Shown here: positions 1 to 64,000 of the stretch, one piece after another
How the letters are laid out: each line of letters opens with the position of its first letter
Numbering within the stretch: the first letter of the stretch is position 1
Sequence record: NC_031047.1
Direction: 5' to 3' (one strand)
Length of the DNA: 64,000 nucleotides
From: Escherichia phage HY03
Translations under genes and position numbers: made by a program
Notes under the pieces: model-generated
The model's input: only the letters and a program-made list of their open reading frames with translations
Database searches by the model: none
What the model was told of the DNA's origin: nothing

Positions 1-1051
<1,051 letters not shown>

Positions 1052-1111
1052 TTGCTTACATATTCAAATGATATAATTATTTAACTTATTAATGAATTGA
1101 AAGGAAAAATA

Positions 1112-1630
1112 ATGGCTTACTTTAACGAATGTAGTCAACTGATCGAAGGCGCTGATAAAGCTCAAAATGAATACTGGGATATTCTTGGTGATGAAAAAGA
1201 CCCGCTGCAGGTAATGCTTGACATGCAGAAATCTCTGCAGATTCGTTTAGCTAAAGATAAACCTGAATATAACCGTCATCCTGATGATTTGGCTACCGCA
1301 GGTGAAGTTGTTGATTGGCTGCGCAATCAGAAAGACTATATTGATGATGAATTCCGCGAACTTCTGACTTCTCTTGGTGGTATGAGCAATGGCGAAAAAG
1401 ATGCATCTGCTGTATGGAAACCTTGGAAGTCGCAGCATGGTGAACGCCGTGAAACTCTGATTACTGATTTGTCTCCACAAGACCAATTGGAAATTAAATT
1501 TGAAATGATTGATATTCTCCATTTCGTTCTGAACATGTTCCAAGGTCTTGGTCTTACAGCAGAAGAAATTTTTAAACTTTATTATCTGAAAAATGCTGAA
1601 AACTTTGCTCGTCAAGACCGAGGTTATTAA
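1112..1630 (+). CDS. 56: dCTP/dCDP pyrophosphatase gp56
   Basis: 172 aa from ATG 1112 (SD GGAAAAA upstream), MAYFNEC...FARQDRGY; matches recalled T4 gp56. ORF-track start 1097 is TTG. Confidence 0.9.
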   Translation: MAYFNECSQLIEGADKAQNEYWDILGDEKDPLQVMLDMQKSLQIRLAKDKPEYNRHPDDLATAGEVVDWLRNQKDYIDDEFRELLTSLGGMSNGEKDASAVWKPWKSQHGERRETLITDLSPQDQLEIKFEMIDILHFVLNMFQGLGLTAEEIFKLYYLKNAENFARQDRGY

Positions 1631-1830
1631 TGGCTCGTTTAAATAAACGTCAACTTAAGAAAGCCCACAAGAAACGTATTGACCAGCTATTTAAAAATTA
1701 TGACAAGGAGCTCACATACGAGCTCTTATCTAATCAGCTCCACAAAGCTTACACAATTAAAACTGGACATATACAATTAGGTAAGGTGCATGAAGAAGCC
1801 TTAAAATTAATTATAGAGCATTCAAAATGA
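1630..1830 (+). CDS. small early hypothetical protein (soc.2 position)
   Basis: 66-aa basic ORF, ATGA overlap with gene 56 stop. Confidence 0.5.
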   Translation: MARLNKRQLKKAHKKRIDQLFKNYDKELTYELLSNQLHKAYTIKTGHIQLGKVHEEALKLIIEHSK

Positions 1831-2036
1831 AATTTGATTTTTATGCATGGCAAAAAGCCGGGAGACCGGCTAGTCGAGCATTTGGTTCTGATGGATATAA
1901 TATTAGAGCTCATTGGAAGTTTAATGCTCCAGCCGATTATTCTCCGGTAATTATTAACGGTGATGTTGTTATATTAACTAAAATTGGGTATTTTAACGTT
2001 CCGCAAGAATTTATTATAAATAATCATGTAATTTAA
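1827..2036 (+). CDS. small early hypothetical protein (soc.1 position)
   Basis: 69-aa ORF, ATGA overlap with the upstream ORF. Confidence 0.5.
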   Translation: MKFDFYAWQKAGRPASRAFGSDGYNIRAHWKFNAPADYSPVIINGDVVILTKIGYFNVPQEFIINNHVI

Positions 2037-2052
2037 ATAAAAGGAGAATTAC

Positions 2053-2295
2053 ATGGCTAGTACTCGCGGTTATGTTAATATTAAAACATTTGAGCAGAAA
2101 TTAGATGGAAATAAGAAAATTGAAGGAAAGGAAATTTCTGTAGCTTTCCCTCTTTATTCTGACGTTCATAAAATTTCTGGTGCTCATTACCAGACATTCC
2201 CTTCAGAAAAAGCAGCATACACTACTGTGTATGAAGAAAATCAACGTGATGCATGGATTACTGCAAACGAAGATTTGTGGAAAGTAACTGGTTAA
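2053..2295 (+). CDS. soc: Soc small outer capsid protein
   Basis: 80 aa, MASTRGYVNIKTFEQKLDG...; matches recalled T4 Soc; SD AAGGAGAA upstream. Confidence 0.95.
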   Translation: MASTRGYVNIKTFEQKLDGNKKIEGKEISVAFPLYSDVHKISGAHYQTFPSEKAAYTTVYEENQRDAWITANEDLWKVTG

Positions 2296-2302
2296 TAATT
2301 CA

Positions 2303-2330
2303 AGGACTCCTTCGGGAGTCCTTTTTTCAT
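2303..2330 (+). terminator. Rho-independent terminator after soc (AGGACUCC-UUCG-GGAGUCCU hairpin plus U run)
   Basis: 8-bp GC-rich stem, UUCG tetraloop, TTTTTT at 2322..2327. Confidence 0.8.
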
Positions 2331-2337
2331 TTTACCG

Positions 2338-2367
2338 GTTTACTTTCCAAAATGAGTATGGTATAAT
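2338..2367 (+). promoter_or_regulatory. T4-type early promoter (GTTTAC -35, 18-nt spacer, TATAAT -10)
   Basis: GTTTAC 2338..2343, TATAAT 2362..2367; upstream of ORF 2394. Confidence 0.7.
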
Positions 2368-2393
2368 AGAATTATCTTATAGAGGAGAGCACT

Positions 2394-2600
2394 ATGTTAA
2401 ATCGCTGGATTAAACCGAATGAAGATTTAGATATTATCATTTCACGACATGTAATGAAAAAATATGAACTGCAGCCATGGTCTACAGAAGTTGTTGTGCA
2501 TTCATTTATGATGTACGCAGATGGTTCTGTCGAATTTAATGCAGAGATTCGATATGATTATGGTGAGAAGCAAGTTGAATTCAAGAGAGGCTTTTTGTAA
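2394..2600 (+). CDS. hypothetical early protein
   Basis: 68-aa ORF with SD AGAGGAGAG before ATG. Confidence 0.55.
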   Translation: MLNRWIKPNEDLDIIISRHVMKKYELQPWSTEVVVHSFMMYADGSVEFNAEIRYDYGEKQVEFKRGFL

Positions 2601-2941
2601 TGTTTATCTTTAATTGGTTTAAAAGTTTCTTTACGGATTTTTTCTCTACAGCTCCTGGAGAAGGTTTAGTTCCTATTTCAAACGACTACCTTCCTTTAAC
2701 TGTAGTTGAATATGTTTATATGGGAGATGGAACAGTAGAAGCAGTTACTATGACTTATGAAGAAGCCCAAGAATATTATAAAAATCCTTGGCGTTGGTCA
2801 GTACCTACTACATCATCTAATGCACAGAATACACAGTCTAGTTCTGACTCATATGACACTAATGTTCCTGTTCATGTATGGGCGGGCGATTCATGTGGAA
2901 GTTCTTGTGATTCTAGTTGTTCATCTACATCTTGTGATTGA
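2600..2941 (+). CDS. hypothetical protein with Cys/Ser-rich C-terminal tail
   Basis: 113 aa, ends ...[19 protein letters not shown]; TAATG overlap with upstream ORF. Confidence 0.5.
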
Positions 2942-3435
2942 GGAAAATTATGGAAGCGATTTTGTTTGAAATGTATATTAGCAGTAATAGTATGTCGTTT
3001 GTCAAGGATGTTCCAATTACCGTAGCAGTAATGATTGATAAAAGATATGATAATAACATGTATCTAGTAGAAGATTTTATTTCAATGCCAGTTCCAGAAG
3101 ATGTTGAAATAAAACTTAAAAAGATCGGAATTATTGAAACTGTACGAAATTCTCCATTTATGTCAATTCAAGCATTTACTAAATCTAACTATATTGATGT
3201 TGCTGAAGCATATTATAATAATAAACCGTTATCCTTCTATTCATATGATTCAATATATGATTGGAAAATAGATAAAGGAAATAAATTTATAATTACGGAC
3301 GAAAGCGCGCTATCATATTTTATTACCTCTTTATGGAATAATTTAAATCCAAATTTGCTAAAAATTCATAAATTTAACGATGCTCCTACTATTGTTTTAG
3401 GTAAAATAAATGAAAGCTTTCAAGAAGATTCTTGA
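2938..3435 (+). CDS. hypothetical early protein (mrh-region ORF)
   Basis: 165-aa ORF in the soc-modB interval. Confidence 0.5.
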
Positions 3436-3613
3436 ATGGTTCAATAGACCAAACTCAATGTACATTGATGATGGTTGGGTTGAACAGGCAAATAAAGAAA
3501 TGCAGAACGAATCGGAAGAATGGATGAAATCAATGATTAGTGCTGAGAAAGAAAAGAAATTAGAACGCTCAGCGCTTAAATTGATGAGAGACATCTATGG
3601 GGATAAATCGTGA
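3410..3613 (+). CDS. hypothetical small protein
   Basis: 67-aa ORF, AGGT 7 nt before ATG. Confidence 0.4.
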
Positions 3614-3774
3614 ACAGAGATATGACGTTAGAAGAGGCCAAGGCTAAAGCAAATGAAGCACTGGATTTGCTTCTTAAAATTGGCAGTAAAATGATGGAAG
3701 AAAATGAGAAATATATCCAGGAAAACAAAATTCCCGATGGTCCATTAGTAGGCAAAAGGAAATCACATGATTGA
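3610..3774 (+). CDS. hypothetical small protein (GTG start; alternative ATG at 3622)
   Basis: 54-codon ORF filling the gap 3613..3767; stop overlaps next ATG. Confidence 0.3.
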
Positions 3775-4237
3775 AGTAGCAAAACACTATTCAATAGAAT
3801 TTATGTCTAAAGAAGGTAAATCAGTAAATACGCTTGATAAAAATTGCTCATTGATTATTCCTTTAGCAGAAAATCCGGATATTTTAATTAAAGATATAAA
3901 AGAAAGAAAATATCCAGAAAATATTATTCTAATTATAAAGCATACTGAAGATATTTTGCAGAATACTGATTCACCGTTTTCTTCTTCTGAAGCTTTAACT
4001 ATTAAAGGCTATAAAAGAGCTCATGAATATGGTCTTTTTGACCTGTTTGAAGACGATAAAGTTAAATTAGCGAGTCAACCTTCTAAAAGTAAAACATTCA
4101 TTATTGAAGATATTAAAGATATAAATGCATTTGTTAGGATGGTCTGGGCTCATTTTGATGTTGGACTACGCTGGAGAATGTCCGAAGAAGAAAGAAAGAT
4201 TGCTGAAGCTAATCGTCATTTTGGTTTTTATCGCTAG
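3767..4237 (+). CDS. hypothetical early protein
   Basis: 156-aa ORF, SD AAGGA before ATG. Confidence 0.5.
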
Positions 4238-4245
4238 GAATTAAT

Positions 4246-4428
4246 ATGGATTTATTTGAGATGTTAGAAGATAATCATTCTACGAATAACCAGAATGATT
4301 CTAGTGATTATAAGAAAGAGTACCGTATAGTATTACAGAATTATGGAATTGAAGCCCCAGATGCTCTTCTAGAAGAACTAGCTTCATACCATCTTGACCC
4401 TCCGCCTTGGGCTCCCTGGGCAAAATAA
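4246..4428 (+). CDS. hypothetical small acidic protein
   Basis: 60-aa ORF. Confidence 0.4.
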   Translation: MDLFEMLEDNHSTNNQNDSSDYKKEYRIVLQNYGIEAPDALLEELASYHLDPPPWAPWAK

Positions 4429-4439
4429 TTCAAAAAGTT

Positions 4440-4469
4440 GTTTACTTTCCTTTCTAACGATGATATGAT
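4440..4469 (+). promoter_or_regulatory. T4-type early promoter upstream of modB
   Basis: GTTTAC 4440..4445, TATGAT 4464..4469. Confidence 0.6.
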
Positions 4470-4495
4470 AGCTTCTGAAGTATACGGAGGCTATC

Positions 4496-5119
4496 ATGAT
4501 TATTAATCTTGCAGATGTTGAACAGTTATCTATAAAAGCTGAAAGCGTTGATTTTCAATATGATATGTATAAAAAAGTCTGTGAAAAATTTACTGACTTT
4601 GAGCAGTCAATTCTTTGGCAGTGTATGGAAGCCAAAAAGAATGAAGCTCTTCATCGGCAATTGAATAAAATCATTAAAAAGCATTTAACTAAATCACCAT
4701 ATCAGTTATATCGTGGTATATCAAAATCAACAGAAGAACTTATTAAAGATTTACAAGTTGGAGAAGTGTTTTCAACGAACAGGGTAGATTCATTTACTAC
4801 TAGTTTGCACACAGCATGTGGTTTTTCTTATGTTGAGTATTTCACTGAAATAATATTTCGCTTAAAAACTGATAAAGCTTTTAATTATTCTGACCATATC
4901 AGCGACATTATACTTTCTTCTCCTAATACTGAGTTTAAGTATACATATGAAGATACTGATGGATTAGATTCAGAACGTACTGATAACTTAATGATGATTG
5001 TGCGTGAACAAGAATGGATGATTCCAATTGGAAAGTATAGAATAACTTCTATTTCAAAAGAAAAATTACACGATTCATTTGGAACATTTAAAGTGTATGA
5101 TATTGAGGTAGTTGAATGA
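4496..5119 (+). CDS. modB: ModB mono-ADP-ribosyltransferase
   Basis: 207 aa; Arg (LYRG), S-T-x and EQEWMIP motifs of the R-S-E ART family; length and order (modB before modA) as recalled for T4. Confidence 0.75.
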   Translation: MIINLADVEQLSIKAESVDFQYDMYKKVCEKFTDFEQSILWQCMEAKKNEALHRQLNKIIKKHLTKSPYQLYRGISKSTEELIKDLQVGEVFSTNRVDSFTTSLHTACGFSYVEYFTEIIFRLKTDKAFNYSDHISDIILSSPNTEFKYTYEDTDGLDSERTDNLMMIVREQEWMIPIGKYRITSISKEKLHDSFGTFKVYDIEVVE

Positions 5120-5718
5120 AATATTCAGCAATGCAATTAAAAGATTTTAAAATCAAATCAATGGATGCATCGGTGCGTGCTTCTATTCGTGAAGAATTAC
5201 TTTCTGAAGGATTTAATTTATCTGAAATTGAACTTTTAATTCATTGTATTACTAATAAGCCAGACGATCATTCTTGGTTAAATGAAATAATCAAATCTCG
5301 TTTGGTTCCAAACGATAAACCTCTTTGGAGAGGTGTTCCAGTTGAGACTAAACAGGTGTTAAATCAAGGAATTGATATTATTACATTTGATAAAGTAGTA
5401 TCAGCTTCATATGATAAAAATATAGCTCTACATTTTGCTTCCGGTTTAGAGTATAACACACAAGTTATTTTTGAATTCAAAGCTCCTATGGTATTCAATT
5501 TCCAGGAGTATGCTATAAAAGCTCTACGCTGTAAAGAATATAGTCCAAGTTTTAAGTTTCCGGATAGCCATCGTTATCGTAATATGGAATTAGTTTCAGA
5601 TGAACAAGAAGTAATGATACCAGCTGGAAGTGTATTTAGAATTGCAGATAGATATGAGTACAAAAAGTATTCAACATATACTATCTATACTCTTGATTTT
5701 GAAGGATTTAATCTATAA
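5116..5718 (+). CDS. modA: ModA mono-ADP-ribosyltransferase
   Basis: 200 aa; LWRG...SASYD...EQEVMIPAGS motifs; paralog of ModB. Confidence 0.75.
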   Translation: MKYSAMQLKDFKIKSMDASVRASIREELLSEGFNLSEIELLIHCITNKPDDHSWLNEIIKSRLVPNDKPLWRGVPVETKQVLNQGIDIITFDKVVSASYDKNIALHFASGLEYNTQVIFEFKAPMVFNFQEYAIKALRCKEYSPSFKFPDSHRYRNMELVSDEQEVMIPAGSVFRIADRYEYKKYSTYTIYTLDFEGFNL

Positions 5719-5774
5719 TGGAAGGACTTAGATTCATTATACCATGAAAGTTTTAAAGCATTTTTCATAAAGTT

Positions 5775-5805
5775 GTTTACAAGCTGAAGTAAAAATGTTA
5801 TAGTA
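5775..5805 (+). promoter_or_regulatory. T4-type early promoter upstream of srd
   Basis: GTTTAC 5775..5780, TG-n-TATAGT about 18 nt downstream. Confidence 0.55.
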
Positions 5806-5834
5806 TAAGTAGTTAACCCGTCCGTGAGAAAAAT

Positions 5835-6581
5835 ATGAAGCTGTCTAATAACCAAATTCGTAAAATTAAACGTCGTCTAGAGCATACTCAGGCATCTGCA
5901 AAAAGACGTTCTAAAGATTTTAACTTAGACTTCAATTACATTAAGAACATTTTAGATCAAAAAGTTTGTGCTTACTCGGGAGAACCTTTTGATAATCGTA
6001 TTGAAGGAGAGAAATTATCGTTAGAACGTTTTGATAATAACGTTGGATACATTAAAGGGAATGTTATTGCAGTAAAGAAAAAGTATAATACATTTCGTTC
6101 TGATTATACTTTAGAAGAGTTGATTGAAAAGCGTGATTTATTTGCTTTGCGAATTGGTCGTTCATCTGCGAAAAAAGTTCATAAACTAAATTTAGATGAA
6201 AAGAAATGGGCTAAAATCAAAAAGACTTATAATCAAATTAAAGCTATACAGAAAAAACGTGAAAACCGAATTGAACACATTTCTCAGCTTTCTAAATCAA
6301 AACAGACCTCTGACATTAAGCTAAGAATTATAGCACTTAAAGCACGTATTGATGGTTCTCGCATAGCAGAAGGCGCTGAAGTTGTTAAATTGAACGTTCT
6401 TCTTAAAGGCTCGGATTGGAAAATTGTGAAAAAGCTGTCAGAAGCAGAAATGCAATATGATATGTGTGATAAAATTATTCAAGGTGTAGAGCGGTATCAA
6501 AATTTGTCTTTTATTGATAAACTTAAACTGAAAAGAGGATACCCGCTAAATTGTTCAATTTTTAAACTTATCCGAGGATAA
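5835..6581 (+). CDS. srd: Srd-like protein
   Basis: 248-aa basic ORF at the T4 srd position between modA and dda; assignment by synteny and length. Confidence 0.55.
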   Translation: MKLSNNQIRKIKRRLEHTQASAKRRSKDFNLDFNYIKNILDQKVCAYSGEPFDNRIEGEKLSLERFDNNVGYIKGNVIAVKKKYNTFRSDYTLEELIEKRDLFALRIGRSSAKKVHKLNLDEKKWAKIKKTYNQIKAIQKKRENRIEHISQLSKSKQTSDIKLRIIALKARIDGSRIAEGAEVVKLNVLLKGSDWKIVKKLSEAEMQYDMCDKIIQGVERYQNLSFIDKLKLKRGYPLNCSIFKLIRG

Positions 6582-6582
6582 T

Positions 6583-6894
6583 ATGGTTTATGTATATGCG
6601 ATAGTTTACCGAGACAAAGACGGATTTACGGCGCCAGTTCCACTTGATGAACATCGTCCTGCTGTATTTTTTGAATGGAAGATTGCTGATAAAGTATTTA
6701 CCACTCTTAAAGAGCAGTATCGACTAGCTTTAGGTAAAGGAATTCCAAGATTAGTTGAGACTCCACGTAAATTTTGGTTTAATAAAATAGAAGTTAAACA
6801 TGTTAAGCCTGATGTAGATACACAAAGATTATATCAACGAATTCTAGATACTGGGCGTATTGTTAGTATTCCAATTGCAGGGACTTTCCGATGA
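6583..6894 (+). CDS. hypothetical protein (dda.1 position)
   Basis: 103-aa ORF, ATGA overlap with dda start. Confidence 0.5.
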   Translation: MVYVYAIVYRDKDGFTAPVPLDEHRPAVFFEWKIADKVFTTLKEQYRLALGKGIPRLVETPRKFWFNKIEVKHVKPDVDTQRLYQRILDTGRIVSIPIAGTFR

Positions 6895-8210
6895 CATTTG
6901 ATGATTTGACAGAAGGCCAGAAAAATGCCTTTAACATCGTTATGAGGGCTATTAAAGAAAAGAAACATCATGTAACTATTAATGGACCTGCTGGTACCGG
7001 TAAGACTACTCTTACTAAGTTCATCATTGAAGCTTTAATATCTACGGGTGAAACTGGTATTATTTTAGCAGCTCCTACTCATGCAGCTAAAAAGATTCTT
7101 TCAAAACTATCAGGGAAAGAAGCAAGTACTATTCATAGCATTCTTAAAATTAACCCAGTAACATATGAAGAAAATGTCCTCTTTGAGCAGAAGGAAGTAC
7201 CAGATTTAGCTAAATGCAGGGTATTAATCTGCGATGAAGTGTCAATGTATGATAGAAAGCTATTTAAAATTCTGCTTTCAACTATTCCACCTTGGTGTAC
7301 TATAATTGGAATAGGGGATAATAAGCAAATTAGACCTGTTGACCCAGGAGAAAACACTGCTTATATCAGTCCATTCTTTACACACAAAGATTTTTATCAG
7401 TGTGAACTCACTGAAGTTAAACGCAGTAATGCTCCTATTATTGATGTAGCTACTGACGTTCGCAACGGTAAGTGGATTTATAATAAAATTGTTGACGGGC
7501 ATGGAGTACGTGGATTTACTGGTGATACCGCTTTACGCGATTTTATGGTAAATTATTTTTCAATCGTCAAATCTCTAGATGATTTGTTTGAAAATCGTGT
7601 AATGGCATTTACGAATAAATCTGTTGATAAGTTAAATAGCATTATTCGTAAAAAGATTTTTGAAACTGATAAAGATTTTATTGTCGGTGAAATTATTGTA
7701 ATGCAGGAACCATTAATTAAAACATATAAAATTGATGGAAAGCCTGTGTCAGAAATTATTTTTAATAACGGACAATTAGTTCGTATTATAGAAGCAGAGT
7801 ATACATCAACATTTGTTAAAGCTCGTGGTGTTTCTGGAGAATATCTAATTCGTCATTGGGATTTAACAGTAGAAACTTACGGCGATGATGAATATTATCG
7901 TGAAAAGATTAAAATAATTTCATCTGATGAAGAGCTGTATAAGTTTAACTTATTTTTAGGTAAAACTGCAGAAACTTACAAAAATTGGAATAAAGGTGGA
8001 AAAGCTCCGTGGAGTGATTTTTGGGATGCTAAATCACAGTTTAGTAAAGTGAAAGCACTTCCTGCATCAACATTCCATAAAGCTCAGGGTATGTCTGTAG
8101 ACCGTGCTTTCATTTATACGCCTTGTATTCATTATGCAGATGCTGAATTGGCCCAACAACTTCTTTATGTTGGTGTTACCCGTGGTCGTTATGATGTATT
8201 TTATGTATGA
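6891..8210 (+). CDS. dda: Dda DNA helicase (SF1B)
   Basis: 439 aa; Walker A GPAGTGKT, DEVSM; matches recalled T4 Dda nearly identically. Confidence 0.95.
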   Translation: MTFDDLTEGQKNAFNIVMRAIKEKKHHVTINGPAGTGKTTLTKFIIEALISTGETGIILAAPTHAAKKILSKLSGKEASTIHSILKINPVTYEENVLFEQKEVPDLAKCRVLICDEVSMYDRKLFKILLSTIPPWCTIIGIGDNKQIRPVDPGENTAYISPFFTHKDFYQCELTEVKRSNAPIIDVATDVRNGKWIYNKIVDGHGVRGFTGDTALRDFMVNYFSIVKSLDDLFENRVMAFTNKSVDKLNSIIRKKIFETDKDFIVGEIIVMQEPLIKTYKIDGKPVSEIIFNNGQLVRIIEAEYTSTFVKARGVSGEYLIRHWDLTVETYGDDEYYREKIKIISSDEELYKFNLFLGKTAETYKNWNKGGKAPWSDFWDAKSQFSKVKALPASTFHKAQGMSVDRAFIYTPCIHYADAELAQQLLYVGVTRGRYDVFYV

Positions 8211-8216
8211 TTAAAT

Positions 8217-8477
8217 TTGAGGAAGCTATTCGTGGAAATAACTAAAGATCAGTTTTATCTTCTTCAAGATAAAGTTAGCGAAATTTATGAAATTGCTCAT
8301 GGTAAAAATCGTAAAACTGTAAAAATTGAATCTAGTAAGTTGATGCTTCAATTAGAAGAAATTGAACGAGATTTAATTGCGTTAGAATTCTTTTGTGGTG
8401 AAGTGAAAACTGTTACAATTAATGATTATGTTTTAGGCGAAATTAGCTATCTTTATGAGGCGGTTATTAATGATTGA
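8217..8477 (+). CDS. hypothetical protein (dexA.2 position); start may be GTG 8231
   Basis: 86-aa ORF; paralog of the next ORF. Confidence 0.45.
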   Translation: MRKLFVEITKDQFYLLQDKVSEIYEIAHGKNRKTVKIESSKLMLQLEEIERDLIALEFFCGEVKTVTINDYVLGEISYLYEAVIND

Positions 8478-8712
8478 ATTAAGTTGGTGGCAGTTTAAAT
8501 CTCTTATAACAAATGTTAAAGATGTCATTGAAGAAAATCCAGGTCCTGAAAATATTACTATTCGCGAAAAAGCTTCAAAGATAGTATACAGTCTTGAAGA
8601 GATACAAAAAGACATTGAATCTGTGGCAAAATTTATTGATGAGCCCATTAATAAAGTTTATATTCAAGACTATACTGTAGGTCAAATTCGCGATTTAGCA
8701 AGGAAAATTTAA
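8455..8712 (+). CDS. hypothetical protein (dexA.1 position); start may be ATG 8470
   Basis: 85-aa ORF; shares LEEI(E/Q)(R/K)D and (N/Q)DY(V/T)(L/V)G(E/Q)I motifs with ORF 8217. Confidence 0.45.
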   Translation: MRRLLMIELSWWQFKSLITNVKDVIEENPGPENITIREKASKIVYSLEEIQKDIESVAKFIDEPINKVYIQDYTVGQIRDLARKI

Positions 8713-9395
8713 TGTTTGATTTTATTATAGATTTTGAAACAATGGGAAGTGGTGAAAAGGCAGCTGTTATTGATTTGGCTGTTATTGCCTTTGACCCTAA
8801 TCCAGAAGTAGTTGAAACATTTGATGAATTAGTTTCACGTGGCATTAAAATCAAATTTGATTTAAAAAGCCAAAAAGGACATCGTCTTTTTACTAAAAGC
8901 ACTATTGAATGGTGGAAAAATCAGTCTCCTGAAGCTCGAAAAAATATTGCACCATCAGATGAAGATGTAAGCACCATTGATGGTATTGCAAAATTTAATG
9001 ATTACATCAATGCACATAACATCGATCCTTGGAAATCTCAAGGCTGGTGCCGTGGAATGTCGTTTGATTTTCCAATTTTAGTCGATCTCATTCGCGATAT
9101 TCAACGTCTTAACGGCGTTTCCGAGAATGAGCTTGATACATTTAAGTTAGAACCGTGTAAATTTTGGAATCAGCGTGATATTCGTACCAGAATTGAAGCG
9201 CTTCTACTTGTTCGTGATATGACCACGTGTCCCCTTCCAAAGGGAACTTTAGATGGATTTGTTGCGCATAATTCTATTCATGACTGTGCGAAAGACATCC
9301 TGATGATGAAGTATGCTTTGCGATACGCTATGGGTCTTGAAGATGCTCCGTCAGAGGAAGATTGCGATCCTCTGTCTCTTCCAACAAAACGATAA
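8712..9395 (+). CDS. dexA: DexA exonuclease A
   Basis: 227 aa, DEDDh-like MFDFIIDFETMG start; matches recalled T4 DexA. Confidence 0.9.
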   Translation: MFDFIIDFETMGSGEKAAVIDLAVIAFDPNPEVVETFDELVSRGIKIKFDLKSQKGHRLFTKSTIEWWKNQSPEARKNIAPSDEDVSTIDGIAKFNDYINAHNIDPWKSQGWCRGMSFDFPILVDLIRDIQRLNGVSENELDTFKLEPCKFWNQRDIRTRIEALLLVRDMTTCPLPKGTLDGFVAHNSIHDCAKDILMMKYALRYAMGLEDAPSEEDCDPLSLPTKR

Positions 9396-9401
9396 AAAGT
9401 T

Positions 9402-9431
9402 GTTTACTTCCTCGGTTAGTTGTGGTATTAT
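9402..9431 (+). promoter_or_regulatory. T4-type early promoter
   Basis: GTTTAC 9402..9407, TATTAT 9426..9431. Confidence 0.65.
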
Positions 9432-9458
9432 AACACCATAGCTACTGAGGATAATAAA

Positions 9459-9959
9459 ATGAAAATTTATCGTGTTGAATCATCGTTTAGTATTCTTAAT
9501 AATGAAGATGCTATAACAATACGTCGAAATCTTTGTGTTCAAATAACGCCGTACAGGAGTATAATAGATTCATGGAGCGAAGAGTGGCTATTACACGTAG
9601 GTTATGACAGACCTAATTTTATGCATCATAGCGATAATAATAAAAGAATTCCTTTACCACACGAAGACAAATTATTAGTTAAAAACGCTAATATAGCAAT
9701 TAATACTAAGTTCAAGAAAGATTATGTTGGAGTAGAATATCATATTCCAGGATGGTTTATAGCTCTTTATCATTTTGCTTTCGCTAGTGAATATGATATG
9801 ATGAGATGGTTCACACGAGAAGAGCGTGAAGAATTATCTTCTAAAGGATTTTATCTTGCTGTATACGAAGTGCCAGATGACCAAGTTATCATTGGCGGAC
9901 ATCAAGTAATGTTCCGTAAATCCCATGCTGAACTTATAGATTTTATTGAAATGAGATAA
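9459..9959 (+). CDS. hypothetical early protein (motB-region)
   Basis: 166 aa from ATG 9459 (ORF-track frame 9420..9959). Confidence 0.5.
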   Translation: MKIYRVESSFSILNNEDAITIRRNLCVQITPYRSIIDSWSEEWLLHVGYDRPNFMHHSDNNKRIPLPHEDKLLVKNANIAINTKFKKDYVGVEYHIPGWFIALYHFAFASEYDMMRWFTREEREELSSKGFYLAVYEVPDDQVIIGGHQVMFRKSHAELIDFIEMR

Positions 9960-9961
9960 TT

Positions 9962-10501
9962 ATGAAATTTAATTATAATCCTGAATACACACCAAATCCG
10001 GTAGCTAAACTGATTGATTTTGATGTTGTAAGCACTTATGTATGCCCTGTTAAACCACTGGAAATTAAGGAACCTACTATGACTACCGCTATTGAAATCG
10101 GCAAAATCTACAAACTGGTTGAAACTGAAATTAAAACTAATGCCTTGATTTCTGGTCATAAAACTCTGACTGATGTTTTTGGCGAAGGCGAGTTTGTGGT
10201 TAAAAGTTTTTCAAAAAGTAATTGGTATGATAAGAATAAAGCTTACGTGATTCGAGCACAACGCTTAGATAATGATGAAGTAATTAAAACTATAGTCTTT
10301 GAAGCAGAGCTTATCCTCTTCCAAGAATGCGATCCTACTGACCTTTTGACTCGTGCTGTAGCTATCAAGACACCATTTATTTCGGTCTGTGGTTGGGTAA
10401 CAGACCAGTGGATTGAAGATGGTGTTGAACTCCTGAACGTTGTTCATGCAGGTGATTTTAGCGTAGTACCTCGTAGTGCAGTAGTAGCTATTTTGAATTA
10501 A
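9962..10501 (+). CDS. hypothetical early protein, paralog of ORF 10578
   Basis: 179 aa; C-terminal ITDQWIEDGVELLNVV resembles ITDQWVEDGVKLYNAV of the next ORF. Confidence 0.5.
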   Translation: MKFNYNPEYTPNPVAKLIDFDVVSTYVCPVKPLEIKEPTMTTAIEIGKIYKLVETEIKTNALISGHKTLTDVFGEGEFVVKSFSKSNWYDKNKAYVIRAQRLDNDEVIKTIVFEAELILFQECDPTDLLTRAVAIKTPFISVCGWVTDQWIEDGVELLNVVHAGDFSVVPRSAVVAILN

Positions 10502-10503
10502 TA

Positions 10504-10533
10504 GTTTACAAACTCTTGGGACCAGAGTATAAT
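10504..10533 (+). promoter_or_regulatory. T4-type early promoter
   Basis: GTTTAC 10504..10509, TATAAT 10528..10533. Confidence 0.7.
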
Positions 10534-10577
10534 GGTCCTGTGGAGTATAAAATCTTTTTAACAAGTGAGAGATAACT

Positions 10578-11075
10578 ATGATTATTAATATTGGTGAAAT
10601 TGCTCGTGTATCTGATAAATCCCGTTCTAAAGCAGCAGGAAAATTGGTTGAAATTGTAAGCATTCAGCTTAAACACGGTGTTAAAGATGAAGATTCTGAA
10701 GTAAAAGTGCGTATCATTCCTAAAGATGGAAAGTCTAAACCCCAGTTTGGCTATGTTCGTGCGAAATTTCTTGAGTCTGCGTTTTTGAAAGCTGTTCCTG
10801 CTAAAGGAATTGAAACGATTGATACTTCGCATGTAGGTGTAGACTTTAAGTGGAAACTCGGTCAAGCTATTAAGTTCGTCGCTCCTTATGAATTTGAATT
10901 TACTGAAGATGAGGAAGGGGTTGTTCAAAAACGCCGTACTCGTGCTATGTGCGCATACATTACCGATCAGTGGGTAGAAGATGGTGTTAAGCTGTACAAC
11001 GCGGTATTTTTAGGAACATACAAAGTCATTCCTGAAAGTTGGATTAAACACTATAGCAAAGCTCGCTGTGCATAA
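10578..11075 (+). CDS. motB: hypothetical early protein, possibly MotB
   Basis: 165 aa, close to the recalled 162 aa of T4 MotB, at the syntenic position between dexA and 39; sequence identity not verified. Confidence 0.4.
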   Translation: MIINIGEIARVSDKSRSKAAGKLVEIVSIQLKHGVKDEDSEVKVRIIPKDGKSKPQFGYVRAKFLESAFLKAVPAKGIETIDTSHVGVDFKWKLGQAIKFVAPYEFEFTEDEEGVVQKRRTRAMCAYITDQWVEDGVKLYNAVFLGTYKVIPESWIKHYSKARCA

Positions 11076-11100
11076 AGTTTAAAATTTTTTCATAAAACTA

Positions 11101-11129
11101 TATACATCAGTAGTTGATTATGGTACTAT
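11101..11129 (+). promoter_or_regulatory. probable early promoter with weak -35 and conserved leader
   Basis: TACTAT -10 at 11124..11129 followed by the leader TCAACTACTGATACAGAA also seen after the promoter at 23174. Confidence 0.4.
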
Positions 11130-11246
11130 ATCAATATCAACTACTGATACAGAAAACAACTTGGAGAATAAAATGGAAATTCGCCAAAGGTGCTGATACT
11201 CTTCTGAAACGCATCGCTCCAATGTTTAATTAATGAGGAAATTGTA

Positions 11247-11462
11247 ATGAAACGTAAAATTGTTCAGAATTGCACTAATGATGAATTTGAAGATGTATTA
11301 TTCGATCCAGATTTGGTAGTAGTTCAAAAGGAACATACTAGCAAGTTTACTCACTTGACTTCTGTTTATGTGTATGAGAAAGTCGGTGATAAACAACCAA
11401 TTTATGGTGTATTTCGTGAAATTACTGAAAATGGCACAACTTATTGGAAGGAAATTTATTAA
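11247..11462 (+). CDS. hypothetical protein (cef position)
   Basis: 71-aa ORF. Confidence 0.45.
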
Positions 11463-11875
11463 TGGCTATTAAATTTGAAGTTAATAAATGGTATCAATTC
11501 AAAAATAAACAAGCTCAAGAAAATTTTATTAAAGACCATACTGATAACGGAATCTATGCGCGGCGTTTAGGTATGGAACCTTTTAAAATTTTAGATGTTG
11601 ACTATTACGGGCGTCCTACTAAAATTGTGACATCTACTGGCATAGTTGGATATTCATCACGAGGTACAGTCATTGACGAAAACTTTATCTGGCTTTCTAG
11701 CAACGAAGCCGAGTTCTTTAATGAAGTGGAAAATCCATATCAGGCTGCTGAAGAGCAGGAAGACCCTGCACCAGTAACTGAACCATCTGAATTCCCGGTA
11801 ATGAAAGTTACTATTGAAAATAATGAACAAGCATGGTCCTTGTATCAGATGTTGAAAGCTCACTTTAAGGAATAA
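11462..11875 (+). CDS. hypothetical protein (goF position)
   Basis: 137 aa from ATG 11462 (TAATG overlap); ORF-track start 11444 is TTG. Confidence 0.45.
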
Positions 11876-11877
11876 TT

Positions 11878-12054
11878 ATGCCGCTTTATGATTATAAATG
11901 TCAATCCAAAGACTGTGCAAAAGAATACGAAAAAATCAAGAAAATTTCTGAAAGAGATACTGATGTATGTCCTGATTGTCATCGGATTGCTATTCGGTTA
12001 GTTTCCGCTCCTAAGCATGTGAACGGTGGATTTTACGACTTACTTAAAGGGTAA
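11878..12054 (+). CDS. small zinc-ribbon protein (CxxxxC ... CxxC)
   Basis: 58-aa ORF MPLYDYKCQSKDCAKEYEKIKKISERDTDVCPDCHRIAIR...; below the ORF-track length cutoff. Confidence 0.5.
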   Translation: MPLYDYKCQSKDCAKEYEKIKKISERDTDVCPDCHRIAIRLVSAPKHVNGGFYDLLKG

Positions 12055-12056
12055 TT

Positions 12057-12314
12057 ATGAAATATGTTAATCGTTCTATCGCAGCATTAGTATTAGCAGT
12101 GTCTTTAGTAGGATGTACTGATGCTGATAATGCAACCAAAGTTTTGTCTTCAAGCGGTTTTACTAATATTGAAATCACTGGATATAATTGGTTCGGTTGC
12201 TCTGAAAATGATTTCCAGCATACTGGATTTCGTGCTATTGGGACCTACTGGGCAGAAAGTAGAAGGAACAGTATGTTCTGGACTATTCTTCAAGGATTCG
12301 ACTATCCGTTTTAA
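12057..12314 (+). CDS. putative lipoprotein (39.1 position)
   Basis: 85 aa; signal peptide plus lipobox LVGC. Confidence 0.55.
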   Translation: MKYVNRSIAALVLAVSLVGCTDADNATKVLSSSGFTNIEITGYNWFGCSENDFQHTGFRAIGTYWAESRRNSMFWTILQGFDYPF

Positions 12315-12317
12315 ATA

Positions 12318-12335
12318 AAAGGCCTTCGGGCCTTT
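12318..12335 (+). other. C(UUCG)G stable RNA hairpin after the lipoprotein ORF
   Basis: AAAGGCC-TTCG-GGCCTTT; same sequence recurs at 62488..62505. Confidence 0.6.
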
Positions 12336-12360
12336 AGCTTTATGATTACCGGAGTATAAT
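12333..12360 (+). promoter_or_regulatory. candidate MotA-dependent middle promoter for gene 39
   Basis: MotA-box-like TTTAGCTTTA about 12 nt upstream of TATAAT 12355..12360. Confidence 0.35.
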
Positions 12361-12387
12361 ATTCCCGAAACCAAACGAGGATAAGTG

Positions 12388-13938
12388 ATGATTAAGAATG
12401 AAATTAAAATTCTGAGCGATATTGAACATATCAAAAAGCGTAGCGGCATGTACATTGGCTCTTCTGCTAATGAAATGCATGAGCGCTTTCTGTTTGGTAA
12501 ATGGGAAAGTGTTCAGTATGTACCTGGTCTTGTTAAGCTTATTGATGAAATTATCGATAACTCAGTAGATGAAGGTATTCGTACTAAGTTTAAATTCGCA
12601 AATAAAATTAATGTTACTATTAAAAACAATCAAGTAACAGTTGAAGATAACGGTCGCGGTATTCCACAGGCGATGGTTAAAACACCTACCGGTGAAGAAA
12701 TTCCTGGTCCTGTTGCTGCGTGGACTATTCCAAAAGCAGGTGGTAACTTCGGTGATGATAAAGAACGCGTCACTGGCGGTATGAATGGTGTTGGTTCTAG
12801 TTTGACAAACATTTTTTCTGTGATGTTTGTCGGTGAAACTGGTGATGGTCAAAATAATATTGTAGTTCGTTGTTCAAATGGCATGGAAAATAAATCATGG
12901 GAAGATATTCCCGGAAAATGGAAAGGAACTCGTGTTACTTTCATTCCTGATTTTATGTCATTTGAAACTAATGAGTTGTCCCAAGTTTATCTTGACATTA
13001 CATTAGATCGTCTCCAGACACTTGCTGTTGTTTATCCTGATATTCAATTTACCTTTAATGGTAAAAAGGTTCAGGGCAATTTTAAGAAATATGCACGCCA
13101 ATATGATGAACATGCTATCGTTCAAGAACAAGAAAATTGTTCTATTGCGGTCGGTCGTTCACCGGATGGTTTTCGTCAATTAACATACGTCAATAACATT
13201 CACACTAAGAATGGTGGTCATCACATTGACTGTGTTATGGATGATATTTGTGAAGACCTTATTCCACAAATCAAACGTAAGTTCAAAATTGATGTAACTA
13301 AAGCACGTGTCAAAGAATGTTTGACTATCGTTATGTTTGTTCGTGATATGAAAAACATGCGATTTGATTCTCAAACTAAAGAACGACTTACTTCTCCTTT
13401 TGGTGAAATTCGTAGTCATATTCAACTTGATGCTAAAAAGATTTCACGTGCTATTTTAAATAATGAAGCAATTTTAATGCCGATTATTGAAGCTGCTTTG
13501 GCTCGTAAATTGGCGGCAGAAAAAGCAGCAGAAACTAAAGCAGCTAAAAAGGCTTCTAAAGCTAAGGTTCATAAACATATTAAAGCGAATCTTTGCGGTA
13601 AAGATGCTGACACTACTCTTTTCTTGACTGAGGGTGATTCGGCTATCGGATATCTTATTGATGTTCGTGATAAAGAACTTCACGGCGGTTATCCATTGCG
13701 TGGTAAAGTTCTTAATAGCTGGGGTATGTCATATGCTGATATGCTTAAAAACAAAGAACTATTTGATATTTGCGCAATCACTGGATTAGTTCTTGGTGAA
13801 AAAGCGTTTGAAGAAAAAGAAGACGGTGAGTGGTTTACTCTCGAACTAAATGGTGATACAATTATTGTAAATGAAAATGATGAAGTACAGATTAATGGTA
13901 AATGGATAACAGTAGGTGAATTACGAAAAAATCTATAA
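12388..13938 (+). CDS. 39: DNA topoisomerase II large subunit gp39 (N-terminal ATPase part of the split gene)
   Basis: 516 aa from ATG 12388 (SD GAGGA); GHKL ATPase motifs; ends where mobA begins. Confidence 0.95.
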   Translation: MIKNEIKILSDIEHIKKRSGMYIGSSANEMHERFLFGKWESVQYVPGLVKLIDEIIDNSVDEGIRTKFKFANKINVTIKNNQVTVEDNGRGIPQAMVKTPTGEEIPGPVAAWTIPKAGGNFGDDKERVTGGMNGVGSSLTNIFSVMFVGETGDGQNNIVVRCSNGMENKSWEDIPGKWKGTRVTFIPDFMSFETNELSQVYLDITLDRLQTLAVVYPDIQFTFNGKKVQGNFKKYARQYDEHAIVQEQENCSIAVGRSPDGFRQLTYVNNIHTKNGGHHIDCVMDDICEDLIPQIKRKFKIDVTKARVKECLTIVMFVRDMKNMRFDSQTKERLTSPFGEIRSHIQLDAKKISRAILNNEAILMPIIEAALARKLAAEKAAETKAAKKASKAKVHKHIKANLCGKDADTTLFLTEGDSAIGYLIDVRDKELHGGYPLRGKVLNSWGMSYADMLKNKELFDICAITGLVLGEKAFEEKEDGEWFTLELNGDTIIVNENDEVQINGKWITVGELRKNL

Positions 13939-14734
13939 TGACTTAATAGCGCGGGGTAAAACTCGCGTTTCTAAATTTAAAGGTGAAATTCACCATATCC
14001 TTCCAAGATCAATGGGAGGTTCTGATGATAAAGAAAATTTGGTAAAACTGACTTTTCGTGAACACTTTTTAGCACATTTTCTACTATATAAAATTCATCG
14101 TAATCGTGAAATGGCATATGCGATGAATAGAATGTTAAACACTGAAAAATATTTACGTTCTAGTAAATTATATGAAATTGCTAGAATTTACCATCAAAGA
14201 GCAGTATCTGAATGGTCAAAAAACTTTATGAAAGATAAAGTTTTAATGAGAAGTATTAAATCGGGTAAATGCGCCTTATTAATTAAAGGATCATTTAACC
14301 CAAAGGAATGGTGCGGTGTTAATAAAGGTGTTAAGCTTCCTGGAATTAAAGGCATGACATGCTTTAAAAATGAAAAAGGCGAAGTTTTTCGTCTTCATGT
14401 TAATGATCCACGCATTAAAGCTGAAAAATTAGTTGGTATTGGAAATACTGTTGCTGCTACTGCAAAAGCAGCTGAACTTGAAAAAGCGAAACCATGGTAT
14501 AATAAATCAGCGACAAATCCAGAGGCTGTAAAATTAATACCAAATTTATATGAATGGTACGTCACGAAATATGACCCCGATCATTATAAACGAACGGGAG
14601 TTGCTAAATGGAAATCAGTTAATAATATAACTGTGAATTCAAAATTATTCGGCCGAGCATTTAATGAATTTAAACGCGGCTGGATTCCTGATGAAAAGTT
14701 CTACGAGGTGTATAATGAAATTTGTAAAAATTGA
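13916..14734 (+). CDS. mobA: MobA HNH homing endonuclease inserted between topoisomerase segments 39 and 60
   Basis: 272 aa, MNYEKIYNDLIARG...EIHHILPRSMGGSDDKENLV...HF HNH motif; N-terminus paralogous to mobE (46885). Confidence 0.85.
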   Translation: MNYEKIYNDLIARGKTRVSKFKGEIHHILPRSMGGSDDKENLVKLTFREHFLAHFLLYKIHRNREMAYAMNRMLNTEKYLRSSKLYEIARIYHQRAVSEWSKNFMKDKVLMRSIKSGKCALLIKGSFNPKEWCGVNKGVKLPGIKGMTCFKNEKGEVFRLHVNDPRIKAEKLVGIGNTVAATAKAAELEKAKPWYNKSATNPEAVKLIPNLYEWYVTKYDPDHYKRTGVAKWKSVNNITVNSKLFGRAFNEFKRGWIPDEKFYEVYNEICKN

Positions 14735-15247
14735 TTCTTCTAGCATTGATATGAAAAAATATAAATCGCAGAACAATGTCCGTCGTTCTATTAAATCCTC
14801 TTCAATGAACTATGCGAATGTCGCTATTATGACAGACGCAGATCACGATGGATAGCCTTCGGGCTATCTATAGAAATACCTCATAATTAAGAGATTATTG
14901 GATTAGGTTCTATTTATCCTTCTCTGCTCGGATTTTTTAGTAATTGGCCAGAATTGTTTGAGCAAGGACGAATTCGTTTTGTCAAAACTCCTGTAATCAT
15001 CGCTCAGGTCGGTAAAAAACAAGAATGGTTTTATACAGTCGCTGAATATGAGAGTGCCAAAGATGCTCTACCTAAACATAGCATCCGTTATATTAAAGGA
15101 CTTGGTTCTTTGGAAAAATCTGAATATCGTGAGATGATTCAAAACCCAGTATATGATGTTGTTAAACTTCCTGAGAATTGGAAAGAGCTTTTTGAAATGC
15201 TCATGGGAGATAATGCTGACCTTCGTAAAGAATGGATGAGCCAGTAG
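14715..15247 (+). CDS. 60: DNA topoisomerase II small subunit gp60, decoded by translational bypass: join(14715..14852,14903..15247)
   Basis: Codons 1-46 end at GGA 14850..14852 followed by TAG; decoding resumes at TTA 14903 (LGSIYPSLLGFFSNWPELFEQGRIRF...), matching recalled T4 gp60. Confidence 0.93.
14850..14905 (+). other. gene 60 translational bypass element (take-off GGA, UAG, stem-loop, 50-nt coding gap, landing GGA)
   Basis: GGA-TAG at 14850..14855; hairpin GATAGCC-TTCG-GGCTATC 14851..14868; landing GGA 14900..14902. Confidence 0.93.
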
Positions 15248-15276
15248 TTTACTTTACCACAAGGATGTGGTATAAT
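15247..15276 (+). promoter_or_regulatory. T4-type early promoter upstream of rIIA.1 and rIIA
   Basis: GTTTAC 15247..15252, TG-n-TATAAT 15271..15276. Confidence 0.7.
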
Positions 15277-15301
15277 TAATTGGGCAAATGAGGATATTGA
15301 A

Positions 15302-15505
15302 ATGAAATCATATAGAGTAAATTTAGAACTTTTTGATAAAGCAGTTCATCGAGAATATAGAATCATTCAACGCTTTTTCGATATGGGAGAAGCCGAAGAA
15401 TTTAAAAACCGCTTTAAGGATATTAGAGATAAAATTCAATCCGACACCGCAACTAAAGATGAACTACTAGAAGTTGCTGAAGTTATTAAACGCAATATGA
15501 ATTAA
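15302..15505 (+). CDS. hypothetical protein (rIIA.1 position)
   Basis: 67-aa ORF directly upstream of rIIA. Confidence 0.55.
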
Positions 15506-15515
15506 TGAGGAAATT

Positions 15516-17693
15516 ATGATTATCACCACTGAAAAAGAAACAATTCTTGGTAATGGTTCTAAATCAAAAGCATTTAGCATCACAGCATCTCCTAAAGTAT
15601 TTAAAATTCTGTCATCTGATTTGTATACAAACAAAATTCGCGCAGTAGTCCGTGAATTAATTACTAACATGATTGATGCTCATGCACTTAATGGAAATCC
15701 TGAAAAATTTATTATACAAGTTCCTGGACGTTTAGACCCACGATTTGTTTGTCGAGATTTTGGTCCGGGTATGAGTGATTTTGATATTCAAGGTGATGAT
15801 AATTCTCCTGGTCTGTATAATTCATACTTCAGTTCATCTAAGGCTGAATCTAACGATTTCATTGGCGGATTTGGTTTAGGTTCTAAATCTCCATTTAGTT
15901 ATACTGATACATTTAGTATTACTTCGTATCATAAAGGTGAAATTCGTGGTTATGTAGCTTACATGGATGGTGATGGTCCACAGATTAAACCTACATTCGT
16001 AAAAGAAATGGGTCCAGATGATAAAACTGGTATTGAAATCGTAGTTCCAGTTGAAGAAAAAGACTTTAGAAACTTTGCTTATGAAGTTTCTTATATCATG
16101 CGACCGTTCAAAGATTTGGCTATCATTAATGGTCTTGACCGCGAAATTGATTATTTTCCGGATTTTGATGACTATTACGGTGTAAATCCAGAAAGATACT
16201 GGCCAGATCGTGGTGGATTGTATGCTATCTATGGTGGTATTGTTTATCCTATTGATGGTGTTATTAGAGACCGTAACTGGCTAAGCATTCGCAATGAAGT
16301 GAATTACATTAAGTTTCCAATGGGTTCACTTGATATTGCTCCATCACGTGAAGCTCTTTCATTGGATGATCGTACTCGTAAAAATATTATTGAACGAGTT
16401 AAAGAGCTTAGTGAGAAAGCATTTAATGAAGATGTAAAACGATTTAAAGAATCTACATCTCCTCGTCACACATACCGTGAATTGATGAAGATGGGGTATT
16501 CTGCTCGAGATTATATGATTAGTAATTCAGTCAAATTCACGACTAAAAATCTGTCATATAAAAAGATGCAGAGCATGTTTGAACCTGACAGTAAGTTATG
16601 CAATGCAGGGGTTGTGTATGAAGTAAATCTTGACCCTCGACTGAAACGCATTAAGCAAAGTCATGAAACTTCAGCCGTCGCATCAAGTTATCGTCTGTTT
16701 GGTATTAATACAACAAAAATTAATATCGTTATTGATGATATTAAAAATCGTGTTAATATTGTTCGTGGATTAGCACATGCGTTAGATGATAGTGAATTTA
16801 ATAACACTTTAAATATTCATCACAATGAGCGTCTTCTGTTTATTAATCCAGAAGTAGAATCGCAGATTGATTTACTCCCTGATATTATGGCGATGTTTGA
16901 AAGTGATGAAGTTAACATTCATTATTTGTCAGAAATCGAAGCTTTAGTTAAAAGCTATATTCCAAAGGTAGTTAAAAGTAAAGCTCCTCGTCCTAAAGCT
17001 GCTACAGCATTTAAGTTTGAAATTAAAGACGGGCGCTGGGAAAAAGAGGAATTATTTACGCTCACATCAGAAGCAGATGAAATTACTGGTTATGTAGCGT
17101 ATATGCATCGTTCTGATATTTTCTCTATGGATGGTACTACATCTCTTTGTCATCCATCTATGAATATTTTGATTCGTATGGCTAATCTTATTGGCATTAA
17201 TGAATTTTATGTTATTCGTCCGCTTTTACAGAAAAAGGTAAAAGAACTCGGTCAGTGCCAATGTATTTTTGAAACTTTGCGTGATTTATATGTAGATGCT
17301 TTTGATGATGTAGATTATGATAAGTACGTAGGTTATTCAAGTTCAGCTCAACGATATATTGATAAAATTATCAAGTATCCTGAGTTAGATTTTATGATGA
17401 AGTACTTCAGTACAGATGAAGTTTCTGAAGAATATACACGACTCGCTAATATAGTTAGTTCATTGCGCGGTGTATATTTTAATGGTGGAAAAGATACCAT
17501 TGGTCATGACATCTGGACAGTAACTAATCTTTTTGATGTATTATCAAATAATGCTTCAAAAAACAGTGATAAAATGGTTGCTGAGTTTACCAAGAAATTC
17601 CGCATTGTTTCCGACTTCATCGGTTATCGCAACTCTTTAAGTGATGATGAAGTTTCTCAAATCGCTAAAACTATGAAGGCCCTTGCGGCCTAA
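15516..17693 (+). CDS. rIIA: rIIA membrane-associated protein
   Basis: 725 aa; matches recalled T4 rIIA length and N-terminal sequence. Confidence 0.93.
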
Positions 17694-17704
17694 TAAGGAA
17701 AATT

Positions 17705-18643
17705 ATGTACAATATTAAATGCCTGACCAAAAACGAACAAGCTGAAATTGTTAAACTGTATTCAAGCGGTAATTATACCCAACAGGAATTGGCTGATTGG
17801 CAAGGTGTATCGGTTGACACAATCCGTCGTGTTTTGAAAAATGCTGAAGAAGCTAAACACCCTAAAGTTACTATTAGCGGTGACATTACAGTTGAAGTTA
17901 AGAGTGATGTAGCTATTGCTCCAGTTGCTAAATCTGACATTATTTGGAATGCATCTAAAAAATTCATTTCAATTACTGTTGACGGTGTAACTTATAACGC
18001 AACTCCTAATACTCATTCAAACTTCCAGGAAATTCTTAATCTGCTTGTAGCGGATAAGCTGGAAGAAGCAGCACAAAAAATTAATGTTCGTCGCGCCGTT
18101 GAAAAATATATTTCCGGCGATGTTCGAATTGAAGGTGGAAGCTTGTTCTATCAAAATATCGAATTGCGGTCTGGTTTGGTTGATCGTATTCTTGACTCGA
18201 TGGAAAAAGGCGAAAACTTTGAATTTTATTTTCCGTTCTTGGAAAATCTGCTGGAAAACCCAAGCCAAAAAGCGGTATCTCGACTCTTTGATTTCTTGGT
18301 AGCAAACGATATTGAAATTACAGAAGATGGTTACTTCTATGCTTGGAAAGTAGTTCGCAGCAATTACTTTGACTGTCACTCAAACACCTTTGATAACAGT
18401 CCTGGTAAAGTAGTTAAAATGCCACGTACTCGTGTGAATGACGATGATACACAAACTTGTTCTCGTGGTCTGCATGTGTGTTCTAAATCTTATATTCGTC
18501 ACTTTGGCAGTTCAACCAGTCGAGTTGTAAAAGTTAAAGTACATCCGCGTGATGTAGTATCAATTCCGATTGATTACAACGATGCTAAAATGCGTACCTG
18601 CCAATACGAAGTAGTTGAAGACGTTACTGAACAATTTAGATAA
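17705..18643 (+). CDS. rIIB: rIIB protein
   Basis: 312 aa, MYNIKCLTKNEQAEIVKLYSSGNYTQQELAD...; matches recalled T4 rIIB. Confidence 0.93.
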   Translation: MYNIKCLTKNEQAEIVKLYSSGNYTQQELADWQGVSVDTIRRVLKNAEEAKHPKVTISGDITVEVKSDVAIAPVAKSDIIWNASKKFISITVDGVTYNATPNTHSNFQEILNLLVADKLEEAAQKINVRRAVEKYISGDVRIEGGSLFYQNIELRSGLVDRILDSMEKGENFEFYFPFLENLLENPSQKAVSRLFDFLVANDIEITEDGYFYAWKVVRSNYFDCHSNTFDNSPGKVVKMPRTRVNDDDTQTCSRGLHVCSKSYIRHFGSSTSRVVKVKVHPRDVVSIPIDYNDAKMRTCQYEVVEDVTEQFR

Positions 18644-18675
18644 GGGCTTCGGCCCTTATCACATTAAGGAAAATT

Positions 18676-18870
18676 ATGTTAGGTTATCAAGCACGAGTAA
18701 AAGAAGAATACGACCAATTAATGCTCAAAATTAATGCACTGAGCAAATTTTTAGAAAGTACAAAGTTTCTAACGATTAATGAAGTTGAGCAAGAACTGTT
18801 GTTTTCGCAGTTTATCTCAATGAAATCTTATGCAGAGTGTTTAGAGAAAAGAATCGCACAATTCAAATAA
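18676..18870 (+). CDS. hypothetical small protein
   Basis: 64-aa ORF between rIIB and denB. Confidence 0.45.
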   Translation: MLGYQARVKEEYDQLMLKINALSKFLESTKFLTINEVEQELLFSQFISMKSYAECLEKRIAQFK

Positions 18871-18873
18871 AGT

Positions 18874-18897
18874 AAAGGGCTTCGGCCCTTTTGTTTT
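18874..18897 (+). terminator. Rho-independent terminator (AAAGGGC-UUCG-GCCCUUU plus U-rich tail)
   Basis: Hairpin followed by TTGTTTT. Confidence 0.65.
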
Positions 18898-18956
18898 AAG
18901 AGAAACTATGATTTATTATATGAATATCAGTGATTCCGACGTAAAAGGAAAGTTTA

Positions 18957-19514
18957 ATGCAGAAAACGAATCCGGGTTTACAGAGACTATTTCAGATTCC
19001 GACATTTACCCTATCGAACAGTGACTTGACTAGTGAAATGAAGGTCAAAATTGCTGATACTGCAAGATACTCTTTAAAACAAAACCCGAACCAGGATAAA
19101 GCAGAAGTTATTGAAAGATGCCGTATCGCGGTGTACGCAGAGTTTTTTGTAGCAGATTGGCTAAGCGGGTATGTTAACAAAGGTCAAGAAGATGTCGATG
19201 ATCCGTACACATATGCATGGGATGTATTGGCGCATCCAAGATACTGCGGGCTTCGTGTAGAAGTTAAGACACACCAAACTGACTCACGTTGGATTTCTGT
19301 AACAACAGGATGCAGCGGAGAGTATCCATACGGTTCTGGAATAAATCTAGGGCCCATTCTGAATCATCAGGTCGCTGACTGTATAATTATATTCAACACT
19401 AAAGAAATTCATCCAGGTGTCATCCAGTACACTCCGAAGTTCATCGGTGATAGAGAAGACCTTCGTAAGGTTGTAAGAAAAAGCAACTACAACGGATGGT
19501 ATCTTTCCATTTAA
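18957..19514 (+). CDS. denB: DenB endonuclease IV
   Basis: 185 aa; matches recalled T4 DenB length and position. Confidence 0.8.
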   Translation: MQKTNPGLQRLFQIPTFTLSNSDLTSEMKVKIADTARYSLKQNPNQDKAEVIERCRIAVYAEFFVADWLSGYVNKGQEDVDDPYTYAWDVLAHPRYCGLRVEVKTHQTDSRWISVTTGCSGEYPYGSGINLGPILNHQVADCIIIFNTKEIHPGVIQYTPKFIGDREDLRKVVRKSNYNGWYLSI

Positions 19515-19530
19515 AAATTTTCACAAAACA

Positions 19531-19560
19531 GTTTACATACCACAAGGACTGTGGTACTAT
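19531..19560 (+). promoter_or_regulatory. T4-type early promoter
   Basis: GTTTAC 19531..19536, TG-n-TACTAT 19555..19560. Confidence 0.7.
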
Positions 19561-19587
19561 ACAACTATCAGCTACGGAGGAGTAAAA

Positions 19588-19851
19588 ATGAAATTTAAAT
19601 TCTTTTATGTTAAACATAAAATCACAGGTGAATTTGTTTATGTACAATATTCTGAAATTGACGATGCAACATCATTTATTTCATTGGGATTGTCTAAATA
19701 TGAATCAGACCAACCATATCTTACTGATAAATTGCAACAAGAGCGTTTGTTGAATGGTGATTTAAACAATTCTTGGGAAGTTCTTATTTACGATGATTTA
19801 AAGAAAGCTATTAAAGAAAATAATCTTGAAATCATTGAGATTGAACTATGA
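19588..19851 (+). CDS. hypothetical protein (ndd-region)
   Basis: 87-aa ORF with SD GGAGGAG upstream. Confidence 0.5.
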   Translation: MKFKFFYVKHKITGEFVYVQYSEIDDATSFISLGLSKYESDQPYLTDKLQQERLLNGDLNNSWEVLIYDDLKKAIKENNLEIIEIEL

Positions 19852-20036
19852 GTTCATTATGGTGGTGTTTTGTTTGGTTAATTAGTATTCCAATAATTTG
19901 TTTAACATTTACTTTTGTGATGAGGTTATTATGAAAATTTTGAATTCTGTACTTATTGCGTGTGCGTGGTGGGTTGCGCAAGTTTCGGCGGTAGTAGTTG
20001 GTATTCACATTTATTACGAATATTTTTAAAAAAGTT

Positions 20037-20066
20037 GTTTACAAGACTGTTCCTCTGTGGTATTAT
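20037..20066 (+). promoter_or_regulatory. T4-type early promoter
   Basis: GTTTAC 20037..20042, TATTAT 20061..20066. Confidence 0.65.
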
Positions 20067-20094
20067 TATCCTATCAACTACGGAGGAACAGAAA

Positions 20095-20208
20095 ATGAAA
20101 AAGATTATTAAAGCTATATGGAATGTAGTTATAATACTAGTAGTTTTGAGTATATTCCCAATCGTTTTAATGATTGATGTATTAAACGCTTACTTTGGAT
20201 TTATGTGA
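20095..20208 (+). CDS. small hydrophobic membrane peptide
   Basis: 37 aa from ATG 20095 (SD GGAGGAA); the ORF-track frame 19960..20208 extends upstream across the promoter. Confidence 0.45.
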   Translation: MKKIIKAIWNVVIILVVLSIFPIVLMIDVLNAYFGFM

Positions 20209-20215
20209 GGAAAAT

Positions 20216-20413
20216 ATGAAGCGTAAACGCAGTGCTTTTACATTTATGGAATGGTTTTTCGATAATATTTTTCCGGCTTTATTCATTTTCATGTTGATTT
20301 TCGCCTTGGGTTCAGTTGTAGTTGGAATCTATTTGATGACAGTAGTCGGAATTGATATTCATCAAAATGGTTTAAAATCTGTGGTTGAAACAATTTGGAA
20401 TGGTGTAAAATGA
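20216..20413 (+). CDS. small membrane protein
   Basis: 65 aa from ATG 20216 (SD GAGGA); hydrophobic segments. Confidence 0.5.
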   Translation: MKRKRSAFTFMEWFFDNIFPALFIFMLIFALGSVVVGIYLMTVVGIDIHQNGLKSVVETIWNGVK

Positions 20414-20520
20414 TGAATTTACTAAACATTTGGTTTTATATTCTTATGTTTTACATTGGTGCAAATTTCCCATATTGGATGGGATGGTCAACAACTGCAT
20501 TTGGATTTTATACTCCCTGA
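20410..20520 (+). CDS. small hydrophobic peptide
   Basis: 36-aa ORF, ATGA overlap with upstream ORF. Confidence 0.4.
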   Translation: MMNLLNIWFYILMFYIGANFPYWMGWSTTAFGFYTP

Positions 20521-20528
20521 GGTGAATT

Positions 20529-20744
20529 ATGAAAATTTTTAAAGATGTAAAAGTTGGTGAAATTTTCTGTTTAGATAACGGTGATCAGTTAATTCGTATT
20601 TCACCTCTTAAGAGCACTAACGAGAAACCGACAGTTAATGCTACTTTAGCAAATAACAGTAATGAACGTTTCTGTATTGAAAATGATACTGAAACTTATA
20701 CCGTAGAAGAATTCTGGGAATTGAGCGTCGACTGCGACGAGTAA
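20529..20744 (+). CDS. hypothetical small protein
   Basis: 71-aa ORF, SD GAGGTGA upstream. Confidence 0.5.
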   Translation: MKIFKDVKVGEIFCLDNGDQLIRISPLKSTNEKPTVNATLANNSNERFCIENDTETYTVEEFWELSVDCDE

Positions 20745-20804
20745 TTTAATGGCCGTGTGTATTCATGCGGCCTTGGAGTAGAAAATAATTTAGAGGAAAT
20801 TAAT

Positions 20805-21263
20805 ATGAAATATATGACTGTTACTGATCTGAATAATGCAGGCGCAACTGTTATTGGTACAATCAAGAACGGTGAATGGTTTTTGGGAGTTCCACATAAA
20901 GATATTTTATCTAAACCTGGATTTTACTTTTTAGTAAGTAAATTAGATGGTCGTCCATTTAGTAATCCATGTGTGTCTGCACGATTTTATGTAGGTAATC
21001 AGCGTTCTAAGCAAGGATTCAGTGCGGTTTTAAGTCATATTCGCCAGCGTCGATCTCAGCTTGCGCGTACTATTGCAAATAACAATGTTCCATACACGGT
21101 ATTTTATCTACCTGCTTCTAAGATGAAACCTCTGACGACGGGATTTGGAAAAGGTCAGTTAGCTTTAGCGTTTACTCGTAATCATCATTCTGAGTATCAA
21201 ACGCTTGAAGAAATGAATCGTATGTTGGCTGATAATTTTAAATTTGTTTTGCAGGCATATTAA
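20805..21263 (+). CDS. ndd: Ndd nucleoid disruption protein
   Basis: [21 protein letters not shown]...NFKFVLQAY; matches recalled T4 Ndd; ORF-track start 20757 lies upstream of the true ATG. Confidence 0.88.
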
Positions 21264-21343
21264 TGAGCAATTTCCATAACGAACATGTGATGCAGTTCTA
21301 TCGTAACAATCTTAAAACTAAAGGCGTCTTCGGACGCCAGTGA
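21263..21343 (+). CDS. stp: Stp peptide (26 aa), activator of the host PrrC anticodon nuclease
   Basis: [26 protein letters not shown], identical to recalled T4 Stp; TAATG overlap with ndd. Confidence 0.85.
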
Positions 21344-21350
21344 GGAAAAT

Positions 21351-21506
21351 ATGAATATTGCGAAACTATTAGGAGTTATTTCATTTATTTGTTGGATAGT
21401 AGCATGTGTTTTAACTATCTGTATCGATGCTAGCAGTGTGTTTTCACAAGCTTTAGCCCAGGGTATGTGTGCATATTTAACATTTGCGTTGTTATCTAAT
21501 GATTAA
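21351..21506 (+). CDS. ac: Ac (acridine sensitivity) small membrane protein
   Basis: 51-aa hydrophobic ORF at the T4 ac position between stp and 52. Confidence 0.55.
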   Translation: MNIAKLLGVISFICWIVACVLTICIDASSVFSQALAQGMCAYLTFALLSND

Positions 21507-21639
21507 GAAAATCTTGGGCTACTCGGTAGCCCTTGCTGCTTTATTGGTAGCACTATATTATGGAGTAATGTTCGGATTAATTCAAGTCGTGCTTTTCATT
21601 TCTGATGTTATTATGGCACTACATTCACTAGTATGGTAA
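21499..21639 (+). CDS. small hydrophobic peptide (52.1 position)
   Basis: 46-aa ORF overlapping the ac stop. Confidence 0.4.
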   Translation: MIKKILGYSVALAALLVALYYGVMFGLIQVVLFISDVIMALHSLVW

Positions 21640-21643
21640 ATTT

Positions 21644-22972
21644 ATGCAACTGAATAATCGCGATTTAAAAAGTATCATTGATAATGAAGCATTGGCTTAT
21701 GCTATGTACACGGTTGAAAATCGTGCTATTCCAAATATGATTGATGGATTTAAGCCAGTTCAACGATTTGTTATTGCTCGAGCTCTTGATTTGGCGCGAG
21801 GAAATAAAGATAAGTTTCACAAACTCGCTTCTATTGCAGGTGGTGTAGCTGACCTTGGATATCATCATGGTGAAAACTCTGCGCAAGACGCGGGGGCTTT
21901 GATGGCTAATACTTGGAATAATAACTTTCCTCTGTTAGACGGTCAAGGAAACTTTGGTTCTCGTACTGTCCAAAAGGCAGCAGCAAGTCGTTATATTTTT
22001 GCTCGTGTAAGTAAAAATTTCTATAACGTATATAAAGATACTGAATATGCTCCAGTACATCAAGATAAAGAACACATTCCGCCTGCTTTCTATTTGCCTG
22101 TTATTCCTACTGTTCTTCTTAATGGCGTTTCCGGTATTGCAACTGGTTATGCAACTTACATTCTTCCTCATAGTGTTTCTTCTGTTAAGAAAGCTGTACT
22201 GCAAGCTCTTCAAGGAAAGAAAGTAACTAAACCGAAGGTAGAATTCCCAGAATTTCGTGGTGAAGTCGTTGAAATTGATGGGCAATATGAAATTCGTGGA
22301 ACATATAAGTTTACTTCACGAACTCAAATGCATATCACTGAGATTCCATATAAGTATGATCGTGAAACTTATGTGAGTAAAATCTTAGACCCGCTTGAAG
22401 ATAAAGGCTTCATTACATGGGATGATGCTTGTGGTGAGCATGGCTTTGGCTTCAAAGTTAAATTCCGAAAAGAATACTCTTTGAGCGATAATGAAGAAGA
22501 ACGCCATGCAAAAATCATGAAAGACTTCGGGTTGATTGAGCGTCGTTCCCAAAATATTACCGTTATTAATGAGAAAGGAAAGCTGCAAGTTTACGATAAC
22601 GTAGTTGATTTAATCAAAGACTTCGTTGAAGTTCGTAAAACTTATGTCCAAAAACGAATTGATAACAAAATCAAAGAAACTGAATCAGCATTTCGTTTAG
22701 CCTTTGCCAAGGCACATTTCATTAAGAAAGTAATTTCAGGTGAAATTGTTGTGCAAGGTAAAACTCGCAAAGAACTGACCGAAGAACTTTCTAAAATTGA
22801 TATGTATTCTTCTTATGTTGATAAACTAGTCGGAATGAATATTTTTCATATGACTTCCGACGAAGCAAAGAAACTTGCTGAAGAAGCTAAAGCTAAGAAA
22901 GAAGAAAACGAATATTGGAAAACTACTGATGTAGTTACAGAATACACCAAAGATTTAGAGGAAATCAAATGA
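21644..22972 (+). CDS. 52: DNA topoisomerase II medium subunit gp52
   Basis: 442 aa; GyrA-type breakage-reunion domain; matches recalled T4 gp52. Confidence 0.93.
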   Translation: MQLNNRDLKSIIDNEALAYAMYTVENRAIPNMIDGFKPVQRFVIARALDLARGNKDKFHKLASIAGGVADLGYHHGENSAQDAGALMANTWNNNFPLLDGQGNFGSRTVQKAAASRYIFARVSKNFYNVYKDTEYAPVHQDKEHIPPAFYLPVIPTVLLNGVSGIATGYATYILPHSVSSVKKAVLQALQGKKVTKPKVEFPEFRGEVVEIDGQYEIRGTYKFTSRTQMHITEIPYKYDRETYVSKILDPLEDKGFITWDDACGEHGFGFKVKFRKEYSLSDNEEERHAKIMKDFGLIERRSQNITVINEKGKLQVYDNVVDLIKDFVEVRKTYVQKRIDNKIKETESAFRLAFAKAHFIKKVISGEIVVQGKTRKELTEELSKIDMYSSYVDKLVGMNIFHMTSDEAKKLAEEAKAKKEENEYWKTTDVVTEYTKDLEEIK

Positions 22973-23118
22973 GTCCATTCATAGGTATTACAAGCGCTGC
23001 ATTAGTATCTGGTGGCATTTTACTGGCGGGTTTAGGTGTTGTTCCAGCTGTAGCAGGAGGTCTTCTTGCGTTCGGAATTCAACGTGTTATCATGATAGTT
23101 ATCACAGTCATGCAGTAA
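22969..23118 (+). CDS. small hydrophobic peptide (motA.1 position)
   Basis: 49-aa ORF MSPFIGITSAALVSGGILLAGLGVVPAVAGGLLAFGIQRVIMIVITVMQ. Confidence 0.45.
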   Translation: MSPFIGITSAALVSGGILLAGLGVVPAVAGGLLAFGIQRVIMIVITVMQ

Positions 23119-23123
23119 TTTTA

Positions 23124-23149
23124 GGGAGAGCCGAGGCTCTCCCTTTTTT
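23124..23149 (+). terminator. Rho-independent terminator (GGGAGAGC-CGAG-GCTCTCCC plus T6)
   Basis: 8-bp stem and T run 23144..23149. Confidence 0.8.
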
Positions 23150-23173
23150 ATTTTAAAATTTTTTCACAAAACG

Positions 23174-23203
23174 GTTTACAACCAAAGCATACTGTGGTAC
23201 TAT
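23174..23203 (+). promoter_or_regulatory. T4-type early promoter upstream of motA
   Basis: GTTTAC 23174..23179, TG-n-TACTAT 23198..23203. Confidence 0.7.
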
Positions 23204-23244
23204 ACAACTATCAACTACTGATACAGAATTACGGAGATTAGAAA

Positions 23245-23880
23245 ATGTCTAAAGTAACTTACATCATCAAAGCTTCTAACGATGTTCTGAATGAAAAAAC
23301 TGCTGCGATTTTAATTACCATTGCTAAGAAAGATTTCATTACAGCTGCAGAAGTTCGTAAGGTGCATCCAGATTTAGGTAACGCAGTAGTTAATAGTAAT
23401 ATTGGGGTATTGATTAAAAAAGGCCTGGTGGAGAAATCTGGTGATGGATTAATCATTACTGGTGAAGCTCAGGATATTATTTCAAATGCAGCAACTTTAT
23501 ATGCACAGGAAAATGCTCCTGAACTACTGAAAAAACGAGCAACTCGTAAAGCTCGCGAAATTACTTCTGATATGGAAGAAGATAAAGACCTCATGTTAAA
23601 ACTTTTAGATGAAAATGGATTTGTTCTTAAAAAGGTTGAAACTTATCGTAGTAACTATCTTGCTATTTTAGAAAAACGCACTCACGGAATTCGTAATTTT
23701 GAAATTAACAACAATGGAAATATGCGAATTTTTGGATACAAAATGATGGAACATCATATTCAGAAATTTACTGATATTGGAATGTCATGTAAAATCGCTA
23801 AAAATGGTAATGTGTATCTTGACATTAAACGCTCAGCAGAAAACATTGAAGCTGTAATCACCGTAGCATCTGAACTGTGA
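23245..23880 (+). CDS. motA: MotA middle-mode transcription activator
   Basis: 211 aa; matches recalled T4 MotA. Confidence 0.9.
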   Translation: MSKVTYIIKASNDVLNEKTAAILITIAKKDFITAAEVRKVHPDLGNAVVNSNIGVLIKKGLVEKSGDGLIITGEAQDIISNAATLYAQENAPELLKKRATRKAREITSDMEEDKDLMLKLLDENGFVLKKVETYRSNYLAILEKRTHGIRNFEINNNGNMRIFGYKMMEHHIQKFTDIGMSCKIAKNGNVYLDIKRSAENIEAVITVASEL

Positions 23881-23890
23881 GGAATAAATA

Positions 23891-24220
23891 ATGAACAAGT
23901 TAGAAATTGTTAATGAACTTCGTCGTTGCGCAGAACCTACTCAAGAGGGTTGGGATATTTGGTACCATGGAGCTTATCTTGGAACTATCGTAAAGATTAA
24001 GACTGGTAAATACATGATTATTCGTGAAAGTAAAGATGCTCCAGTAGGTATTCGCAATAATTTTATGGCAGCGATAAGTTCATTTACAGATGCAGCTTAC
24101 GAAATTTACCTTGCTGATTATAAAGAATTCCAGGAATCTCAACCAGTTATTCGCTCAATTGGTGTTAACAAAGCTCAACAGAAAACTTTATGGCAACGTA
24201 TTAAAGGATGGTTTAAATGA
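23891..24220 (+). CDS. hypothetical protein
   Basis: 109-aa ORF. Confidence 0.5.
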   Translation: MNKLEIVNELRRCAEPTQEGWDIWYHGAYLGTIVKIKTGKYMIIRESKDAPVGIRNNFMAAISSFTDAAYEIYLADYKEFQESQPVIRSIGVNKAQQKTLWQRIKGWFK

Positions 24221-24368
24221 AAACATTTAAAATTGTCGTAGAATTTTATAACGACGAAGGTGTAGTCCATCTTAAAGCGGCCAACCAGTTTGATGCGGTA
24301 AGAGTATATTGTCAATGCTTTGAAAGTTCTAAACAAGCTATAAAAATTAAAAGTGTTGAGGAAACCAA

Positions 24369-24836
24369 ATGAAAACCTTCAAAGAGCGTCTTGAATTATT
24401 AGACCTGGCTTTATTACGTGAAACTCCAGAAAGTCTAGCAGCTAAATTACAGGCCTATGGCGACTACACCGAATATACGGAAGAGGATGTTTTAGAAGAG
24501 GTTCCTGAAATCTGTTGGCAAGTAGCTCATTGGAACAATAATGAAAAATATCAACGTCGAATTGTGTGTGCAGCCAACCGCTTTAAGTTAAAAGATGGTG
24601 GGACTCTGGTTATTCCTGACGTTCGTCATTATTCTAAAGATATGGCAGAAGTGCTCGACCAGGTAAGTGATAAACTTGTGTCGGACCATGTTTGCGGTGA
24701 AGACCAAGGGTTTATTGACCAATATAGTAATTATTGGACACGTGAAGAAGCAATGATTATTGCAACTTACGCTGGACAAGTACGTATTGAACGCGGTGGT
24801 AGTGAAAAAGAACTTTACTCTGAGGACCTTTACTAA
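24369..24836 (+). CDS. hypothetical acidic protein
   Basis: 155-aa ORF. Confidence 0.5.
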
Positions 24837-25132
24837 TGAATATTAAAAAGTTTCAAATTGATGGAATTACTAATCAAATCCAGGCATTGGAATATGCCAA
24901 TAAAATGATGTCAACTAATTGGGGAATTTATGCTAATGAACCTGCATTTCAGTTTTGTGATATGGAATTAACTAAAAAGCTCGTAGGAAAAGATTATGTA
25001 TGTCCATTTAGTTCCCCAATAAATGGAATGCTAAAACCTGCTTTACGTGATCTTTATATTGCGATGAACGAAGAGATGATAAAAAAGCTAAAACGTCAAC
25101 TGAAGGTGATTCAATTTGGCCAGGGAAATTAA
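24836..25132 (+). CDS. hypothetical protein; may continue into the next frame (see findings)
   Basis: 98-aa ORF, TAATG overlap upstream. Confidence 0.5.
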   Translation: MNIKKFQIDGITNQIQALEYANKMMSTNWGIYANEPAFQFCDMELTKKLVGKDYVCPFSSPINGMLKPALRDLYIAMNEEMIKKLKRQLKVIQFGQGN

Positions 25133-25334
25133 TTCAAAATCCGATTATTTTAATTCTCTCAATGATAAAGATAAAAATCTAATACGGCATTTTATTGTTG
25201 AGATGGGATATACTGATACACGTGATTTAAGAGAACATATATTTGAATGTGGTGTAGCTAAAAAGTTTTCATTCACGTGCAAATGTTTAAGAGAGGTGAT
25301 TCAGCACTATGAACAATTTAGTCGCAAAACATAA
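25116..25334 (+). CDS. hypothetical protein lacking an ATG start; possible frameshifted continuation of 24836..25132
   Basis: Frame opens only 6 nt before its TTG; first ATG is codon 30 with no SD. Confidence 0.3.
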   Translation: MAREINSKSDYFNSLNDKDKNLIRHFIVEMGYTDTRDLREHIFECGVAKKFSFTCKCLREVIQHYEQFSRKT

Positions 25335-25417
25335 TTTTAATAAAGCTTCTGTTCATAAAGATAAGAAGAAAGCGTTTAAAGAATCTAATCGCAAACAGAA
25401 ACATAAGGGGAAGGTCT

Positions 25418-25696
25418 ATGATTATTGATTCTCAATCTGTAGTTCAATATACAATCAAAATTGACATTCTAGAAAAGCTATATAAGTTTCTACCAAATCT
25501 ATATCACTCAATTGTCAATGAATTAGTTGAAGAACTACATCTTGAGAATAATGATTTCTTGGTTGGAACTTATAAAGATAACTCAAAGGCGGGGTATTTT
25601 TACGTAATTCCAGCTCCAGGAAAAAGTATTGATGATGTATTAAAAACTATAATGATTTATGTCCATGATTACGAAATTGAAGATTATTTCGAATGA
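25418..25696 (+). CDS. arn: Arn anti-restriction nuclease (McrBC inhibitor)
   Basis: 92 aa, acidic C-terminus; length and position as recalled for T4 Arn. Confidence 0.8.
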   Translation: MIIDSQSVVQYTIKIDILEKLYKFLPNLYHSIVNELVEELHLENNDFLVGTYKDNSKAGYFYVIPAPGKSIDDVLKTIMIYVHDYEIEDYFE

Positions 25697-25845
25697 GTCA
25701 TAATCTTGAAAAGGTAATCGAGCATAATGTAGCTCAGGAACGTGAGTCGTTCAAGGAATTCGTAGAAAAAATTTTTGAAGAAAATAACACAGACCAGTTT
25801 ACAAATCAAGTGTCTGATGATATTATAATAAAGTCAGCTAATTGA
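25693..25845 (+). CDS. hypothetical small protein (asiA.1 position)
   Basis: 50-aa ORF, ATGA overlap with arn stop. Confidence 0.4.
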   Translation: MSHNLEKVIEHNVAQERESFKEFVEKIFEENNTDQFTNQVSDDIIIKSAN

Positions 25846-25857
25846 GTGGTATAGTTA

Positions 25858-26130
25858 ATGAATAAAAACATTGATACAGTTCGTGAAATTATTACTGTTG
25901 CATCTATTTTGATTAAATTTTCCAGAGAAGATATTGTTGAGAATCGTGCTATTTTTATTGCATTTCTGAATGAGATTGGAGTAACGCATGAAGGTAGAAA
26001 GTTAAATCAGAATTCATTCCGTAAAATTGTTTCTGAATTAACCCAAGAAGATAAGAAAACCCTCATCGACGAATTCAACGAGGGTTTTGAGGGTGTATAT
26101 CGATATCTAGAGATGTATACGAACAAATAA
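25858..26130 (+). CDS. asiA: AsiA anti-sigma-70 factor
   Basis: 90 aa; matches recalled T4 AsiA. Confidence 0.93.
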   Translation: MNKNIDTVREIITVASILIKFSREDIVENRAIFIAFLNEIGVTHEGRKLNQNSFRKIVSELTQEDKKTLIDEFNEGFEGVYRYLEMYTNK

Positions 26131-26787
26131 TTATTTAGCCCTTCCTAATATTCTGGCCGCCTGAGCACATATTGATTCAAGGCGGTCATTACTTATATGA
26201 TCATTTCTATACCAGTACATGGTTATTGTTCCAGCATAGATATTATCCAAATTGAAATATGGACAACTGTACATGTAGTTTATTTCGGGAGTAGGCTTTT
26301 TAGTTGGTAAAAAAGCAAATTTTGAGTCGGAATAATAATGACGTCCATTTAAATGAACTGCATATTCATCCATAGTTTTATCAACAGGATATCCTCCAAG
26401 TGATTTTTCGCTTATTGTTGAAGGTAATTTTCCTTCATATGCTATAATATCAACAAAATAGTTTAAGTTTTTAGGGCGGAAAGAATACACCGCACTAAAG
26501 TCTGCCTCAGATGATATGTGAACTATCTGGAGTTGTTCCAGGGCGACAGATTCAAAGCGTGCATTTCTTTCCTTTTCAATAATTTCACTGTATGTTTCAT
26601 ACTTTGATTGCTTATAGTACTCAAAGAAACTATCTCCCCTATACCAAACAATCGCCATCATAAATAAAAGAATTACGACAGCTACTCGGGAAGCAAGAAC
26701 CTTCCCGGTAGCGTTATCTTTGAACAAGCGATCTAGAATACCCAACAGAATATCAGAGGGCGAAAATGATATTCTAGGTGCTGCCAT
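26131..26787 (-). CDS. t: holin T
   Basis: 218 aa; N-terminal TM segment and large periplasmic domain; matches recalled T4 T. Confidence 0.93.
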   Translation of the reverse strand: MAAPRISFSPSDILLGILDRLFKDNATGKVLASRVAVVILLFMMAIVWYRGDSFFEYYKQSKYETYSEIIEKERNARFESVALEQLQIVHISSEADFSAVYSFRPKNLNYFVDIIAYEGKLPSTISEKSLGGYPVDKTMDEYAVHLNGRHYYSDSKFAFLPTKKPTPEINYMYSCPYFNLDNIYAGTITMYWYRNDHISNDRLESICAQAARILGRAK

Positions 26788-26805
26788 AGACCCTCCTTTT
26801 AAGGA

Positions 26806-26813
26806 TATTTATT
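26806..26813 (-). promoter_or_regulatory. possible late promoter for t (AATAAATA, one mismatch to TATAAATA)
   Basis: Lies about 19 nt upstream of the t start codon on the - strand. Confidence 0.3.
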
Positions 26814-26817
26814 CAAA

Positions 26818-27612
26818 TTATACTCTTGGACCATATATTGCTCCAACATTTTGCCATGTTGGAGCTGATCCTATAACAGCATATCCGGCAGCGCCACCAG
26901 CTCCAACTTTTAGAACTTTACCGCCATCATGCCAGGCATTTTGTCCATTTGCGCCAGCATCACCACCCTGGCCAGAGTGAGCATTACCATAATTATAACC
27001 ACCTCCTGGGCCATCATAAGAAGCTGCGCCACCGGAATAACCTCCGCCTCCTCCTGGGCCAAATGGTCTTCCTCCACCGCCACCAATATCTTGCCACCTT
27101 GCGCCAGAGTGAGGACGATAAGCGATACCGCCACCACCGCCACCACCGCCACAAATTACTCCACCATTATTAATTCTTAATCGACCACCAATGTCATTTT
27201 GAATACAATGTCCACCCTGTTGACCATTACCATCTCCACCAGAATGAGTCCATCCACCTTGTCCACCTCTGCCCCACATATGAGCTCCACCGCTAATATT
27301 CAACTGAACATATTCATTTGGTGTATCTCCATACATGAAGAATAAAGGAACATCTCTAGAATATGATACCAAATTTCCTGTGATATTAAACACTATAGGT
27401 GCACTACCTGCCTCAAAACATCTATCTCGGAACCATTGACCATTAAAGTTATGGTCTGCTCCAAGTGTATGAATTACTTCAACAGATCGACCTATCATAT
27501 TACTCATCCAAAACGGAATTCCCATTCTCAATCTCTGCGCGGCACCACCCATCCAAGGGTCTCCAGTTTGTACCCTCGCAGACGATCCTACCCACGGTCC
27601 TGTTACTGCCAT
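26818..27612 (-). CDS. 38: gp38 tail-fibre adhesin, T2-type
   Basis: 264 aa from ATG 27612 (SD GGAGG); conserved Gly-rich islands GGGGGGG and [14 protein letters not shown] separating variable segments; unlike the short T4-type gp38 chaperone. Confidence 0.85.
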
Positions 27613-27624
27613 ATAAACCTCCAA

Positions 27625-27638
27625 GGGGCCGAAGCCCC
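27625..27638 (-). other. GGGGC-UUCG-GCCCC hairpin between gene 37 stop and gene 38 SD
   Basis: Perfect 5-bp GC stem with UUCG tetraloop on the late transcript. Confidence 0.6.
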
Positions 27639-27643
27639 TCTTA

Positions 27644-30600
27644 TTATTTTAACAACGATTTAACTAATGCTTTAAGTTCTTCGATTTCTGATTTAAGTTC
27701 TGCAATTTCTGCAGTATGCTCATTGATTGCAGCTGTATTTAAACCAATTACACCGTTATAGTTCAAACGAAGTAAAGCTTCACCATCCGGGTCACCTTCA
27801 ACTAATTCAGGCAAAATAGCTTGAACTTCTTGAGCTATCAAACCAGCGTTAGGTTCCCATTTCTGATTACCTTCTTCATCTGTTCCACGTTTCTGCATAT
27901 AAGTGTAACCGTTAATTTTAGAAAGCTTCTGAGAAGCATTTTCAAATTTAACGAGGTCTTTTTTAACGCGAATATCAGAACGGACATAAACATCACGGAC
28001 AAACGTTGAATAGCTGTCATTCGCCTGGACTAGATGACCGTGAGAAATAATCGCTTTATCAACTTCGGTCCACAAACCACCATGACTTCCCCATAGTCCT
28101 GAGTGTTCTTGATACATCGTACCCCATGATGCAATATGCTGTCCGTTAGCAAACATGTTAATACGACCATCACCACCATGAACTAATCCGGTATCATTAT
28201 CACCAATAACAAGACATGGTCCAGTCCATGCAGGGTCACCTCCACCAGCTGATAATCTTGCTCCAGTTTGAACCATGTTAGGAGCATACAGAACTCCATC
28301 GTGGTGGAATTCATATATAGCTTGCGGGTCAGAACCATTTTCCTGGTTACCTACACGAATAATACCTTGTGCCCATTTGTTAGTGATACGGCGCATACCA
28401 AAATCTACACCAGATACGTATCCTTCATTCGTAATAACAGATTTTCCTTTGATAATTGGATAATAACTATCATTACCGACGTAGCCAAAATCCACAAATA
28501 TCGGAGCTTCTTGACGCCATTGACTTCCCCAATCGCCAGCTTGGTGCGCAGTCCAGTATGCTCCATTTATATAAAGACGATCCCTATTAAAATTAAAAGT
28601 AGCAGACCCTTGAGGAGATAAAGCAATTTCTCCGACCTCATTAATGTTAACACCGCTGTTAGTTTGGAAACTGTAAAATGATATAGTATTATCGGCGCCG
28701 CCGTTACCAACATACCAGTTATCAACGCCTGCTTTTTGTCCTTTCATATAACCGGATTCGCTTGCAGCACTATTAATAACAATAACATCCGAGTTGGCAT
28801 TAAGAGTTAAACGGCCTGTCATTGTATCGCCTTCTTTCGAAACACGAGTCGCAATAGCATCGCGAATATTTGTAATGTCTCCTGCTGCAGTAAACGTTTT
28901 CCAGATATCAGACCAGATGTTACCATTGCGAGCAATAGTAGCTTCGCCGCCGCCGACAGAAACGTTATCTGGGAAGTTAACAGTACCGTCTTGATTAAAA
29001 CGAGACGTATGGCCTTGTGAACCATCTTCTTTCAGATGATGAATAACGAATGTACCAGAATTAATTTCAGTACCTAAAGACCAAACTGCTTTACCATTTA
29101 AGAATTTCTGTTTAACAATAGGATAATATTTGCTTACAGCATCATCATCAATTTCCTGGAAAATAGGAGCCGCTTGAGCATATTGAACGGCATAACCTCC
29201 AGCCCCAGCTCCATGACCAGCAAATTTAATATAGCCATTTGCTGCGAACGTATTGTAACTTGATTGTAAATCTGGAATAGTAACTTTACCAGTATCTAAA
29301 GCCATACTAAACGGGCGAAGTGGACCGATATCGCCGTGTTTACCTTCACCGTAAGCAGTTGGAATAATATGAAGACTGCCTTCTGAACGTCTAAAAATGG
29401 CTCCATAATCTGCATTCCAAATGCGAAGACCATTTACAGCATTTGTCGCGATTTCACCGGCTGCGCTGATTGTACCGTCAAATGTAGCATTTTTTACTAC
29501 TGTCAAGTTTTCATTAACAATCTGGGTGCCATTTATAACCGATTCGACTTTACCTGCAGTTGTTCGTTGAATATAACTCATCCAGCTAGTTGCATCAGAA
29601 ATTTCCATGACATTTTTGCGATTACCTTCGCTAGGATTAATAAATGTATTACCCCACACAGAAATTGTCATGTTATCCACAGAACTACTACCTGTTGTGT
29701 TACCTCTAAACATCAGCGTAGAAGAATTATTACGACCATCAATATTAACAGAACCACCAATAACGTCAATATTACCAGGAGTAACTAACAAACCGCCGTG
29801 AGTATTAATGTTTGTGACACCTTTACCGCGGAAATAGTGATGATATCTACCGCCTTGATAATATCCCAAAAGAGTCTGACCATCTCCAAACGCGTTATTA
29901 TCATGATATGTAACAACAGTAGCGAGAGCATAGTTTTCAGTAGGAGGAGTAGTTAAATCGGTTCCATTGGTAGAATATCCAGCTACAAATTTTCTTAGGC
30001 TAGTTGTTTCGCTAGGGCTAAATAAAAATGTTTTCGTTCCATTATTGACGCTGAAATAATATCCATCCTGGTGCCATTTAAATCCAGTATCATTATCCCC
30101 TAAAGCAATACTAGATGGTCCTAGTATTGAATAATCTTTATTGCCAGGTGTTAAACCGATAGAAATTGAGTGACTCGATTTAATTCCGCCGCTCCATGTA
30201 AATGACCAAAGATAAGCGTCTAGCCCATCTCCGCTGTACCAAGTTATTCCATCATTATCTTTAACTTCATGGAAAATGCCAGAACCGACTGCATTACGCA
30301 TGACACGGAGATGATTAATAGCAGTAGTGCTTTCAGACAGTGGAACATTATCTGCCATCGAATAAATGTCATAATCACCTGTAGATTTATTATTAGTAAT
30401 GACTTTGTTGGTCAAAATCTGAGGAGTTGACATAGATTTCCATGCTGATACTTCAGGTGAAGTAAATAGGCCACTACCTGAAAATGCATAAGTGCTTTCG
30501 CTACCAGCGGCGTAGTCTTGAACCCTGATATTAAGTACTTGTGTAGTTAAACCGTCATTAGCAGGAGAAAAAATAATACCGCGTTCACGGTCGGCGGAAT

Positions 30601-30973
30601 CATGAAAACGAACGTGTGCCGTTCCTGAACTTTTTGTAATAAGTTCTCCACCCTCAGTCATAATCTGCCCGGCGGCAATAATATCGCGAGTTACTCGAGC
30701 AATACCAGTTAAATTAAAATTACCTGTCTGAGTGAAAGTGCCATTTAAAGTATAATCACCAGTTTGATTATAGTTTCCTTTATGAATAACATTTCCGTCA
30801 ATACTACCGCCCTTAGCAAAACCCAGATCAATGATATTTCCTTGGTCATCTTTAGTAAAAAGTACGCGGTCTTTTAAATTTATAGCCAATTCACCTTCGG
30901 CTAATACTGAAGCGGCAGGACGTGCTCCTGCGGTTTTGCTTCTTTTAAATTGTATTTGTTTTAAAGTAGCCAT
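27644..30973 (-). CDS. 37: gp37 long tail fibre distal subunit with C-terminal intramolecular chaperone domain
   Basis: 1109 aa; N-terminus [13 protein letters not shown]...[17 protein letters not shown] matches gp37; C-terminal ~110 aa carry an S74-like signature. Confidence 0.9.
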
Positions 30974-30981
30974 AAGTCCTC

Positions 30982-31638
30982 TTAATAATAGCCGAAATCT
31001 TGAACAGAATCCTTAATAACAATTTGATCAAATCGTGGAACATGTGAGGGTTGAGATGCAGGATTCTGTGAAAAAAGGTTTGGCGCAGTTAAATTTCCTG
31101 TCATAGTATCTCCAGAGCGTAATACTCTAGAGTTTGCGTTTGCTGTAACAATATTTATTGCTCCATCAACATAATCTTTCCGTGTAAGGTCATAATTATT
31201 TACTGGTGATAATGAAGTTGCGCGTATTTGTGATGCCTCAATTACACCCTTTGAGCTAATATCTCCATTTCGCGTGTTAATTACTACAGTTCTACCCGCT
31301 GAACCCTGTGATGATTTAAAACCAATACCATACCACGAAACAATATCCATATTTGTAGTATCATACGTGGCATTATCACCAGGACCAGCAAAAATACCAT
31401 TGTCACCTGACCCTGCACCAGGAACAGTCATTCCTTTATTAAAAATTACTTTATTTAAATATGTACCACCATTAGCTTTAGAAACGAAATCGTTATCAGT
31501 TGCCTGTGGTTTATTATATTCTGAATATATTTTAAATGATTTATAGAGTACATCGTCACCGGCTGGATTCAATGGAAAATTTCCTTGATGCCAAATGACA
31601 GAGCCTCCAGTTGTTGAACCTACTTTTAAATCAGCCAT
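30982..31638 (-). CDS. 36: gp36 long tail fibre hinge connector
   Basis: 218 aa, MADLKVGSTTGGSVIWHQGNFPLNPAGDDVLYKSFKIYSEYN... Confidence 0.9.
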   Translation of the reverse strand: MADLKVGSTTGGSVIWHQGNFPLNPAGDDVLYKSFKIYSEYNKPQATDNDFVSKANGGTYLNKVIFNKGMTVPGAGSGDNGIFAGPGDNATYDTTNMDIVSWYGIGFKSSQGSAGRTVVINTRNGDISSKGVIEASQIRATSLSPVNNYDLTRKDYVDGAINIVTANANSRVLRSGDTMTGNLTAPNLFSQNPASQPSHVPRFDQIVIKDSVQDFGYY

Positions 31639-31661
31639 TGTATGCCCCTTTATTTTAATAG

Positions 31662-31669
31662 TATTTATA
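31662..31669 (-). promoter_or_regulatory. late promoter TATAAATA for gene 36
   Basis: Reverse complement of tatttata at 31662..31669, about 24 nt upstream of the gene 36 ATG. Confidence 0.7.
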
Positions 31670-31676
31670 AAGAAAA

Positions 31677-31696
31677 AGGGAACCCGAAGGCTCCCT
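31677..31696 (-). terminator. hairpin (UUCG loop) plus U run after gene 35 on the late strand
   Basis: AGGGAGCC-UUCG-GGUUCCCU on the - strand followed by UUUUUCUUU. Confidence 0.55.
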
Positions 31697-31700
31697 CAAT

Positions 31701-32816
31701 TTAAACTTCTCTAAATTCTTGTCCAAACACTTTACCAGTTTTAGACGATGCTTGCGTAGGAAGTACCATTATATCCGGAGGTGAAGCAGATTCACAGACA
31801 TAATTAACTCGAATACCATTGACGCCAAACTCAGCAGGTTTTGAAATTCCGCCATTTCTTGATACTTCAGAAAAGCTTAAATTTCTCATGCCGCCTTGAC
31901 CAGCTTGAGCAGTTCTTTGTGCATATATCGTAAATCCTACTGCATTTTCAGGAACAACTACATAGTCTTCCTTTAATTCCCATGACTCAGCTTGTCCAGT
32001 AAACTCAGCATGTGTTGAAGAAATATATCCATTCGATTCATCATAAAAACGGATAGATATATTTGTAGTTCCAAGCGCAAGTAAATCGGCATCAGCATAT
32101 AACTGTGCTTTAAGATAAAGAACATCGCCAGGAATTAAATTATAATCAGATAATTTACTTATCGCGGATGAAGTTGGTAAACGCGCAATTTCGTTATTAG
32201 TTCCACCAACCGCTGACATAAACTGCTCAACGCTTTCATATGTTCTTCTTGGAAACCCGGTAGCTCCTACATCTTCTAAACTGTCAAATACAACATCCAA
32301 AATAGTTTGATAATCATCTGTGCTTTTTCTATTACTCAGTTTAACATGCTCTAATGCGATAGCTCTTTTAGAAGAAGTATAAAAAGCAGCATATGATACG
32401 TCGAATCTTGACAATATAGAATCAGATGGAAAAGCAGACGTTCCTGCTCCCCTTAACCAAGATACTACTTCAGGAGGAAAATTAACCTTTCCGCTAGTTA
32501 ATATAGCAACAAGTCTATTGCTTGAAATAGAATTCATGAAACTAACAAAAGCAGCTGATGTAGTATCATTTGAAGTCGAAAAAGCATATGACTTACTATC
32601 AACTAATGCTCCGGTGGAAGGGTCAAAAACTCTTAAATGAAGTCCTGCGCTAAATGTTTGACTTCCGACAGGATTATCCTGAAATTTAACGTATGGTCCT
32701 GCTGTAGAAAGCGGGCAAGAACCCGCTATGCTTATTTTATATCTTACTGAATTGCTTTCCGATAAAAATGGCGTTTGGACATATCCTTGTCCAAACTCTG
32801 CCATAAATTTTTCCAT
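31701..32816 (-). CDS. 35: gp35 long tail fibre hinge protein
   Basis: 371-aa ORF between 34 and 36. Confidence 0.9.
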   Translation of the reverse strand: MEKFMAEFGQGYVQTPFLSESNSVRYKISIAGSCPLSTAGPYVKFQDNPVGSQTFSAGLHLRVFDPSTGALVDSKSYAFSTSNDTTSAAFVSFMNSISSNRLVAILTSGKVNFPPEVVSWLRGAGTSAFPSDSILSRFDVSYAAFYTSSKRAIALEHVKLSNRKSTDDYQTILDVVFDSLEDVGATGFPRRTYESVEQFMSAVGGTNNEIARLPTSSAISKLSDYNLIPGDVLYLKAQLYADADLLALGTTNISIRFYDESNGYISSTHAEFTGQAESWELKEDYVVVPENAVGFTIYAQRTAQAGQGGMRNLSFSEVSRNGGISKPAEFGVNGIRVNYVCESASPPDIMVLPTQASSKTGKVFGQEFREV

Positions 32817-32824
32817 AATACCTC

Positions 32825-35800
32825 TTATTCAACCCATTCAAATTTAACCGTTTTATTCACTGGGTCAGGAATAATGCGAACATTACCAATTCGTAAGAAA
32901 TCACGAATAGTAAGATTACCCATTATAGCATTATCAGATGGTAAAGCACCGATATCAGATGGTTGTGGAGGGTTACCTCCATCAAATACCTGAACAAAAC
33001 TTGACCAAGAGTTTTTGGTTTTCTGCCATGTACGTGTCCAGCGAGTGGTACGCGCTTCTGGCGTCGTTGGATAAGTAATCCAATCTTGGTAAAGCGAATC
33101 AAGTGTATTACCAAACTGAGTCAATGTACCAGGAGATTTAACCTCTTCACCACGTTCTAAGTATGGAAGTCCAGTCACTTCATTAGTTTTTTCAACCATT
33201 TTAAAATAACCCGGGAACTGGTTATAAGTGGCTGAATCGTTAATATCAATTGACCAGAATCCTACAGTTTCAGATGTTGGTGCACGGGTGTATAAATCAG
33301 ATGTTTTAGTACCCTGAGAACGAATTCTCGAGTTAACAGTCAAACCGCCTGAATTTATAGTAGCACCTTTGGCAATGATTAAGCTTTCACCAATTGTAAC
33401 CTGACCAGATTGATTATTAATTGATAATGGACGTAATCCATTAAATCCACCAGTCTGATCGCCAGATGCAGTAAGCATAAAATAGGTGTTAGCAGCATCA
33501 TTACGAATAAAGAATCCATAATCACCGTTTATTGCTCTAAAAGCATTCGACGATTTACTGATAAATTCGCCATTAGCAGTAACTGAACTACCGAATGTTG
33601 CAACGCCATTCGCATTCAATGTTCCTGAAGCATTCACATTTATCGGTGTTACTGTACCATTGATATTAAATGTTATATTACCAGCTTTATTGCGCTGAGA
33701 ATAAAAGTGACTAGACGTTTCATCACTAACTTCAAATACGGTAGAACGTGTTGTGTCCGATTCACCACTGAATTGATTTCCCCACACTCTGACTGTCATC
33801 GTTTGAGCCGGATTCGTTCCAGTTTGAGGTCCTTTCTCAAAAATCAGACGAGTTGCTGTTCCAGTATTAGAAATGGTTAGTGTACTATTTGCTGAAACTG
33901 ATCCACCGAACGTAGCAGTACTAGATGATACAAGAGGGGCACTCAGATTCGTTTGTTGGGTTAAGGTTAGTGAACCATTAACCGTTTGTGCAATATCCCT
34001 ACGAATGAACTGAGATGAATCTAGACCATCCAGTAAATTACTATCTACAGCTTTTGCTTTTAACGGCAAATAATTTGCTAATACACGGTTTAATTCATAT
34101 GGTGATACTGCATAGCTATTTTTCTCATACAGTTCTAAATCTTGGGTAGAACCGACTGTATCATTACCAACGAATGTAATTGAACCAGATGAAGTTTTAA
34201 CAAAGCCCCTTATCGCAGTAGTCGCTGCCCAAGTAGGTTCACTCTGCGCAATCCATTTTAAATTTTTTGGAGATACAGCAGTATTTGCTGATGTTCCAGT
34301 CACAGTTTCAGACTGAGTTGCAACTTTAATAACACCTTCTTGCGCTTCAGTAGATTTAGTACCTAAAAGCTTTTTAGGAGTTATTAAAACATTATCTAAT
34401 GTTCCTGCAGCAGCTTCGACCTGTGTAGCTACACGAAGTGTACCACGTTGTGTCTCATTTGCTTCAAGAATATTAAGGGTATAATGGTCCCAGAGAGTTC
34501 CTGATTCAACTAATCCAGATAGAGCAACAACAGAAGTACGATCAGTACTGTTAAATCTAGTTTTAATTTTTAATGGTGTAGAGATACGAGTATCGTCGAC
34601 GCCTGCGTCGAATTCAACTTGCGTAGCAATTTCAGCTATACCACTTAAACTTTCAGTTGCTCTACGGTCATTTAAAGTTTTAGGAGTGACTGCACGAGTA
34701 TAATCAGTTCCTGTATTAACTTCACTTTGCGTAGCAATTTCAATTAAACCAATTCTTGCATCAGTTGATGTCTTTTTATGTAACGTTTCTGGCGTTACAA
34801 CCGCATTTGCCCATCCTTCTTGGCTTTGTCCAGCAATTACTTCACTTTCAACTGCTAAAATTACTGCACCTTGTTGCGTTGGAGTAGCTTTATACTGATC
34901 CAGTGCTTTAGGCGAAACAACTAAATTATTAGTATTTTTATTATAAACATTTGTACCATTTAATTCACGACTAGAGGCTGGAGTAGCACCTGCAGTAGAT
35001 ACAAAAGTTACAATACCAGATAATGACTCAGAACCTTGACGAGCTTGAAGCTTTTTAGGAGTGATGATTGTAGTATCATCAGTACCTGTATTAGTTTCCT
35101 GCTGCGTAGCAATTTCAGCAACACCTCTGCGAGTTTCTGTAGCAGTTCTTTCATTCAGCTTTTTAGGAGTGATGATAAGGTCATCAGCAAAAGAGAATGT
35201 AGTGTTCTGATTTACTTGAGCAGTAGTTGCTATTCTTGCGATACCTCTACGAGTTTCTGTAGCAGTACGGTTAGCTAATGTTTCTGGAGTAATTGCTAAT
35301 TCTTTTTGTGGAGAATTTTCTAAATCGACGTTAGCTTGGGCTTGTGTAGCTAAAGCAATTACGCCTAATCTTGCTCTAGTAGAATCATTTAAAGAGTCTA
35401 CTCTTTCAACTGTTGGAACGTTTTGTTGTACAACCCAATATTTTCCATCAGAATCTTCTATATAAGCAAGCTGTAAAACTGGAACATAATTAGTTTCGCC
35501 GTTAAAAACTAATTCTTGAACAGTCACCCATTCAGCTTCAGGTGGATATTCTGAGCGTTTTGGGAATTGCAGCAATTGAACTGAAGAAGCAATTTTATCT
35601 TCACCGGCAGCTTTGATTTTAACTGTTTGGCCTTTTCTCATGTAATTCATGGAAATTTTAACAGTATCACCAACAGAAATATCAGTCGGAAGCTGAAGTT
35701 CAATTGTCTGAGCTGTTCCGTTATTCGCACCAAATACCATAACTTCTTCATTTGGACGAATATTAGAATTAGTCGTTATAATGCGTAAACGCGCTTTACT

Positions 35801-36694
35801 ATCCCCGTCAAACAATCTCCACAATTTCTCATTATCATCAAACATTAAGAAACCGTCAATCGTTGTACGGCCTTCAATGGAATGAGTTCCAACTTCTTGT
35901 ATTGAAGTCGTTTCATCGTATGTAGTAACAATTGTATGATAAAGCGGATTTAGTTTATCTAAATCGACGAAATTAATAATATCGCCATGATTAGCAAATC
36001 TTGGAAGTTTAACATTAATTGGTGCAGCAGAAGTAAATCTACGTACGATAAAATCGTTTGATTGCGCTTGATAGAGACTCGCAGGCGTTACAACTACAGC
36101 TTCTCTACTATAATCAGCGACATACATTTGCCACAGACGATTACTAAAAATTAAAACTAGCTGTGACTTTGGATGAGTCATTAGTACTGAACGTACCTGT
36201 TCACCTCTAAAGTTTACAATACTTTGCACTGGAGCTACAATTAAAACTTGGTTAACACCAGGTTTTCCTCCAATGTCTTGGAGAACGATAGTATCTCCAT
36301 CAATTGGGGAAGATGGTAAAGTAAATGTAATGTCATTACCAGCTGCAGTATCAACTGAAATTGATTCGCCTGACTTTAATTGATAAGGTCCTGATGAAAC
36401 AGTTGTCCAATTAGCATCAGTACGTAATGCTCTCCAACGTACGCTATTAAAAGCTCCTGCTGGTTTTGGAATATCATTTATAGCAGCCCAAAAGCGGTTA
36501 TCATAAATGATTACAAAATCTTTTAAATATCCACGAGTTGGATCATATTGTTGAACTGTGTTTTCTTGAATTAAGTAATCAACGTTAACACCGTCAGTTC
36601 CTACGGTACGATCAGCTAAAGCTACGTTGATTATTTTATCGCCACCTGCGTCCAGACCGTCTTCTGCTCTGAACTTTCTTTTAATCTCGGCCAT
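32825..36694 (-). CDS. 34: gp34 long tail fibre proximal subunit
   Basis: 1289 aa, same length as recalled T4 gp34. Confidence 0.93.
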   Translation of the reverse strand: MAEIKRKFRAEDGLDAGGDKIINVALADRTVGTDGVNVDYLIQENTVQQYDPTRGYLKDFVIIYDNRFWAAINDIPKPAGAFNSVRWRALRTDANWTTVSSGPYQLKSGESISVDTAAGNDITFTLPSSPIDGDTIVLQDIGGKPGVNQVLIVAPVQSIVNFRGEQVRSVLMTHPKSQLVLIFSNRLWQMYVADYSREAVVVTPASLYQAQSNDFIVRRFTSAAPINVKLPRFANHGDIINFVDLDKLNPLYHTIVTTYDETTSIQEVGTHSIEGRTTIDGFLMFDDNEKLWRLFDGDSKARLRIITTNSNIRPNEEVMVFGANNGTAQTIELQLPTDISVGDTVKISMNYMRKGQTVKIKAAGEDKIASSVQLLQFPKRSEYPPEAEWVTVQELVFNGETNYVPVLQLAYIEDSDGKYWVVQQNVPTVERVDSLNDSTRARLGVIALATQAQANVDLENSPQKELAITPETLANRTATETRRGIARIATTAQVNQNTTFSFADDLIITPKKLNERTATETRRGVAEIATQQETNTGTDDTTIITPKKLQARQGSESLSGIVTFVSTAGATPASSRELNGTNVYNKNTNNLVVSPKALDQYKATPTQQGAVILAVESEVIAGQSQEGWANAVVTPETLHKKTSTDARIGLIEIATQSEVNTGTDYTRAVTPKTLNDRRATESLSGIAEIATQVEFDAGVDDTRISTPLKIKTRFNSTDRTSVVALSGLVESGTLWDHYTLNILEANETQRGTLRVATQVEAAAGTLDNVLITPKKLLGTKSTEAQEGVIKVATQSETVTGTSANTAVSPKNLKWIAQSEPTWAATTAIRGFVKTSSGSITFVGNDTVGSTQDLELYEKNSYAVSPYELNRVLANYLPLKAKAVDSNLLDGLDSSQFIRRDIAQTVNGSLTLTQQTNLSAPLVSSSTATFGGSVSANSTLTISNTGTATRLIFEKGPQTGTNPAQTMTVRVWGNQFSGESDTTRSTVFEVSDETSSHFYSQRNKAGNITFNINGTVTPINVNASGTLNANGVATFGSSVTANGEFISKSSNAFRAINGDYGFFIRNDAANTYFMLTASGDQTGGFNGLRPLSINNQSGQVTIGESLIIAKGATINSGGLTVNSRIRSQGTKTSDLYTRAPTSETVGFWSIDINDSATYNQFPGYFKMVEKTNEVTGLPYLERGEEVKSPGTLTQFGNTLDSLYQDWITYPTTPEARTTRWTRTWQKTKNSWSSFVQVFDGGNPPQPSDIGALPSDNAIMGNLTIRDFLRIGNVRIIPDPVNKTVKFEWVE

Positions 36695-36728
36695 TCTCCC
36701 GGGCTCCTATTGTGTTTTCAATAATAAG

Positions 36729-36736
36729 TATTTATA
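36729..36736 (-). promoter_or_regulatory. late promoter TATAAATA for gene 34
   Basis: Reverse complement of tatttata, about 35 nt upstream of the gene 34 ATG. Confidence 0.75.
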
Positions 36737-36739
36737 CTT

Positions 36740-36769
36740 GTTTACTTTAAGATTTGGATAGTATATAAT
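36740..36769 (+). promoter_or_regulatory. T4-type early promoter upstream of rnh
   Basis: GTTTAC 36740..36745, TATAAT 36764..36769. Confidence 0.7.
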
Positions 36770-36798
36770 AGAAATCTCACTAATTGAACGAGGTTCAT

Positions 36799-37716
36799 AT
36801 GGATTTAGAAATGATGCTGGATGAAGATTACAAAGAAGGAATCTGCTTAATTGACTTTAGTCAAATTGCGCTTTCAACTGCTTTGGTAAACTTTCCAGAT
36901 AAAGAAAAAATTAATTTATCAATGGTTCGTCATTTGATATTGAACTCAATTAAGTTTAATGTCAAAAAAGCAAAAACGCTTGGATACACTAAAATTGTAC
37001 TGTGTATTGATAACGCGAAATCTGGATACTGGCGTCGTGATTTTGCTTATTATTATAAGAAAAACCGTGGAAAAGCACGAGAAGAATCTACTTGGGACTG
37101 GGAAGGTTATTTTGAATCCAGCCATAAAGTTATAGATGAATTGAAAGCTTATATGCCATACATCGTTATGGATATTGATAAGTATGAAGCAGATGACCAT
37201 ATTGCTGTTCTTGTTAAAAAGTTCTCTTTAGAAGGACATAAGATTTTAATCATTTCGTCGGATGGTGACTTTACCCAACTTCACAAATATCCAAATGTTA
37301 AGCAATGGTCACCGATGCACAAGAAATGGGTTAAAATTAAAAGCGGTTCTGCTGAAATTGACTGTATGACTAAAATCCTTAAAGGCGACAAAAAGGATAA
37401 CGTTGCTTCAGTTAAAGTACGATCTGACTTTTGGTTTACCAGAGTTGAAGGTGAACGAACTCCTTCAATGAAAACCTCTATTGTTGAAGCTATTGCTAAT
37501 GACCGTGAGCAAGCTAAGGTGCTTCTCACCGAATCTGAATATAATCGATACAAAGAAAATTTAGTTCTAATTGATTTTGATTATATTCCTGATAATATTG
37601 CTTCAAACATTGTGAATTACTATAATTCATATAAATTACCACCGCGTGGCAAAATTTATTCATATTTTGTAAAAGCGGGTCTTTCTAAATTAACTAATAG
37701 CATTAATGAATTTTGA
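36799..37716 (+). CDS. rnh: RNase H (5'-3' exonuclease, FEN-1 family)
   Basis: 305 aa from ATG 36799 (MDLEMMLDEDYKEG...); ORF-track start 36784 is TTG. Confidence 0.9.
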   Translation: MDLEMMLDEDYKEGICLIDFSQIALSTALVNFPDKEKINLSMVRHLILNSIKFNVKKAKTLGYTKIVLCIDNAKSGYWRRDFAYYYKKNRGKAREESTWDWEGYFESSHKVIDELKAYMPYIVMDIDKYEADDHIAVLVKKFSLEGHKILIISSDGDFTQLHKYPNVKQWSPMHKKWVKIKSGSAEIDCMTKILKGDKKDNVASVKVRSDFWFTRVEGERTPSMKTSIVEAIANDREQAKVLLTESEYNRYKENLVLIDFDYIPDNIASNIVNYYNSYKLPPRGKIYSYFVKAGLSKLTNSINEF

Positions 37717-37724
37717 GGTGAATA

Positions 37725-37994
37725 ATGGCTAAAAAAGAAATGGTTGAATTTGATGAAGCTATCCATGGCGAAGACTTGGCTAAATTTATTAAAGAAGCAT
37801 CTGATCATAAACTGAAAATTTCCGGTTATAATGAACTGATTAAAGATATTCGAATTCGTGCCAAAGATGAACTTGGTGTTGATGGTAAGATGTTTAATCG
37901 TCTATTAGCTTTGTATCATAAAGATAATCGTGATGTGTTTGAAGCTGAAACTGAAGAGGTAGTTGAACTTTATGACACAGTTTTCTCTAAATGA
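37725..37994 (+). CDS. dsbA: DsbA double-stranded DNA-binding protein
   Basis: 89-aa ORF at the T4 dsbA position. Confidence 0.85.
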   Translation: MAKKEMVEFDEAIHGEDLAKFIKEASDHKLKISGYNELIKDIRIRAKDELGVDGKMFNRLLALYHKDNRDVFEAETEEVVELYDTVFSK

Positions 37995-38310
37995 TATTCG
38001 CCCGGTCGATGAGGCCGGGCTTTCAGAAAAAGAACTTTCAATTAAGAAAGAAAAGGATGAAATTGCAAAGCTTCTTGACCGCCAAGAAAATGGATTTATT
38101 ATTGAAAAAATGGTAGAAGAGTTTGGAATGAGTTATCTTGAAGCTACAACAGCATTCTTAGAAGAAAATTCTATTCCTGAAACTCAATTTGCTAAATTTA
38201 TTCCTTCGGGTATAATTGAAAAAATTCAGTCAGAAGCTATCGACGAAAATCTTTTACGTCCTTCTGTTGTTCGTTGTGAAAAAACTAATACATTAGATTT
38301 TCTGCTATGA
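37972..38310 (+). CDS. 33: gp33 late transcription co-activator
   Basis: 112 aa from ATG 37972 (MTQFSLNDIRPVDEAGLSEKELS...). Confidence 0.9.
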   Translation: MTQFSLNDIRPVDEAGLSEKELSIKKEKDEIAKLLDRQENGFIIEKMVEEFGMSYLEATTAFLEENSIPETQFAKFIPSGIIEKIQSEAIDENLLRPSVVRCEKTNTLDFLL

Positions 38311-38960
38311 TTAAACTCCGCATGCCTGCTGGTGGTGAAAGATATATTGATGGTAAATCAGTTTATAAATTATACTTAATGATAAAACAACACATGAATG
38401 GAAAGTATGATGTAATTAAGTATAATTGGTGCATGCGGGTGTCTGATGCCGCTTATCAAAAGCGAAGGGATAAGTATTTTTTCCAGAAGTTATCAGAAAA
38501 ATATAAATTAAAGGAACTTGCTTTAATCTTTATAAGCAATCTTGTTGCTAACCAAGATGCTTGGATTGGTGACATCTCTGACGCTGATGCACTTGTGTTT
38601 TATCGTGAATATATCGGACGCTTAAAGCAAATTAAATTTAAGTTTGAAGAAGATATTCGCAACATTTATTATTTTAGTAAAAAAGTTGAAGTTTCTGCTT
38701 TTAAAGAAATCTTTGAGTATAATCCAAAAGTTCAGTCGAGTTATATTTTTAAACTACTTCAATCGAATATAATTTCGTTTGAGACGTTTATCTTGCTTGA
38801 TTCATTTTTAAATATAATTGATAAACACGATGAACAGACTGATAATTTAGTCTGGAATAATTATTCTATAAAGTTAAAGGCTTATAGAAAAATTTTAAAT
38901 ATTGATTCACAGGAAGCTAAAAAAGTTTTTATTGAAACTGTGAAATCTTGTAAGTATTAA
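38307..38960 (+). CDS. 59: gp59 helicase loader
   Basis: 217 aa; matches recalled T4 gp59. Confidence 0.93.
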   Translation: MIKLRMPAGGERYIDGKSVYKLYLMIKQHMNGKYDVIKYNWCMRVSDAAYQKRRDKYFFQKLSEKYKLKELALIFISNLVANQDAWIGDISDADALVFYREYIGRLKQIKFKFEEDIRNIYYFSKKVEVSAFKEIFEYNPKVQSSYIFKLLQSNIISFETFILLDSFLNIIDKHDEQTDNLVWNNYSIKLKAYRKILNIDSQEAKKVFIETVKSCKY

Positions 38961-38968
38961 TTGCTTAT

Positions 38969-38976
38969 TATAAATA
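38969..38976 (+). promoter_or_regulatory. late promoter TATAAATA upstream of gene 32
   Basis: Exact TATAAATA about 100 nt upstream of the gene 32 ATG. Confidence 0.6.
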
Positions 38977-38993
38977 GATTATAATTATCTCAC

Positions 38994-39073
38994 TGACCAG
39001 CTATGAGGTCATACATCGTCATAGCACCAACTGTTAATTAAATTAAATTAAATTAAATTAAAAGGAAATAAAA
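38994..39073 (+). promoter_or_regulatory. gene 32 autoregulatory translational operator (pseudoknot plus UUAAA repeats)
   Basis: TGACC/GGTCA and GCTATGA/TCATAGC interleaved stems 38994..39025; (TTAAA)x5 at about 39036..39062 just upstream of the SD. Confidence 0.8.
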
Positions 39074-39982
39074 ATGTTTAAACGTAAATCTACTGCTGAA
39101 CTCGCTGCACAAATGGCTAAACTGGCTGGAAATAAAGGTGGTTTTTCTTCTGAAGATAAAGGCGAGTGGAAACTGAAACTCGATAATGCGGGTAACGGTC
39201 AAGCAGTAATTCGTTTTCTTCCGTCTAAAAATGATGAACAGGCACCATTCGCAATTCTTGTAAATCACGGTTTCAAGAAAAACGGTAAATGGTATATTGA
39301 AACATGTTCATCTACCCACGGTGATTACGATTCTTGTCCAGTATGTCAGTACATCAGTAAAAATGATTTGTACAACACTGACAATAAAGAGTACAGTCTT
39401 GTTAAACGTAAAACTTCTTACTGGGCTAACATTCTTGTAGTAAAAGACCCAGCTGCTCCAGAAAACGAAGGTAAAGTATTTAAATACCGTTTCGGTAAGA
39501 AAATCTGGGATAAAATCAACGCGATGATTGCAGTTGATGTTGAAATGGGTGAAACTCCGGTTGATGTAACTTGTCCGTGGGAAGGTGCTAACTTTGTACT
39601 GAAAGTTAAACAAGTTTCTGGTTTTAGTAACTACGACGAATCTAAATTCCTGAATCAATCTGCGATTCCAAACATTGATGATGAATCTTTCCAGAAAGAA
39701 CTGTTCGAACAAATGGTTGACCTTTCTGAAATGACTTCTAAAGATAAATTCAAATCGTTTGAAGAACTGAGCACTAAGTTCAGTCAAGTTATGGGAACTG
39801 CTGCTATGGGTGGTGCCGCAGCAACTGCCGCTAAGAAAGCTGATAAAGTTGCTGATGATTTGGATGCATTCAATGTTGATGACTTCAAAACAAAAACTGA
39901 AGATGATTTTATGAGCTCAAGCTCTGGTAGTTCATCTAGTGCTGATGACACGGACCTGGATGACCTTTTGAATGACCTTTAA
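39074..39982 (+). CDS. 32: gp32 single-stranded DNA-binding protein
   Basis: 301 aa; matches recalled T4 gp32 including the acidic C-terminus. Confidence 0.97.
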
Positions 39983-40004
39983 CAGATTATATTACTAATT
40001 AATT

Positions 40005-40030
40005 GGGGACCCTAGAGGTCCCCTTTTTTA
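40005..40030 (+). terminator. Rho-independent terminator after gene 32
   Basis: GGGGACC-CTAGA-GGTCCCC followed by TTTTTTAT. Confidence 0.85.
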
Positions 40031-40055
40031 TTTCAAAAATTTTTTTCACAAAACT

Positions 40056-40085
40056 GTTTACATCCTTGTCCTTCCATGGTACTAT
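40056..40085 (+). promoter_or_regulatory. T4-type early promoter
   Basis: GTTTAC 40056..40061, TACTAT 40080..40085. Confidence 0.7.
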
Positions 40086-40128
40086 ACAACTATCGGCAAT
40101 ACTGCTGATGATTAAAGAGGAAAATAAT

Positions 40129-40356
40129 ATGGCTAAAGTTGATATTGACATCGTTGATTTTGAATATATTGAAGAGATTATTCGTAATCGTTATCCTGAA
40201 CTTAGTACCACAAGCGTGCAAGATTCTAAGTTTTGGAGTATTCAAATCGTTATTAAAGGTCCTCTTGAAGACCTCACCCTCTTTATGGCTAATGAATATT
40301 GCGATGGCATGGATTCTGAAGACGCAGAATTTTACATGGGACTGATTGAACAATAA
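40129..40356 (+). CDS. hypothetical small acidic protein (frd.3 position)
   Basis: 75 aa from ATG 40129 (SD AAGAGGAAA); ORF-track start 40003 lies upstream of the promoter. Confidence 0.55.
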
Positions 40357-40402
40357 TTATCAAGGGGCTATTTGATAGCCCCGTTAAAATGAGGAAATCA
40401 AA

Positions 40403-40789
40403 GTGGAAGTTGGAAAAACTTATATCATTAACCCTTTATTTAAAAATGACTTTGCTAACGAGTGCCGTTGCAATGTAATGATGCTAAATTTAATAGAGAA
40501 GCACGGACCTAGTTTTGTTGTAGATGAAATGGAAAGTGATGATTGTGCTGGTGAATGTGTGGTACGTGTAACTATGGAAGATGGTACTGAATACATGGCG
40601 GGTGGCCCACTTGAGACGTATTTTGAGATTTACTCTGAAGAATTCAAATACTTTACTGAGGTAACTTTAGAAAAGCCTCAATCCGCTAATGAAGGTATAG
40701 TTTCTGGCGTAACAAAAATTCACTGCATTGTTGACGAAAATAATGTAGACGAAATCATTGAACTTTTGCGAAAAACTTTTAAGGCCTAA
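40403..40789 (+). CDS. hypothetical protein (frd.2 position), GTG start
   Basis: 128-aa ORF, SD GAGGAAA before GTG. Confidence 0.5.
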   Translation: MEVGKTYIINPLFKNDFANECRCNVMMLNLIEKHGPSFVVDEMESDDCAGECVVRVTMEDGTEYMAGGPLETYFEIYSEEFKYFTEVTLEKPQSANEGIVSGVTKIHCIVDENNVDEIIELLRKTFKA

Positions 40790-40790
40790 T

Positions 40791-41051
40791 ATGACTAAAG
40801 ATGATTTCCTGGATGCGGTAGAAAAAGCTAGTGAGAAATTTGAAGTGATGGGTGTACGGGTCCATAAAGACAGAAATTACGGACTCGATATTCAAACGTA
40901 TTCGTTATGGCTTGTGGGTGAACACAGTCTTGTAACCAGTTTAGTTATGGGTGTCGATACCTATCCTCTATTAGTTAAGTTCAGAAGTATGGAAAAGGCT
41001 ACTAAAGAAATGATTAAGCTTGGTAAGTGGCTCGATAAAATTCAAAAATAA
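40791..41051 (+). CDS. hypothetical protein (frd.1 position)
   Basis: 86 aa from ATG 40791. Confidence 0.5.
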   Translation: MTKDDFLDAVEKASEKFEVMGVRVHKDRNYGLDIQTYSLWLVGEHSLVTSLVMGVDTYPLLVKFRSMEKATKEMIKLGKWLDKIQK

Positions 41052-41053
41052 TT

Positions 41054-41083
41054 GTTTACAGCAGGGTAGTAGTGTGATACTAT
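41054..41083 (+). promoter_or_regulatory. T4-type early promoter
   Basis: GTTTAC 41054..41059, TG-n-TACTAT 41078..41083. Confidence 0.7.
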
Positions 41084-41111
41084 TACCCTATCAACTACTG
41101 AGGAGAATAAA

Positions 41112-41354
41112 ATGAGATTACAACGCCAGAGCATCAAAGATTCAGAAGTTAGAGGTAAATGGTATTTTAATATCATCGGTAAAGATTCTGAACTTGTTGA
41201 AAAAGCTGAACATCTTTTACGTGATATGGGATGGGAAGATGAATGCGATGGATGTCCTCTTTATGAAGACGGAGAAAGCGCAGGATTCTGGATTTACCAT
41301 TCTGACGTTGAACAGTTTAAAGCTGATTGGAAAATTGTGAAAAAGTCTGTTTAA
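41112..41354 (+). CDS. hypothetical small protein
   Basis: 80-aa ORF, SD GAGGAGAA. Confidence 0.5.
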   Translation: MRLQRQSIKDSEVRGKWYFNIIGKDSELVEKAEHLLRDMGWEDECDGCPLYEDGESAGFWIYHSDVEQFKADWKIVKKSV

Positions 41355-41364
41355 GGAAAATAAT

Positions 41365-44064
<2,700 letters not shown>

Positions 44065-44075
44065 TTTTAATTTAA

Positions 44076-44351
44076 TTGCGAGGATATATGATTTTACGAT
44101 TTAAAGATACTTCTGGTGTAGTTCTTTTTACACTTCCTAATCCAAGTGAGTTAGAAGTTCCAGGACCAAATCAGCCTATTATCATTTATGGCAAAAAATA
44201 TTATACTCATAAAATGACTCGTGAGTATTTTGATAATAAAATTTCCACAGTTAAAACTTCTTCTGATTGTTATTATGATATTACTGTTTTAACGGAAGAA
44301 CAATATGAACACCTACAACCGCGCGGGCCGTCTATGCCGGGTAGTGAATAA
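44076..44351 (+). CDS. hypothetical protein (nrdA.2 position)
   Basis: 91-aa ORF. Confidence 0.45.
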
Positions 44352-44630
44352 ATACAAATCCGACTTTGATGTTAATATTCACCGTGGTACATTTAGAGCC
44401 TTTACGTCGGTAAAGATGCTGGCAGCCGGGAGGCTGCCATTGAATTATTCAAAAAAGATTTTATACGTCGAATTAAATCCGGAGAAATAACTAAAGAACA
44501 TTTAGAGCCTTTACGTGGAATGAGGCTAGGATGCACATGTAAACCAAAGCCGTGTCATGGTGATATAATAGCTCATATAGTTAACCGATTGTTTAAAGAC
44601 GATTTTCAAGTTGAGGACTTATGCAATTAA
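44305..44630 (+). pseudogene. small Cys-rich protein gene split across two reading frames; candidate pseudogene or recoding site
   Basis: N-terminal frame 44305..44490 and C-terminal frame 44397..44630 (no start codon) together resemble one small protein; the frame switch lies in the first copy of a 19-nt direct repeat. Confidence 0.4.
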
Positions 44631-46885
44631 TTAATGTTATCAAAAGTAGTGGTGTTTCTCAGAGCTTTGACCCGCAAAAAATTATTAAAGTTTTATCTTG
44701 GGCAGCTGAAGGAACATCAGTAGATCCTTATGAATTATATGAAAATATTAAATCTTATCTCCGTGATGGAATGACAACTGATGATATTCAGACTATTGTC
44801 ATTAAGGCTGCTGCAAATTCTATTTCAGTTGAAGAGCCTGATTACCAATATGTAGCCGCTCGCTGTTTAATGTTTGCTCTTCGTAAGCATGTTTATGGGC
44901 AGTATGAACCACGTTCATTTATTGACCATATTTCTTATTGTGTAAATGCAGGTAAATATGACCCTGAATTGTTGTCAAAATATTCTGCAGAAGAAATTAC
45001 ATTTTTAGAATCAAAAATTAAGCACGAGCGGGATATGGAATTTACTTATTCCGGGGCGATGCAATTAAAAGAAAAATATCTAGTTAAAGATAAAACCACT
45101 GGTCAAATTTATGAAACTCCGCAGTTTGCATTTATGACTATTGGAATGGCACTGCATCAAGATGAACCTGTTGATAGATTAAAACATGTTATCCGTTTTT
45201 ATGAAGCAGTATCTACTCGACAGATTTCATTGCCAACTCCTATTATGGCTGGTTGTCGTACTCCTACTCGACAGTTCAGTTCATGCGTTGTTATTGAGGC
45301 AGGAGATTCGCTGAAGTCTATCAATAAGGCTTCTGCTTCAATTGTTGAATATATCTCCAAACGAGCTGGAATCGGCATTAACGTTGGTATGATTCGTGCC
45401 GAAGGTTCTAAGATTGGCATGGGTGAAGTACGCCATACTGGTGTTATTCCTTTTTGGAAACATTTTCAGACTGCTGTTAAATCATGCTCACAGGGTGGAA
45501 TTCGTGGCGGCGCTGCTACTGCTTATTATCCTATTTGGCATTTGGAAGTTGAAAATCTTCTCGTTTTGAAAAATAACAAAGGCGTAGAAGAAAACCGCAT
45601 CCGTCATATGGATTATAGTGTTCAGCTGAATGATTTGATGATGGAACGATTCGGAAAGAATGATTATATTACTTTGTTCAGTCCGCATGAAATGGGTGGC
45701 GAGCTTTATTATTCTTATTTTAAAGACCAAGACCGTTTCCGTGAATTATACGAAGCAGCAGAAAAAGACCCTAATATTCGTAAAAAGCGTATTAAAGCCC
45801 GTGAACTATTTGAATTGCTCATGACTGAACGTTCAGGGACAGCAAGGATTTATGTACAGTTCATTGATAATACGAATAACTATACTCCGTTTATTCGTGA
45901 AAAGGCACCTATTCGTCAGAGTAACTTGTGCTGTGAAATTGCTATTCCAACAAATGATGTGAATAGCCCTGATGCTGAAATTGGATTGTGTACTCTCTCT
46001 GCATTCGTACTGGATAATTTTGACTGGCAAGACCAAGATAAAATTAATGAATTGGCAGAAGTCCAAGTTCGTGCTCTTGATAATCTTTTGGATTACCAAG
46101 GATATCCAGTTCCTGAAGCAGAAAAAGCTAAAAAGCGTCGTAACCTCGGTGTAGGTGTTACCAACTATGCAGCTTGGCTGGCAAGTAACTTTGCTTCTTA
46201 TGAAGATGCTAACGATTTAACACATGAACTATTTGAGAGATTACAGTATGGACTCATTAAAGCATCCATTAAGCTCGCCAAAGAAAAAGGACCTTGCGAA
46301 TATTATTCAGACACTCGTTGGTCTCGAGGCGAATTACCTATCGACTGGTACAATAAAAAGATTGACCAAATCGCAGCTCCAAAATACGTTTGTGACTGGT
46401 CGGCGCTGCGGGAAGACCTTAAGCTCTTTGGCATCCGTAATAGCACATTATCAGCACTTATGCCATGTGAGTCATCTTCCCAAGTTTCTAACAGTACAAA
46501 TGGTATCGAGCCTCCACGTGGACCAGTCTCTGTTAAAGAATCAAAAGAGGGCTCCTTTAATCAAGTCGTGCCCAATATTGAGCATAACATAGACCTTTAC
46601 GACTATACATGGAAATTAGCTAAGAAAGGTAATAAACCTTATCTTACGCAGGTAGCTATTATGCTGAAATGGGTATGTCAATCAGCTTCAGCGAATACAT
46701 ATTATGACCCGCAGATTTTTCCAAAAGGAAAGGTTCCAATGTCTGTAATGATTGATGACCTTTTGTATTTTTGGTATTTTGGCGGAAAAAATTTCTATTA
46801 TCATAATACTCGTGATGGTTCCGGTACTGATGATTACGAAATAGAAACTCCAAAAGCCGATGATTGCGCAGCGTGTAAATTGTAA
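44621..46885 (+). CDS. nrdA: aerobic ribonucleotide reductase large subunit
   Basis: 754 aa; class Ia RNR alpha; matches recalled T4 NrdA length. Confidence 0.95.
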   Translation: MQLINVIKSSGVSQSFDPQKIIKVLSWAAEGTSVDPYELYENIKSYLRDGMTTDDIQTIVIKAAANSISVEEPDYQYVAARCLMFALRKHVYGQYEPRSFIDHISYCVNAGKYDPELLSKYSAEEITFLESKIKHERDMEFTYSGAMQLKEKYLVKDKTTGQIYETPQFAFMTIGMALHQDEPVDRLKHVIRFYEAVSTRQISLPTPIMAGCRTPTRQFSSCVVIEAGDSLKSINKASASIVEYISKRAGIGINVGMIRAEGSKIGMGEVRHTGVIPFWKHFQTAVKSCSQGGIRGGAATAYYPIWHLEVENLLVLKNNKGVEENRIRHMDYSVQLNDLMMERFGKNDYITLFSPHEMGGELYYSYFKDQDRFRELYEAAEKDPNIRKKRIKARELFELLMTERSGTARIYVQFIDNTNNYTPFIREKAPIRQSNLCCEIAIPTNDVNSPDAEIGLCTLSAFVLDNFDWQDQDKINELAEVQVRALDNLLDYQGYPVPEAEKAKKRRNLGVGVTNYAAWLASNFASYEDANDLTHELFERLQYGLIKASIKLAKEKGPCEYYSDTRWSRGELPIDWYNKKIDQIAAPKYVCDWSALREDLKLFGIRNSTLSALMPCESSSQVSNSTNGIEPPRGPVSVKESKEGSFNQVVPNIEHNIDLYDYTWKLAKKGNKPYLTQVAIMLKWVCQSASANTYYDPQIFPKGKVPMSVMIDDLLYFWYFGGKNFYYHNTRDGSGTDDYEIETPKADDCAACKL

Positions 46886-47526
46886 TGAATTATCAAAAAA
46901 TCTATAATGACCTAATTTCCCGAGCTCAGGCTCGGGAATCTTTATCAGAATATAAAGAGACACATCATATAATCCCTAGATGTATGGGAGGTTCTGATGA
47001 TAAGGAAAATTTAGTTGAATTAACAGGTAGAGAGCATTTTATAGCGCATTGGCTTTTATGTAAAATATATGACACTCCAGGATTAAAGAAAGCTTTTGGT
47101 TTAATGTGCTTGACTGGTAAAAATCGCTCATATAAAATTTCTTCTCAACTATACGAATTAGGTAGACGACGTTTGTCTGAAGCTGCTATAGGACGTGAAG
47201 TTTCTACAGAAACCAGAGAAAAGATAAGTAGAGCTCTTAAAGGAAGGAAATTTACTAAAGAGCATTTAGCTCGCATGAGAAAACCTAAAACTGAAGAAGC
47301 TAAAAAGAATATAGCTGCTGCTAAAGTCGGCGTGCTTAATCCAATGTATGGTACAATCTCTCCAACGAGAGATGTTCCTCATACTAAAGAAACTCGCGAT
47401 TTGATTTCTTTGAGAACTAAACAAGGTGCAGAGTATCCGCCGTGTCCGCATTGTGGAAAGAAAGTTAATAAAGGTAATGCTTTAAGATGGCATTATGATA
47501 AATGTAAATTTAAGGATTCTAAATGA
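46885..47526 (+). CDS. mobE: MobE free-standing HNH homing endonuclease
   Basis: 213 aa; ETHHIIPRCMGGSDDKENLV...HF HNH motif; sits between nrdA and nrdB; paralog of mobA. Confidence 0.8.
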   Translation: MNYQKIYNDLISRAQARESLSEYKETHHIIPRCMGGSDDKENLVELTGREHFIAHWLLCKIYDTPGLKKAFGLMCLTGKNRSYKISSQLYELGRRRLSEAAIGREVSTETREKISRALKGRKFTKEHLARMRKPKTEEAKKNIAAAKVGVLNPMYGTISPTRDVPHTKETRDLISLRTKQGAEYPPCPHCGKKVNKGNALRWHYDKCKFKDSK

Positions 47527-49797
47527 GTACAGTTTTTAATACATCACCTGTTAATATTTTGACTGAGCCGATGTTTTTTGGTTCTGGATTGGGTTTAGCT
47601 CGATATGATATTCAACGGCATCGAGTATTTGAAGAACTTATTGAGAAGTCTTTGTCATTTTTCTGGCGTCCTGAAGAAGTAAACTTGATGATGGATGCTG
47701 CACAATTTAACAAGCTTCCTCAGTATCAGCAGAATATTTTTACTAACAACTTGAAGTATCAATCACTTCTAGATAGCATTCAGGGTCGTGCACCGTCTGC
47801 TGTACTTATGTCATTAATTTCAGACCCAAGTCTTGATACATGGGTTGCTACATGGACTTTTAGTGAAACTATTCACAGTCGTTCATATACTCATATCATG
47901 CGAAATCTTTATACTGATCCATCGAAGGTATTTGATGAGATTGTACTAGATGAAGCTATCATGAAACGTGCTGAATCTATCGGTCGCTATTATGATGATG
48001 TTCTGACTAAAACCCGTGAATGGGAAAATGCTAAAGAATTTACAGAACTAGCTAAAGAATCTCCTGATGCTGTTTTTCGTTTAAATCGAGCTATTAAACA
48101 AGAAGCCGAAGCTAAACGAGCACTAATGAAATCTCTTTACCTTTGCCTTCATGTAATCAATGCATTGGAAGCTATTCGTTTTTATGTATCTTTCGCGTAA
48201 AATGCGCCTTTAAGCAGTAATGCTTATCGAAAACTCCTTTAATTGCTGGAAAATCCAGAAATGGAAAACTAGCAGCCAAGGTTTTGCTTGCACCTTTAAT
48301 TAGTATAATATTATAAATATGATGATTATACTTTTAAGAGGATGCACAATTGAATTATAGAAAAATTTGGATAGATGCTAACGGACCGATACCTAAAGAT
48401 TCTGATGGAAGAACGTATGAAATCCATCATAAAGATGGTAACCGTGAAAATAATGATTTAGATAATTTGATGTGTCTTTCTATACAGGAACATTATGATA
48501 TACATTTAGCTCAAAAAGATTACCAGGCATGTCACGCTATAAAGCTTAGAATGAAATATTCTCCTGAAGAAATTTCTGAATTAGCTTCTAAAGCTGCAAA
48601 ATCTAGAGAAATCCAGGTTTTTAATATCCCTGAAGTGAGAGCTAAAAATATTGCCTCTATTAAATCTAAGATAGAAAACGGTACATTTCATCTTTTAAGT
48701 GGTGAAATACAACGTAAATCTAATTTAAATCGGGTTGCATTAGGTATACATAATTTTCAACAAGCTGAGCATATTACAAAAGTTAAAGAACGTAATATTG
48801 CAGCTATAAAAGAAGGTACTCATGCATTTTGCGGTGGTAAAATGCAGTCAGAAACTCAGTCAAAACGAGTAAATGACGGTTCACATCATTTCTTATCAGA
48901 AGACCATAAGAAAAGAACATCAGCAAAAACATTAGAAATGGTTAAGAACGGGACCCATCCTGCACAAAAAGAAATCACATGTGATTTCTGTGGTCACACT
49001 GGTAAAGGTCCTGGATTTTATCTAAAACATAATGACAGATGTAAATTAAATCCAAATAGAATTCAATTGAATTGTCCATATTGTGATAAGAAAGATTTAT
49101 CACCATCAACATATAAACGATGGCACGGCGACAATTGCAAAACAAGGTTCAACGACTAGTCTTCGGACGTAGGGTCAAGCGACTCGAAATGGGGAGAATC
49201 CCTCCGGGATTGTGATATAGTCTGGACTGCATGGTAACATGCAGCAGTTCATAAGAGAACGGGTTGAGAATTAGCGAGCTCAATCGAACATACGGTACCT
49301 TTAACTTCCATAAGAACATGGAAATCATGGAAGGTAATGCCAAGATTATGAAGTTCATTGCACGTGATGAGCAGCTTCACCTTAAAGGCACCCAATATAT
49401 TATTCGTCAACTTCAATCCGGTACTGATGGCGATGAATGGGTTAAAATTGCTCAAGAGTGTGAACAAGAAGCAGTTGATATTTTCATGGAAGTTAACCGC
49501 CAAGAAAAAGATTGGGCAGTTCATTTATTTAAAGATGGTGATGTTCCTGGATTAAATACAAATAGCATGTGGAGCTTTATTGATTACTTAACTGTATCTC
49601 GTATGAAACAGTGCGGTCTTCCATGCCCAATTACCGATGCTCCGGTTAAACATCCATATCCTTGGATTCGTGAATACCTTAATTCTGATAATGTTCAATC
49701 CGCGCCACAAGAAGTAGAACTGTCATCTTACCTTGTTGCACAGATTGATAATGATGTTGATGATAAAGTTATGATGAGTTTTAAAAAATACTTTTAA
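47523..49797 (+). CDS. nrdB: aerobic ribonucleotide reductase small subunit, intron-interrupted: join(47523..48198,49295..49797)
   Basis: Junction deduced from the conserved R2 motif (...RFYVSFA-C-TFNFHKNMEIMEGNAK...); exon 1 ends at U 48198, intron ends at G 49294. Confidence 0.8.
48312..48319 (+). promoter_or_regulatory. late promoter TATAAATA inside the nrdB intron, upstream of I-TevIII
   Basis: Exact TATAAATA about 30 nt upstream of the ORF start. Confidence 0.65.
48350..49159 (+). CDS. I-TevIII: I-TevIII HNH homing endonuclease, full length (intron-encoded)
   Basis: 269 aa; EIHHKDGNRENNDLDNLMCLSIQEHYDIH HNH motif; C-terminal CxxC...CxxC zinc-finger pairs; apparent TTG start after SD GAGGA. 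Confidence 0.8.
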   Translation: MNYRKIWIDANGPIPKDSDGRTYEIHHKDGNRENNDLDNLMCLSIQEHYDIHLAQKDYQACHAIKLRMKYSPEEISELASKAAKSREIQVFNIPEVRAKNIASIKSKIENGTFHLLSGEIQRKSNLNRVALGIHNFQQAEHITKVKERNIAAIKEGTHAFCGGKMQSETQSKRVNDGSHHFLSEDHKKRTSAKTLEMVKNGTHPAQKEITCDFCGHTGKGPGFYLKHNDRCKLNPNRIQLNCPYCDKKDLSPSTYKRWHGDNCKTRFND

Positions 49798-49801
49798 GGA
49801 G

Positions 49802-49821
49802 TGGGCCGCAAGGCCCATTTT
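49802..49821 (+). terminator. hairpin TGGGCC-GCAA-GGCCCA plus T run after nrdB
   Basis: GNRA-loop hairpin immediately upstream of denA. Confidence 0.6.
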
Positions 49822-49824
49822 ATT

Positions 49825-51412
<1,588 letters not shown>

Positions 51413-51415
51413 GCT

Positions 51416-51445
51416 GTTTACAAGTCCCTCGTGTTGTGTTATAGT
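51416..51445 (+). promoter_or_regulatory. T4-type early promoter upstream of alc
   Basis: GTTTAC 51416..51421, TATAGT 51440..51445. Confidence 0.6.
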
Positions 51446-51476
51446 AGACTTACTGACATAACATGAGGACTTTATG

Positions 51477-51980
51477 ATGGATTTACAACTTATTACTACT
51501 GAAATGGTCGTTGAAGCATACGGTGATACTACAGATGGGATTTCTGTATTCAAAGGAAATCGTCGAGTTGGATATATCACTGATCTTAAGAAAGATTTAG
51601 CTAAGCAAGTCAAGCGGAAAACGACCATTAAAGAATATCGAAATCATCGTCTTGAGCAAGCCCGTGATATGCTTCCTGATGCGGTTGAAGAGATGAAAGT
51701 CTTTTTAGAAAATCAACTCGCTAAGTATGATTGTGAAGTGTTCATTAATCAGACTCAACCTAATGTTCATATCAATAGCTGTAAATGCTATATCATCGTT
51801 AATCCTTTGACGGGAAAACACCGCCTTGGGGTTAGTAATCCAAATCGTAGTGCATCGGATATGGCAGAAGATGTTGAGGCATGCTTTAAAATTTCTAAAT
51901 CTCCAGCTGAACATCATATTTTAATTAACGGTCTTTCTCAAGACGATATTGTAGAGGTTATTAAAACTTTATGCATGTAA
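51477..51980 (+). CDS. alc: Alc (terminates elongation on cytosine-containing DNA)
   Basis: 167 aa from the second ATG (SD GAGGA spacing 7); length and position as recalled for T4 Alc. Confidence 0.8.
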   Translation: MDLQLITTEMVVEAYGDTTDGISVFKGNRRVGYITDLKKDLAKQVKRKTTIKEYRNHRLEQARDMLPDAVEEMKVFLENQLAKYDCEVFINQTQPNVHINSCKCYIIVNPLTGKHRLGVSNPNRSASDMAEDVEACFKISKSPAEHHILINGLSQDDIVEVIKTLCM

Positions 51981-52324
51981 GTAATTTTACAGCTGGATTG
52001 CTATTACTTGTAATAGCATTGGGCGGAACATCTATTATTTTAAAAAATAAGGTAGAAAGATTAGAAACATCAGTTACTGAAATTACAAAAACAGCCAATG
52101 AAAACGCCTTAGCATTAAATAATTTGCGAATTCAGTATAATTATATTGATGCGATGAATAATAAAAATCGTGAGGCAATTGCTGCTATTGAGCGTGAAAA
52201 TGAAAAACTGCGCAAAGACGCAAAGAAGGCGGATGTGGTGGCTCATAAGCCAGGATTGGTTGAAAAACAAATCAACAACTCCTTCAACAAGTTCGCAGAA
52301 GACATCCAGGACCTTTCTAAATGA
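51971..52324 (+). CDS. pseT.3: i-spanin (Rz equivalent; pseT.3 position)
   Basis: 117 aa; N-terminal TM helix then coiled-coil periplasmic domain. Confidence 0.6.
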   Translation: MHVSNFTAGLLLLVIALGGTSIILKNKVERLETSVTEITKTANENALALNNLRIQYNYIDAMNNKNREAIAAIERENEKLRKDAKKADVVAHKPGLVEKQINNSFNKFAEDIQDLSK

Positions 52325-52620
52325 TTAAACTATCAGCAGTAATATTATCTATTGGTCTTCTAGTTGGTTGTTCGACAAAGCCTCTAGAAGTAAAGAAAGA
52401 AACAGTTCATCCTAATTGGCCTGTACAAATAAAGTCATATGATGAAGCTAAACTATCTTGGCAAGTTAAAGTTATCGATGGTAAAGCTTGGGTCGGTATG
52501 CCATTTGAAGATTCCCAGGAATTTCGTATTTGGCTTAATGATGTAAAACGATATGTACATGACCAGAAAACTATGATATGTTATTATCGTCAAGAGTTAA
52601 AAGAGGATAAATGTAAATGA
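52321..52620 (+). CDS. pseT.2: o-spanin lipoprotein (Rz1 equivalent; pseT.2 position)
   Basis: 99 aa; signal peptide with lipobox LLVGC. Confidence 0.6.
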   Translation: MIKLSAVILSIGLLVGCSTKPLEVKKETVHPNWPVQIKSYDEAKLSWQVKVIDGKAWVGMPFEDSQEFRIWLNDVKRYVHDQKTMICYYRQELKEDKCK

Positions 52621-52843
52621 TTTCACGGCATCAATTTGAACATCTCAAAGGATTGATTTATGAATCCGAGATGGCTGCAATGATTTATGGACGCCAGATT
52701 CAGCGGTTAGAATCTTTACCTCCAACTAATGATGTTTTATTAGCTCAATCACGTGCTAATCTCAAAAATGAATATCAAAATAAGTGGGGTAAAGCATCTA
52801 AAGACCTACATGATTATATTCAATCATTGGTTGAGAAAAATAA

Positions 52844-52847
<4 letters not shown>
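52617..52847 (+). CDS. hypothetical small protein
   Basis: 76-aa ORF. Confidence 0.45.
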
Positions 52848-54047
<1,200 letters not shown>

Positions 54048-54048
<1 letters not shown>

Positions 54049-54245
54049 TGGCTTTGCATCATGAAACTTGGGCTATTGTTATTGTAAATAGCGGTTTAGT
54101 TGGTACTAGTAATGGTCAATTTTGTGTTTTCACTAGTGAAATCAGAGCTTGGGAGGAATGTCTTAAATTAAGAGAAAAGAATCCCGATGTTGAACTAACA
54201 GTAAAGAAAACTAAACTGCCTTTACCATGGAAAACTTATGAATAA
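54048..54245 (+). CDS. hypothetical small protein
   Basis: 65 aa from ATG 54048 (TAATG overlap with pseT). Confidence 0.45.
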
Positions 54246-54438
54246 CATAGAAAAGATTTATCAACTTTGTGATAAAATTGAAAAAGAAAAGAAATATCTA
54301 TTTTGTTTATGGCCTATTGTTGATGGAAGAATAGACTTAGATATTCTTGATTATGAAACAGAAGACATAGTAGATGGTTCAACTTTTGATAATGCGTTGG
54401 ATGTTATTAATTGGCTTGAAGAAAATTATGTGGGGTGA
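54238..54438 (+). CDS. hypothetical small acidic protein
   Basis: 66-aa ORF. Confidence 0.45.
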   Translation: MNNIEKIYQLCDKIEKEKKYLFCLWPIVDGRIDLDILDYETEDIVDGSTFDNALDVINWLEENYVG

Positions 54439-54440
54439 AT

Positions 54441-54716
54441 ATGTTTCCGACTTATTCTAAAATCGTAGAAGTAGTGTTTAGTCAAATTATTGCTAATAAT
54501 ATGTTTGAAAAGCTTGATAACGCAGCCGAGCTTCGAATTCATGCTCAAGTGACTCATGTATTGAACACTTTGCTTCCAGACCAGGTGGATTCTATTGCCA
54601 TTACGCTGTATCCGGGTTCCGCGCATATCATTGTCGTATTTGGTCTTGATGCTGAGCTAGTCATCAAAGGCGATATTCGCTTTGAATCACAGACATCAGA
54701 ATTCAAAGCAATTTAA
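54441..54716 (+). CDS. hypothetical small protein
   Basis: 91 aa from ATG 54441. Confidence 0.45.
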   Translation: MFPTYSKIVEVVFSQIIANNMFEKLDNAAELRIHAQVTHVLNTLLPDQVDSIAITLYPGSAHIIVVFGLDAELVIKGDIRFESQTSEFKAI

Positions 54717-54718
54717 TG

Positions 54719-54748
54719 GTTTACTTTATGGTAGAGTTGTGATATTAT
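54719..54748 (+). promoter_or_regulatory. T4-type early promoter
   Basis: GTTTAC 54719..54724, TATTAT 54743..54748. Confidence 0.6.
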
Positions 54749-54778
54749 AGCTCTACCAAAACAAATGAGGAAATTGAA

Positions 54779-55014
54779 ATGCTAAGTGAAAACCAATTAC
54801 TGTTAAAGAATTCCAAGAAAAAGTTAAACTATTTGCTCAGGAATTGGTAAATAAGGTTTCTGAACGATTTCCTGAAACATCGGTTCGTGTTATTACCGAA
54901 ACTCCTCGTTCAGTATTAGTAATTGTGAATCCAGGTGATGGTGATCAAATAACACATCTCAAATTGGATTTTGATGGATTAGTTGAAGCACAAAGGGTGT
55001 ATGGCGTACTATGA
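54779..55014 (+). pseudogene. small early ORF disrupted by a frameshift at an A4 run (one A short of an intact 80-codon ORF)
   Basis: ATG 54779 with SD GAGGAAA reads 24 codons to a stop; the +2 frame is open 54790..55014 without a start; adding one A at 54789..54792 joins them. Confidence 0.4.
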
Positions 55015-55349
55015 TGAATTTAACTGATATAATTGATAATTGTCTTGAAAATGATACTGGTGATCATAGAGCGCTTGATTCTGAAACAGCAAAGTTCATT
55101 AGAATAACTTTAATGAATGATACTCTGGTGAATAGTATTCATCCTTCTGTGTATGATGCTATTATTGTGACGAAGTATCCAGTTGAGCTTCACAAAAAGA
55201 TGACTGGCGCAGTTTTTATTGATAAGAAAAACCGCTTTAAAGACGGGCAGAATATAATTAGTTCTGTTATTAAAAGTATAACTAAACTTCGTCACGAAAT
55301 TTATCGTGTTGAAACTGCTAAATCTGCTTATCTGGTGATTATGAAATGA
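55011..55349 (+). CDS. hypothetical protein
   Basis: 112-aa ORF. Confidence 0.5.
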   Translation: MMNLTDIIDNCLENDTGDHRALDSETAKFIRITLMNDTLVNSIHPSVYDAIIVTKYPVELHKKMTGAVFIDKKNRFKDGQNIISSVIKSITKLRHEIYRVETAKSAYLVIMK

Positions 55350-55927
55350 AAGCGAGTACAGTACTTCAAATTGCATATTTAGTATCACAAGAATCAAAAT
55401 GTTGCTCCTGGAAAGTAGGAGCAGTAATTGAAAAGAATGGACGTATTATTTCTACCGGATATAATGGTTCACCTGCAGGTGGTGTGAATTGCTGTGATTA
55501 TGCTGCTGAGCAAGGTTGGTTGCTGAATAAGCCTAAACATACTATCATTCAAGGTCATAAGCCTGAATGTGTATCGTTTGGTTCAACTGATCGTTTTGTC
55601 TTGGCGAAAGAACACCGTAGCGCTCACTCTGAATGGTCGTCTAAAAATGAAATTCATGCTGAACTAAATGCGATTTTGTTTGCTGCACGAAACGGTTCTT
55701 CAATTGAAGGTGCTACTATGTATGTAACACTTTCTCCTTGTCCGGATTGTGCAAAAGCGATAGCTCAATCTGGTATTAAAAAGCTGGTTTATTGCGAAAC
55801 ATACGATAAAAATAAACCTGGCTGGGATGATATTCTGCGAAATGCAGGTATTGAAGTGTTTAATGTTCCTAAGAAAAACTTGAATAAGTTAAACTGGGAA
55901 AATATCAACGAATTCTGTGGTGAATAA
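55346..55927 (+). CDS. cd: dCMP deaminase
   Basis: 193 aa; zinc-binding HAE and PCxxC motifs; matches recalled T4 Cd. Confidence 0.92.
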   Translation: MKASTVLQIAYLVSQESKCCSWKVGAVIEKNGRIISTGYNGSPAGGVNCCDYAAEQGWLLNKPKHTIIQGHKPECVSFGSTDRFVLAKEHRSAHSEWSSKNEIHAELNAILFAARNGSSIEGATMYVTLSPCPDCAKAIAQSGIKKLVYCETYDKNKPGWDDILRNAGIEVFNVPKKNLNKLNWENINEFCGE

Positions 55928-56163
55928 TGAAATTTCGTTTGGTACAGCTCACAGCAATTAGTTCTTATTCTAACGAGAACATTTCATTTGCTGTAGAGTA
56001 TAAGAAATATTTTTTCTCTAAATGGAAACAGTATTATAAAACTGATTGGACTAGTATTGATAGGCCGTATAGTTGGAAATCTGATTTAGAAAAATGCCAA
56101 AAATTGCTTTCCACTCTTAAAGAACGTGGAACAACTCATATTAAAACTGTAATAGGTAAATAA
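55927..56163 (+). CDS. hypothetical small protein
   Basis: 78-aa ORF. Confidence 0.45.
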   Translation: MKFRLVQLTAISSYSNENISFAVEYKKYFFSKWKQYYKTDWTSIDRPYSWKSDLEKCQKLLSTLKERGTTHIKTVIGK

Positions 56164-56472
56164 ATGAAACTGACGACTGAACAAAAAGTAGCAATTCGTG
56201 AAATTTTGAAAACTAAATTGTCCATGGGGGTTTCAAACGTAGTTTTTGAAAAGTCTGATGGTACTATTCGTACTATGAAAGGCACTCGTGATGCGGACTT
56301 TATGCCAACCATGCAAACTGGTAAATTGACTGAATCTGCTCGGAAAGAATCTACTGATATGATTCCAGTATTTGATGTTGAGCTTGGCGTGTGGCGAGGT
56401 TTTTCTATTGACAAATTGATTTCCGTTAATGGTATGAAAGCTGAGCATTTGCTTCAATTTATTGGTAAATAA
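56164..56472 (+). CDS. hypothetical small protein
   Basis: 102-aa ORF. Confidence 0.45.
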   Translation: MKLTTEQKVAIREILKTKLSMGVSNVVFEKSDGTIRTMKGTRDADFMPTMQTGKLTESARKESTDMIPVFDVELGVWRGFSIDKLISVNGMKAEHLLQFIGK

Positions 56473-56528
56473 ATGCTTTAAGAATTATTTGTTACTATTA
56501 ATTCATCTGTTAACAAAAAGGAAAAACG

Positions 56529-56864
56529 ATGTCTGAAGTACAACAGCTACCAATTCGTGCTGTCGGTGAATATGTTATTTTAGTTTCTGAACCTGCACAA
56601 GCCGGTGATGAAGAAGTTACAGAATCAGGACTTATTATCGGTAAACGTGTTCAAGGTGAAGTTCCTGAACTGTGTGTAATTCACTCTGTTGGTCCTGATG
56701 TTCCTGAAGGTTTCTGCGAAGTTGGTGATTTGACTTCTCTGCCAGTTGGTCAAATTCGAAACGTTCCGCATCCTTTTGTAGCTCTGGGTCTTAAGCAGCC
56801 AAAAGAAATTAAACAAAAATTCGTCACTTGTCACTATAAAGCTATTCCGTGTCTTTATAAGTGA
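56529..56864 (+). CDS. 31: gp31 co-chaperonin (GroES analogue)
   Basis: 111 aa; matches recalled T4 gp31. Confidence 0.93.
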
Positions 56865-56872
56865 TATAAATA
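56865..56872 (+). promoter_or_regulatory. late promoter TATAAATA upstream of rIII
   Basis: Exact TATAAATA immediately after the gene 31 stop. Confidence 0.55.
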
Positions 56873-57011
56873 ATAATATGAATTGGGTGTCGGAATAATA
56901 AGTTAACCGAACAATTCTACGTGGTAGTCTACAACTGAGAGATCTGTCGAAAGAAGATGAAATTCAGAAGAACGTGACTACCGAGTTTTAATCTCTAACG
57001 AGAATTTTTAA

Positions 57012-57260
57012 ATGATTAAACAACTACAACACGCTCTTGAACTGCAACGAAACGCATGGAATAATGGTCACGAAAACTATGGCGCATCTATTGATGTTGA
57101 AGCCGAAGCTCTTGAAATCCTGCGTTATTTCAAACATCTGAATCCTGCTCAAACTGCATTAGCTGCTGAGCTTCAGGAAAAAGATGAACTTAAATATGCT
57201 AAGCCTCTGGCTTCTGCTGCACGAAAAGCAGTTCGCCACTTTGTGGTAACACTGAAGTAA
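57012..57260 (+). CDS. rIII: rIII lysis inhibition accessory protein
   Basis: 82 aa; matches recalled T4 RIII. Confidence 0.9.
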   Translation: MIKQLQHALELQRNAWNNGHENYGASIDVEAEALEILRYFKHLNPAQTALAAELQEKDELKYAKPLASAARKAVRHFVVTLK

Positions 57261-57505
57261 TTCATTGGAGATTCACTGCCTTAGTGTGAGCTAAAATCGA
57301 GGAGCCGTCGAACTGTCTGATTAATGATTTGCGAATCATTATAGTTTTAAGACCCCGGCAGTTTTACGGTGTACCTCTTGAATGTGAATGATGACGGGTT
57401 TATGGTTATCCTGGTCGTTAAATATCCAAAAACCTATGTTCCCCTTGAGGGCTTGCGCAGGCAATGCCAATAAGTCCTGCATTTTCATTTAAAAGAGAAT
57501 TTATA

Positions 57506-57682
57506 ATGGCAAAACAAGCTAAAGCAAAGAAAGCAGTTGAAAAGAAAGTTGGTGATTCTAAACGCGCTGGTTACAAGCGTGGGTCGAACTCTCGTATCAA
57601 TCAAACTGTTGAGAAGATCATGCGCCGAGCACGTGCGGTTCTTCGAGATGATGCTTCTCGTTTTGGTAAGCAGAAAGCATAA
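57506..57682 (+). CDS. small basic protein (30.9 position)
   Basis: 58 aa from ATG 57506; the ORF-track frame allows an earlier ATG at 57464. Confidence 0.5.
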   Translation: MAKQAKAKKAVEKKVGDSKRAGYKRGSNSRINQTVEKIMRRARAVLRDDASRFGKQKA

Positions 57683-57686
57683 GTTG

Positions 57687-57714
57687 AGGACTCCTTCGGG
57701 AGTCCTTTTTTATT
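57687..57714 (+). terminator. Rho-independent terminator, same hairpin sequence as the soc terminator
   Basis: AGGACTCC-TTCG-GGAGTCCT plus TTTTTT; same 20-nt stem-loop as 2303..2322. Confidence 0.8.
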
Positions 57715-57735
57715 TTCCAAAGATTGCACAAAGTT

Positions 57736-57768
57736 GTTTACAGTACGGTTCCTTTGTGATAGTATTAT
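57736..57768 (+). promoter_or_regulatory. T4-type early promoter
   Basis: GTTTAC 57736..57741; -10 TAGTAT/TATTAT region 57760..57768. Confidence 0.6.
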
Positions 57769-57792
57769 CTTACACAAACAAAGGAGAATAAA

Positions 57793-58125
57793 ATGAAAAC
57801 GATTAATTTGAACGCTACAGTTAAAACTAAATGCTTCAATGGTAAATATGATGAAACTATGTGGTTCTTAATGGCAGTTGAAGGTGATATTATTGAAGTA
57901 GAAACAACAGAAGGTATGGGAACAGATTTCACCTTTACAATTCAAGTTCATAATTTCTTTACTGGTTGGATTTATGAATTGAATACAGTAATTGTTGGAA
58001 AAATTGAACAAAATGAATTAGGTGAATGGTATTATGTTACAGCGCGCCAACGCGCCGAACGCTTAATTGAGAAGATGAAAAAAGTTGGTAAACTTGACAT
58101 GCAGCACTGGAAAGTAGTAAAATAA
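57793..58125 (+). CDS. hypothetical protein (30.8 position)
   Basis: 110-aa ORF, SD AAGGAGAA. Confidence 0.5.
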   Translation: MKTINLNATVKTKCFNGKYDETMWFLMAVEGDIIEVETTEGMGTDFTFTIQVHNFFTGWIYELNTVIVGKIEQNELGEWYYVTARQRAERLIEKMKKVGKLDMQHWKVVK

Positions 58126-58127
58126 TT

Positions 58128-58157
58128 GTTTACTTTGGTACAGGATATGATATTATA
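58128..58157 (+). promoter_or_regulatory. T4-type early promoter
   Basis: GTTTAC 58128..58133, TATTAT 58151..58156. Confidence 0.6.
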
Positions 58158-58193
58158 TACCTGTACCGCAATTAAACATCTCGGAGAATAAAA

Positions 58194-58559
58194 ATGAACT
58201 ACATCAACTTTGAACGTAAATATGTTTCTAATGGTATTGCAGGTTCTATTGATACTATTTGCCTTTGGAAACATAAAAATGGATCAGTATGCGAAATTGA
58301 ACAGTATATGACTCCTAATTACGTTTATATGCGATTTGAAAATGGCATCACGGTTTCAATCACAATGGAAGGTTCCAACTTCAAAATCGCTTTGGATGAT
58401 GATTTTCGTCAACGCGATTTAGGGACTCATCCTTGCTGGAATGGTGTTAATCGCAAGCTTCTGGTTAAAACTTGGATTCGTCATATTCTGAGTAACAGAG
58501 CTAAACCTGAGCATCTTGAAGCGATCTTTGATGTAGTTCTTAACGAATTTGATATTTAA
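58194..58559 (+). CDS. hypothetical protein (30.7 position)
   Basis: 121-aa ORF, SD GGAGAA. Confidence 0.5.
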   Translation: MNYINFERKYVSNGIAGSIDTICLWKHKNGSVCEIEQYMTPNYVYMRFENGITVSITMEGSNFKIALDDDFRQRDLGTHPCWNGVNRKLLVKTWIRHILSNRAKPEHLEAIFDVVLNEFDI

Positions 58560-58600
58560 AATAAAATGAGGGGCTTCGGCCCCCTATTGAGGAAAATATT

Positions 58601-58888
58601 ATGTTTATGACTACTTATTTTGATACCCGCAAAAATTTCTGTGAAGTTATTTTCTCAAAGGCACCTAAAGACCTTCCTGCACATTTGCAACCTACTAGCG
58701 AATCGATTAAAAACTACGTTGATGTGGTTTGTCCTTTAGAGTTTCGTACTGTAAATGGGCGCGATACTTTAGCTATCACTAAACTCAATCGTGAAATTGA
58801 CATTGACCCTTCAATTGCGCGTGAAATTAACATTTCTGATATTGGCGGCGGTAATGTTAAATCGCACGGTTTTCAGATGAGGTTCTAA
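58601..58888 (+). CDS. hypothetical protein (30.6 position)
   Basis: 95-aa ORF preceded by a GGGGC-UUCG-GCCCC hairpin at 58569..58585. Confidence 0.5.
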   Translation: MFMTTYFDTRKNFCEVIFSKAPKDLPAHLQPTSESIKNYVDVVCPLEFRTVNGRDTLAITKLNREIDIDPSIAREINISDIGGGNVKSHGFQMRF

Positions 58889-59085
58889 TGAAATTCTTTT
58901 TAGGTCAAACTGTTGAATTAAAGGGAGTTGGTATACCTGGATTAATTTCTAAGGTTCTACCTCCATTTAAATGGAGTGGTATTCAAATAAAAGAGGCTTA
59001 TATTGTTTCCTGGGTAGATGGAAATGAAGACCTTCGTATGGGTGATGAATTATCTCCTATCTACGGATTAAAGGAATTAGTATGA
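58888..59085 (+). CDS. hypothetical small protein (30.5 position)
   Basis: 65-aa ORF. Confidence 0.45.
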   Translation: MKFFLGQTVELKGVGIPGLISKVLPPFKWSGIQIKEAYIVSWVDGNEDLRMGDELSPIYGLKELV

Positions 59086-59288
59086 ATATAATTAATAAGA
59101 TTTTTGGAATTCAGTACATTAAGGTCACATATAAAGTAACAGATAAAAATCCGTATACTGATGAACACGAAGAACCGCAAGTTAAGTCTATTATATTAGA
59201 AAAGGACCCTAACTGGCCAGTTGAATTTCGTCTTCCTTGCTATGGTCATTGGGCTGATGTTGAAATTATAAGCATTGAAAATGTCTGA
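59082..59288 (+). CDS. hypothetical small protein (30.4 position)
   Basis: 68-aa ORF. Confidence 0.45.
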   Translation: MNIINKIFGIQYIKVTYKVTDKNPYTDEHEEPQVKSIILEKDPNWPVEFRLPCYGHWADVEIISIENV

Positions 59289-59739
59289 GTTAGAGATTAG
59301 AAGCAATTTTAGGTGGCCATCATGTGCATTAAGTAATTTCGCCCAATGGCCTTTCGTTATGGATGGTATTCAATTTGGAGGTCTCGAAGGATTCCTCCAA
59401 GGGTGTAAGGTGAAAAATGTTGAACAGCAACGTCGTATATTTGGGTTATCCGGGCTTGCCGCTCAACAAGCTGGAAGGTCTTATGCTAGAGCTCAGGACC
59501 GTGGGACCCTCTTCTGGCTTGGAGTTCCATTTTCAAGATACTCCCCGGCGTGGAAAGAATTATACACAAATGCATATTTTGAAGCAGCGATCCAAAACAA
59601 GGGCTTTCGTGATGCATTACAAGCCTCGAAAGGAAAAGTTTTGAAGCACAGCATGGCTAGTGGTCTAACAAAAGATGATACAATACTAACCGAAGCTGAA
59701 TTTATTGATGTGTTAAACCTATTAAGAGACTCTCTATGA
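59275..59739 (+). CDS. hypothetical protein (30.3 position)
   Basis: 154-aa ORF. Confidence 0.5.
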   Translation: MKMSELEIRSNFRWPSCALSNFAQWPFVMDGIQFGGLEGFLQGCKVKNVEQQRRIFGLSGLAAQQAGRSYARAQDRGTLFWLGVPFSRYSPAWKELYTNAYFEAAIQNKGFRDALQASKGKVLKHSMASGLTKDDTILTEAEFIDVLNLLRDSL

Positions 59740-60575
59740 AGCCTACTATTTTAACTGATATTGATGGAGTATGTTTAAGCTGGCAATCAGGCCTTCCTTA
59801 TTTTGCTCAGAAATATAATCTTCCATTAGAACATATTTTAAAAATGATCCAAGATGAGAAATTTATTTCTCCAGGTAAACTCTTTAATTGTGACGAAGAA
59901 CTTGGCGTCAAGTTAATTGAAAAATACAATCGTTCAGATTTTATTCGTTACTTGTCTCCATATAAAGATGCTCTGTGTGTAATTAACAAATTAAAAGAAG
60001 ATTATAATTTTGTAGCTGTTACAGCGCTGGGTGATTCTATTGACGCTCTGTTGAATCGTCAATTTAATTTGAATGCTCTTTTTCCTGGTGCCTTCTCAGA
60101 AGTAATGATGTGTGGTCATGATTCTTCAAAAGAAGAGCTGTTCAAAAAGGCAAAAGAGAAATATAACGTAATTTGTTATATTGACGATCTCGCTCATCAC
60201 TGCGATCATGCGAGTGAAATATTAAGTGTTCCTGTTTATTGGATGGCTCGAGGGGAGCGTGACAATATTCCAAAAACTGCTCAGCGAGTTTATACATGGA
60301 ATGATGTAGAGAATAAGCTTTTTTCGCCGAAGGAAAATAAAGAAAGTTTTGATCGTGAAAAAGCTATAAAAGATGCAATCGAGAAGATGATTAAAAACGA
60401 TTCTTTTCCTTGGAACACTACCTGGAGAACTCCTGGATTAAATCCTTATAATCATCTATATCATCCATATCAGACACATCCGTTTCAGACATGGAACTAT
60501 ATTAAACCTGGTGGCATAGAGTATTTGTATAATAGACCTACTAGTGGTGATAATATTTTTCAAGGAGCATTCTAA
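59736..60575 (+). CDS. hypothetical protein (30.2 position)
   Basis: 279-aa ORF. Confidence 0.5.
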   Translation: MKPTILTDIDGVCLSWQSGLPYFAQKYNLPLEHILKMIQDEKFISPGKLFNCDEELGVKLIEKYNRSDFIRYLSPYKDALCVINKLKEDYNFVAVTALGDSIDALLNRQFNLNALFPGAFSEVMMCGHDSSKEELFKKAKEKYNVICYIDDLAHHCDHASEILSVPVYWMARGERDNIPKTAQRVYTWNDVENKLFSPKENKESFDREKAIKDAIEKMIKNDSFPWNTTWRTPGLNPYNHLYHPYQTHPFQTWNYIKPGGIEYLYNRPTSGDNIFQGAF

Positions 60576-60841
60576 TGTTTGTTGTTCATACTATTTATGA
60601 AAATGAAGGTAATACTACACGTGATTACGGTCACGTAAATCAATTTTTTAGATGCAATCCAGAATTCCGAGCTCAAAAAGACGAACGAATTTTTAAAAAA
60701 TGTGTAGAGCAAGGTTTCATTTACGTCAAGCACTGGATGCAAGGAAATAAAGTTAGAACCACGTACCACAGGTCTTTGACTGAGCTTAATGATGAATTGA
60801 TTTATAATAGAGCTGTAAACCAAACTCTGAAGGATGAATAA
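60575..60841 (+). CDS. hypothetical protein (30.1 position)
   Basis: 88-aa ORF, TAATG overlap. Confidence 0.5.
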   Translation: MFVVHTIYENEGNTTRDYGHVNQFFRCNPEFRAQKDERIFKKCVEQGFIYVKHWMQGNKVRTTYHRSLTELNDELIYNRAVNQTLKDE

Positions 60842-62304
60842 TGATTCTTAAAATTCTGAACGAAATAGCATCTATTGGTTCAACTAAGCAGAAGCAAGCA
60901 ATTCTTGAAAAGAATAAAGATAATGAATTGCTTAAACGAGTATATCGTCTGACTTATTCTCGTGGGCTGCAGTATTATATCAAGAAATGGCCTAAACCTG
61001 GTATTGCTACCCAGAGTTTTGGAATGTTGACTCTTACCGATATGCTTGACTTCATTGAATTCACATTAGCTACTCGGAAATTGACTGGAAATGCAGCAAT
61101 TGAGGAATTAACTGGATATATCACCGATGGTAAAAAAGATGATGTTGAAGTTTTGCGTCGAGTGATGATGCGAGACCTTGAATGTGGTGCTTCAGTATCT
61201 ATTGCAAACAAAGTTTGGCCAGGTTTAATTCCTGAACAACCTCAAATGCTTGCAAGTTCTTATGATGAAAAAGGCATTAATAAGAATATCAAATTTCCAG
61301 CCTTTGCCCAGTTAAAAGCTGATGGGGCTCGGTGCTTTGCCGAAGTCAGAGGTGATGAATTAGATGATGTTCGTCTTTTATCACGAGCCGGTAATGAATA
61401 TCTAGGATTAGATCTTCTTAAGGAAGAATTAATCAAAATGACCGCTGAAGCCCGCCAGATTCATCCAGAAGGCGTGTTAATTGATGGCGAATTGGTATAC
61501 CATGAGCAAGTTAAAAAGGAGCCAGAAGGCCTAGATTTTCTTTTTGATGCTTATCCTGAAATTAGTAAAGCCAAAGAATTCGCCGAAGTAGCTGAATCAC
61601 GTACTACTTCTAATGGAATCGCTAATAAATCTTTAAAGGGAACCATTTCTGAAAAAGAAGCTCAATGCATGAAGTTTCAGGTCTGGGATTATGTTCCGTT
61701 GGTAGAAATATACGGTCTTCCGGCGTTTCGTTTAAAATATGATGTACGTTTTTCTAAACTAGAACAAATGACATCAGGATATGATAAAGTAATTTTAATT
61801 GAAAACCAGGTAGTAAATAACCTAGACGAAGCCAAGGTAATTTATAAAAAGTATATTGACCAAGGTCTTGAAGGTATTATTCTCAAAAATACCGATGGAT
61901 TGTGGGAAAATGCTCGTTCAAAAAATCTCTATAAATTTAAAGAAGTAATTGATGTTGATTTAAAAATTGTAGGAATTTATCCTCACCGTAAAGACCCTAC
62001 TAAAGCGGGTGGATTTATTCTTGAATCAGAGTGTGGAAAAATTAAAGTCAATGCTGGTTCAGGTTTAAAAGATAAAGCTGGTGTAAAATCGCATGAACTT
62101 GACCGTACTCGCATTATGGAAAACCAAAATTATTATATTGGAAAAATTCTAGAGTGCGAATGCAACGGTTGGTTAAAATCTGATGGCCGCACTGATTACG
62201 TTAAATTATTTCTTCCGATTGCGATTCGTTTACGTGAAGATAAAACTAAAGCTAATACATTTGAGGATGTATTTGGTGATTTTCATGAGGTAACTGGTCT
62301 ATGA
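60841..62304 (+). CDS. 30: ATP-dependent DNA ligase
   Basis: 487 aa; adenylation motif KADGAR; matches recalled T4 DNA ligase. Confidence 0.95.
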   Translation: MILKILNEIASIGSTKQKQAILEKNKDNELLKRVYRLTYSRGLQYYIKKWPKPGIATQSFGMLTLTDMLDFIEFTLATRKLTGNAAIEELTGYITDGKKDDVEVLRRVMMRDLECGASVSIANKVWPGLIPEQPQMLASSYDEKGINKNIKFPAFAQLKADGARCFAEVRGDELDDVRLLSRAGNEYLGLDLLKEELIKMTAEARQIHPEGVLIDGELVYHEQVKKEPEGLDFLFDAYPEISKAKEFAEVAESRTTSNGIANKSLKGTISEKEAQCMKFQVWDYVPLVEIYGLPAFRLKYDVRFSKLEQMTSGYDKVILIENQVVNNLDEAKVIYKKYIDQGLEGIILKNTDGLWENARSKNLYKFKEVIDVDLKIVGIYPHRKDPTKAGGFILESECGKIKVNAGSGLKDKAGVKSHELDRTRIMENQNYYIGKILECECNGWLKSDGRTDYVKLFLPIAIRLREDKTKANTFEDVFGDFHEVTGL

Positions 62305-62489
62305 AAGCTTACTTAGAAACAATTGTTGTAGCTCAAAAAGAAGGTGGAGATGTTTCTACTTCTGTATCACAAGTCATTCTCGAATTTGTAGATGCATACG
62401 CTTATAATAAATTTACAGAAACATTTGATGCCTATGAAAAAGGGCCAAAGTTTGAAATATATCGTACTCTCTTACCATTAGATTATTAA
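62301..62489 (+). CDS. hypothetical small protein
   Basis: 62-aa ORF. Confidence 0.45.
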   Translation: MKAYLETIVVAQKEGGDVSTSVSQVILEFVDAYAYNKFTETFDAYEKGPKFEIYRTLLPLDY

Positions 62490-62505
62490 AGGCCTTCGGG
62501 CCTTT
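62488..62505 (+). other. C(UUCG)G stable RNA hairpin, same sequence as 12318..12335
   Basis: AAAGGCC-TTCG-GGCCTTT. Confidence 0.6.
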
Positions 62506-62509
62506 AATT

Positions 62510-62517
62510 TATAAATA
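62510..62517 (+). promoter_or_regulatory. late promoter TATAAATA upstream of alt
   Basis: Exact TATAAATA about 20 nt upstream of the alt ATG. Confidence 0.6.
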
Positions 62518-62537
62518 GAATAAACACTAGAGAGGAT

Positions 62538-63995
62538 ATGATGGAACTAATTACAGAATTATTTGACGAAGATACTACTCTTCCAATTACAAACTTAAAT
62601 CCAAAGAAGAAAATACCGCAAATTTTTTCAGTTCATGTTGATGATGCAATTGAACAACCAGGCTTTCGTTTATGTACCTATACATCTGGAGGTGATACTA
62701 ATCGTGATTTAAAGATGGGCGATAAAATGATGCATATTGTTCCTTTTACATTAACCGCTAAAGGTTCAATTGCTAAATTGAAAGGTCTTGGTCCAAGCCC
62801 AATTAATTATATCAATTCGGTTTTTACTGTTGCAATGCAAACGATGCGTCAGTATAAAATTGATGCTTGTATGCTTCGTATTCTTAAGTCTAAAACCGCT
62901 GGTCAAGCTCGACAAATTCAAGTTATTGCTGATAGACTTATCCGTAGTCGTTCAGGTGGCAGATACGTCCTTCTTAAGGAACTCTGGGATTATGATAAAA
63001 AGTATGCATATATTCTTATACATCGCAAAAATGTATCACTAGAAGACATTCCAGGAGTTCCGGAAATTAGTACCGAGCTCTTTACTAAGGTTGAATCGAA
63101 GGTCGGTGATGTTTATATCAATAAAGATACTGGAGCTCAAGTAACTAAAAACGAGGCAATTGCAGCATCTATTGCGCAAGAAAACGATAAACGTTCTGAC
63201 CAAGCTGTAATCGTTAAAGTTAAAATTTCCCGTAGAGCAATTGCACAAAGTCAGTCATTGGAATCTTCTAGATTTGAAAGTGAATTATTCCAAAAGTATG
63301 AATCTACTGCAGCTAATTTCAATAAACCTGCTACCGCTCCTTTAATTCCCGAAGCGGAAGAAATGAAACTTGGAATTAATTCAATAGCTTCTAAAACTAA
63401 GGCAGCAAAAATTATTGCTGAAGGAACTGCAGATGAACTTCATTATGACTATAAATTCTTTCCAATGAGTGAGGTTGGTGAAGTTTCTGAAAAAATTAAA
63501 GATGTAATTCTTAATGCGATTAAAAATGAACCAACTACTTCAATAAAATGTTTAGAGAAATACGCAGCAGCTGTTAATCAATTCTTTGAAGAATATAAAG
63601 ATAATTGGCTTGATAAACATAATAAAACCCGTAAAGGACAGCCAGATGATGTCTGGGAAGAAATAACTAAAAATTCTTGGAACGCAGCAAAAACTAAATT
63701 CCTCAAAAGAATGATTTATAGTTTTTCTGGAATTGGTGCAGGTCCAATGATTGATATTACTATTGCCCGTGATGGTTCTAAATATACTCCATCGCAAAAG
63801 CGCGGCATTAGAGAGTATTGTGGATCAGGATATACTGACATCAATAATCTTCTTTTAGGCCGCTACAATCCAGAACGATATGATGTAATGAGTGAAAAAG
63901 AAATTGAATCTGCGATAAATAATTTAGATTCAGCTTTTGAAAATGGTGACCGTATACCAGAAGGCATTACAGTTTATCGTGCTCAAAGTAAGTGA
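62538..63995 (+). CDS. alt: Alt ADP-ribosyltransferase, N-terminal 485 codons; ORF closes at TGA 63993..63995
   Basis: MMELITELFDEDTTLPITNLNPKK...; reading frame ends ...PEGITVYRAQSK-TGA; T4 Alt is recalled as about 680 aa. Confidence 0.75.
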   Translation: MMELITELFDEDTTLPITNLNPKKKIPQIFSVHVDDAIEQPGFRLCTYTSGGDTNRDLKMGDKMMHIVPFTLTAKGSIAKLKGLGPSPINYINSVFTVAMQTMRQYKIDACMLRILKSKTAGQARQIQVIADRLIRSRSGGRYVLLKELWDYDKKYAYILIHRKNVSLEDIPGVPEISTELFTKVESKVGDVYINKDTGAQVTKNEAIAASIAQENDKRSDQAVIVKVKISRRAIAQSQSLESSRFESELFQKYESTAANFNKPATAPLIPEAEEMKLGINSIASKTKAAKIIAEGTADELHYDYKFFPMSEVGEVSEKIKDVILNAIKNEPTTSIKCLEKYAAAVNQFFEEYKDNWLDKHNKTRKGQPDDVWEEITKNSWNAAKTKFLKRMIYSFSGIGAGPMIDITIARDGSKYTPSQKRGIREYCGSGYTDINNLLLGRYNPERYDVMSEKEIESAINNLDSAFENGDRIPEGITVYRAQSK

Positions 63996-64000
63996 GGAAA

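Follow-up and report, generated by a model that had tools for sequence, protein, structure and literature searches.

How is gp60 produced when the gene of the topoisomerase II large subunit is split by an endonuclease ORF and gene 60, its downstream piece, meets a stop codon after 46 codons? This question is raised by a locus of Escherichia phage HY03, found in a stretch of 64,000 nucleotides (sequence record NC_031047.1) that is designated here, at its full length, as the window. The phage is almost certainly a T4-like Tequatrovirus in which the gene of the topoisomerase II large subunit was invaded by a MobA element and in which gp60 is made via programmed bypassing. The locus is a clade-1 MobA/bypass element of the type reported by Bonocora 2011 and Manning & Atkins 2022, whose mechanism, mobility and spread are already described.

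Organization of the Locus and Limits of the Insert

The anatomy of the locus was read directly on the DNA and comprises the following coding features and element borders:

12388..13938, + strand: gene 39, 516 aa, encoding the N-terminal part of the large (GyrB-like) subunit of the split topoisomerase II (assigned by its ORF, Pfam, PHROG 543 and the T4T position)
13806..14911, + strand: MobA mobile element of 1106 nt, which takes the place of 64 nt in the unsplit gene 39
13807..13938, + strand: element-encoded C-terminal extension of gp39, 43 aa (FEEKEDGEWF...GELRKNL) and stop codon, without counterpart in gp39 of T2 or RB14
13916..14734, + strand: mobA, intact ORF of 272 aa for a predicted HNH homing endonuclease (GTG start, TGA at 14732-34)
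14715..14852, + strand: first coding segment of gene 60, codons 1-46, carrying the nascent-peptide signal (ATG at 14715-17; translation MKFVKIDSSSIDMKKYKSQNNVRRSIKSSSMNYANVAIMTDADHDG)
14805..14852, + strand: homR, the element's copy of the deleted TOPRIM segment, 16 codons (MNYANVAIMTDADHDG), 76-78% nucleotide identity to T2/RB14 nt 1427-1472
14903..15247, + strand: second coding segment of gene 60, codons 47-160 and stop codon (15245-47), Pfam TOPRIM_C

Gene 39 starts with ATG at 12388 and ends with TAA at 13936-38. Its product is recognized by Pfam (HATPase_c and DNA_gyraseB) and by PHROG 543 (E = 1e-229), and the GyrB-like domains of a type IIA topoisomerase (GHKL ATPase, transducer, TOPRIM C-terminal) are divided between gp39 and gp60. 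An intact ORF of gene 52, which encodes the partner subunit, is found at 21644..22972. The initial annotation had the gp39 ORF ending where mobA begins and gene 60 starting at ATG 14715 within the mobA 3′ end. Both statements hold, as mobA shares 23 nt with gene 39, read in another frame, and 20 nt with gene 60. The three genes thus use three different frames, the arrangement published for the element, in which an HNH ORF of 269-279 aa overlaps both flanking ORFs out of frame (Manning & Atkins 2022).

The limits of the insert are established by alignment to T2 and RB14, which have a single, uninterrupted gene 39 of 1818 nt, as the initial annotation expected of T2-type genomes. Identity to their gene is lost after 13805 and regained at 14912. 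All individual positions given in that annotation were right when re-read on the sequence, but its overall span (13916-15247) has to be replaced by 13806..14911, which starts 110 nt further upstream. Because the insert begins at 13806, the last 43 codons of gene 39 belong to it: residues 1-473 of gp39 are ancestral and residues 474-516 are not. The insert encodes also the first 46+3 codons of gene 60, with 14903..14911 of the second segment still derived from the element and the remainder corresponding to the ancestral 3′ end of gene 39. A size of 1106 nt and an insertion in the TOPRIM region fall within the published range for MobA elements, which replace 55-75 nt in this region of the topoisomerase II large-subunit gene and are 1097-1106 nt long (Manning & Atkins 2022). 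The same work describes an in-frame C-terminal extension of ~44 aa on ORF1 and an N-terminal extension of 44-46 aa, including homR, on ORF2; the counterparts here are a 43-aa tail on gp39, which is the conserved “CTE” of these authors, and a 46-aa head on gp60. According to the literature, the segment copied by homR holds the MobA nick site in T2.

Divergence from relatives is 2-5 times lower in the element than in its 5′ flank. In the ancestral part of gene 39, 43 of the 46 differences to T4T are synonymous, the mark of purifying selection. The whole cassette is present in 40 of the 658 phage records that have gene 39 homology.

The Predicted Joined gp60 Product

Two reading frames have to be joined for the synthesis of gp60. 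The gap that separates them has stop codons in all three frames and cannot, for this reason, be bridged by +1 or −1 frameshifting, which was rejected. TTA at 14903 opens the sequence LGSIYPSLLGFFSNWPELFEQGRIRF..., in frame with the ORF 14954..15247, and the decoding proposed initially to resume there yields residues 47-160 of T4 gp60. The joined protein of 160 aa is identical to T4 gp60 at 158 positions (the differences are V11I and L18S) and aligns end to end with T4 gp60 of PDB 8yo3. The unsplit 611-residue topoisomerase chain of PDB 8ylu was also matched. The exact junction is given by the unsplit T2 sequence, IAIMTDADHDG-LGSIYPSLLGFFSN, to which the join corresponds with zero residues gained or lost, reading ...DADHDG/LGSIYPS... 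as in the uninterrupted protein. The junction-spanning peptide is predicted to be ...IMTDADHDG-LGSIYPSLLGFFSNWPELFEQGR. After the gap, all four nucleotide differences to T4T are synonymous.

An alternative reading dispenses with bypassing: a 46-aa peptide ending at the TAG and a separate C-terminal protein starting downstream, for example at TTG 14954. Such a picture is conveyed by the automatic annotations of PEC04, JEP6, ELT1, F26, BF15, GRNsp7 and G50, which show two separate CDSs, and an ORF at 14954..15247 is indeed present. Homology to T2/RB14 begins, however, at TTA 14903, 51 nt upstream of that first possible start, and is seamless from the residue preceding the gap. There are 17 conserved post-gap residues encoded upstream of any in-frame ATG, GTG or TTG; a product initiated at 14954 would lack them and be separated from the TOPRIM DxD motif. 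The known bypass signals are all in place and do not differ from those of T4. We consider this reading extremely unlikely and retain bypassing as the route to gp60.

RNA Signals of the Bypass Region

The signals proposed to direct bypassing are the following:

14813..14840, + strand: 5′ stem-loop upstream of take-off, predicted in 51-nt and 140-nt folds, sequence identical to T4T
14848..14871, + strand: take-off stem-loop, 10 bp and UUCG tetraloop, including the take-off codon and the stop codon
14850..14855, + strand: take-off codon GGA for Gly46 and, next to it, the stop codon UAG (TAG at 14853-55)
14853..14902, + strand: coding gap predicted to be bypassed, 50 nt, stop codons in all three frames, identical to the T4T gap
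14891..14893, + strand: “mini Shine-Dalgarno” GAG, separated from the landing codon on its 3′ side by the 6-nt spacer ATTATT
14900..14902, + strand: landing codon GGA, the sole GGA in the gap

The GGA at 14850-52 with its TAG in a stem-loop and the second GGA at 14900-02, as well as the exact 50-nt length of the gap, were all recovered on re-reading. Elements of this type have take-off and landing codons that a single tRNA reads and a stop or rare codon next to the former; here the pair is GGA/GGA, matched at Gly46, and the stop codon comes directly after the take-off codon. The GGG and GGC at 14861/14862 fall inside the hairpin. The role of GAG as a mini Shine-Dalgarno is taken from the literature on bypassing, in which the landing codon is preceded, at 5-7 nt and within AU-rich sequence, by a Shine-Dalgarno-like triplet, the configuration found here. 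The mRNA from 14781 to 14976, gap included, is identical to T4T, and the locus matches the T4 mobA-hop cassette named in the initial annotation at all 50 gap positions.

Within the take-off hairpin, GATAGCC-TTCG-GGCTATC spans 14851..14868. The helix has a folding energy of -14.7 kcal/mol (z = -5.5) and none of 200 shuffles was as stable; of the 19-mer GGATAGCCTTCGGGCTATC, the window contains one copy where 0 are expected from 100 shuffles. Together with the base-for-base identity of the gap to T4T, these figures exclude a chance origin. Comparison of five distinct sequences from four phage clades revealed 100% pairing of the hairpin cells, and in three sequences both bases of one pair are replaced; the sample is small, and the same score is reached by 20 of 500 shuffles. 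Across clades, the third base of the take-off codon takes part in an A-U, U-A or G-C pair, and compensatory changes retain pairing in the cassettes of Salmonella, Proteus and Shewanella phages. Neither the 5′ stem-loop alone (z = -1.3) nor the downstream “forward slippage barrier” region (z = +0.7) is more stable than shuffles. They are listed because their sequence is identical to that of T4, where they were experimentally tested.

Group I introns are carried by td and nrdB within the same window, so that RNA splicing occurs in this genome and the 50 nt might in principle be lost from the transcript, through splicing or editing, ahead of translation. The segment is too short for a group I core, and an Rfam scan of 12000..15600 at E ≤ 1 returned no intron match, just two chance-level matches elsewhere in gene 39 (Rfam has no family for the bypass RNA element). 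The identical T4 gap is, according to the literature, transcribed in the mRNA yet untranslated, and a ribosome structure was solved stalled at the unspliced T4 take-off site (PDB 5np6). Removal at the RNA level is next to impossible on these grounds, leaving bypassing during translation as the preferred explanation.

Nascent Peptide and Haplotype

Save for V11I and L18S, the first 46 residues of gp60 match the nascent T4 chain of the ribosome take-off complex (PDB 5np6, chain C). The initial claim that the peptide matches the known bypass-stimulating signal is therefore correct for the key residues and not for strict identity with T4. Present in the head are Y16, Q19, V22, R24, S28, Y33, M39, T40, H44 and D45, as well as KKYK; these are reported ribosome exit-tunnel contacts or conserved positions (literature, cryo-EM). 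L18S adjoins the critical KKYK motif; the cryo-EM paper on bypassing yielded no results for a mutant of L18. The two substitutions are unlikely to matter for bypassing, because the I11/S18 allele is common to several phages (HY01/PEC04, JEP6 and pSe_SNUABM_01) and cassettes of the Salmonella, Proteus and Shewanella clades have Ala at position 18. V11I and L18S both lie at clade-variable positions.

The window combines this HY01-type peptide (I11, S18) with a T4-type gap, and no record identical over 14715..14920 was found in the phage collection. In HY01, PEC04, JEP6 and pSe_SNUABM_01, a C at 14869 converts a G-U hairpin pair into G-C, and a second in-frame UAG is lost through T at 14872. At these two positions the window has the T4 bases instead: U at 14869 keeps the G-U pair and A at 14872 keeps the second UAG. 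This minor haplotype is the sole new point of the locus, all else being already known. A recombination or co-conversion event within the cassette, with its breakpoint between 14780 and 14869, may lie behind it, and its bypass efficiency may differ measurably from that of both parents, an idea that we view as unlikely. If true, it would supply a natural allele to separate the peptide and RNA contributions to bypassing.

The mobA Gene

The 272-aa ORF reported initially as an HNH endonuclease is intact: MobA is identical to T4T MobA at 270 of 272 positions (99%) and matches the PHROG 655 homing-endonuclease family (E = 1.8e-57) and a PHROG HNH family (1.8e-11). The Pfam HNH profile (PF01844) scores 20.1 bits, marginally under its gathering score of 21.4. 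An HH(26-27)...N41...H50 motif can be recognized and lines up with MobE; residue 1 of MobA aligns with Met1 of MobE, with 57% identity over 95 aa that include HH...N...H. A sigma-70 promoter and terminator scan of 12100..15600 gave 8 promoter-like sites compared to 13.7 in shuffles, and no promoter is thus claimed for mobA or gene 60. Neither the T4 late-promoter core (TATAAATA) nor a Mot box was found in this scanned region around the cassette.

The cassette might also be a decaying remnant, with gene 60 poorly expressed owing to L18S/V11I or with mobA inactive. The two substitutions in the signal peptide, the label of mobA as a pseudogene in the T4 reference record (AF158101) and the lineages known to have lost the endonuclease (Manning & Atkins 2022) would fit with decay. 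The mobA ORF has nevertheless its full 272 aa, 99% identical to T4T, and the gene is intact in all ten resequenced relatives examined; the AF158101 “pseudogene” departs from it through 11 scattered insertions of single bases. Post-gap gp60 has accumulated synonymous changes only. S18 is common to several independently isolated phages, and position 18 is L, S or A in cassettes keeping all other signals. Decay is accordingly very unlikely. The MobA copy is probably still part of a mobile element, since the endonuclease is intact; its activity and the self-protection of the element are extrapolated from T4 experiments. Bonocora 2011 is reported to have found for T4/T2 that MobA nicks the cassette-free gene 39 and that the DNA of the element itself is protected by the gap.

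Proposed Mechanism

We infer bypassing and its efficiency from the experiments carried out with T4. The element splits the ancestral gene into genes 39 and 60, adds a 43-aa tail to gp39 and a 46-aa head to gp60, and separates codons 46 and 47 of gene 60 by a non-coding gap of 50 nt. During translation, the nascent peptide (KKYK...RR...S...Y...MT..H) would grip the exit tunnel and slow the ribosome. Once GGA-46 is reached and the A site is occupied by UAG, the UUCG hairpin would form and the peptidyl-tRNA-Gly release the mRNA. The ribosome would slide over 50 nt. GAG, 6 nt ahead of the second GGA, would then pair with the 16S rRNA and the tRNA re-pair at GGA 14900-02, decoding restarting at TTA 14903. 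In co-infecting phages, MobA would nick the cassette-free gene 39 and repair would copy the cassette in, the 50-nt gap shielding the element's own copy from MobA cutting.

Implications for Annotation

The main value of this analysis lies in annotation. Gene 60 should be written as join(14715..14852,14903..15247) and the last 43 codons of gene 39 annotated as insert. Public records of close relatives mostly give two unrelated fragments instead of a joined gene 60. With its S18/I11 peptide and T4-type gap, the locus is a further natural variant among the clade-1 cassettes used to learn which of the bypass signals can change. It raises no new question.

Comparison with Known Systems

For the T4 system, the literature cites Huang 1988, Weiss 1990 and Bonocora 2011. 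The T4 39/mobA/60 locus (T4T, HM137666) is alike in gene order, overlaps, frames and lengths. Its annotation maps one-to-one on the window, with 39, mobA, a gene 60 joined from two pieces and a misc_feature named “non-coding translational bypass region”, and the alignment to the T4 and T2 loci suggested in the initial annotation gives colinearity with the former and the junction of the unsplit gene of the latter. Relative to T4, the peptide carries V11I and L18S, gene 39 is 3.2% diverged, and the genome mosaic is different, the window being without segF or segG and having a full-length I-TevIII and another tail-fibre tip. The best overall match (98.2%) is to the clade-1 cassettes of HY01/PEC04 type, which share the I11/S18 allele, the 64-nt deletion and the element size; HY01 is the example cassette in the Manning & Atkins 2022 preprint.

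More distant cassettes are found in the Gelderlandvirus S16, the Proteus Bragavirus phages Pm5461 and SJ_PmiM, and the Shewanella phage Thanatos-1. All have the split gene, the HNH ORF and an N-terminal extension of ~45 aa, together with a Gly take-off codon followed by UAG, a CC-UUCG-GG hairpin and a purine-rich triplet before landing. They are 72-81% identical to the window at the nucleotide level, with Ala at position 18, compensating hairpin changes and take-off/landing pairs GGU/GGC, GGG/GGA and GGU/GGU.

The uninterrupted gene 39 (“60plus39”) of T2, T6 and RB14 is 96-98% identical outside the insert and encodes a protein that is alike at the junction. It lacks mobA, the tails and the gap, keeps the 64-nt target intact and has GGT, not GGA, at the Gly codon. 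MobE (46885..47526 in the window) is a free-standing HNH endonuclease of T-even phages whose N-terminal HNH domain is homologous to that of MobA; its gene lies between nrdA and nrdB, splits no gene and is without a bypass cassette.

Organization of the gene 39-mobA-gene 60 locus

The region 12300..15400 was read, its ORFs were listed and each coordinate of the initial annotation was checked by script. The features of the locus, together with a mobA homologue found elsewhere in the window, are as follows.

Features of the split topoisomerase locus and of the mobA homologue
12388..13938 (+): gene 39, from ATG 12388 to TAA 13936-13938 (ORF listing)
13806..14911 (+): mobile element, 1106 nt replacing 64 nt (breakpoints relative to T2 and RB14)
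13916..14734 (+): mobA, from GTG 13916 to TGA 14732-14734, 272 codons (ORF listing)
14715..14852 (+): gene 60 first segment, ATG 14715 and 46 codons ending with GGA 14850-14852, followed by TAG 14853-14855 (script check)
14851..14868 (+): hairpin sequence GATAGCC-TTCG-GGCTATC (script check)
14853..14902 (+): gap of exactly 50 nt, with the second GGA (14900-14902) at its end (script check)
14903..15247 (+): gene 60 second segment, from TTA 14903 to the stop at 15245-15247; translation begins LGSIYPSLLGFFSNWPELFEQGRIRF
46885..47526 (+): MobE homologue of 213 aa between nrdA and nrdB; first 95 residues 57% identical to MobA

mobA and gene 39 share 23 nt in differing frames, and the frame read from TTA 14903 is that of the mechanical ORF 14954..15247. 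The 19-mer of the take-off site (the codon GGA 14850-14852 that precedes the gap) occurs once in the window versus none expected. The initial annotation had proposed these positions for gene 39, mobA, the gene 60 start, the GGA-TAG and the hairpin, as well as the second GGA, the 50-nt gap and in-frame decoding from TTA 14903; the observation is confirmed in full.

A megablast search with 12385..15247 against 50,697 phage records gave some match in 658 records. Only 40 of these carry the whole stretch, all Tequatrovirus with 96.4-98.2% identity; PEC04 and HY01 rank first and many T4 records are found at 97.0-97.6%. The features map one-to-one to the annotated T4 record HM137666 (T4T). That record lists gene 39, describes mobA as "homing endonuclease, H-N-H family", writes gene 60 as a join of two pieces and, at the equivalent of 14853..14902, has a misc_feature "non-coding translational bypass region". 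The gap does not differ from that of T4T in an ungapped comparison. Upstream of it gene 60 departs from T4T only at 14745, 14767 and 14780, so that the mRNA from 14781 to 14976 is all T4 sequence. The one-to-one match and the identical gap bear out the assignment to the mobA-hop cassette described for T4, and the interpretation given initially is supported with small corrections.

The public records of PEC04, JEP6, ELT1, pSe_SNUABM_01, F26, BF15, GRNsp7 and G50 split gene 60 into two separate CDSs and differ in their choice of mobA start. Among the records examined the bypass is marked only in those of T4 and HY01. The Salmonella phage GRNsp7 (ON720975) has a gap of 51 nt; the added nucleotide is a T close to the equivalent of 14894, within the AU-rich part, and reflects either natural length variation or an error of sequencing. 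In the older T4 reference record, AF158101, a "mobA pseudogene" and a "gene 60.1" (3065..3861) show 11 scattered single-base insertions relative to T4T, mostly of G, a pattern that points to probable sequencing errors and not to a genuine pseudogene.

Limits of the mobile element

Phages T2 and RB14 have a single uninterrupted gene of 1818 nt, as had been stated for T2-type genomes. Identity to them (96-98%) is lost after 13805 and regained at 14912, which defines the element limits 13806..14911; within them a 46-nt island (14806..14851) retains 76-78% identity. Manning & Atkins give the same figures (1106 nt for 64 nt), with HY01 as example. The cassette therefore starts 110 nt upstream of the proposed 13916. 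With these limits, both the 43 codons at the end of gene 39 (FEEKEDGEWF...RKNL) and codons 1-46 of gene 60 are tails encoded by the element. The 9 nt following the landing codon (the second GGA) are still element-derived (GGT TCT versus GGA AGC in T2), and most of the gene 60 second segment is ancestral gene 39. Divergence from eight relatives is 0.6-1.7% in the element versus 2.5-4.0% in its 5′ flank, a difference that agrees with recent horizontal spread.

Probable single protein from the two segments

Joining the two segments yields the T2 sequence ...IAIMTDADHDG-LGSIYPSLLGFFSN... with no residue gained or lost. Many GenBank records annotate gene 60 as two separate polypeptides, a reading contradicted by this T2-colinear join, by 17 conserved post-gap residues that lie upstream of any in-frame ATG, GTG or TTG, by stops inside the gap in all three frames and by the pattern of synonymous changes: relative to T4T, the second segment has four nucleotide differences, every one synonymous, and ancestral gene 39 has 46, of which 43 are synonymous. 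The stops in the three frames also rule out a one-base frameshift across the gap. Excision of the 50 nt from the RNA is contradicted by the T4 literature; the gap itself has no intron features and no Rfam match. Decay of the cassette is likewise at odds with its intact ORFs and with the synonymous-only change in the second segment.

We infer the steps of bypass and mobility in this phage from its near-identity with T4, following the T4 literature. The nascent peptide would slow and hyper-rotate the ribosome; once UAG occupied the A site, the hairpin would form and peptidyl-tRNA-Gly would detach at GGA-46, after which the ribosome would slide. MobA would nick cassette-free gene 39 and the element would be copied in by repair, the gap shielding the element's own DNA copy from MobA.

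Signals in the mRNA and the nascent peptide

The take-off helix (14848..14871; 10 bp and a UUCG loop) has a folding energy of -14.7 kcal/mol (z = -5.5). In an ungapped alignment with the cassettes of Salmonella phage S16, Proteus phages SJ_PmiM and Pm5461 and Shewanella phage Thanatos-1 all helix positions are paired, in a small sample for which 20 of 500 shuffles were as good; at the third base of the take-off codon the pair varies between A-U, U-A and G-C. A GAG lies 6 nt 5′ of the landing GGA, the only GGA in the gap. By folding alone, the 5′ stem-loop and the downstream barrier had no unusual stability. The UUCG hairpin core CCTTCGGG occurs seven times in the window versus 0.42 expected (2309, 12323, 14856, 31683(-), 38203, 57693 and 62493), so the motif by itself is not bypass-specific. 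The copy at 12323 lies within a terminator-like hairpin immediately 5′ of gene 39.

The nascent peptide had been said to match the known bypass signal. It contains every residue described in the T4 bypass literature as a tunnel contact or conserved (Y16, Q19, V22, R24, S28, Y33, M39, T40, H44, D45 and KKYK), but differs from T4 by V11I and L18S. At position 18, T4 has L, the window, HY01, PEC04, JEP6 and pSe_SNUABM_01 have S, and the other clades have A; given this variation among cassettes, L18S is unlikely to affect bypass.

Topoisomerase and MobA proteins

gp39 has GHKL ATPase and GyrB transducer domains, joined gp60 a TOPRIM C-terminal domain, and both match PHROG topoisomerase families. 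Joined gp60 (160 aa) differs from T4 gp60 only by the two substitutions and aligns over its whole length with gp60 in the T4 topoisomerase II structures (PDB 8yo3); its residues 1-46 match the nascent chain of the ribosome take-off complex (PDB 5np6). The third subunit gene, gene 52, is an intact ORF of 442 codons (21644..22972).

MobA is identical to T4T MobA at 270 of 272 residues and matches the PHROG 655 homing-endonuclease family (1.8e-57); its score for Pfam HNH is slightly below the cut-off. It aligns with the window's MobE from residue 1 onward (57% over 95 aa), with an HH...N...H motif visible. Alignment from the first residue supports GTG 13916 as the true mobA start.

Comparison with T4 and other known systems

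Elsewhere in the window, the nrdB intron region encodes a full-length I-TevIII-like HNH ORF of 269 aa (MNYRKIWIDANG...; 48350..49159, +), whereas the I-TevIII of T4 is annotated as truncated; the window is ~477 nt longer than T4T at this site. The td intron/I-TevI region is present (41590..43906). T4 segF (between 56 and soc; 1590..2015 in the window) and segG (between 59 and 32; 38958..38997) are absent from the window, the segF position holding two small ORFs (1630..1830 and 1827..2036). Megablast gave no match to T4T for the roughly 4 kb of 26812..30807, which correspond to gene 38 and the distal part of tail-fibre gene 37, so the receptor-binding module is unlike that of T4. Two shorter stretches, 9947..10389 (motB.1/motB.2) and 40418..41098 (frd.1/frd.2), also gave none, differences of the mosaic kind that small early genes commonly show.

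No record in the phage collection searched is identical over 14715..14920. Only the precise combination of a peptide allele of HY01 type with a T4-type gap is new to the collection as a haplotype. The cassette itself is already known: publications describe its mobility and report it from about 14 close T4 relatives and five other phage clades.

Follow-up and report, generated by a model that had tools for sequence, protein, structure and literature searches.

The 64,000-nucleotide stretch of Escherichia phage HY03 analysed here (the window; NC_031047.1) carries the long tail fibre genes on its minus strand in the order 34-35-36-37-38-t, with a Pfam family for every gene; all features of genes 37, 38 and t described below lie on this strand. 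Gene 37 (27644..30973), delimited from the ORF list and Pfam, encodes the precursor of the distal subunit of the long tail fibre (1109 aa, 119.8 kDa), which matched the Gp34_trimer, gp37_trimer and Peptidase_S74 families. Its N-terminal 60 residues are more than 90% identical to those of T4 gp37 and T2 gp37, and JEP6 gp37 showed 80% identity to the HY03 protein. The T4 gene occupies the same genomic position, and the N-terminal two-thirds of gp37 are homologous between the two phages (35% over ~750 aa). However, significant alignment stopped at HY03 aa 646 (T4 aa 743), with no homology in HY03 gp37 to the T4 C-terminal domain (~aa 750-1026), and the C-terminus of T4 gp37 remained unaligned with the HY03 tip or chaperone domain in the multiple alignment. 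Thus the receptor-binding needle of T4 is absent from HY03 gp37. T4 gp37, in contrast, has its own receptor-binding C-terminus without a chaperone domain.

The distal tip of gp37 (aa 919-998, 27980..28219) ends in DVYVR. It is the part expected to remain at the end of the fibre after the predicted processing and, by analogy, would form the docking surface for gp38; a role in this surface has been described for the DVYIR-type strand (PMC7917993). Residues 919-1109 aligned with the S16 gp37 construct (PDB 6F45_A) with an E value of 5e-41, and about 12 residues were extra in HY03 relative to S16, within the region of one 19-residue stretch of the tip. The longer tip containing GDNDTG is found in HY03, S16 and T2, and is absent from T6 and RB32.

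The last 111 residues of gp37 (aa 999-1109, 27647..27979, 12.3 kDa) form an intramolecular chaperone (IMC) of the Peptidase_S74 type, with limits set by Pfam and by the aligned cleavage site of S16. PF13884 (Peptidase_S74) matched aa 999-1058 of 1109 with an E value of 1.9e-12 and 47.7 bits (cut-off 22 bits), covering profile positions 1-57 of 58. The original prediction of an S74-like C-terminal chaperone agrees with both this match and the 6F45_A alignment. The three motifs quoted for it were all found, at aa 998-1007 (10 residues, 27953..27982), aa 1044-1058 (15 residues, 27800..27844) and aa 1091-1109 (19 residues, 27647..27703). The span then proposed, 27644..27990, was about right, the alignment to the S16 site giving 27647..27979 plus the stop codon. 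The S-D-x-R-x-K motif is S999-D-I-R-V-K1004 in HY03, and its S69, D70, R72 and K74 (fragment numbering) were invariant in the IMC alignment of HY03, S16, T2, T6 and RB32. The Ser and Lys of this motif reportedly have roles in S74 cleavage, as described for endosialidases. The DVY(I/V)R strand beside the cleavage motif is also intact. Identity of the HY03 IMC was 56% to S16, 25-29% to T2 and T6 and 27% to RB32, and all 111 residues aligned with the S16 IMC, the C-terminal helical tail included.

S16 gp37 is cleaved at DLNVS^SDRRIKK, which exposes the docking surface (PMC7917993). Alignment with this site placed the predicted autocleavage of HY03 gp37 between R998 and S999 (DVYVR^SDIRVKK), and the mature protein would then be reduced from 119.8 to ~107.5 kDa. 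Characterised homologues suggest that such autocleavage takes place in HY03; T2 and T6 gp37 undergo C-terminal cleavage and are then capped by gp38 (Trojet 2011, PMC3157838). The endosialidase and T5 pb1-type S74 chaperones (MEROPS, Pfam) likewise are C-terminal domains on trimeric fibres with a Ser-x4-Lys motif. Unlike these, the HY03 domain has a T-even fibre tip as its passenger rather than a tailspike or L-shaped fibre, and its predicted cleavage would also uncover the site at which a second protein docks.

Gene 38 lies directly downstream of gene 37 and upstream of the holin gene t (26131..26787), and the order 37-38-t is common to T2, T6, S16, RB32 and JEP6. Its ATG (27610..27612) is preceded, 5 nt upstream, by the Shine-Dalgarno sequence GGAGG (27618..27622), and the same ATG is annotated as the start in AV119, FL08, ELT1 and wV7. 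The ORF list began instead at a TTG at 27624, giving a 268-aa ORF; we rejected this start because the TTG lies inside the Shine-Dalgarno sequence and the annotated homologues begin at the ATG. From the ATG, gene 38 (26818..27612) encodes a receptor-recognising adhesin of 264 aa (26.8 kDa), the length originally given for it.

The adhesin assignment came from both Pfam and PDB matches. GP38 (PF05268) scored 231.1 bits over profile positions 1-218 of 218 and Gp38_N (PF21721) 74.1 bits over positions 1-40 of 40, with cut-offs of 25 bits each, and no Pfam family besides the adhesin ones was found on gene 38. The top match among solved structures was PP01 gp38 (9V85, E 1.9e-73), and S16 gp38 (6F45_D) gave an E value of 9.9e-50. 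The homology to these two structures suggests that HY03 gp38 adopts a fold with a polyglycine-II sandwich and a β-helix. A single-sequence AlphaFold2 model of the protein had a pLDDT of 32 and a pTM of 0.22, values too low for the model to be used. The gp38 of T4 is an unrelated 183-aa chaperone, and BLASTP revealed no significant similarity to it in HY03 gp38 (best E 0.73, 14% over 50 aa). With adhesin families matched at full length and no T4 gp38 similarity, the earlier assignment to the T2-type adhesins rather than the T4-type chaperones held. The N-terminal attachment domain (aa 1-44, 27481..27612) corresponds to Gp38_N and contains W7, W20 and W35, which are invariant across the eight adhesins of HY03, ELT1, wV7, AV119, FL08, T6, T2 and S16. 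According to the authors of the S16 structure, three gp38 tryptophans plug into gp37 (PMC6851490).

In the 268-aa ORF read from the TTG, 26% of all residues and 36% of residues 111-268 are glycine, with runs of G8, G5 and G5. Alignments indicated that glycine-rich motifs (GRM) alternate with hypervariable segments (HVS) between aa 114 and 238 (26899..27273). By approximate parsing, the region starts with the GRM GRGGQGG (27253..27273), followed by HVS1 (27217..27252), then the G8 run (27127..27150) and HVS2, of 14 residues (27085..27126). A 15-residue glycine motif (27040..27084), HVS3 (26974..27039), a 10-residue glycine motif (26944..26973) and HVS4 (26899..26943) complete the series. The motifs GRGG, G8, GGGGGRPFG, GxGG and GGAAG were invariant while the intervening segments varied, in agreement with the earlier description of variable segments flanked by conserved glycine islands. 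Identity over aa 114-238 was 48% to T6, 40% to T2 and 44% to S16, and the last 26 residues are 100% identical to T6.

Nucleotide identity to RB32 changed abruptly within gene 38. It was 48% over the end of gene 37 and the intergenic region, 56% over gene 38 codons 1 to ~45, and 95% in the remainder of the gene, placing an approximate recombination junction at codons 44-47 (27472..27482). This sharp junction, near 27477, divides an S16-like docking module from an RB32-like receptor-binding module. The S16-like part comprises the gp37 tip, the IMC and the N-terminal docking domain of gp38. From residue 45 to the end, RB32 and RB33 gp38 differ from HY03 at only four positions, S107G, A110V, R172K and A258V, so that beyond residue 110 only the last two remain; the adhesins of RB32 and HY03 are 90% identical. 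Between the gene 37 stop codon and the gene 38 Shine-Dalgarno sequence lies an RNA hairpin (27623..27640), in which GGGGC-UUCG-GCCCC is lengthened to a 7-bp stem, with a predicted folding energy of -16.7 kcal/mol and a z score of -2.15. RB32 has a GGGGC-TTT-GCCCC hairpin in the equivalent position, despite the diverged flanks.

Of the known systems, the S16 gp37-gp38 tip (PDB 6F45; Dunne et al. 2018) is the nearest to the HY03 gp37 tip and IMC. Both have the two-gene design with the IMC beginning at SD(x)R(x)KK, at a site cleaved in S16 and predicted to be cleaved in HY03, and in both the N-terminus of gp38 takes the G-PW form. S16 gp38 is monomeric, with three docking tryptophans, a β-helix and a polyglycine sandwich, and HY03 gp38 appears to follow the same design. 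However, S16 is a Gelderlandvirus with another host, its gp38 reaches only ~50% overall identity, with unrelated HVSs. T2 and T6 have the same architecture and gene order as HY03, with gp38 identities of 45% and ~69%, respectively, but their receptors are different porins. The sequence holds nothing that contradicts the gp37-IMC/gp38 architecture.

The gene layout, the domain assignments, the conserved motifs, the homology to known structures and the recombination junction were observed directly at this locus. In their light we regard it as highly probable that genes 37 and 38 specify the distal part, which recognises the receptor, of a Tequatrovirus long tail fibre built on the T2/T6/S16 design, in which processed gp37 is capped by a gp38 that probably binds OmpA. 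In the proposed mechanism, gp37 would be made as the 1109-aa precursor, and its last 111 residues would act as the S74-type chaperone, helping three chains to register and fold. The chaperone domain would then cut itself off between R998 and S999 and depart. The blunt tip of the gp37 trimer, once exposed, would be capped by a single 264-aa gp38, docking through its N-terminal helical domain with the three conserved tryptophans. The glycine-rich motifs would form the polyglycine-II sandwich that holds the hypervariable loops toward an outer-membrane protein on the host cell. From characterised homologues, gp38 would be expected to be part of the virion, at a gp37 to gp38 ratio of 3:1.

Two other readings of the architecture were weighed against this one. 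Some database records label close homologues of gp38 (e.g. those of wV7 and E33) as 'distal long tail fiber assembly catalyst', as if gp38 were only a T4-like assembly chaperone outside the particle and gp37 itself bound the receptor. These labels are annotation inherited from T4; the protein lacks detectable similarity to T4 gp38, it matches the adhesin families and two solved adhesin structures at full length, and gp37 ends its T4 similarity before the needle that would have to bind the receptor. This reading is therefore extremely improbable. It is also very improbable that the S74-like domain is a degenerate remnant kept uncleaved in the mature fibre. The Pfam match stops after 60 of the 111 IMC residues, but the Ser and Lys of the cleavage motif and the adjacent strand are intact, and the alignment with the S16 IMC extends over the whole domain. 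Moreover, a retained domain would block the gp38 docking surface (PMC7917993).

For the processed gp37 capped by gp38, the receptor is most likely OmpA, judging from characterised homologues, and adsorption probably has some dependence on LPS. The assignment follows from the near-identity of the receptor-binding part of gp38 to ELT1, RB32, AV119 and FL08. In this part, identity is 100% to ELT1, 99% to wV7 and ~94% to AV119 and FL08, and R172K is the sole RB32 difference inside an HVS. RB32 requires OmpA and is LPS-sensitive (Trojet 2011, PMC3157838), and AV119 and FL08 carry 'type 1' Gp38 adhesins that were OmpA-dependent by experiment (Npj Viruses 2025, PMC12032242). Over its full length, the gp38 of AV119 is 95% and that of FL08 94% identical to HY03, and both phages have a gp37 of the HY03 type. 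Within aa 114-238 they have seven to eight substitutions (P167V, R172N, D200V, G201A, N207Q, A221G and H228S, plus Q174K in FL08), which may shift the OmpA loop variants accepted. As a lesser possibility, R172 in HVS2 could alter the OmpA variant or LPS dependence relative to RB32. These three adhesins, of which RB32 is annotated 'similar to Ox2, T6, M1', served as the characterised OmpA binders in the comparison, in place of K3 and Ox2. No receptor assignment was found for the exact match ELT1, and a literature search on the receptor of KIT03, whose gp38 is 97% identical, gave nothing informative within the library searched.

The OmpA assignment is less secure than the architecture, because single HVS substitutions can switch porin specificity; in RB68, Q206L switched the receptor from OmpF to OmpW (bioRxiv 10.64898/2026.04.02.716166). 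It is conceivable, though unlikely, that the architecture is as described and that the receptor is Tsx, OmpC, OmpF or LPS alone. Besides such porin switching by point mutation, several observations point in this direction: wV7, KIT03 and O157 typing phage 7 (gp38 97% identical) were isolated on O157:H7, the 'type 1' OmpA adhesins are phylogenetically near Tsx binders (PMC12032242), and PP01, the top PDB match, uses OmpC. In PP01 gp38 (mBio 2026), the β-helix region is nearly identical to that of HY03, but the HVSs differ substantially, and identity over the receptor-binding domain, dropping in the HVSs, is far below that of RB32, AV119 and FL08. OmpA dependence, in contrast, is common to three independently characterised adhesins with 94-99% identity to HY03 in the binding domain.

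The window also contains a split topoisomerase of the T4 type (39 / HNH ORF / 60, with a 50-nt bypass), so both parts of the mosaic originally proposed, a T4-like 39-mobA-60 cassette and a T2-like host-range determinant, are present. The label 'T2-like' holds for the T2/T6/S16 design; the adhesin itself is of the RB32/T6 lineage, and the gp37 tip and IMC are closest to S16. We also considered whether a bypass cassette together with an adhesin is an unusual pairing and rejected this, since JEP6 has the same bypass cassette and a comparable gp37-IMC/gp38 pair. Most T4-type phages have the gp38-adhesin design (Trojet 2011, PMC3157838).

The biology of gp37 with an IMC and a gp38 adhesin is already known, with crystal structures available, genetic dissection reaching back to the 1980s and renewed large-scale work in 2025-2026, and the importance of the present locus beyond annotation is slight. 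For HY03 itself, the analysis yields a corrected start for gene 38, a predicted processing site in gp37 and a prediction of OmpA, with probable LPS involvement, that is useful for host-range expectations or resistance screening. The junction in gene 38 is a clean case of known modular exchange, and in engineered adhesin swaps the N-terminal attachment domain should stay matched to the gp37 tip. We tentatively suggest, at somewhat less than even confidence, that the gp37 tip, the IMC, the hairpin between the genes and gene 38 up to codon ~45 form one co-inherited 'docking cassette' like that of S16 (Gelderlandvirus), swapped independently of the receptor-binding part, with crossover preferred in the linker that follows the attachment domain (~27477). 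If so, genera would exchange the fibre-adhesin interface horizontally as a unit, besides the HVS loops, and the need for tip and attachment domain to match would limit the choice of adhesins that can be engineered onto a given fibre.

The 37-38 region is part of the Tequatrovirus long-tail-fibre operon on the minus strand. The ORF list and Pfam placed genes 34 (32825..36694), 35 (31701..32816), 36 (30982..31638) and 37 (27644..30973; 1109 aa) and the holin gene t (26131..26787) on this strand, with the adhesin gene 38 between gene 37 and t. The ORF lister began gene 38 at a TTG (27624), giving 268 aa. This start was rejected because it lies inside the Shine-Dalgarno sequence GGAGG and relatives use the ATG at 27612, whose equivalent is the annotated start in AV119, FL08, ELT1 and wV7. 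The ATG yields the 264-aa product originally predicted. The closest DNA match to the 37-38 segment was phage ELT1 (93.3% identity), and 130 records spanned at least 80% of it. JEP6, a51, HP3 and similar T4-like coliphages shared about 96% DNA identity with the first 25 kb of the window, for which the database DNA matches included no identical deposited record.

The spacers of this locus carry further elements. A stable C(UUCG)G-type hairpin (27623..27640, minus strand) separates the gene 37 stop from the gene 38 ribosome-binding site. RB32 keeps a hairpin (GGGGC-TTT-GCCCC) at the equivalent spot despite diverged flanking sequence, which points to a conserved RNA element that might, for example, stabilise the transcript or act in translational coupling or attenuation. 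The 30 nt separating gene 38 from t contain TGAATAAATA (26806..26815, minus strand), which resembles the T4 late-promoter box TATAAATA at 7 of 8 positions; a strong ribosome-binding site, AGGAGG, comes after it. In the hinge protein gp35, residues 58-113 matched the Pfam family ILEI ('interleukin-like EMT inducer'; PF15711, E 7e-8; 33 bits, cut-off 27), which is unexpected for a phage fibre hinge.

The C-terminus of gp37, the distal fibre subunit, had been predicted to carry an S74-like intramolecular chaperone (IMC), and three lines of evidence backed this. Pfam detected Peptidase_S74 ('chaperone of endosialidase') at residues 999-1058 (E 1.9e-12; 47.7 bits, cut-off 22). In a PDB sequence search, the S16 gp37 construct of 6F45 aligned end to end with residues 919-1109 (E 5e-41). 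Across the window, S16, T2, T6 and RB32, the motif S-D-x-R-x-K was invariant at its four defined residues. The three peptide motifs first cited for this domain lie at residues 998-1007, 1044-1058 and 1091-1109. In T4 gp37, alignment revealed no IMC counterpart, and similarity stopped at window residue 646. The gp37 of T2 and T6 is cleaved near its C-terminus and then capped by gp38 (Trojet et al. 2011, PMC3157838), and S16 gp37 is reported to be cut at DLNVS^SDRRIKK (PMC7917993). Alignment puts the putative cut in the window protein between R998 and S999 (DVYVR^SDIRVKK), so that the IMC would span 27647..27979 (111 aa, 12.3 kDa), and the 119.8-kDa precursor would give a mature chain of 107.5 kDa. 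Overall, gp37 is a typical patchwork: the first 60 residues are almost identical to T4 and T2, residues 1 to ~650 share 32-35% identity with both, residues 706-898 share 55% with T6, and the tip is S16-like.

The gp38 protein matched Pfam GP38 over the full profile (231 bits) and Gp38_N (74 bits). The PDB sequence search returned the PP01 gp38 receptor-binding domain (9V85, fused to sfGFP; PMC12892980) at E 1.9e-73, and S16 gp38 over its full length (6F45_D, E 9.9e-50). BLASTP found no similarity to T4 gp38 (best E-value 0.73), the comparison chosen in advance as able to overturn the adhesin reading, so gp38 is not a T4-type chaperone. In alignments with T2, T6, S16, ELT1, wV7, AV119 and FL08, W7, W20 and W35 were invariant; in the S16 structure, three gp38 tryptophans dock into gp37 (PMC6851490). 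The glycine motifs GRGG, G8, GGGGGRPFG, GxGG and GGAAG were also invariant and the stretches between them varied, bearing out the predicted variable segments among glycine islands. Residues 114-238 were 48%, 40% and 44% identical to T6, T2 and S16, respectively, while the last 26 residues were identical to T6. This layout is the arrangement of glycine-rich motifs and hypervariable segments (HVS) of Trojet 2011, and corresponds to that of the S16 polyglycine-II sandwich. A single-sequence AlphaFold model reached a pLDDT of only 32, so it is sequence homology that argues for the gp38 fold.

The 'T2-type' label fits the architecture but not the lineage, as gp38 is 45% identical to T2, ~69% to T6 and 90% to RB32. 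From residue 45, RB32 differs only by S107G, A110V, R172K and A258V. ELT1 is identical over residues 45-264, with four differences in the N-terminal domain, and wV7 has seven differences, R172K being the sole one within residues 114-238; for these two, no receptor was found. RB32 uses OmpA and is LPS-sensitive, and work with chimeras placed its specificity in the segment that contains the HVS (PMC3157838). AV119 (95% identity) and FL08 (94%) have 'type 1' adhesins whose OmpA dependence is experimental (PMC12032242). Because these near-identical adhesins use OmpA and RB32 specificity sits in the HVS segment, OmpA is quite likely the primary receptor. T6 and T2 each use a different porin, and RB68 Q206L, in which one HVS substitution switches porin, calls for caution (bioRxiv 10.64898/2026.04.02.716166). 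Within the attachment domain (residues 13-19; 27565..27576, minus strand), the window, wV7 and AV119 share 'ARVQTGDPW'. ELT1 and FL08 carry 'AVVNTGQNW', although the rest of ELT1 gp38 equals that of the window; the pattern resembles the exchange of a small patch within the docking domain.

The phage had also been called a mosaic of this adhesin with a T4-like 39-mobA-60 cassette. The whole T4-type split topoisomerase large-subunit cassette is present (12385..15247, plus strand): gene 39 (12385..13938; GyrB and HATPase domains), a 272-aa ORF of HNH type at the place of mobA (ORF lister, 13916..14734; Pfam HNH match weak, E 7e-4) and gene 60 (14715..14852 and 14903..15247), with TOPRIM_C in the frame after the 50-nt untranslated bypass gap (14853..14902). 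The take-off site, hairpin and gap are the same as in T4, with an exact 19-nt match at the take-off site and hairpin. The mobA-position ORF is apparently intact; T4 mobA is split into two defective fragments in the RefSeq annotation. HP3, otherwise a close relative, has an uninterrupted topoisomerase gene and lacks the cassette. Cassette and adhesin thus coexist, but the combination is ordinary, because JEP6 has the same bypass cassette, a 1108-aa gp37 with an almost identical IMC and a gp38 with 95.5% identity, and the gp38-adhesin design predominates among T4-type phages (PMC3157838).

Overall, the original observation was confirmed and its interpretation supported; the refinements concern the lineage, the gene 38 start, the predicted gp37 cut site and the receptor. 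Genetics of the 1980s, crystal structures from 2018 and 2026 and the large receptor screens of 2025-2026 have already described this system in detail, and the receptor-binding domain is the same as in the deposited phage ELT1. A recombination junction was located within gene 38 by DNA alignment with RB32 from the end of gene 37 onward. Identity was 48% over the end of gene 37 and the spacer after it and 56% up to about codon 45 of gene 38, and then switched near 27477 to 95% for the rest. The window gp37 tip and IMC are S16-like (IMC 56% identical), whereas those of RB32 are T6-like (27% identity to the window). The gp38 N-terminus likewise has the shorter 'G-PW' form common to the window and S16, instead of the 'GVPGW' form of T2, T6 and RB32. 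Because the gp37 tip and gp38 attachment domain are both S16-like while the remainder of gp38 is RB32-like, these interacting parts appear to travel together and the receptor-binding part to move separately. This pattern agrees with the modularity already described and adds no new kind of exchange; at most, the locus could offer a tidy example of co-inheritance at the fibre-adhesin interface.

Follow-up and report, generated by a model that had tools for sequence, protein, structure and literature searches.

Templated mutagenesis between imperfect direct repeats has reportedly been shown experimentally in phage T4 by Schultz and Drake in 2008 (Genetics 178:661), and earlier misalignment models are said to go back to Ripley and colleagues. 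The mutations of the T4 system reportedly combine clustered base changes with a change of 1 nt in length, copied from a nearby imperfect repeat, with short homologies on both sides and a donor that stays unchanged. The natural allele described here, which occurs in the same phage group, is alike in all these respects; the T4 cases, however, were laboratory mutants selected in reporter genes, whereas the present allele is carried by wild isolates and affects a gene without a selectable phenotype. Events of this kind are familiar from laboratory work on T4 genetics; the natural instance described here is new.

Two other systems come close to the locus. Streisinger slippage at homopolymer runs produces frameshifts, the classic examples being the rII hotspots of T4; its outcome, a frameshift pseudogene, is the same as here, and alleles of this type (A6 to A7 and G4 to G3) are found in nrdA.1 of other phages. 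Nevertheless, simple slippage cannot have made the present allele, since the lesion lies outside a homopolymer and involves five changed bases as well as a change in length. In dnaX-type -1 frameshifting, the slippery heptamer is A AAA AAG, and the identical heptamer is found in the right phase in the broken frame of nrdA.1; unlike in the dnaX type, the 3' stimulatory structure is missing, the arrangement is not conserved, the ancestral heptamer is out of phase and the product would lack conserved residues.

The interval between nrdA.2 and nrdA is best explained as a pseudogene of the T4 gene nrdA.1, which encodes a DUF4326 protein of 108 codons. A literature search on nrdA.1 returned two incidental mentions and no functional work, and a sequence search of the PDB found no relative.

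The nrdA.1 interval and its two frames

The window, by which the whole analysed stretch of 64,000 nucleotides is meant, belongs to a T4-like phage of the genus Tequatrovirus. Its best matches over 20 kb in the phage collection are JEP6 (97.6%) and ELT1 (96.4%), none being better than 97.6%. The genes at the locus follow one another in the order td exon 1, group I intron with I-TevI, td exon 2, nrdA.2, nrdA.1 and nrdA, and the td - nrdA.2 - nrdA.1 - nrdA synteny matches that of T4, T2, RB32 and RB51, in which nrdA.2 is annotated under the same name. The slot between nrdA.2 and nrdA is orthologous to that of T4 nrdA.1 (NP_049846; DUF4326, PF14216) and shows the same 10-nt overlap with nrdA; at its other end, the 3' end of nrdA.2 and the start of nrdA.1 overlap by 47 nt. 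The synteny expected of a DUF4326/NrdA.1 gene is present in the window, but the single ORF of about 100-110 codons that is also expected is absent. The interval is composed as follows:

44088..44351, plus strand: nrdA.2 (DUF5496), intact (Pfam PF17600, 191 bits, full profile length)
44305..44394, plus strand: nrdA.1 codons 1-30 in the native frame, 100% identical to the intact orthologue by tblastn
44395..44490, plus strand: out-of-frame tail of the truncated ORF (RAFTSVKMLAAGRLPLNYSKKILYVELNPEK), with its stop at 44488-90
44403..44630, plus strand: nrdA.1 codons 34-108 in the -1 frame, without a start codon of their own; the invariant C-x-C-x-P-x2-C-H-G, then a nearly invariant D, are kept
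44621..46885, plus strand: nrdA, intact, its ATG and GAGGA ribosome-binding site lying within the 3' end of nrdA.1

A preliminary description of this DNA, made from the letters alone, had reported an ORF at 44305..44490 and a start-less open frame at 44397..44630 running over the ATG of nrdA, and both are present as stated. The former encodes 61 aa up to the stop codon at 44488-90; a protein of exactly this sequence is annotated in phage HY03, and this N-terminal ORF has no Pfam match. The latter has its first ATG at 44520 and passes over the nrdA ATG at 44621. When the intact orthologue is used in tblastn, residues 1-30 are found at 44305-44394 and residues 34-108 at 44403-44627, in the other frame, and residues 31-33 (W-G-N) are absent from nrdA.1 of the window. 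Identity with the RB32-type intact protein amounts to 100% over residues 1-30 and to 98.7% over residues 34-108. While T4, T2, RB32 and RB51 possess one uninterrupted ORF, the window has two frames and has lost W31-G32-N33.

The T4 gene is uninterrupted over 108 codons, which agrees with the length of about 108 codons previously given for the restored ORF, and begins at the ATG equivalent to 44305. This ATG must be the true start of nrdA.1, since C11, R12, V13, V14 and N15, all of them invariant or nearly so in the homologue alignment, precede the GTG that is annotated as the start in RB32. Two alignments of NrdA.1 homologues, of 28 and of 39 sequences and reaching down to 42-45% identity, show R27, G28, G32 and N33 as invariant, and T29 and W31 as at least 90% conserved. 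The WGN motif is found at the acceptor site in distant homologues too, from phages of Acinetobacter, Serratia, Pectobacterium and Providencia.

The resemblance to DUF4326, which the preliminary description had proposed, is borne out by Pfam (PF14216): against a cut-off of 25, the C-terminal frame 44397-44630 reaches 55.8 bits, over profile positions 27-81 only, and 78.7 bits are reached by the intact orthologue of RB32, which covers positions 1-81 of 82. No second copy of DUF4326 was found in the window. The C-terminal block G-C-x-C-x-P-x2-C-H-G-D survives unbroken in the native frame (44529-44563), beyond the reach of the nrdA.1 start codon. The N-terminal block R-G-T-x-W-G-N is broken: its place is taken in the window by R-G-T-F-R-A-F, after which the reading is out of frame. 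With the WGN block lost, nrdA.1 of the window appears to be a remnant of the family and not a functional member, and the conservation of the missing residues suggests that the gene is non-functional.

The replaced tract and its donor

The exact 19-nt direct repeat ACATTTAGAGCCTTTACGT, whose copies had been placed at 44389-44407 and 44498-44516, is confirmed at both positions and is far beyond chance: a repeat longer than 16 nt occurred in none of 2000 shuffles of the region 44000-44700. In the whole 64-kb window, only one other pair of exact repeats of at least 19 nt has its copies no more than 500 nt apart (35049/35157). This pair, at 35049-35068 and 35157-35176, is a 20-nt exact direct repeat with a spacing of 108 nt, which encodes a reiterated IITPKKL in the 1289-aa gp34-like long-tail-fibre gene (32825-36694, minus strand), and is an ordinary protein-level repeat. 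The two copies of the 19-nt repeat sit in different codon phases, as had been described: in the frame of the first ORF the upstream copy gives T F R A F T, and in the native frame the downstream copy gives (E)H L E P L R. The two sites are:

44389..44407, plus strand: acceptor site, at present identical to the donor (ACATTT at 44389-94, AGAGCCT at 44395-44401, TTACGT at 44402-07)
44498..44516, plus strand: donor site ACATTT AGAGCCT TTACGT, unchanged, encoding (K/E)HLEPLR of the native protein

The alignment with the T4, RB and T2 homologues, which had been proposed as a check, gives an intact 108-codon ORF in these phages and the ancestral tract at the upstream site. The ancestral upstream site is ACATTT-TGGGGAAA-TTACGT, encoding T F W G N Y V, and is found in about 97% of some 480 related phage records, T4, T2, RB32 and RB51 among others. 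The acceptor site of T4 reads ACATTTTGGGGAAATTACGT, and ACATTTTGGGG(A/G)AATTACGT together with an uninterrupted 108-codon ORF is common to T4, T2, RB32, RB33, RB51, NBG2, UFV09 and ESh17. The derived site, ACATTT-AGAGCCT-TTACGT, is carried by the window, SG1, JEP6, ELT1 and pSe_SNUABM_01. The direction of the change is known from outgroups, WGN being the ancestral state at the upstream site.

The lesion is therefore the replacement of the 8-nt TGGGGAAA by the 7-nt AGAGCCT at 44395-44401, which amounts to five substitutions and one deletion. This patch, as the replaced tract will be called, shifts the frame by one base, introduces a native-frame TAG at 44394-96 and removes W31-G32-N33. Restoration of one nucleotide near 44407 had been suggested to give a continuous ORF; the frame would indeed reopen, but the lesion is not a missing base at that position, and a base added back would not restore the protein, since the invariant WGN is gone.

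The source of the new tract is visible in the same gene. The patch allele is identical in 19 of 19 nt to the downstream donor, 109 nt away, and the donor stretch is invariant in all aligned relatives, intact and broken, while the adjacent base 44497 varies (A in the window and in T2, C in others). In T4, as in every intact relative, each of the two sites is bordered by the 6-nt anchors ACATTT and TTACGT, so that the sites, some 110 nt apart, were already imperfect direct repeats before the change. The clustering of the changes, their identity with the donor, the anchors on both sides and the unchanged donor together form the signature of templated mutagenesis between imperfect direct repeats. 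Templated mutation between these repeats, which had been listed first among the candidates as a template-switch patch, is thus very likely to have made the nrdA.1 pseudogene, although the anchors, of 6 nt each, are short.

The changes of the patch represent a single event, given that the intact ESh17 and the carrier SG1 are identical over 421 nt (44325-44745) save for the six patch columns. With the background divergence standing at about 3%, the chance of meeting six differences in a stretch of 8 nt is about 3e-7 per 8-nt position and about 8e-4 for the region. Since an extant intact genome differs from a carrier by the patch alone, the record is an unusually clean one for a natural event. 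For a donor-copied mutation, in the phage group in which such mutations were defined in the laboratory, one can still see the ancestral haplotype, the donor, the anchors and the product.

According to the proposed mechanism, the nascent strand would unpair at one of the 6-nt anchors and re-pair with the matching anchor of the other site; the displaced strand would then copy 7 to 19 nt at the donor and go back by means of the second anchor. The upstream middle tract would in this way be overwritten with the downstream copy in one event, with five bases changed and one lost. The patch allele, which appears to have arisen once, would subsequently have reached a few Tequatrovirus lineages, both by descent and through recombination in its flanks. 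The product of a template switch would look no different from that of a very short gene conversion in a recombination intermediate with misaligned strands; we take a polymerase template switch, and not a misaligned recombination heteroduplex, to be the probable route.

In the predicted DNA folds of both strands, neither the hairpin that lies between the repeat copies nor any other structure brings acceptor and donor together, and hence the folds give the hairpin no role and offer no structural reason for the pairing of the two sites. The ancestral acceptor (window 44380-44411) contains a small quasi-palindrome, ACCG..GTA.ATTT / AAT.TAC..CGGT, which is predicted to fold as ssDNA. Speculatively, such a local hairpin might favour pausing or dissociation of the polymerase at the switch site. 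A donor on the opposite strand (a quasi-palindrome) was rejected as an alternative: between the arm of the hairpin and the complement of the patch, AGGCT is all that agrees, as against 19 of 19 nt in the direct donor.

As to its significance, the allele indicates that templated events can become established in wild phage lineages and that one step may suffice to kill a gene. Moreover, since T4 has both repeat sites, the event is directly testable. For annotation, the patch explains the gap or the odd small ORFs found between nrdA.2 and nrdA in several Tequatrovirus records, and multi-base patches of this kind should not be mended as if they were one-base errors.

Frameshift alleles in related phages

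The patch is rare. Besides the window, it is carried by four distinct isolates (SG1, JEP6, ELT1 and pSe_SNUABM_01) among 485 matching records, JEP6 having one further C-to-T change inside it, and about 475 of the 485 phage records have the intact 84-nt form. An exact search of IMG/VR and JGI metagenome contigs with the 30-nt patch junction gave no match, and the intact 31-mer junction is found in five IMG/VR contigs.

In addition to the patch, three other frameshift alleles of nrdA.1 map to the equivalent of window 44392-44457, where gene callers give 87-aa chimeric ORFs. A change of GGGG to GGG, in the WGN codons, occurs in G2540-3, whose sister isolate G2540 has the intact length; it may be a homopolymer sequencing error. 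An A6 to A7 change is present in nine isolates (Lutter, CHD2BS1, G3G6, G3G7, PM105, PM123, PM133, PM136 and Ec_MI-02), as well as in five assembled contigs from four samples, with differing haplotypes. Finally, a change of GGGAGG to GGGAGGG within the hairpin is known from four assembled contigs and from no isolate. Altogether, nrdA.1 is frameshifted in about 3% of sequenced Tequatrovirus isolates. The existence of three other natural frameshift alleles suggests that nrdA.1 is probably dispensable under at least some conditions.

Whether inactivation has been selected is a separate matter. NrdA.1, a predicted processing enzyme for ADP-ribose derivatives, could be a liability in some hosts, and four independent frameshift alleles in one 327-nt gene (the patch, G4 to G3, A6 to A7 and GGGAGGG, nrdA.1 alone being counted) would fit such selected loss, as would the proposal that DUF4326 proteins act on ADP-ribose phosphates in phage-host conflicts (PMC9503650). 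Homopolymers, however, are simply mutable, some of the metagenome alleles may be assembly errors, the hosts of the carriers (Salmonella, E. coli) show no pattern and the gene is intact in about 97% of the relatives, so that selected loss is considered rather unlikely. The four independent alleles suggest that the gene is conditionally dispensable, which may serve as a hint for tests of DUF4326 in ADP-ribose-based phage-host conflict.

With regard to the number of origins, the patch is found on two very different upstream haplotypes, that of the window, SG1 and JEP6 on the one hand, and that of ELT1 and pSe_SNUABM_01, which is T2-like, on the other. To account for this, recombination must have taken place no further than about 40-80 nt from the patch, or else the identical event must have happened twice. 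A mutational hotspot at which the same templated change took place more than once would account for the two deeply different haplotypes, and is conceivable because a templated change yields the same product every time: such mutations are deterministic, and the substrate, that is both imperfect repeats, is present in nearly all Tequatroviruses, T4 included. Against recurrence, all five carriers have in common the core markers 44355C and 44674G, recombination is very frequent in T4-type phages, and the allele is rare (four isolates in about 480 records, and 0 IMG/VR or JGI metagenome contigs). Moreover, in ELT1 and pSe_SNUABM_01 the T2-like upstream haplotype switches to 44355C just before the patch, as at a recombination breakpoint, although this evidence is weak, since the intact ESh17 has the same upstream haplotype together with 44355C. 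A single origin followed by recombination of the flanks is favoured with good confidence, and recurrence is considered improbable.

A joint reading would treat nrdA.1 as a contingency-like locus, in which a slip at a heptamer downstream of the patch keeps translational coupling into nrdA. Were this so, the product, a predicted ADP-ribose-derivative phosphatase, would be costly or defence-triggering in some hosts, the imperfect repeats and the G4 and A6 runs would act as recurrent off-switches of nrdA.1, and the A AAA AAG, in phase by chance, could return some ribosomes to the native frame. We regard this combination as very unlikely.

Hairpin, heptamer and mobile neighbours

Two further elements lie between or close to the repeat copies:

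44420..44439, plus strand: GC-rich hairpin of 8 bp with a GGGA loop (TGGCAGCC GGGA GGCTGCCA), encoding AGSREAA
44451..44457, plus strand: A AAA AAG heptamer (identical with the A6 run), in X XXY YYZ phase in the broken frame only

The hairpin had been described as 7 bp long, at 44421..44438; its reality and its GGGA loop stand, and its extent is corrected to 8 bp at 44420-44439. It is predicted whether the RNA or either DNA strand is folded, is invariant in intact and broken alleles, and is not terminator-like, a terminator scan of the interval having returned nothing. The heptamer at 44451-57, about 50 nt past the junction, is the sole in-phase slippery heptamer found. A -1 slip there would re-enter the native nrdA.1 frame and hence the overlap with the start of nrdA.

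Programmed -1 recoding, another of the candidates of the preliminary description, supposes that a full-length functional protein is made from the two frames with the hairpin as stimulator. The shift needed is indeed -1, the dnaX-type A AAA AAG is correctly phased in the broken frame and a stable hairpin is close by. Nevertheless, there is no slippery heptamer at the frame junction itself (44397-44412), and the hairpin lies 5' of the heptamer instead of 5-9 nt 3' of it, where the predicted RNA fold leaves the region beyond 44457 unpaired. Furthermore, roughly 97% of the relatives have a single ORF, with the heptamer out of phase, and show the same hairpin and A-run. The arrangement in two frames is not conserved among relatives: the single-ORF form is found in about 475 of 485 records. 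Any shifted product would be without W-G-N, a shift at 44451 would lose residues 31-50 as well, and Rfam contains no recoding element matching the interval. The lack of a junction heptamer and of a 3' structure, the lost WGN and the unchanged intact alleles make programmed recoding very improbable; low-level accidental slippage at the heptamer is possible.

Finally, a sequencing or assembly error, in which the frameshift and the duplicated 19-mer would be artefacts of one assembly, has practically no chance of being right: errors often take the form of a single-base frameshift in a small gene, and the GGGG to GGG of G2540-3 sits in a homopolymer and could be one, but the patch is a multi-base replacement and not a homopolymer miscount, and the occurrence of the same six-column change in four isolates other than the window, each sequenced separately, which come from different laboratories and hosts and whose genomes differ mutually at dozens of flanking positions, together with the identical truncated product encoded by a fifth, HY03, excludes the sequencing indel that had been offered as a candidate.

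Several observations concern the mobile elements around the locus. In the Rfam scan, the td intron was the only match. This group I intron, at window 42740-43749, matches Intron_gpI at 43474-43704 with 42.5 bits, which is below the gathering score of 50, and carries an I-TevI-like ORF at 42868-43605. It is present in five of five carriers of the patch, and ESh17, which has the intact 'parent' haplotype, is without it; the link between intron and patch is not strict, since T4 and NBG2 combine the td intron with an intact nrdA.1. In the 3' part of td exon 2 (window 43907-44052), two deeply divergent haplotypes are found among otherwise close relatives, with dozens of substitutions and with compensating indels of +3, -8 and +5 in about 140 nt. 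The intron insertion site is located a few hundred bases upstream of this stretch, which resembles a mosaic or co-conversion boundary.

On the far side of nrdA, a 213-aa ORF at window 46885-47526 starts at the nrdA stop, and its counterpart in JEP6 and ELT1 is annotated as a homing endonuclease. Elsewhere, nothing lies between nrdA and nrdB in RB33, T2, NBG2 and ESh17, mobE occupies the slot in T4 and a different 'Hef-like' endonuclease is found in SG1. The nrdA-nrdB interval is a variable slot for mobile endonucleases.

Follow-up and report, generated by a model that had tools for sequence, protein, structure and literature searches.

Very probably, the interval from 46885 to 47526 is mobE, a gene for a free-standing HNH homing endonuclease, and the wider pattern to which it belongs is the normal presence/absence mosaic of homing endonuclease genes in T-even phages. 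The stretch of DNA analyzed here (the window) is a 64-kb Tequatrovirus segment that makes up about 38% of a genome of ~168 kb and corresponds to the reverse complement of the T4 map from 17.7 kb to 1 and from 168.9 to 125 kb. Exactly four homing endonuclease genes are found in the 64-kb window, namely mobA, I-TevI, mobE, and I-TevIII. These are the same four that an earlier note on this DNA had named, and Pfam domains and open reading frames (ORFs) agree for each. The same note had stated that the endonuclease complement differs from that of T4. This is correct for the loci in the window but does not stand as a statement on the complement of the whole phage, because 6 of the 15 T4 endonuclease loci are covered and seg genes may be present in other parts of the genome. 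The set of four genes held in common with T4 also differs from the T4 reference, in that mobE is another allele, I-TevIII is full length, and mobA is intact.

All 15 T4 homing endonuclease proteins served as tblastn queries, with a cut-off of E<=1, and the Pfam cut-offs were 21.4 bits for HNH (PF01844) and 20.4 bits for NUMOD3. In a six-frame HMM scan of the window, the only GIY-YIG domain was that of I-TevI, and the only three HNH domains were those of mobE, mobA, and I-TevIII. I-TevI is the sole GIY-YIG homing endonuclease gene in the window. No nuclease HMM matched the segments without an alignment to T4 (9948-10388, 19579-19815, 24230-24408, 40419-41097, 41388-41589, and 52851-53145), which were inspected for additional endonuclease genes. 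The tail-fibre region at 26813-30775 (genes 37 and 38) is likewise unaligned to T4; other unaligned segments are shorter than 450 bp. Features discussed below are collected in Table 1.

Table 1. Endonuclease genes, their host elements, and associated sites (coordinates are those of the window)
Feature	Coordinates	Strand	Remarks
Gene 56 (dCTPase), SegF target gene	1112..1630	+	Third allele
Two small ORFs in 56-soc interval	1630..2036	+	66 aa and 69 aa (second DUF7422)
MobA mobile cassette	13806..14911	+	1106 nt; splits topoisomerase large-subunit gene into 39 and 60
mobA, free-standing HNH endonuclease	13916..14734	+	272 aa, GTG start, VNYEKIYNDLIARG; ORF intact
Translational bypass ("hop") element, gene 60	14853..14902	+	50 nt; exact match to T4 misc_feature 2803-2852
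59-32 intergenic region, unoccupied segG site	38961..39073	+	Near-identical to T2, T6, and JEP6
Gene 32, SegG target gene	39074..39982	+	97.9% identical to T2, 96.2% to T4
Group I intron in td, with I-TevI	42737..43752	+	1016 nt; gap relative to intronless T2 td
I-TevI, GIY-YIG homing endonuclease	42868..43605	+	Pfam GIY-YIG, I-TevI_ZnF, I-TevI_DNA-bd
mobE, free-standing HNH homing (nicking) endonuclease	46885..47526	+	T6-type allele; ORF of 213 aa, starts MNYQKIYNDLISRA
Hairpin and T-run in mobE 5' end	46917..46938	+	9 pairs, 6 G-C; TTCCCGAGCTCAGGCTCGGGAA then TCTTTAT
TGCTTA, 13 nt, TACAAT in mobE 3' part	47333..47357	+	Read from sequence; conserved with T4
nrdB exon 1	47523..48198	+	Aligned to intronless T2 and T6 nrdB; junction read
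nrdB nt 122-126, T4 MobE nick position in T2 nrdB	47644..47648	+	Position from PMC2790892
Group I intron in nrdB, with I-TevIII	48199..49294	+	1096 nt; gap relative to T2 and T6 nrdB
I-TevIII, intron-encoded HNH endonuclease	48350..49159	+	269 aa, TTG start; Pfam HNH_3 48.8 bits
nrdB exon 2	49295..49797	+	96.6% identical to T2, 97.4% to T6

The mobE ORF is packed tightly between nrdA and nrdB. Its ATG overlaps the nrdA stop codon (TAATGA), and its own stop codon overlaps the ATG of nrdB. The HNH catalytic motif lies in the N-terminal domain, Pfam HNH and NUMOD3 score 24.4 and 35.7 bits, and an HMM built from T4 MobB-E matches at E=7e-38. The gene is free-standing and patchy among relatives: the corresponding gap in T2 is only 51 nt, and the 5' end of mobE occurs in 124 records of the phage collection, compared with 847 that contain the nrd region. 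The proposal that the N-termini of MobA and MobE are paralogous is borne out by 57% identity over 95 aa (E=2e-29).

The MobE of T6 (AP018814, BBF63646) is 98.1% identical to the protein of the window over 213 aa, with four amino acid differences, and T6-like MobE is also present in LZ7, SHFML-26, JEP6, and slur02. In T6, mobE lies between nrdA and nrdB as it does here, is of equal length, and is accompanied by equal substitutions around the nrdB nick site. The two phages differ immediately downstream, where the nrdB gene of T6 is intronless whereas that of the window carries the I-TevIII intron.

T4 MobE, which is the experimentally characterized allele, has 232 aa in re-sequenced T4 (MT984581). 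Its HNH N-terminus (aa 1-55) departs from that of the window protein only at positions 19 and 48, where residues are substituted, and the two proteins end in 83 identical aa that comprise NUMOD3 repeats and a zinc-finger-like CPHC...C/H end. In contrast, the central segment of ~75 residues is 19 aa shorter in the window and is not alignable with T4 at the DNA level. Neither mobB nor mobD found support as the source of this T6-type middle, their DNA similarity of 76-77% being confined to the HNH part. RB3 carries a different allele of 243 aa with an unrelated C-terminal half. In the T4 record NC_000866, the gene appears as two, mobE (141 aa) and nrdB.1 (83 aa), on account of 2 extra nucleotides. 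A frameshifted pseudogene is ruled out as the explanation for this pair, given that re-sequenced T4 (MT984581) and ELT1 each have one 699-nt ORF.

The UAAUGA coupling to nrdA and an internal terminator are common to T4 mobE and the mobE of the window. The hairpin near the 5' end is identical in sequence to that of T4, and it fits the weak intrinsic terminator mapped within T4 mobE (PMC2790892, PMC2988022). Toward the 3' end, the paired motifs at 47333-47357 represent a candidate MotA-type middle promoter for nrdB. In T4, the nrdB middle promoter has been placed between the annotated 3' end of mobE and nrdB (PMC2988022).

Site-specific nicking and trans-homing, with super-Mendelian inheritance in mixed infection, have been demonstrated for T4 MobE alone, which nicks T2 nrdB at nt 122-126 and whose mobility is abolished when residues 33-62 are deleted (PMC2790892). 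Alignment of nt 121-135 of nrdB gives GAGAAGTCTTTGTCA for the window, GAAAAGCAGTTGTCA for T2, and GAGAAATCTTTATCA for T6. The nrdB gene of the window thus has T6-type substitutions around the nick position and is unlike T2 and equal to other carriers of T6-type mobE in this segment, a pattern that linkage alone would also yield. Nick-site haplotypes track the mobE allele, with T4 grouped with ELT1, T6 with JEP6 and the window, and T2 with RB3; T4 and the window accordingly have different haplotypes. We infer that the MobE of the window would nick at the T4 nick site, bearing in mind that this allele differs from the tested T4 protein over ~75 central residues. Exchange of this central linker may instead retarget the nick, such that T4-type and T6-type MobE are not cross-immune and could compete, although we regard this as unlikely. 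If true, the nrdB locus would be driven by two active nucleases, with intact I-TevIII situated ~800 bp downstream of the other. This would contrast with T4, in which MobE rescues a dead I-TevIII.

The second HNH gene, mobA, is part of a cassette whose dimensions match those of a described element (bioRxiv 10.1101/2022.08.31.505936). The unsplit topoisomerase gene of T2 aligns to 12388-13805 and 14912-15247, and the insert replaces 64 nt of T2. An HNH ORF thus splits the topoisomerase gene in its Toprim region and is accompanied by the 50-nt bypass element, the combination that defines the MobA cassette. Upstream, mobA overlaps gene 39 by 23 nt. A local HNH HMM matches MobA at E=5e-28, and the Pfam HNH score of 20.1 bits is just below the cut-off. 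Despite this score, MobA is clearly paralogous to MobE. The mobA DNA is 99.5% identical to that of HY01 and JEP6 and 98.9% identical to that of re-sequenced T4, and the cassettes of these three phages have the same dimensions as the one described here: an insert of 1106 nt for 64 nt, a MobA of 272 aa with a GTG start, and the 23-nt overlap. In NC_000866, 11 extra bases led to the annotation of mobA as a fragment plus 60.1, whereas the ORF in the window is intact.

The two remaining genes reside in putative group I introns, which were called by aligning the window with T2, whose td and nrdB genes are intronless, and with the annotated introns of T4 and RB3. Both inserts, of 1016 nt in td and 1096 nt in nrdB, follow a U and end in G. 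At the gathering threshold, Rfam gave no match anywhere in the window, and the introns hold large ORF inserts. In the td intron, RF00028 has a weak match at 43673-43702 (18.9 bits, below the gathering score). A focused E-value scan found RF00028 in the nrdB intron at 49004-49244, also below threshold (35.6 bits, E=2e-6). I-TevI is 100% identical in amino acid sequence to the proteins of T4, T6, and RB3.

Along its entire length, the nrdB intron is 95.4% identical to that of RB3; in its 3' 396 nt, identity to T4 reaches 99.5%. The active I-TevIII of RB3 shares 97.0% amino acid identity with the protein of the window, and its length (269 aa), TTG start, Shine-Dalgarno layout, and intron position are all the same. 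In contrast, T4 I-TevIII is internally deleted, with only aa 1-24 and 181-269 remaining. RB3 pairs its I-TevIII with its own mobE allele and carries segG, which the window lacks. The exon-1 bases that adjoin the nrdB intron in the window are unlike the T4/RB3 haplotype.

It could be argued that the four endonuclease ORFs include at least one non-functional relic, kept only for embedded signals of essential neighbors, such as the nrdB promoter. Embedded promoters have been argued to favor the keeping of endonuclease genes (PMC2988022), the MotA-box/-10-like motif within the 3' part of mobE (47333-47357) could be of this kind, and T4 I-TevIII persists even though it is defective (PMC2790892). 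However, all four ORFs are full length and uninterrupted, and their catalytic HNH and GIY-YIG segments are conserved. Moreover, I-TevI has exactly the amino acid sequence of the active enzyme of T4, the active enzyme of RB3 shares 97% identity with I-TevIII, and MobA is intact, a form for which activity has been reported in relatives (bioRxiv 10.1101/2022.08.31.505936). We therefore consider it improbable that any of the four is a relic.

In contrast to these occupied loci, two sites that hold a seg gene in T4 are empty in the window. The earlier note placed segF adjacent to gene 56 of T4, and in NC_000866 segF indeed occupies 15606-16280, between gene 56 and soc. In the window, 60 nt separate the end of dam (1051) from the start of gene 56 (1112), as had been estimated. 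As had also been described, gene 56 is followed by two tiny ORFs (1630-1830, 66 aa; 1827-2036, 69 aa) and then by soc (2053-2295). The results of tblastn, the six-frame HMM scan, and blastn alignment concur that there is no GIY-YIG ORF between 56 and soc. The two small ORFs have no nuclease domain detectable with Pfam and no similarity to SegF by tblastn. In the blastn alignment, positions 1631-2014 (384 bp) stand in place of T4 segF (659 bp). The 56-soc intervals of T2 and T6 are collinear with this arrangement, each with two small ORFs, whereas the gene 56 allele of the window is distinct and only ~73% identical to those of T2 and T6. DNA identity of gene 56 is 75.6% to T4 and 73-74% to T2, T6, and RB3. 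In RB3, a deletion at this junction has removed the two-small-ORF segment except for ~30 nt at its start and ~25 nt at its end.

A similar situation is encountered upstream of gene 32, where T4 carries segG between genes 59 and 32 (NC_000866, 147909-148541), again in agreement with the note. With gene 59 of the window ending at 38960 and gene 32 beginning at 39074, the reported gap of 113 nt is reproduced, and the same three methods agree that it lacks a GIY-YIG ORF. A terminator and a promoter had been described after gene 32, which fits the G+C hairpin plus T-run at 40005-40023 and the promoter-like site at 40057-40085. The 59-32 region includes promoter-like motifs (TTGCTTA / TATAAATA / TATAAT) and an A/T-rich gene-32 leader, and positions 38962-38996 (35 bp) stand in place of T4 segG (623 bp) in the blastn alignment. 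As in the window, the gap in T2 and T6 holds a promoter/operator only, and it is 99 nt long in these phages because the leader of the window has more TTAAA repeats. When segG-containing phages (T4 and RB3) were compared with those lacking the gene (T2, T6, JEP6, GRNsp7, and the window), only two bases of gene 32, nt 276 and nt 459, were fixed for this difference, with the segG-minus base at each of them in the window. We take SegG to cut ~332 bp from its own insertion site, which would place the cut near nt 276 of gene 32; this coincidence is a lead.

By their sequence, the segF and segG positions are seemingly un-invaded sites of the T2/T6 type, with no trace of a seg gene. An alternative is that both genes were once present and were then deleted, leaving the sites as scars. 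Loss of endonuclease genes does occur, as exemplified by the internal deletion in T4 I-TevIII, the deletion at the 56-soc junction of RB3, and the progressive loss of MobA elements (bioRxiv 10.1101/2022.08.31.505936). Yet both seg sites are base-for-base collinear with their counterparts in T2 and T6. In T4, segF stands in place of two ORFs that are complete in the 56-soc interval of the window, and segG stands in place of a promoter-bearing segment of 35 nt that is present in the 59-32 interval of the window. Because deletion of a seg gene would not recreate the sequences that it had replaced, these observations count against loss by deletion. In addition, tblastn with SegF and SegG gave no match in the window, and thus no remnant, at E<=1. 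Deletion is for these reasons very unlikely. Replacement through recombination with an empty-site phage is indistinguishable from a site that was never invaded. An assembly or consensus artefact, such as a mixed population collapsed to the shorter allele, is scarcely credible. Nothing in the sequence speaks for it, the junctions show no seam and recur in numerous independent genomes (T2, T6, JEP6, and GRNsp7 among them), and 172 records cover at least 80% of the 56-soc arrangement.

In the phage collection, segF is present in 50 records and segG in 142, of about 670-850 records. Most records, like T2, T6, and JEP6, have neither gene, which makes T4 the outlier. T2 lacks all six elements considered here (mobA, segF, segG, I-TevI, mobE, and I-TevIII), whereas T6 has only I-TevI and mobE, and RB3 has segG, I-TevI, mobE, and I-TevIII and lacks mobA and segF. 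This comparison, together with published work (PMC2988022), upholds the suggestion that such presence/absence polymorphism is typical of selfish homing endonuclease genes and usable for typing.

The haplotype of the window is apparently recombinant, with T6-type mobE, RB3-type intact I-TevIII, HY01/JEP6-type mobA, and both seg sites empty. The exact combination of mobA, I-TevI, T6-type mobE, and intact I-TevIII without segF and segG is absent from all records of the phage collection. Each single element is already known, and the patchy endonuclease content of T-even phages and the biology of these elements have been described for 15-30 years. The boundaries of the elements are clean when aligned to empty alleles. 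Furthermore, whereas the flanking DNA is ~95-96% identical, the elements themselves reach higher values: 99.6% (T4) and 99.8% (T6) for the td intron, 99.5% for mobA, and 99.5% for the 3' part of the nrdB intron. Such better conservation of the elements than of their flanks is a signature of recent spread.

The mechanism of this spread has been established for T4 MobE, and we infer its operation here by homology. The mobE gene would lack a promoter of its own and would be read from the nrdA message via translational coupling at the UAAUGA overlap, as in T4, with its output damped by the weak terminator hairpin in its own 5' end. During mixed infection, MobE would nick the non-coding strand of nrdB (nt 122-126) in a phage that lacks mobE, and the recipient would then acquire mobE, together with flanking DNA, through recombinational repair off the mobE-containing genome. 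In the carrier itself, nrdB has substitutions at the nick site. Likewise, MobA would nick the unsplit topoisomerase gene while the 50-nt bypass protects the carrier. I-TevI and I-TevIII are carried in the group I introns of td and nrdB, respectively.

The value of these results is mostly one of record-keeping: four selfish elements and two empty sites are now annotated correctly, and the haplotype can serve as a fingerprint for this phage. SegF and SegG cause the exclusion of T2 genes 56 and 32 (PMC2330249, PMC2988022). If the empty-site reading is true, then this phage, when crossed with T4, would be a recipient rather than a donor at genes 56 and 32. The prediction, hedged by a gene 56 that is ~75% identical to the T4 and T2 alleles, is that its gene 56 and gene 32 regions would be excluded from the progeny of such crosses.

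The window carries mobA, mobE, I-TevI, and I-TevIII and has no seg ORF beside gene 56 or gene 32, as the earlier note had reported from the sequence alone. By megablast the window belongs to Tequatrovirus, and over long stretches its best matches reach only ~95-96% identity: JEP6, a51, and HP3 at positions 1-25000 and, around the nrd genes, vB_ECOLIGBLB0003 and SHFML-26. Read in the direction of the early genes, its plus strand is the reverse complement of the T4 map. Alignment to T4 NC_000866 is collinear, descending the T4 map from 17.7 kb (dam) as far as rIIA and resuming at 168.9 kb (rIIB) to end at ~125 kb (gene 30). Six of the fifteen homing-endonuclease loci of T4 (PMC2988022, Table 1) fall within this region: segF, mobA, segG, I-TevI, mobE, and I-TevIII.

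T4 does carry seg genes at these two sites, as the note had it. NC_000866 has segF at 15606-16280 between genes 56 and soc and segG at 147909-148541 between genes 59 and 32, and thus does not share the absence seen in the window, on which three independent tests concur. With all fifteen T4 endonuclease proteins as tblastn queries, SegF and SegG gave no match in the window even at E<=1, and the strongest Seg-protein match outside I-TevI was between the MobE NUMOD3 DNA-binding motif and SegA residues 96-157. Alignment by blastn showed shorter segments in place of both T4 genes. Finally, the T4 GIY-YIG and HNH domains were modelled as HMMs and searched for in the window's 1178 stop-to-stop segments, covering all six frames. 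The only GIY-YIG gene recovered was I-TevI (E=1e-30), alongside three of HNH type: mobE (7e-38), mobA (5e-28), and I-TevIII (0.013; 48.8 bits with Pfam HNH_3). No nuclease domain was found in window segments that cannot be aligned to T4, all of which are <450 bp except for the tail-fibre region. The tail-fibre tip is not T4-type, and its gene 38 encodes a T2/T6-style glycine-rich adhesin with 58% amino acid identity to T6 gp38. All coordinates and spacings reported earlier for the endonuclease genes and gaps proved correct on re-measurement.

Features of the window, with positions
Feature	Position	Description
mobE	46885-47526	213 aa; ATG shares a base with nrdA stop, stop overlaps nrdB ATG
mobA	13916-14734	272 aa; GTG start; 23-nt overlap with gene 39
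I-TevI	42868-43605	
I-TevIII	48350-49159	269 aa
mobA cassette	13806-14911	1106 nt; replaces 64 nt of unsplit T2 topoisomerase gene
Gene 60	14715-15247	
Translational bypass	14853-14902	50 nt; within mobA cassette
Gene 56	1112-1630	dCTPase; SegF target
56-soc segment	1631-2014	384 bp in place of 659 bp of T4 segF
59-32 segment	38962-38996	35 bp in place of 623 bp of T4 segG
Gene-32 leader	39030-39073	
Genes 37 and 38	26813-30775	no DNA-level alignment to T4
Tail-fibre tip genes	26818-27624 (-), 27644-30973 (-)	
Hairpin in mobE	46917-46938	
TGCTTA-13 nt-TACAAT motif	47333-47357	at place described for T4 nrdB middle promoter
nrdB exon 1	47523-48198	

At both seg sites the window resembles other T-even phages. 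The 56-soc interval is collinear with those of T2 and T6, and all three share a pair of ORFs (66 aa and 69 aa, the second being Pfam DUF7422) directly 3' of gene 56 and followed by soc, where T4 has segF. RB3 does not have this intact pair; its junction (15742-15824 of L010, part of the RB3 genome) is a deletion derivative reduced to the ends of the segment (~30 nt from the first ORF, ~25 nt from the second). Further records, e.g., Killian and PYPS2T, hold other endonucleases here, so that with segF, the ORF pair, and its deletion form the locus has at least four states in T-even phages. Between dam and gene 56 lie 60 nt. Gene 56 itself is a third allele, ~73-76% identical to either of two other types: at the DNA level it matches T4 at 75.6% and the type found in T2, T6, and RB3, whose copies agree with one another at 97%, at ~73%. 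The first 120 nt of the window's gene are nearer T4 (87%) and its last 40 nt nearer T2/T6 (92-95%), and the allele also occurs in OES_C-2 and G3F8 (~96.5% identity).

The 59-32 gap (113 nt) is nearly base-for-base the T2/T6/JEP6 sequence and holds TTGCTTA, TATAAATA, and TATAAT motifs with an A/T-rich gene-32 leader; the gene-32 promoters of T4 sit within segG (PMC2988022). By sequence, the 56-soc and 59-32 sites are intact alternative alleles and not deletion scars. Gene 32 is 97.9% identical to that of T2 and is followed by a terminator-like hairpin and a promoter-like site. Only nt 276 and nt 459 of this gene are fixed between phages with and without segG, and the window has the segG-minus base at both. 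The leader contains more TTAAA units than in relatives, with four copies between TTAA and TTAAAA(A)GG compared with three in JEP6, two in T4, and one in T2/T6. This stretch is the A/U-rich part of the gp32 autoregulatory translational operator.

The earlier note was right on the presence of the four endonuclease genes but missed their differences from the T4 reference. The window's mobE is the T6 allele (98.1% amino acid identity to T6 MobE across all 213 residues). It shares its first 55 and last 83 residues with T4 MobE, whereas its center is 19 residues shorter and unalignable at the DNA level. RB3 has a third allele (243 aa) with only the HNH head in common. Likewise, I-TevIII is full length and 97.0% identical to the active RB3 enzyme, whereas in T4 only residues 1-24 and 181-269 remain (also PMC2790892). 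Intact mobA lies in a cassette that matches the element in bioRxiv 10.1101/2022.08.31.505936, and its start codon and gene 39 overlap are as described for T4 (PMC2988022). The bypassed segment of gene 60 (the “ribosome hop”) is base-for-base that of T4. The N-termini of MobA and MobE are 57% identical over 95 residues.

In NC_000866 (139716-140416; 14717-15417 of L002, our part of that record), T4 mobE appears as two genes, a 141-aa mobE and an 83-aa nrdB.1. A reading as frameshift decay is rejected in view of a single 699-nt ORF (232 aa) in re-sequenced T4 MT984581 (301-999 of its part L015) and in ELT1. Because NC_000866 is 2 nt longer, the split belongs to the old record, and “nrdB.1” corresponds to the NUMOD3/zinc-finger C-terminus of MobE. 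The mobA region of NC_000866 also exceeds that of re-sequenced T4 records by 11 nt; in the latter, mobA is annotated as one gene.

Homing elements of the window and four T-even phages
Phage	mobA	56-soc	59-32	td intron/I-TevI	mobE	nrdB intron/I-TevIII
T2	absent	two small ORFs	empty	absent	absent	absent
T6	absent	two small ORFs	empty	present	T6-type	absent
RB3	absent	two ORFs deleted	segG	present	RB3-type	I-TevIII intact
T4	present	segF	segG	present	T4-type	I-TevIII deleted
Window	intact	two small ORFs	empty	present	T6-type	I-TevIII intact

Among phage records, of which 667 include the gene 56 region and 847 the nrd region, segF is present in 50 and segG in 142. Most records therefore lack these genes, which makes T4 the outlier, as already stated in the field (PMC2988022). 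Other elements are mobA (43 records), the T6-type mobE center (34), and I-TevIII (118, full length in 83). Because mobA and T6-type mobE occur together only in JEP6 and GRNsp7, both with intronless nrdB, the window's exact combination is found in no record of this collection. Salmonella phage GRNsp7 (5439-5688 of its part L012) has two annotated td pieces just 249 nt apart with no I-TevI ORF between, which suggests a td intron that lost its endonuclease gene.

The T4 mobE AUG overlaps the nrdA stop, suggesting translational coupling, and ~30% of transcripts end at a hairpin in the mobE 5' end; T4 MobE nicks T2 nrdB on the non-coding strand (nt 122-126), and repair carries mobE, and often also the downstream intron, into T2 (PMC2790892, PMC2988022). 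The overlap and hairpin are conserved in the window. T6-type MobE would presumably have the same activity and nick site. Each mobE allele is linked to its own nrdB nick-site haplotype, and the window's substitutions around nrdB nt 121-135 are those of T6 and JEP6, unlike T2 and unlike the T4-type-carrier haplotype. That the linker difference between T6-type and T4-type MobE alters target choice seems improbable to us and, if true, would be of modest interest. Exon 1 of nrdB is mosaic: over nt 1-140 it resembles T6/JEP6 (97-98%) and not T2/RB3 (72-80%), a hypervariable block at nt 480-600 is JEP6/RB3-like (88-100%) with only 43-70% identity to T2, T4, and T6, and the 60 nt before the intron are unlike the haplotype common to the intron carriers T4, RB3, and ELT1.

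A sign that elements spread horizontally in recent times is their conservation against surroundings that are ~95-96% identical: between phages, identity reaches 99.6-99.8% in the td intron and 99.5% both in mobA and in the nrdB intron's 3' part. For each element, some named phage has a relative at least 97% identical, and for T-even phages this is textbook biology. The observation is confirmed, and the view that such a pattern is typical of selfish elements and useful for strain typing is supported; the unmatched combination backs its use as a fingerprint, nothing beyond. When T4 is crossed with T2, SegF and SegG are what causes T2 genes 56 and 32 to be excluded (PMC2330249), and by analogy the phage represented by the window, whose divergent gene 56 may or may not be susceptible, would be the recipient.

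Follow-up and report, generated by a model that had tools for sequence, protein, structure and literature searches.

The analysed window, 64,000 nucleotides of Escherichia phage HY03 (NC_031047.1), is a Tequatrovirus (T4-like phage) segment that many sequenced phages match at 96–98% identity over 24 kb. Its nrdB gene is interrupted by 1096 nucleotides that contain an endonuclease gene. The genes and features of the locus are the following.

42188-44064, td intron with I-TevI, intact, in the same window
44621-46885, nrdA
46885-47526, plus strand, mobE (T6 type, 213 aa), a free-standing HNH/NUMOD3 gene (Pfam, protein comparison)
47523-48198, plus strand, nrdB exon 1 (ORF list, joined-exon alignment to E. 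coli R2)
48199-49294, plus strand, group I (IA2-type) nrdB intron, 1096 nt (same boundaries applied to T4 and RB3)
48350-49159, plus strand, I-TevIII ORF, 269 aa, TTG start (ORF list, Pfam, RB3 alignment, exact-sequence lookup)
49295-49797, plus strand, nrdB exon 2 (ORF list, joined-exon alignment to E. coli R2)
from 49801, denA (GIY-YIG), the next gene after nrdB

The exons of nrdB

Exon 1 ends with ...TTC GCG T, and its reading frame is stopped by a TAA at 48198-48200, while exon 2 begins at 49295 with GT ACC TTT. The gene is thus interrupted between 48198 and 48199 and between 49294 and 49295, and the break falls within a codon. When the two exons were ligated in silico, the 1179 nt were in frame and encoded a 392-aa NrdB reading ...RFYVSFA-C-TFNFHKNMEIMEGNAK..., with ...EAIRFYVSFACTFNFHKNMEIMEGNAK... 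as the junction region. The joined protein could be aligned with E. coli R2 over its full length (E = 6e-126) and gap-free across the junction. The initial annotation, which had assigned the insertion beginning after U48198 and ending with G49294 to a group I intron, was exact in this respect. It had also placed the break inside the radical-site motif. The position is correct, but it is more accurate to speak of the helix that bears Glu204, Phe208, and Phe212, because the split codon corresponds in the alignment to E. coli Cys214, just after these three residues. In E. coli R2, Glu204 is an iron ligand, and Phe208 and Phe212 form the wall of the tyrosyl-radical pocket on the same helix as Cys214. 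The radical tyrosine itself lies about 90 residues upstream of the split site, within exon 1. The correct annotation of nrdB is therefore one CDS, join(47523..48198,49295..49797), and the ORF between the exons is I-TevIII with a TTG start. Many GenBank records depart from this and either divide nrdB into two genes or shorten the endonuclease to 229 aa.

The ribozyme core

Fourteen helices were assigned to the two halves of the ribozyme, which flank the endonuclease ORF.

48195-48287, plus strand, ribozyme 5' half (MFE fold and pair counts)
49137-49294, plus strand, ribozyme 3' half (Rfam match, MFE fold, and pair counts)
48195-99/48203-07, P1
48211-16/48221-26, P2
48234-39 (5' strand) and 49191-96 (3' strand), P3
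48244-49/48269-74, P4
48254-57/48262-65, P5, with a GAAA loop
48275-77 (5' strand) and 49146-48 (3' strand), P6
48281-87 (5' strand) and 49137-43 (3' strand), P6a, 7 bp
49154-58/49218-22, P7
49159-61/49166-68, P7.1
49172-76/49181-85, P7.2
49197-202/49206-11, P8
49227-33/49238-44, P9
49247-50/49257-60, P9.1
49262-68/49279-85, P9.2

The 5' splice site is marked by the wobble pair U48198.G48204 in P1, in which the G belongs to the internal guide sequence and which is invariant in four of four alleles. The 3' end of the intron reads ...ACATACG, with the terminal G49294 as omega-G. The Rfam model Intron_gpI (RF00028) matched 49004-49244 with 35.6 bits (E = 1e-6) and found only the 3' core, so that the nrdB intron did not reach the gathering score of 50. 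At the gathering threshold, the whole window gave no match at all, the td intron included. The low score arises because the ~850-nt ORF in L6a breaks the model, the 5' half of which is put on ORF sequence. Since the td intron was also missed, Rfam at the gathering level does not see phage introns that contain an ORF. The low score has a technical cause and, because the intron is nearly identical to that of T4, carries no weight against group I membership.

Because Rfam had forced its 5' half onto the ORF, we removed the ORF loop before folding. The resulting construct of 265 nt consisted of 48191-48288 joined to 49136-49302. Its MFE fold recovered 11 of the 14 helices (P1, P2, P4, P5, P6, P6a, P7.1, P7.2, P9, P9.1, and P9.2). 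P3, P8, and the P7 pseudoknot were added by hand, which gave a model with 14 helices and 74 pairs. It contains the conserved core from P3 to P9 as well as P7.1 and P7.2, the additional helices of the IA2 subgroup. The pairs were scored on four distinct alleles, represented by the window, by T4 and Tadeusz, by RB3, Bp7, and U5, and by S16. With the P3/P7 pseudoknot included, 100% of the cells were paired across the four alleles and no pair was broken. Two-sided compensatory changes were found in four pairs (two in P2 and one each in P5 and P9), and the three one-sided changes all led to G.U wobbles. When the 3' partners were slid by 1–3 columns as a control, pairing went down to 33–43%. As only four closely related alleles were available, we regard the pairing as a consistency check and do not claim it as independent proof.

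All helix substitutions separating the window from T4 preserve pairing. Laboratory T4 has the same splice sites and a ribozyme 3' half that is 100% identical, and P2 and P5 are the only helices in which the 5' halves are not the same. For the P2 stem, the sequence is AAGCA/UGCUU in the window, AAACG/CGUUU in T4 as well as in RB3, and AAGUG/CGCUU in S16. P5 reads UCCA-GAAA-UGGA in the window, compared with UCC-UUUAU-GGA in T4 and a stem with a U-rich loop in RB3. The window also differs from RB3 in having a P9 of the T4 type and in missing the extra A that RB3 has before the 3' splice site.

P6a closes the ~850-nt ORF-bearing loop (L6a). The final 23 nt of the ORF, with the stop codon TAG at 49157-59 among them, are at the same time part of the ribozyme core, where they supply J6/7, the 5' strand of P7, and the 3' strands of both P6 and P6a. 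As an alternative P6a, we considered and rejected a hairpin formed locally by AAGG...CCUU (48278-48296). The long-range helix of 7 bp (48281-87/49137-43) was preferred because it is fully complementary, changes in RB3 and S16 only to a G.U wobble, and leaves the Shine-Dalgarno (SD) hairpin described below free to form. The T4 nrdB intron has been described as self-splicing (PMC2790892), and by orthology with it, the window intron would undergo guanosine-dependent self-splicing.

The I-TevIII endonuclease

The ORF in the intron, which had been proposed as a 269-aa HNH protein at 48350-49159 with an apparent TTG start, was found exactly so. The RB3 GenBank annotation has the identical TTG start, with which the published residue numbering also agrees. 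An exact-sequence lookup identified the protein as RefSeq YP_009284233.1, 'intron-like DNA endonuclease [Escherichia phage HY03]'. Its parts are the following.

residues 4-48, HNH domain (Pfam HNH_3, E = 5e-13)
five repeats of ~22 aa each
residues 211-231 and 242-263, zinc fingers CX2CX12-13HX3C (three Cys and one His, CCHC)

The protein is identical to RB3 I-TevIII at 262 of 269 positions (97.4%), both being 269 aa long without indels. The seven substitutions are D23Y, I90V, D117S, A143T, V159A, I217T, and A265T. The two ORFs differ by 29 nucleotides, which lie in 18 synonymous and 7 non-synonymous codons. D23Y is located three residues before the catalytic His26 and is also present in phage TadeuszReichstein, and I217T lies inside zinc finger 1. 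In the RB3 enzyme, the mutations H26A, H27A, N39A, and H48A abolished cleavage and retained binding, and mutation of either C211/C214 or C242/C245 removed one zinc each and impaired binding (Robbins et al. 2007, PMC1865063). All eight of these residues (H26, H27, N39, H48, C211, C214, C242, and C245) are kept in the window. The paired CxxC zinc fingers of the initial annotation are indeed two fingers, but each one is of the CCHC type, CX2CX12-13HX3C, which is the form published for I-TevIII (PMC1865063). The RB3 enzyme was reported as weak and labile, with a low specific activity and a Kd of ~0.8 uM (PMC1865063). A Pfam match to FlgM at residues 74-120 (26.7 bits with a cut-off of 25) falls in the Lys/Ser/Ile-rich helical repeat region, and we took it as a chance match.

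If the cleavage positions of RB3 apply to the window, an intron-less allele would be cut between 48184 and 48185 and between 48182 and 48183. The T4 td intron with I-TevI provides a second known system for comparison. Like the nrdB intron, it belongs to group I, interrupts a gene of nucleotide metabolism, and has its endonuclease ORF looped out. It also has a late promoter and an SD hairpin that restrict expression to late times, and its homing site recurs in an operator-like copy (PMC2988022). The enzymes differ, in that I-TevI is a monomeric GIY-YIG enzyme cutting 23/25 nt upstream, whereas I-TevIII is a dimeric HNH enzyme cutting 14/16 bp upstream.

Predicted control of I-TevIII expression

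Four elements with a possible role in expression precede the ORF.

48282-48308, plus strand, putative I-TevIII operator, homing-site-like (20/27 match to the joined exons)
48289-48346, plus strand, SD-pairing RNA hairpin (fold, shuffles)
48312-48319, plus strand, T4 late-promoter consensus TATAAATA (sequence, orthology)
48338-48342, plus strand, Shine-Dalgarno sequence GAGGA, 7 nt upstream of the TTG

The late promoter and SD sequence had been proposed at exactly these positions and are conserved, but the promoter motif by itself is uninformative. Six phages were compared, and five of them have kept it; from the sixth, U5, this region was not recovered. In the AT-rich window, TATAAATA is not enriched (8 copies vs 9.8 expected), and the weight of the promoter therefore rests only on orthology with the mapped T4 promoter. 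Sigma-70 promoter-like sites in the window were likewise at chance (17 vs 13.8 expected) in a scan that does not model T4 middle and late promoters.

Folding of 48284-48356 gave a hairpin of -17.5 kcal/mol (z = -4.2), and none of 200 shuffles was as stable. Its 5' arm at 48289-97 pairs with 48337-41 and 48343-46 and covers four of the five SD bases. TATAAATA sits in the upper part of this hairpin. Late transcription, which would begin a few bases further downstream, would therefore give RNA without the 5' arm. In longer transcripts, a stable RNA structure hides the ribosome-binding site, and this has been described alike for I-TevI, II, and III (PMC2988022). The window thus appears to have the late module of the T4 intron ORFs, namely a late promoter inside a predicted SD-sequestering hairpin.

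The homing site in the joined exons, TTTCGCGT followed by GTACCTTTAACTTCCATAA, matches the intron at 48282-48308 in 20 of 27 positions, and only 2 of 2000 shuffles scored as high. An operator-like copy of the homing site overlapping promoters has been published (PMC2988022). The stretch in the window overlaps both a MotA-box-like TGCTT (48285-89) and TATAAT (48304-09). Judged by the consensus, these two elements, with their MotA-type spacing, may form a middle promoter. Compared with T4 and RB3, two insertions of 3 nt, TAT and ATG, flank TATAAATA, both in the apical part of the hairpin, and the first one is also found in S16. The insertions shift the late promoter by 3 bp away from the homing-site-like operator. 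Neither the SD-hiding hairpin nor the operator-like site was part of the initial annotation, which also lacked the mobE gene next to nrdB and the 23 nt that the ORF shares with the ribozyme core.

Relatives of the intron in other phages

We searched a phage collection without the HY03 genome, using 1301 bases around the intron as the query. Matches were found in 775 phage records, 83 of which covered at least 80% of the query, with identities up to 96.3%. Because of the homology to these 83 records, a chance resemblance is excluded. RB3 and its siblings matched the query at 94.9% and are annotated with 'nrdB (joined)' and 'I-TevIII: homing endonuclease'. The insertion site is common to the window, T4, RB3, S16, Bp7, and U5 (95–96% identity). 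The splice boundaries of the window delimit introns of 598 nt in T4, 1091 nt in RB3, 1089 nt in TadeuszReichstein, 1093 nt in S16 (Gelderlandvirus), 1088 nt in Bp7 (Dhakavirus), and 1083 nt in U5. In the comparison with the RB3 and T4 introns, which had been proposed as a check, the same boundaries apply.

The RB3 nrdB intron with I-TevIII was described by Eddy & Gold 1991, as cited in PMC2988022 and PMC1865063. The window shares with it the host gene, the insertion site, the ORF of 269 aa in L6a with its TTG start, late promoter, and SD sequence, and all functional residues. Apart from the helix differences, the seven substitutions, and the two 3-nt insertions described above, RB3 differs in its length, five nucleotides below the 1096 nt of the window, and in the mobE gene upstream. 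This gene is of the T6 type (213 aa) in the window and of the RB3 type in RB3 (243 aa, with another C-terminal half). HY03 RefSeq proteins for I-TevIII and MobE are identical to the window ORFs, and no difference was seen at the protein level.

As the initial annotation had stated, the T4 copy is internally deleted and the RB3 copy is intact. Alignment showed that laboratory T4 is missing one segment.

48414-48904, plus strand, segment of 491 nt missing from laboratory T4 (alignment; ends ambiguous by a few bases)

With this deletion, T4 has lost most of the HNH domain, beginning at residue 23, and the reading frame is shifted, which leaves only a 97-aa ORF from an out-of-frame ATG. RefSeq T4 accordingly carries a two-piece nrdB and a 'defective DNA endonuclease encoded by group 1A intron in nrdB, deletion in proximal half'. 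The 491-nt segment is present in 83 phage records from three genera, and the hosts of these phages include Escherichia, Shigella, Salmonella, Yersinia, and Klebsiella. With a query of 91 nt across the T4 deletion junction, ~16 records (T4 stocks, T4T, RB55, and RB59) matched at 99% identity or more. Full-length introns match the query too, over 72 of its 91 bases, and only this class of at least 99% can therefore be read as T4-type. The intron is absent from most records that match the nrdB exons, since 775 match some part of the query and ~126 match the 3' core at 95% or more.

The insertion is almost certainly an undeleted T-even nrdB group I intron of the RB3 type with an intact I-TevIII homing endonuclease gene, and none of the observations is in conflict with this reading. 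Such an intron is already known and annotated in RefSeq, and its biology was published between 1991 and 2010. The intact copy had been put forward as a mark distinguishing the phage. It does separate the phage from laboratory T4, but it is common (83 records) and implies little else. In nature, the intron is commonly found intact, and the deleted copy of T4 comes close to an oddity of the laboratory lineage (83 vs ~16 records). Beyond the correct annotation, the significance is slight, and the locus adds one data point to the existing picture.

Possible pathway of splicing and homing

Anatomy, conservation, and predicted folds come directly from the window; splicing, the timing of expression, cleavage, and homing would proceed as published for T4 and RB3. 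By orthology with T4, the intron RNA would fold into the IA2 core and excise itself, with the U.G pair at 48198 and the terminal G49294 setting the splice sites, and the nrdB transcript would again encode the 392-aa NrdB. The endonuclease ORF would be held in the loop closed by P6a, with its final codons doubling as P6a, P6, and P7. When nrdB is transcribed early or at middle times, the long RNA would bury the SD sequence of I-TevIII in the hairpin, whereas transcripts from the late promoter TATAAATA in the intron would be made without the 5' arm of the hairpin. As such late transcripts would leave the SD sequence free of that arm, I-TevIII would be made only late in infection. During a mixed infection, dimeric I-TevIII would bind intron-less nrdB through its two zinc fingers, as for RB3, and repair from the intron-bearing genome would copy the intron into the intron-less allele. 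Since the td/I-TevI intron is also intact and mobE is complete, the phage would be a dominant donor of the nrd-td region in mixed infections.

Two other readings of the locus have to be weighed. The intron might splice while its I-TevIII allele is dead or too weak, so that the intron would spread in trans through the MobE nickase, as in laboratory T4. The seven differences from the tested RB3 enzyme speak for this, including D23Y beside H26/H27 and I217T in finger 1, and the RB3 enzyme is itself of low specific activity (PMC1865063). A complete T6-type mobE also lies upstream, and inheritance of the T4 intron depended on mobE (PMC2790892). However, the ORF is of full length with eight of eight proven essential residues intact, and the excess of synonymous codons (18 vs 7) suggests purifying selection. 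Y23 occurs in another phage and is therefore a standing variant, and a cis route could coexist with the trans route through MobE. Taken together, a dead or ineffective I-TevIII seems unlikely to us.

If there were no splicing, nrdB might be a split gene encoding two polypeptides that assemble, with a free-standing HNH gene between its halves. In phage Aeh1, an nrdA split by mobE reportedly yields two such assembling polypeptides. Several GenBank records give the halves of nrdB as separate CDSs ('beta subunit (x2)'), and exon 2 is covered by an ORF that begins with TTG at 49264. The separate CDSs, however, come from gene callers unable to join exons, and the TTG ORF begins within P9.1-P9.2 and has no recognisable SD sequence. 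The break lies inside a codon. The sequences on either side of the endonuclease ORF make up a group I core that is complete, U.G site and terminal G included, and in which all positions are paired and compensatory changes occur. The near-identity to the T4 intron, described as self-splicing (PMC2790892), argues in the same direction, and an unspliced nrdB is so improbable that it hardly needs to be considered further. We therefore retain the intact, splicing intron with its own homing endonuclease, in which the enzyme activity of this allele and the share of I-TevIII, relative to MobE, in the spread of the intron are the least certain parts.

The neighbouring mobE gene

The mobE gene of the T6 type is complete and lies directly upstream of nrdB. 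Its product is identical to RefSeq YP_009284231.1 (Escherichia phage HY03), which is named 'homing endonuclease'. Relatives of MobE introduce nicks in nrdB and can thereby help the intron to spread in trans, and in T4, MobE mobilises the nrdB intron in this way (PMC2790892). MobE has a zinc finger CX2CX12HX3C of the same type as finger 2 of I-TevIII, with 11 of 23 residues identical. It is improbable, in our estimate, that the locus is more than an ordinary copy, with functional changes specific to this allele or an exchange of finger modules between MobE and I-TevIII. The remodelling of P5 with a GAAA tetraloop and the two 3-nt insertions could together have retuned ribozyme folding or the autoregulation of I-TevIII. 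The similar fingers of MobE and I-TevIII could likewise record that two HNH endonucleases with nrdB as their target, one free-standing and the other encoded in an intron, have exchanged DNA-binding modules. A terminator scan also detected a hairpin inside mobE.

Mobile elements around the nrdB intron

The td locus carries an intact I-TevI-like ORF, and the phage is therefore one with two ORF-bearing group I introns, in td and nrdB, together with the free-standing ORF mobE, all within 8 kb. The td intron was not reported by Rfam at the gathering threshold. By exact protein matches, the window comes from Escherichia phage HY03 or a phage nearly identical to it. Because the HY03 genome was absent from the phage collection used in the nucleotide searches, the best nucleotide match reached only 96.3%.

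Features of the td and nrdB regions
42188-44064, plus strand: second intron locus, td, with td halves at 42188-42739 and about 43750-44064
42868-43605, plus strand: intact I-TevI-like ORF of 245 aa between the td halves
46885-47526, plus strand: mobE, T6-type, an HNH/NUMOD3 ORF of 213 aa between nrdA and nrdB
46917-46938, plus strand: GC-rich hairpin of 9 bp, TTCCCGAGC-TCAG-GCTCGGGAA, within the 5' end of mobE
49798-49826, plus strand: GC hairpin GGGCC-GCAA-GGCCC followed by TTTTATTAT, directly 3' of the nrdB stop

At both ends mobE shares bases with its neighbours: its ATG with the nrdA stop codon, and its own stop codon with the nrdB start (ATGA). The T4 annotation divides this region between mobE (141 aa) and a second gene, nrdB.1 (83 aa), whereas in the window it forms a single reading frame. 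Since the C-terminal 83 aa of this undivided MobE are 100% identical to T4 NrdB.1, T4 nrdB.1 looks, on sequence comparison, like a detached MobE C-terminus. This tail contains a CX2CX12HX3C finger (residues 187-207) resembling the second zinc finger of I-TevIII, the HNH endonuclease encoded in the nrdB intron, with 11 of 23 residues identical. The hairpin within mobE corresponds in position to the T4 internal terminator reported by Wilson & Edgell to limit mobE transcripts. The hairpin region after nrdB overlaps possible denA starts (GTG 49801 and ATG 49826), and this hairpin could be either a terminator or an RNA structure acting on denA translation. A weak Rfam match of the latter hairpin to L20_leader (22 bits) was dismissed as meaningless.

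Variation near the splice site and the late promoter

At position 48194 (plus strand) in exon 1, 5 nt before the splice site, the window has C (TTC), whereas all six other phages compared have T (TTT). This synonymous difference is located just outside P1 and falls, within the homing site, in the region of the I-TevIII footprint. Compared with T4, RB3, TadeuszReichstein, and Bp7, two 3-nt insertions are found at 48310-48324 (plus strand), TAT 5' and ATG 3' of the late promoter TATAAATA; S16 has only the first insertion (TAT) in common with the window. With the insertions, the late promoter lies 3 bp farther from the putative homing-site-like operator, and the hairpin in which the I-TevIII SD is paired has a larger top.

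Degenerate repeats in I-TevIII

Residues ~95-210 of I-TevIII (48350-49159), which lie after the HNH domain and before the zinc fingers, form a tandem array of five degenerate repeats; the period is 21-24 aa, and each repeat ends in G-[T/S/I]-(F)-H (residues 111, 132, 156, 177, and 201). Five such motifs occurred in none of 20000 shuffles, the motif having been picked after inspection of the sequence. A borderline Pfam match to FlgM in the repeat region (residues 74-120) is probably spurious. The minimal DNA-binding region, published as starting at residue 166, overlaps this repeat array, and the first four repeats are lost in the deletion of lab T4.
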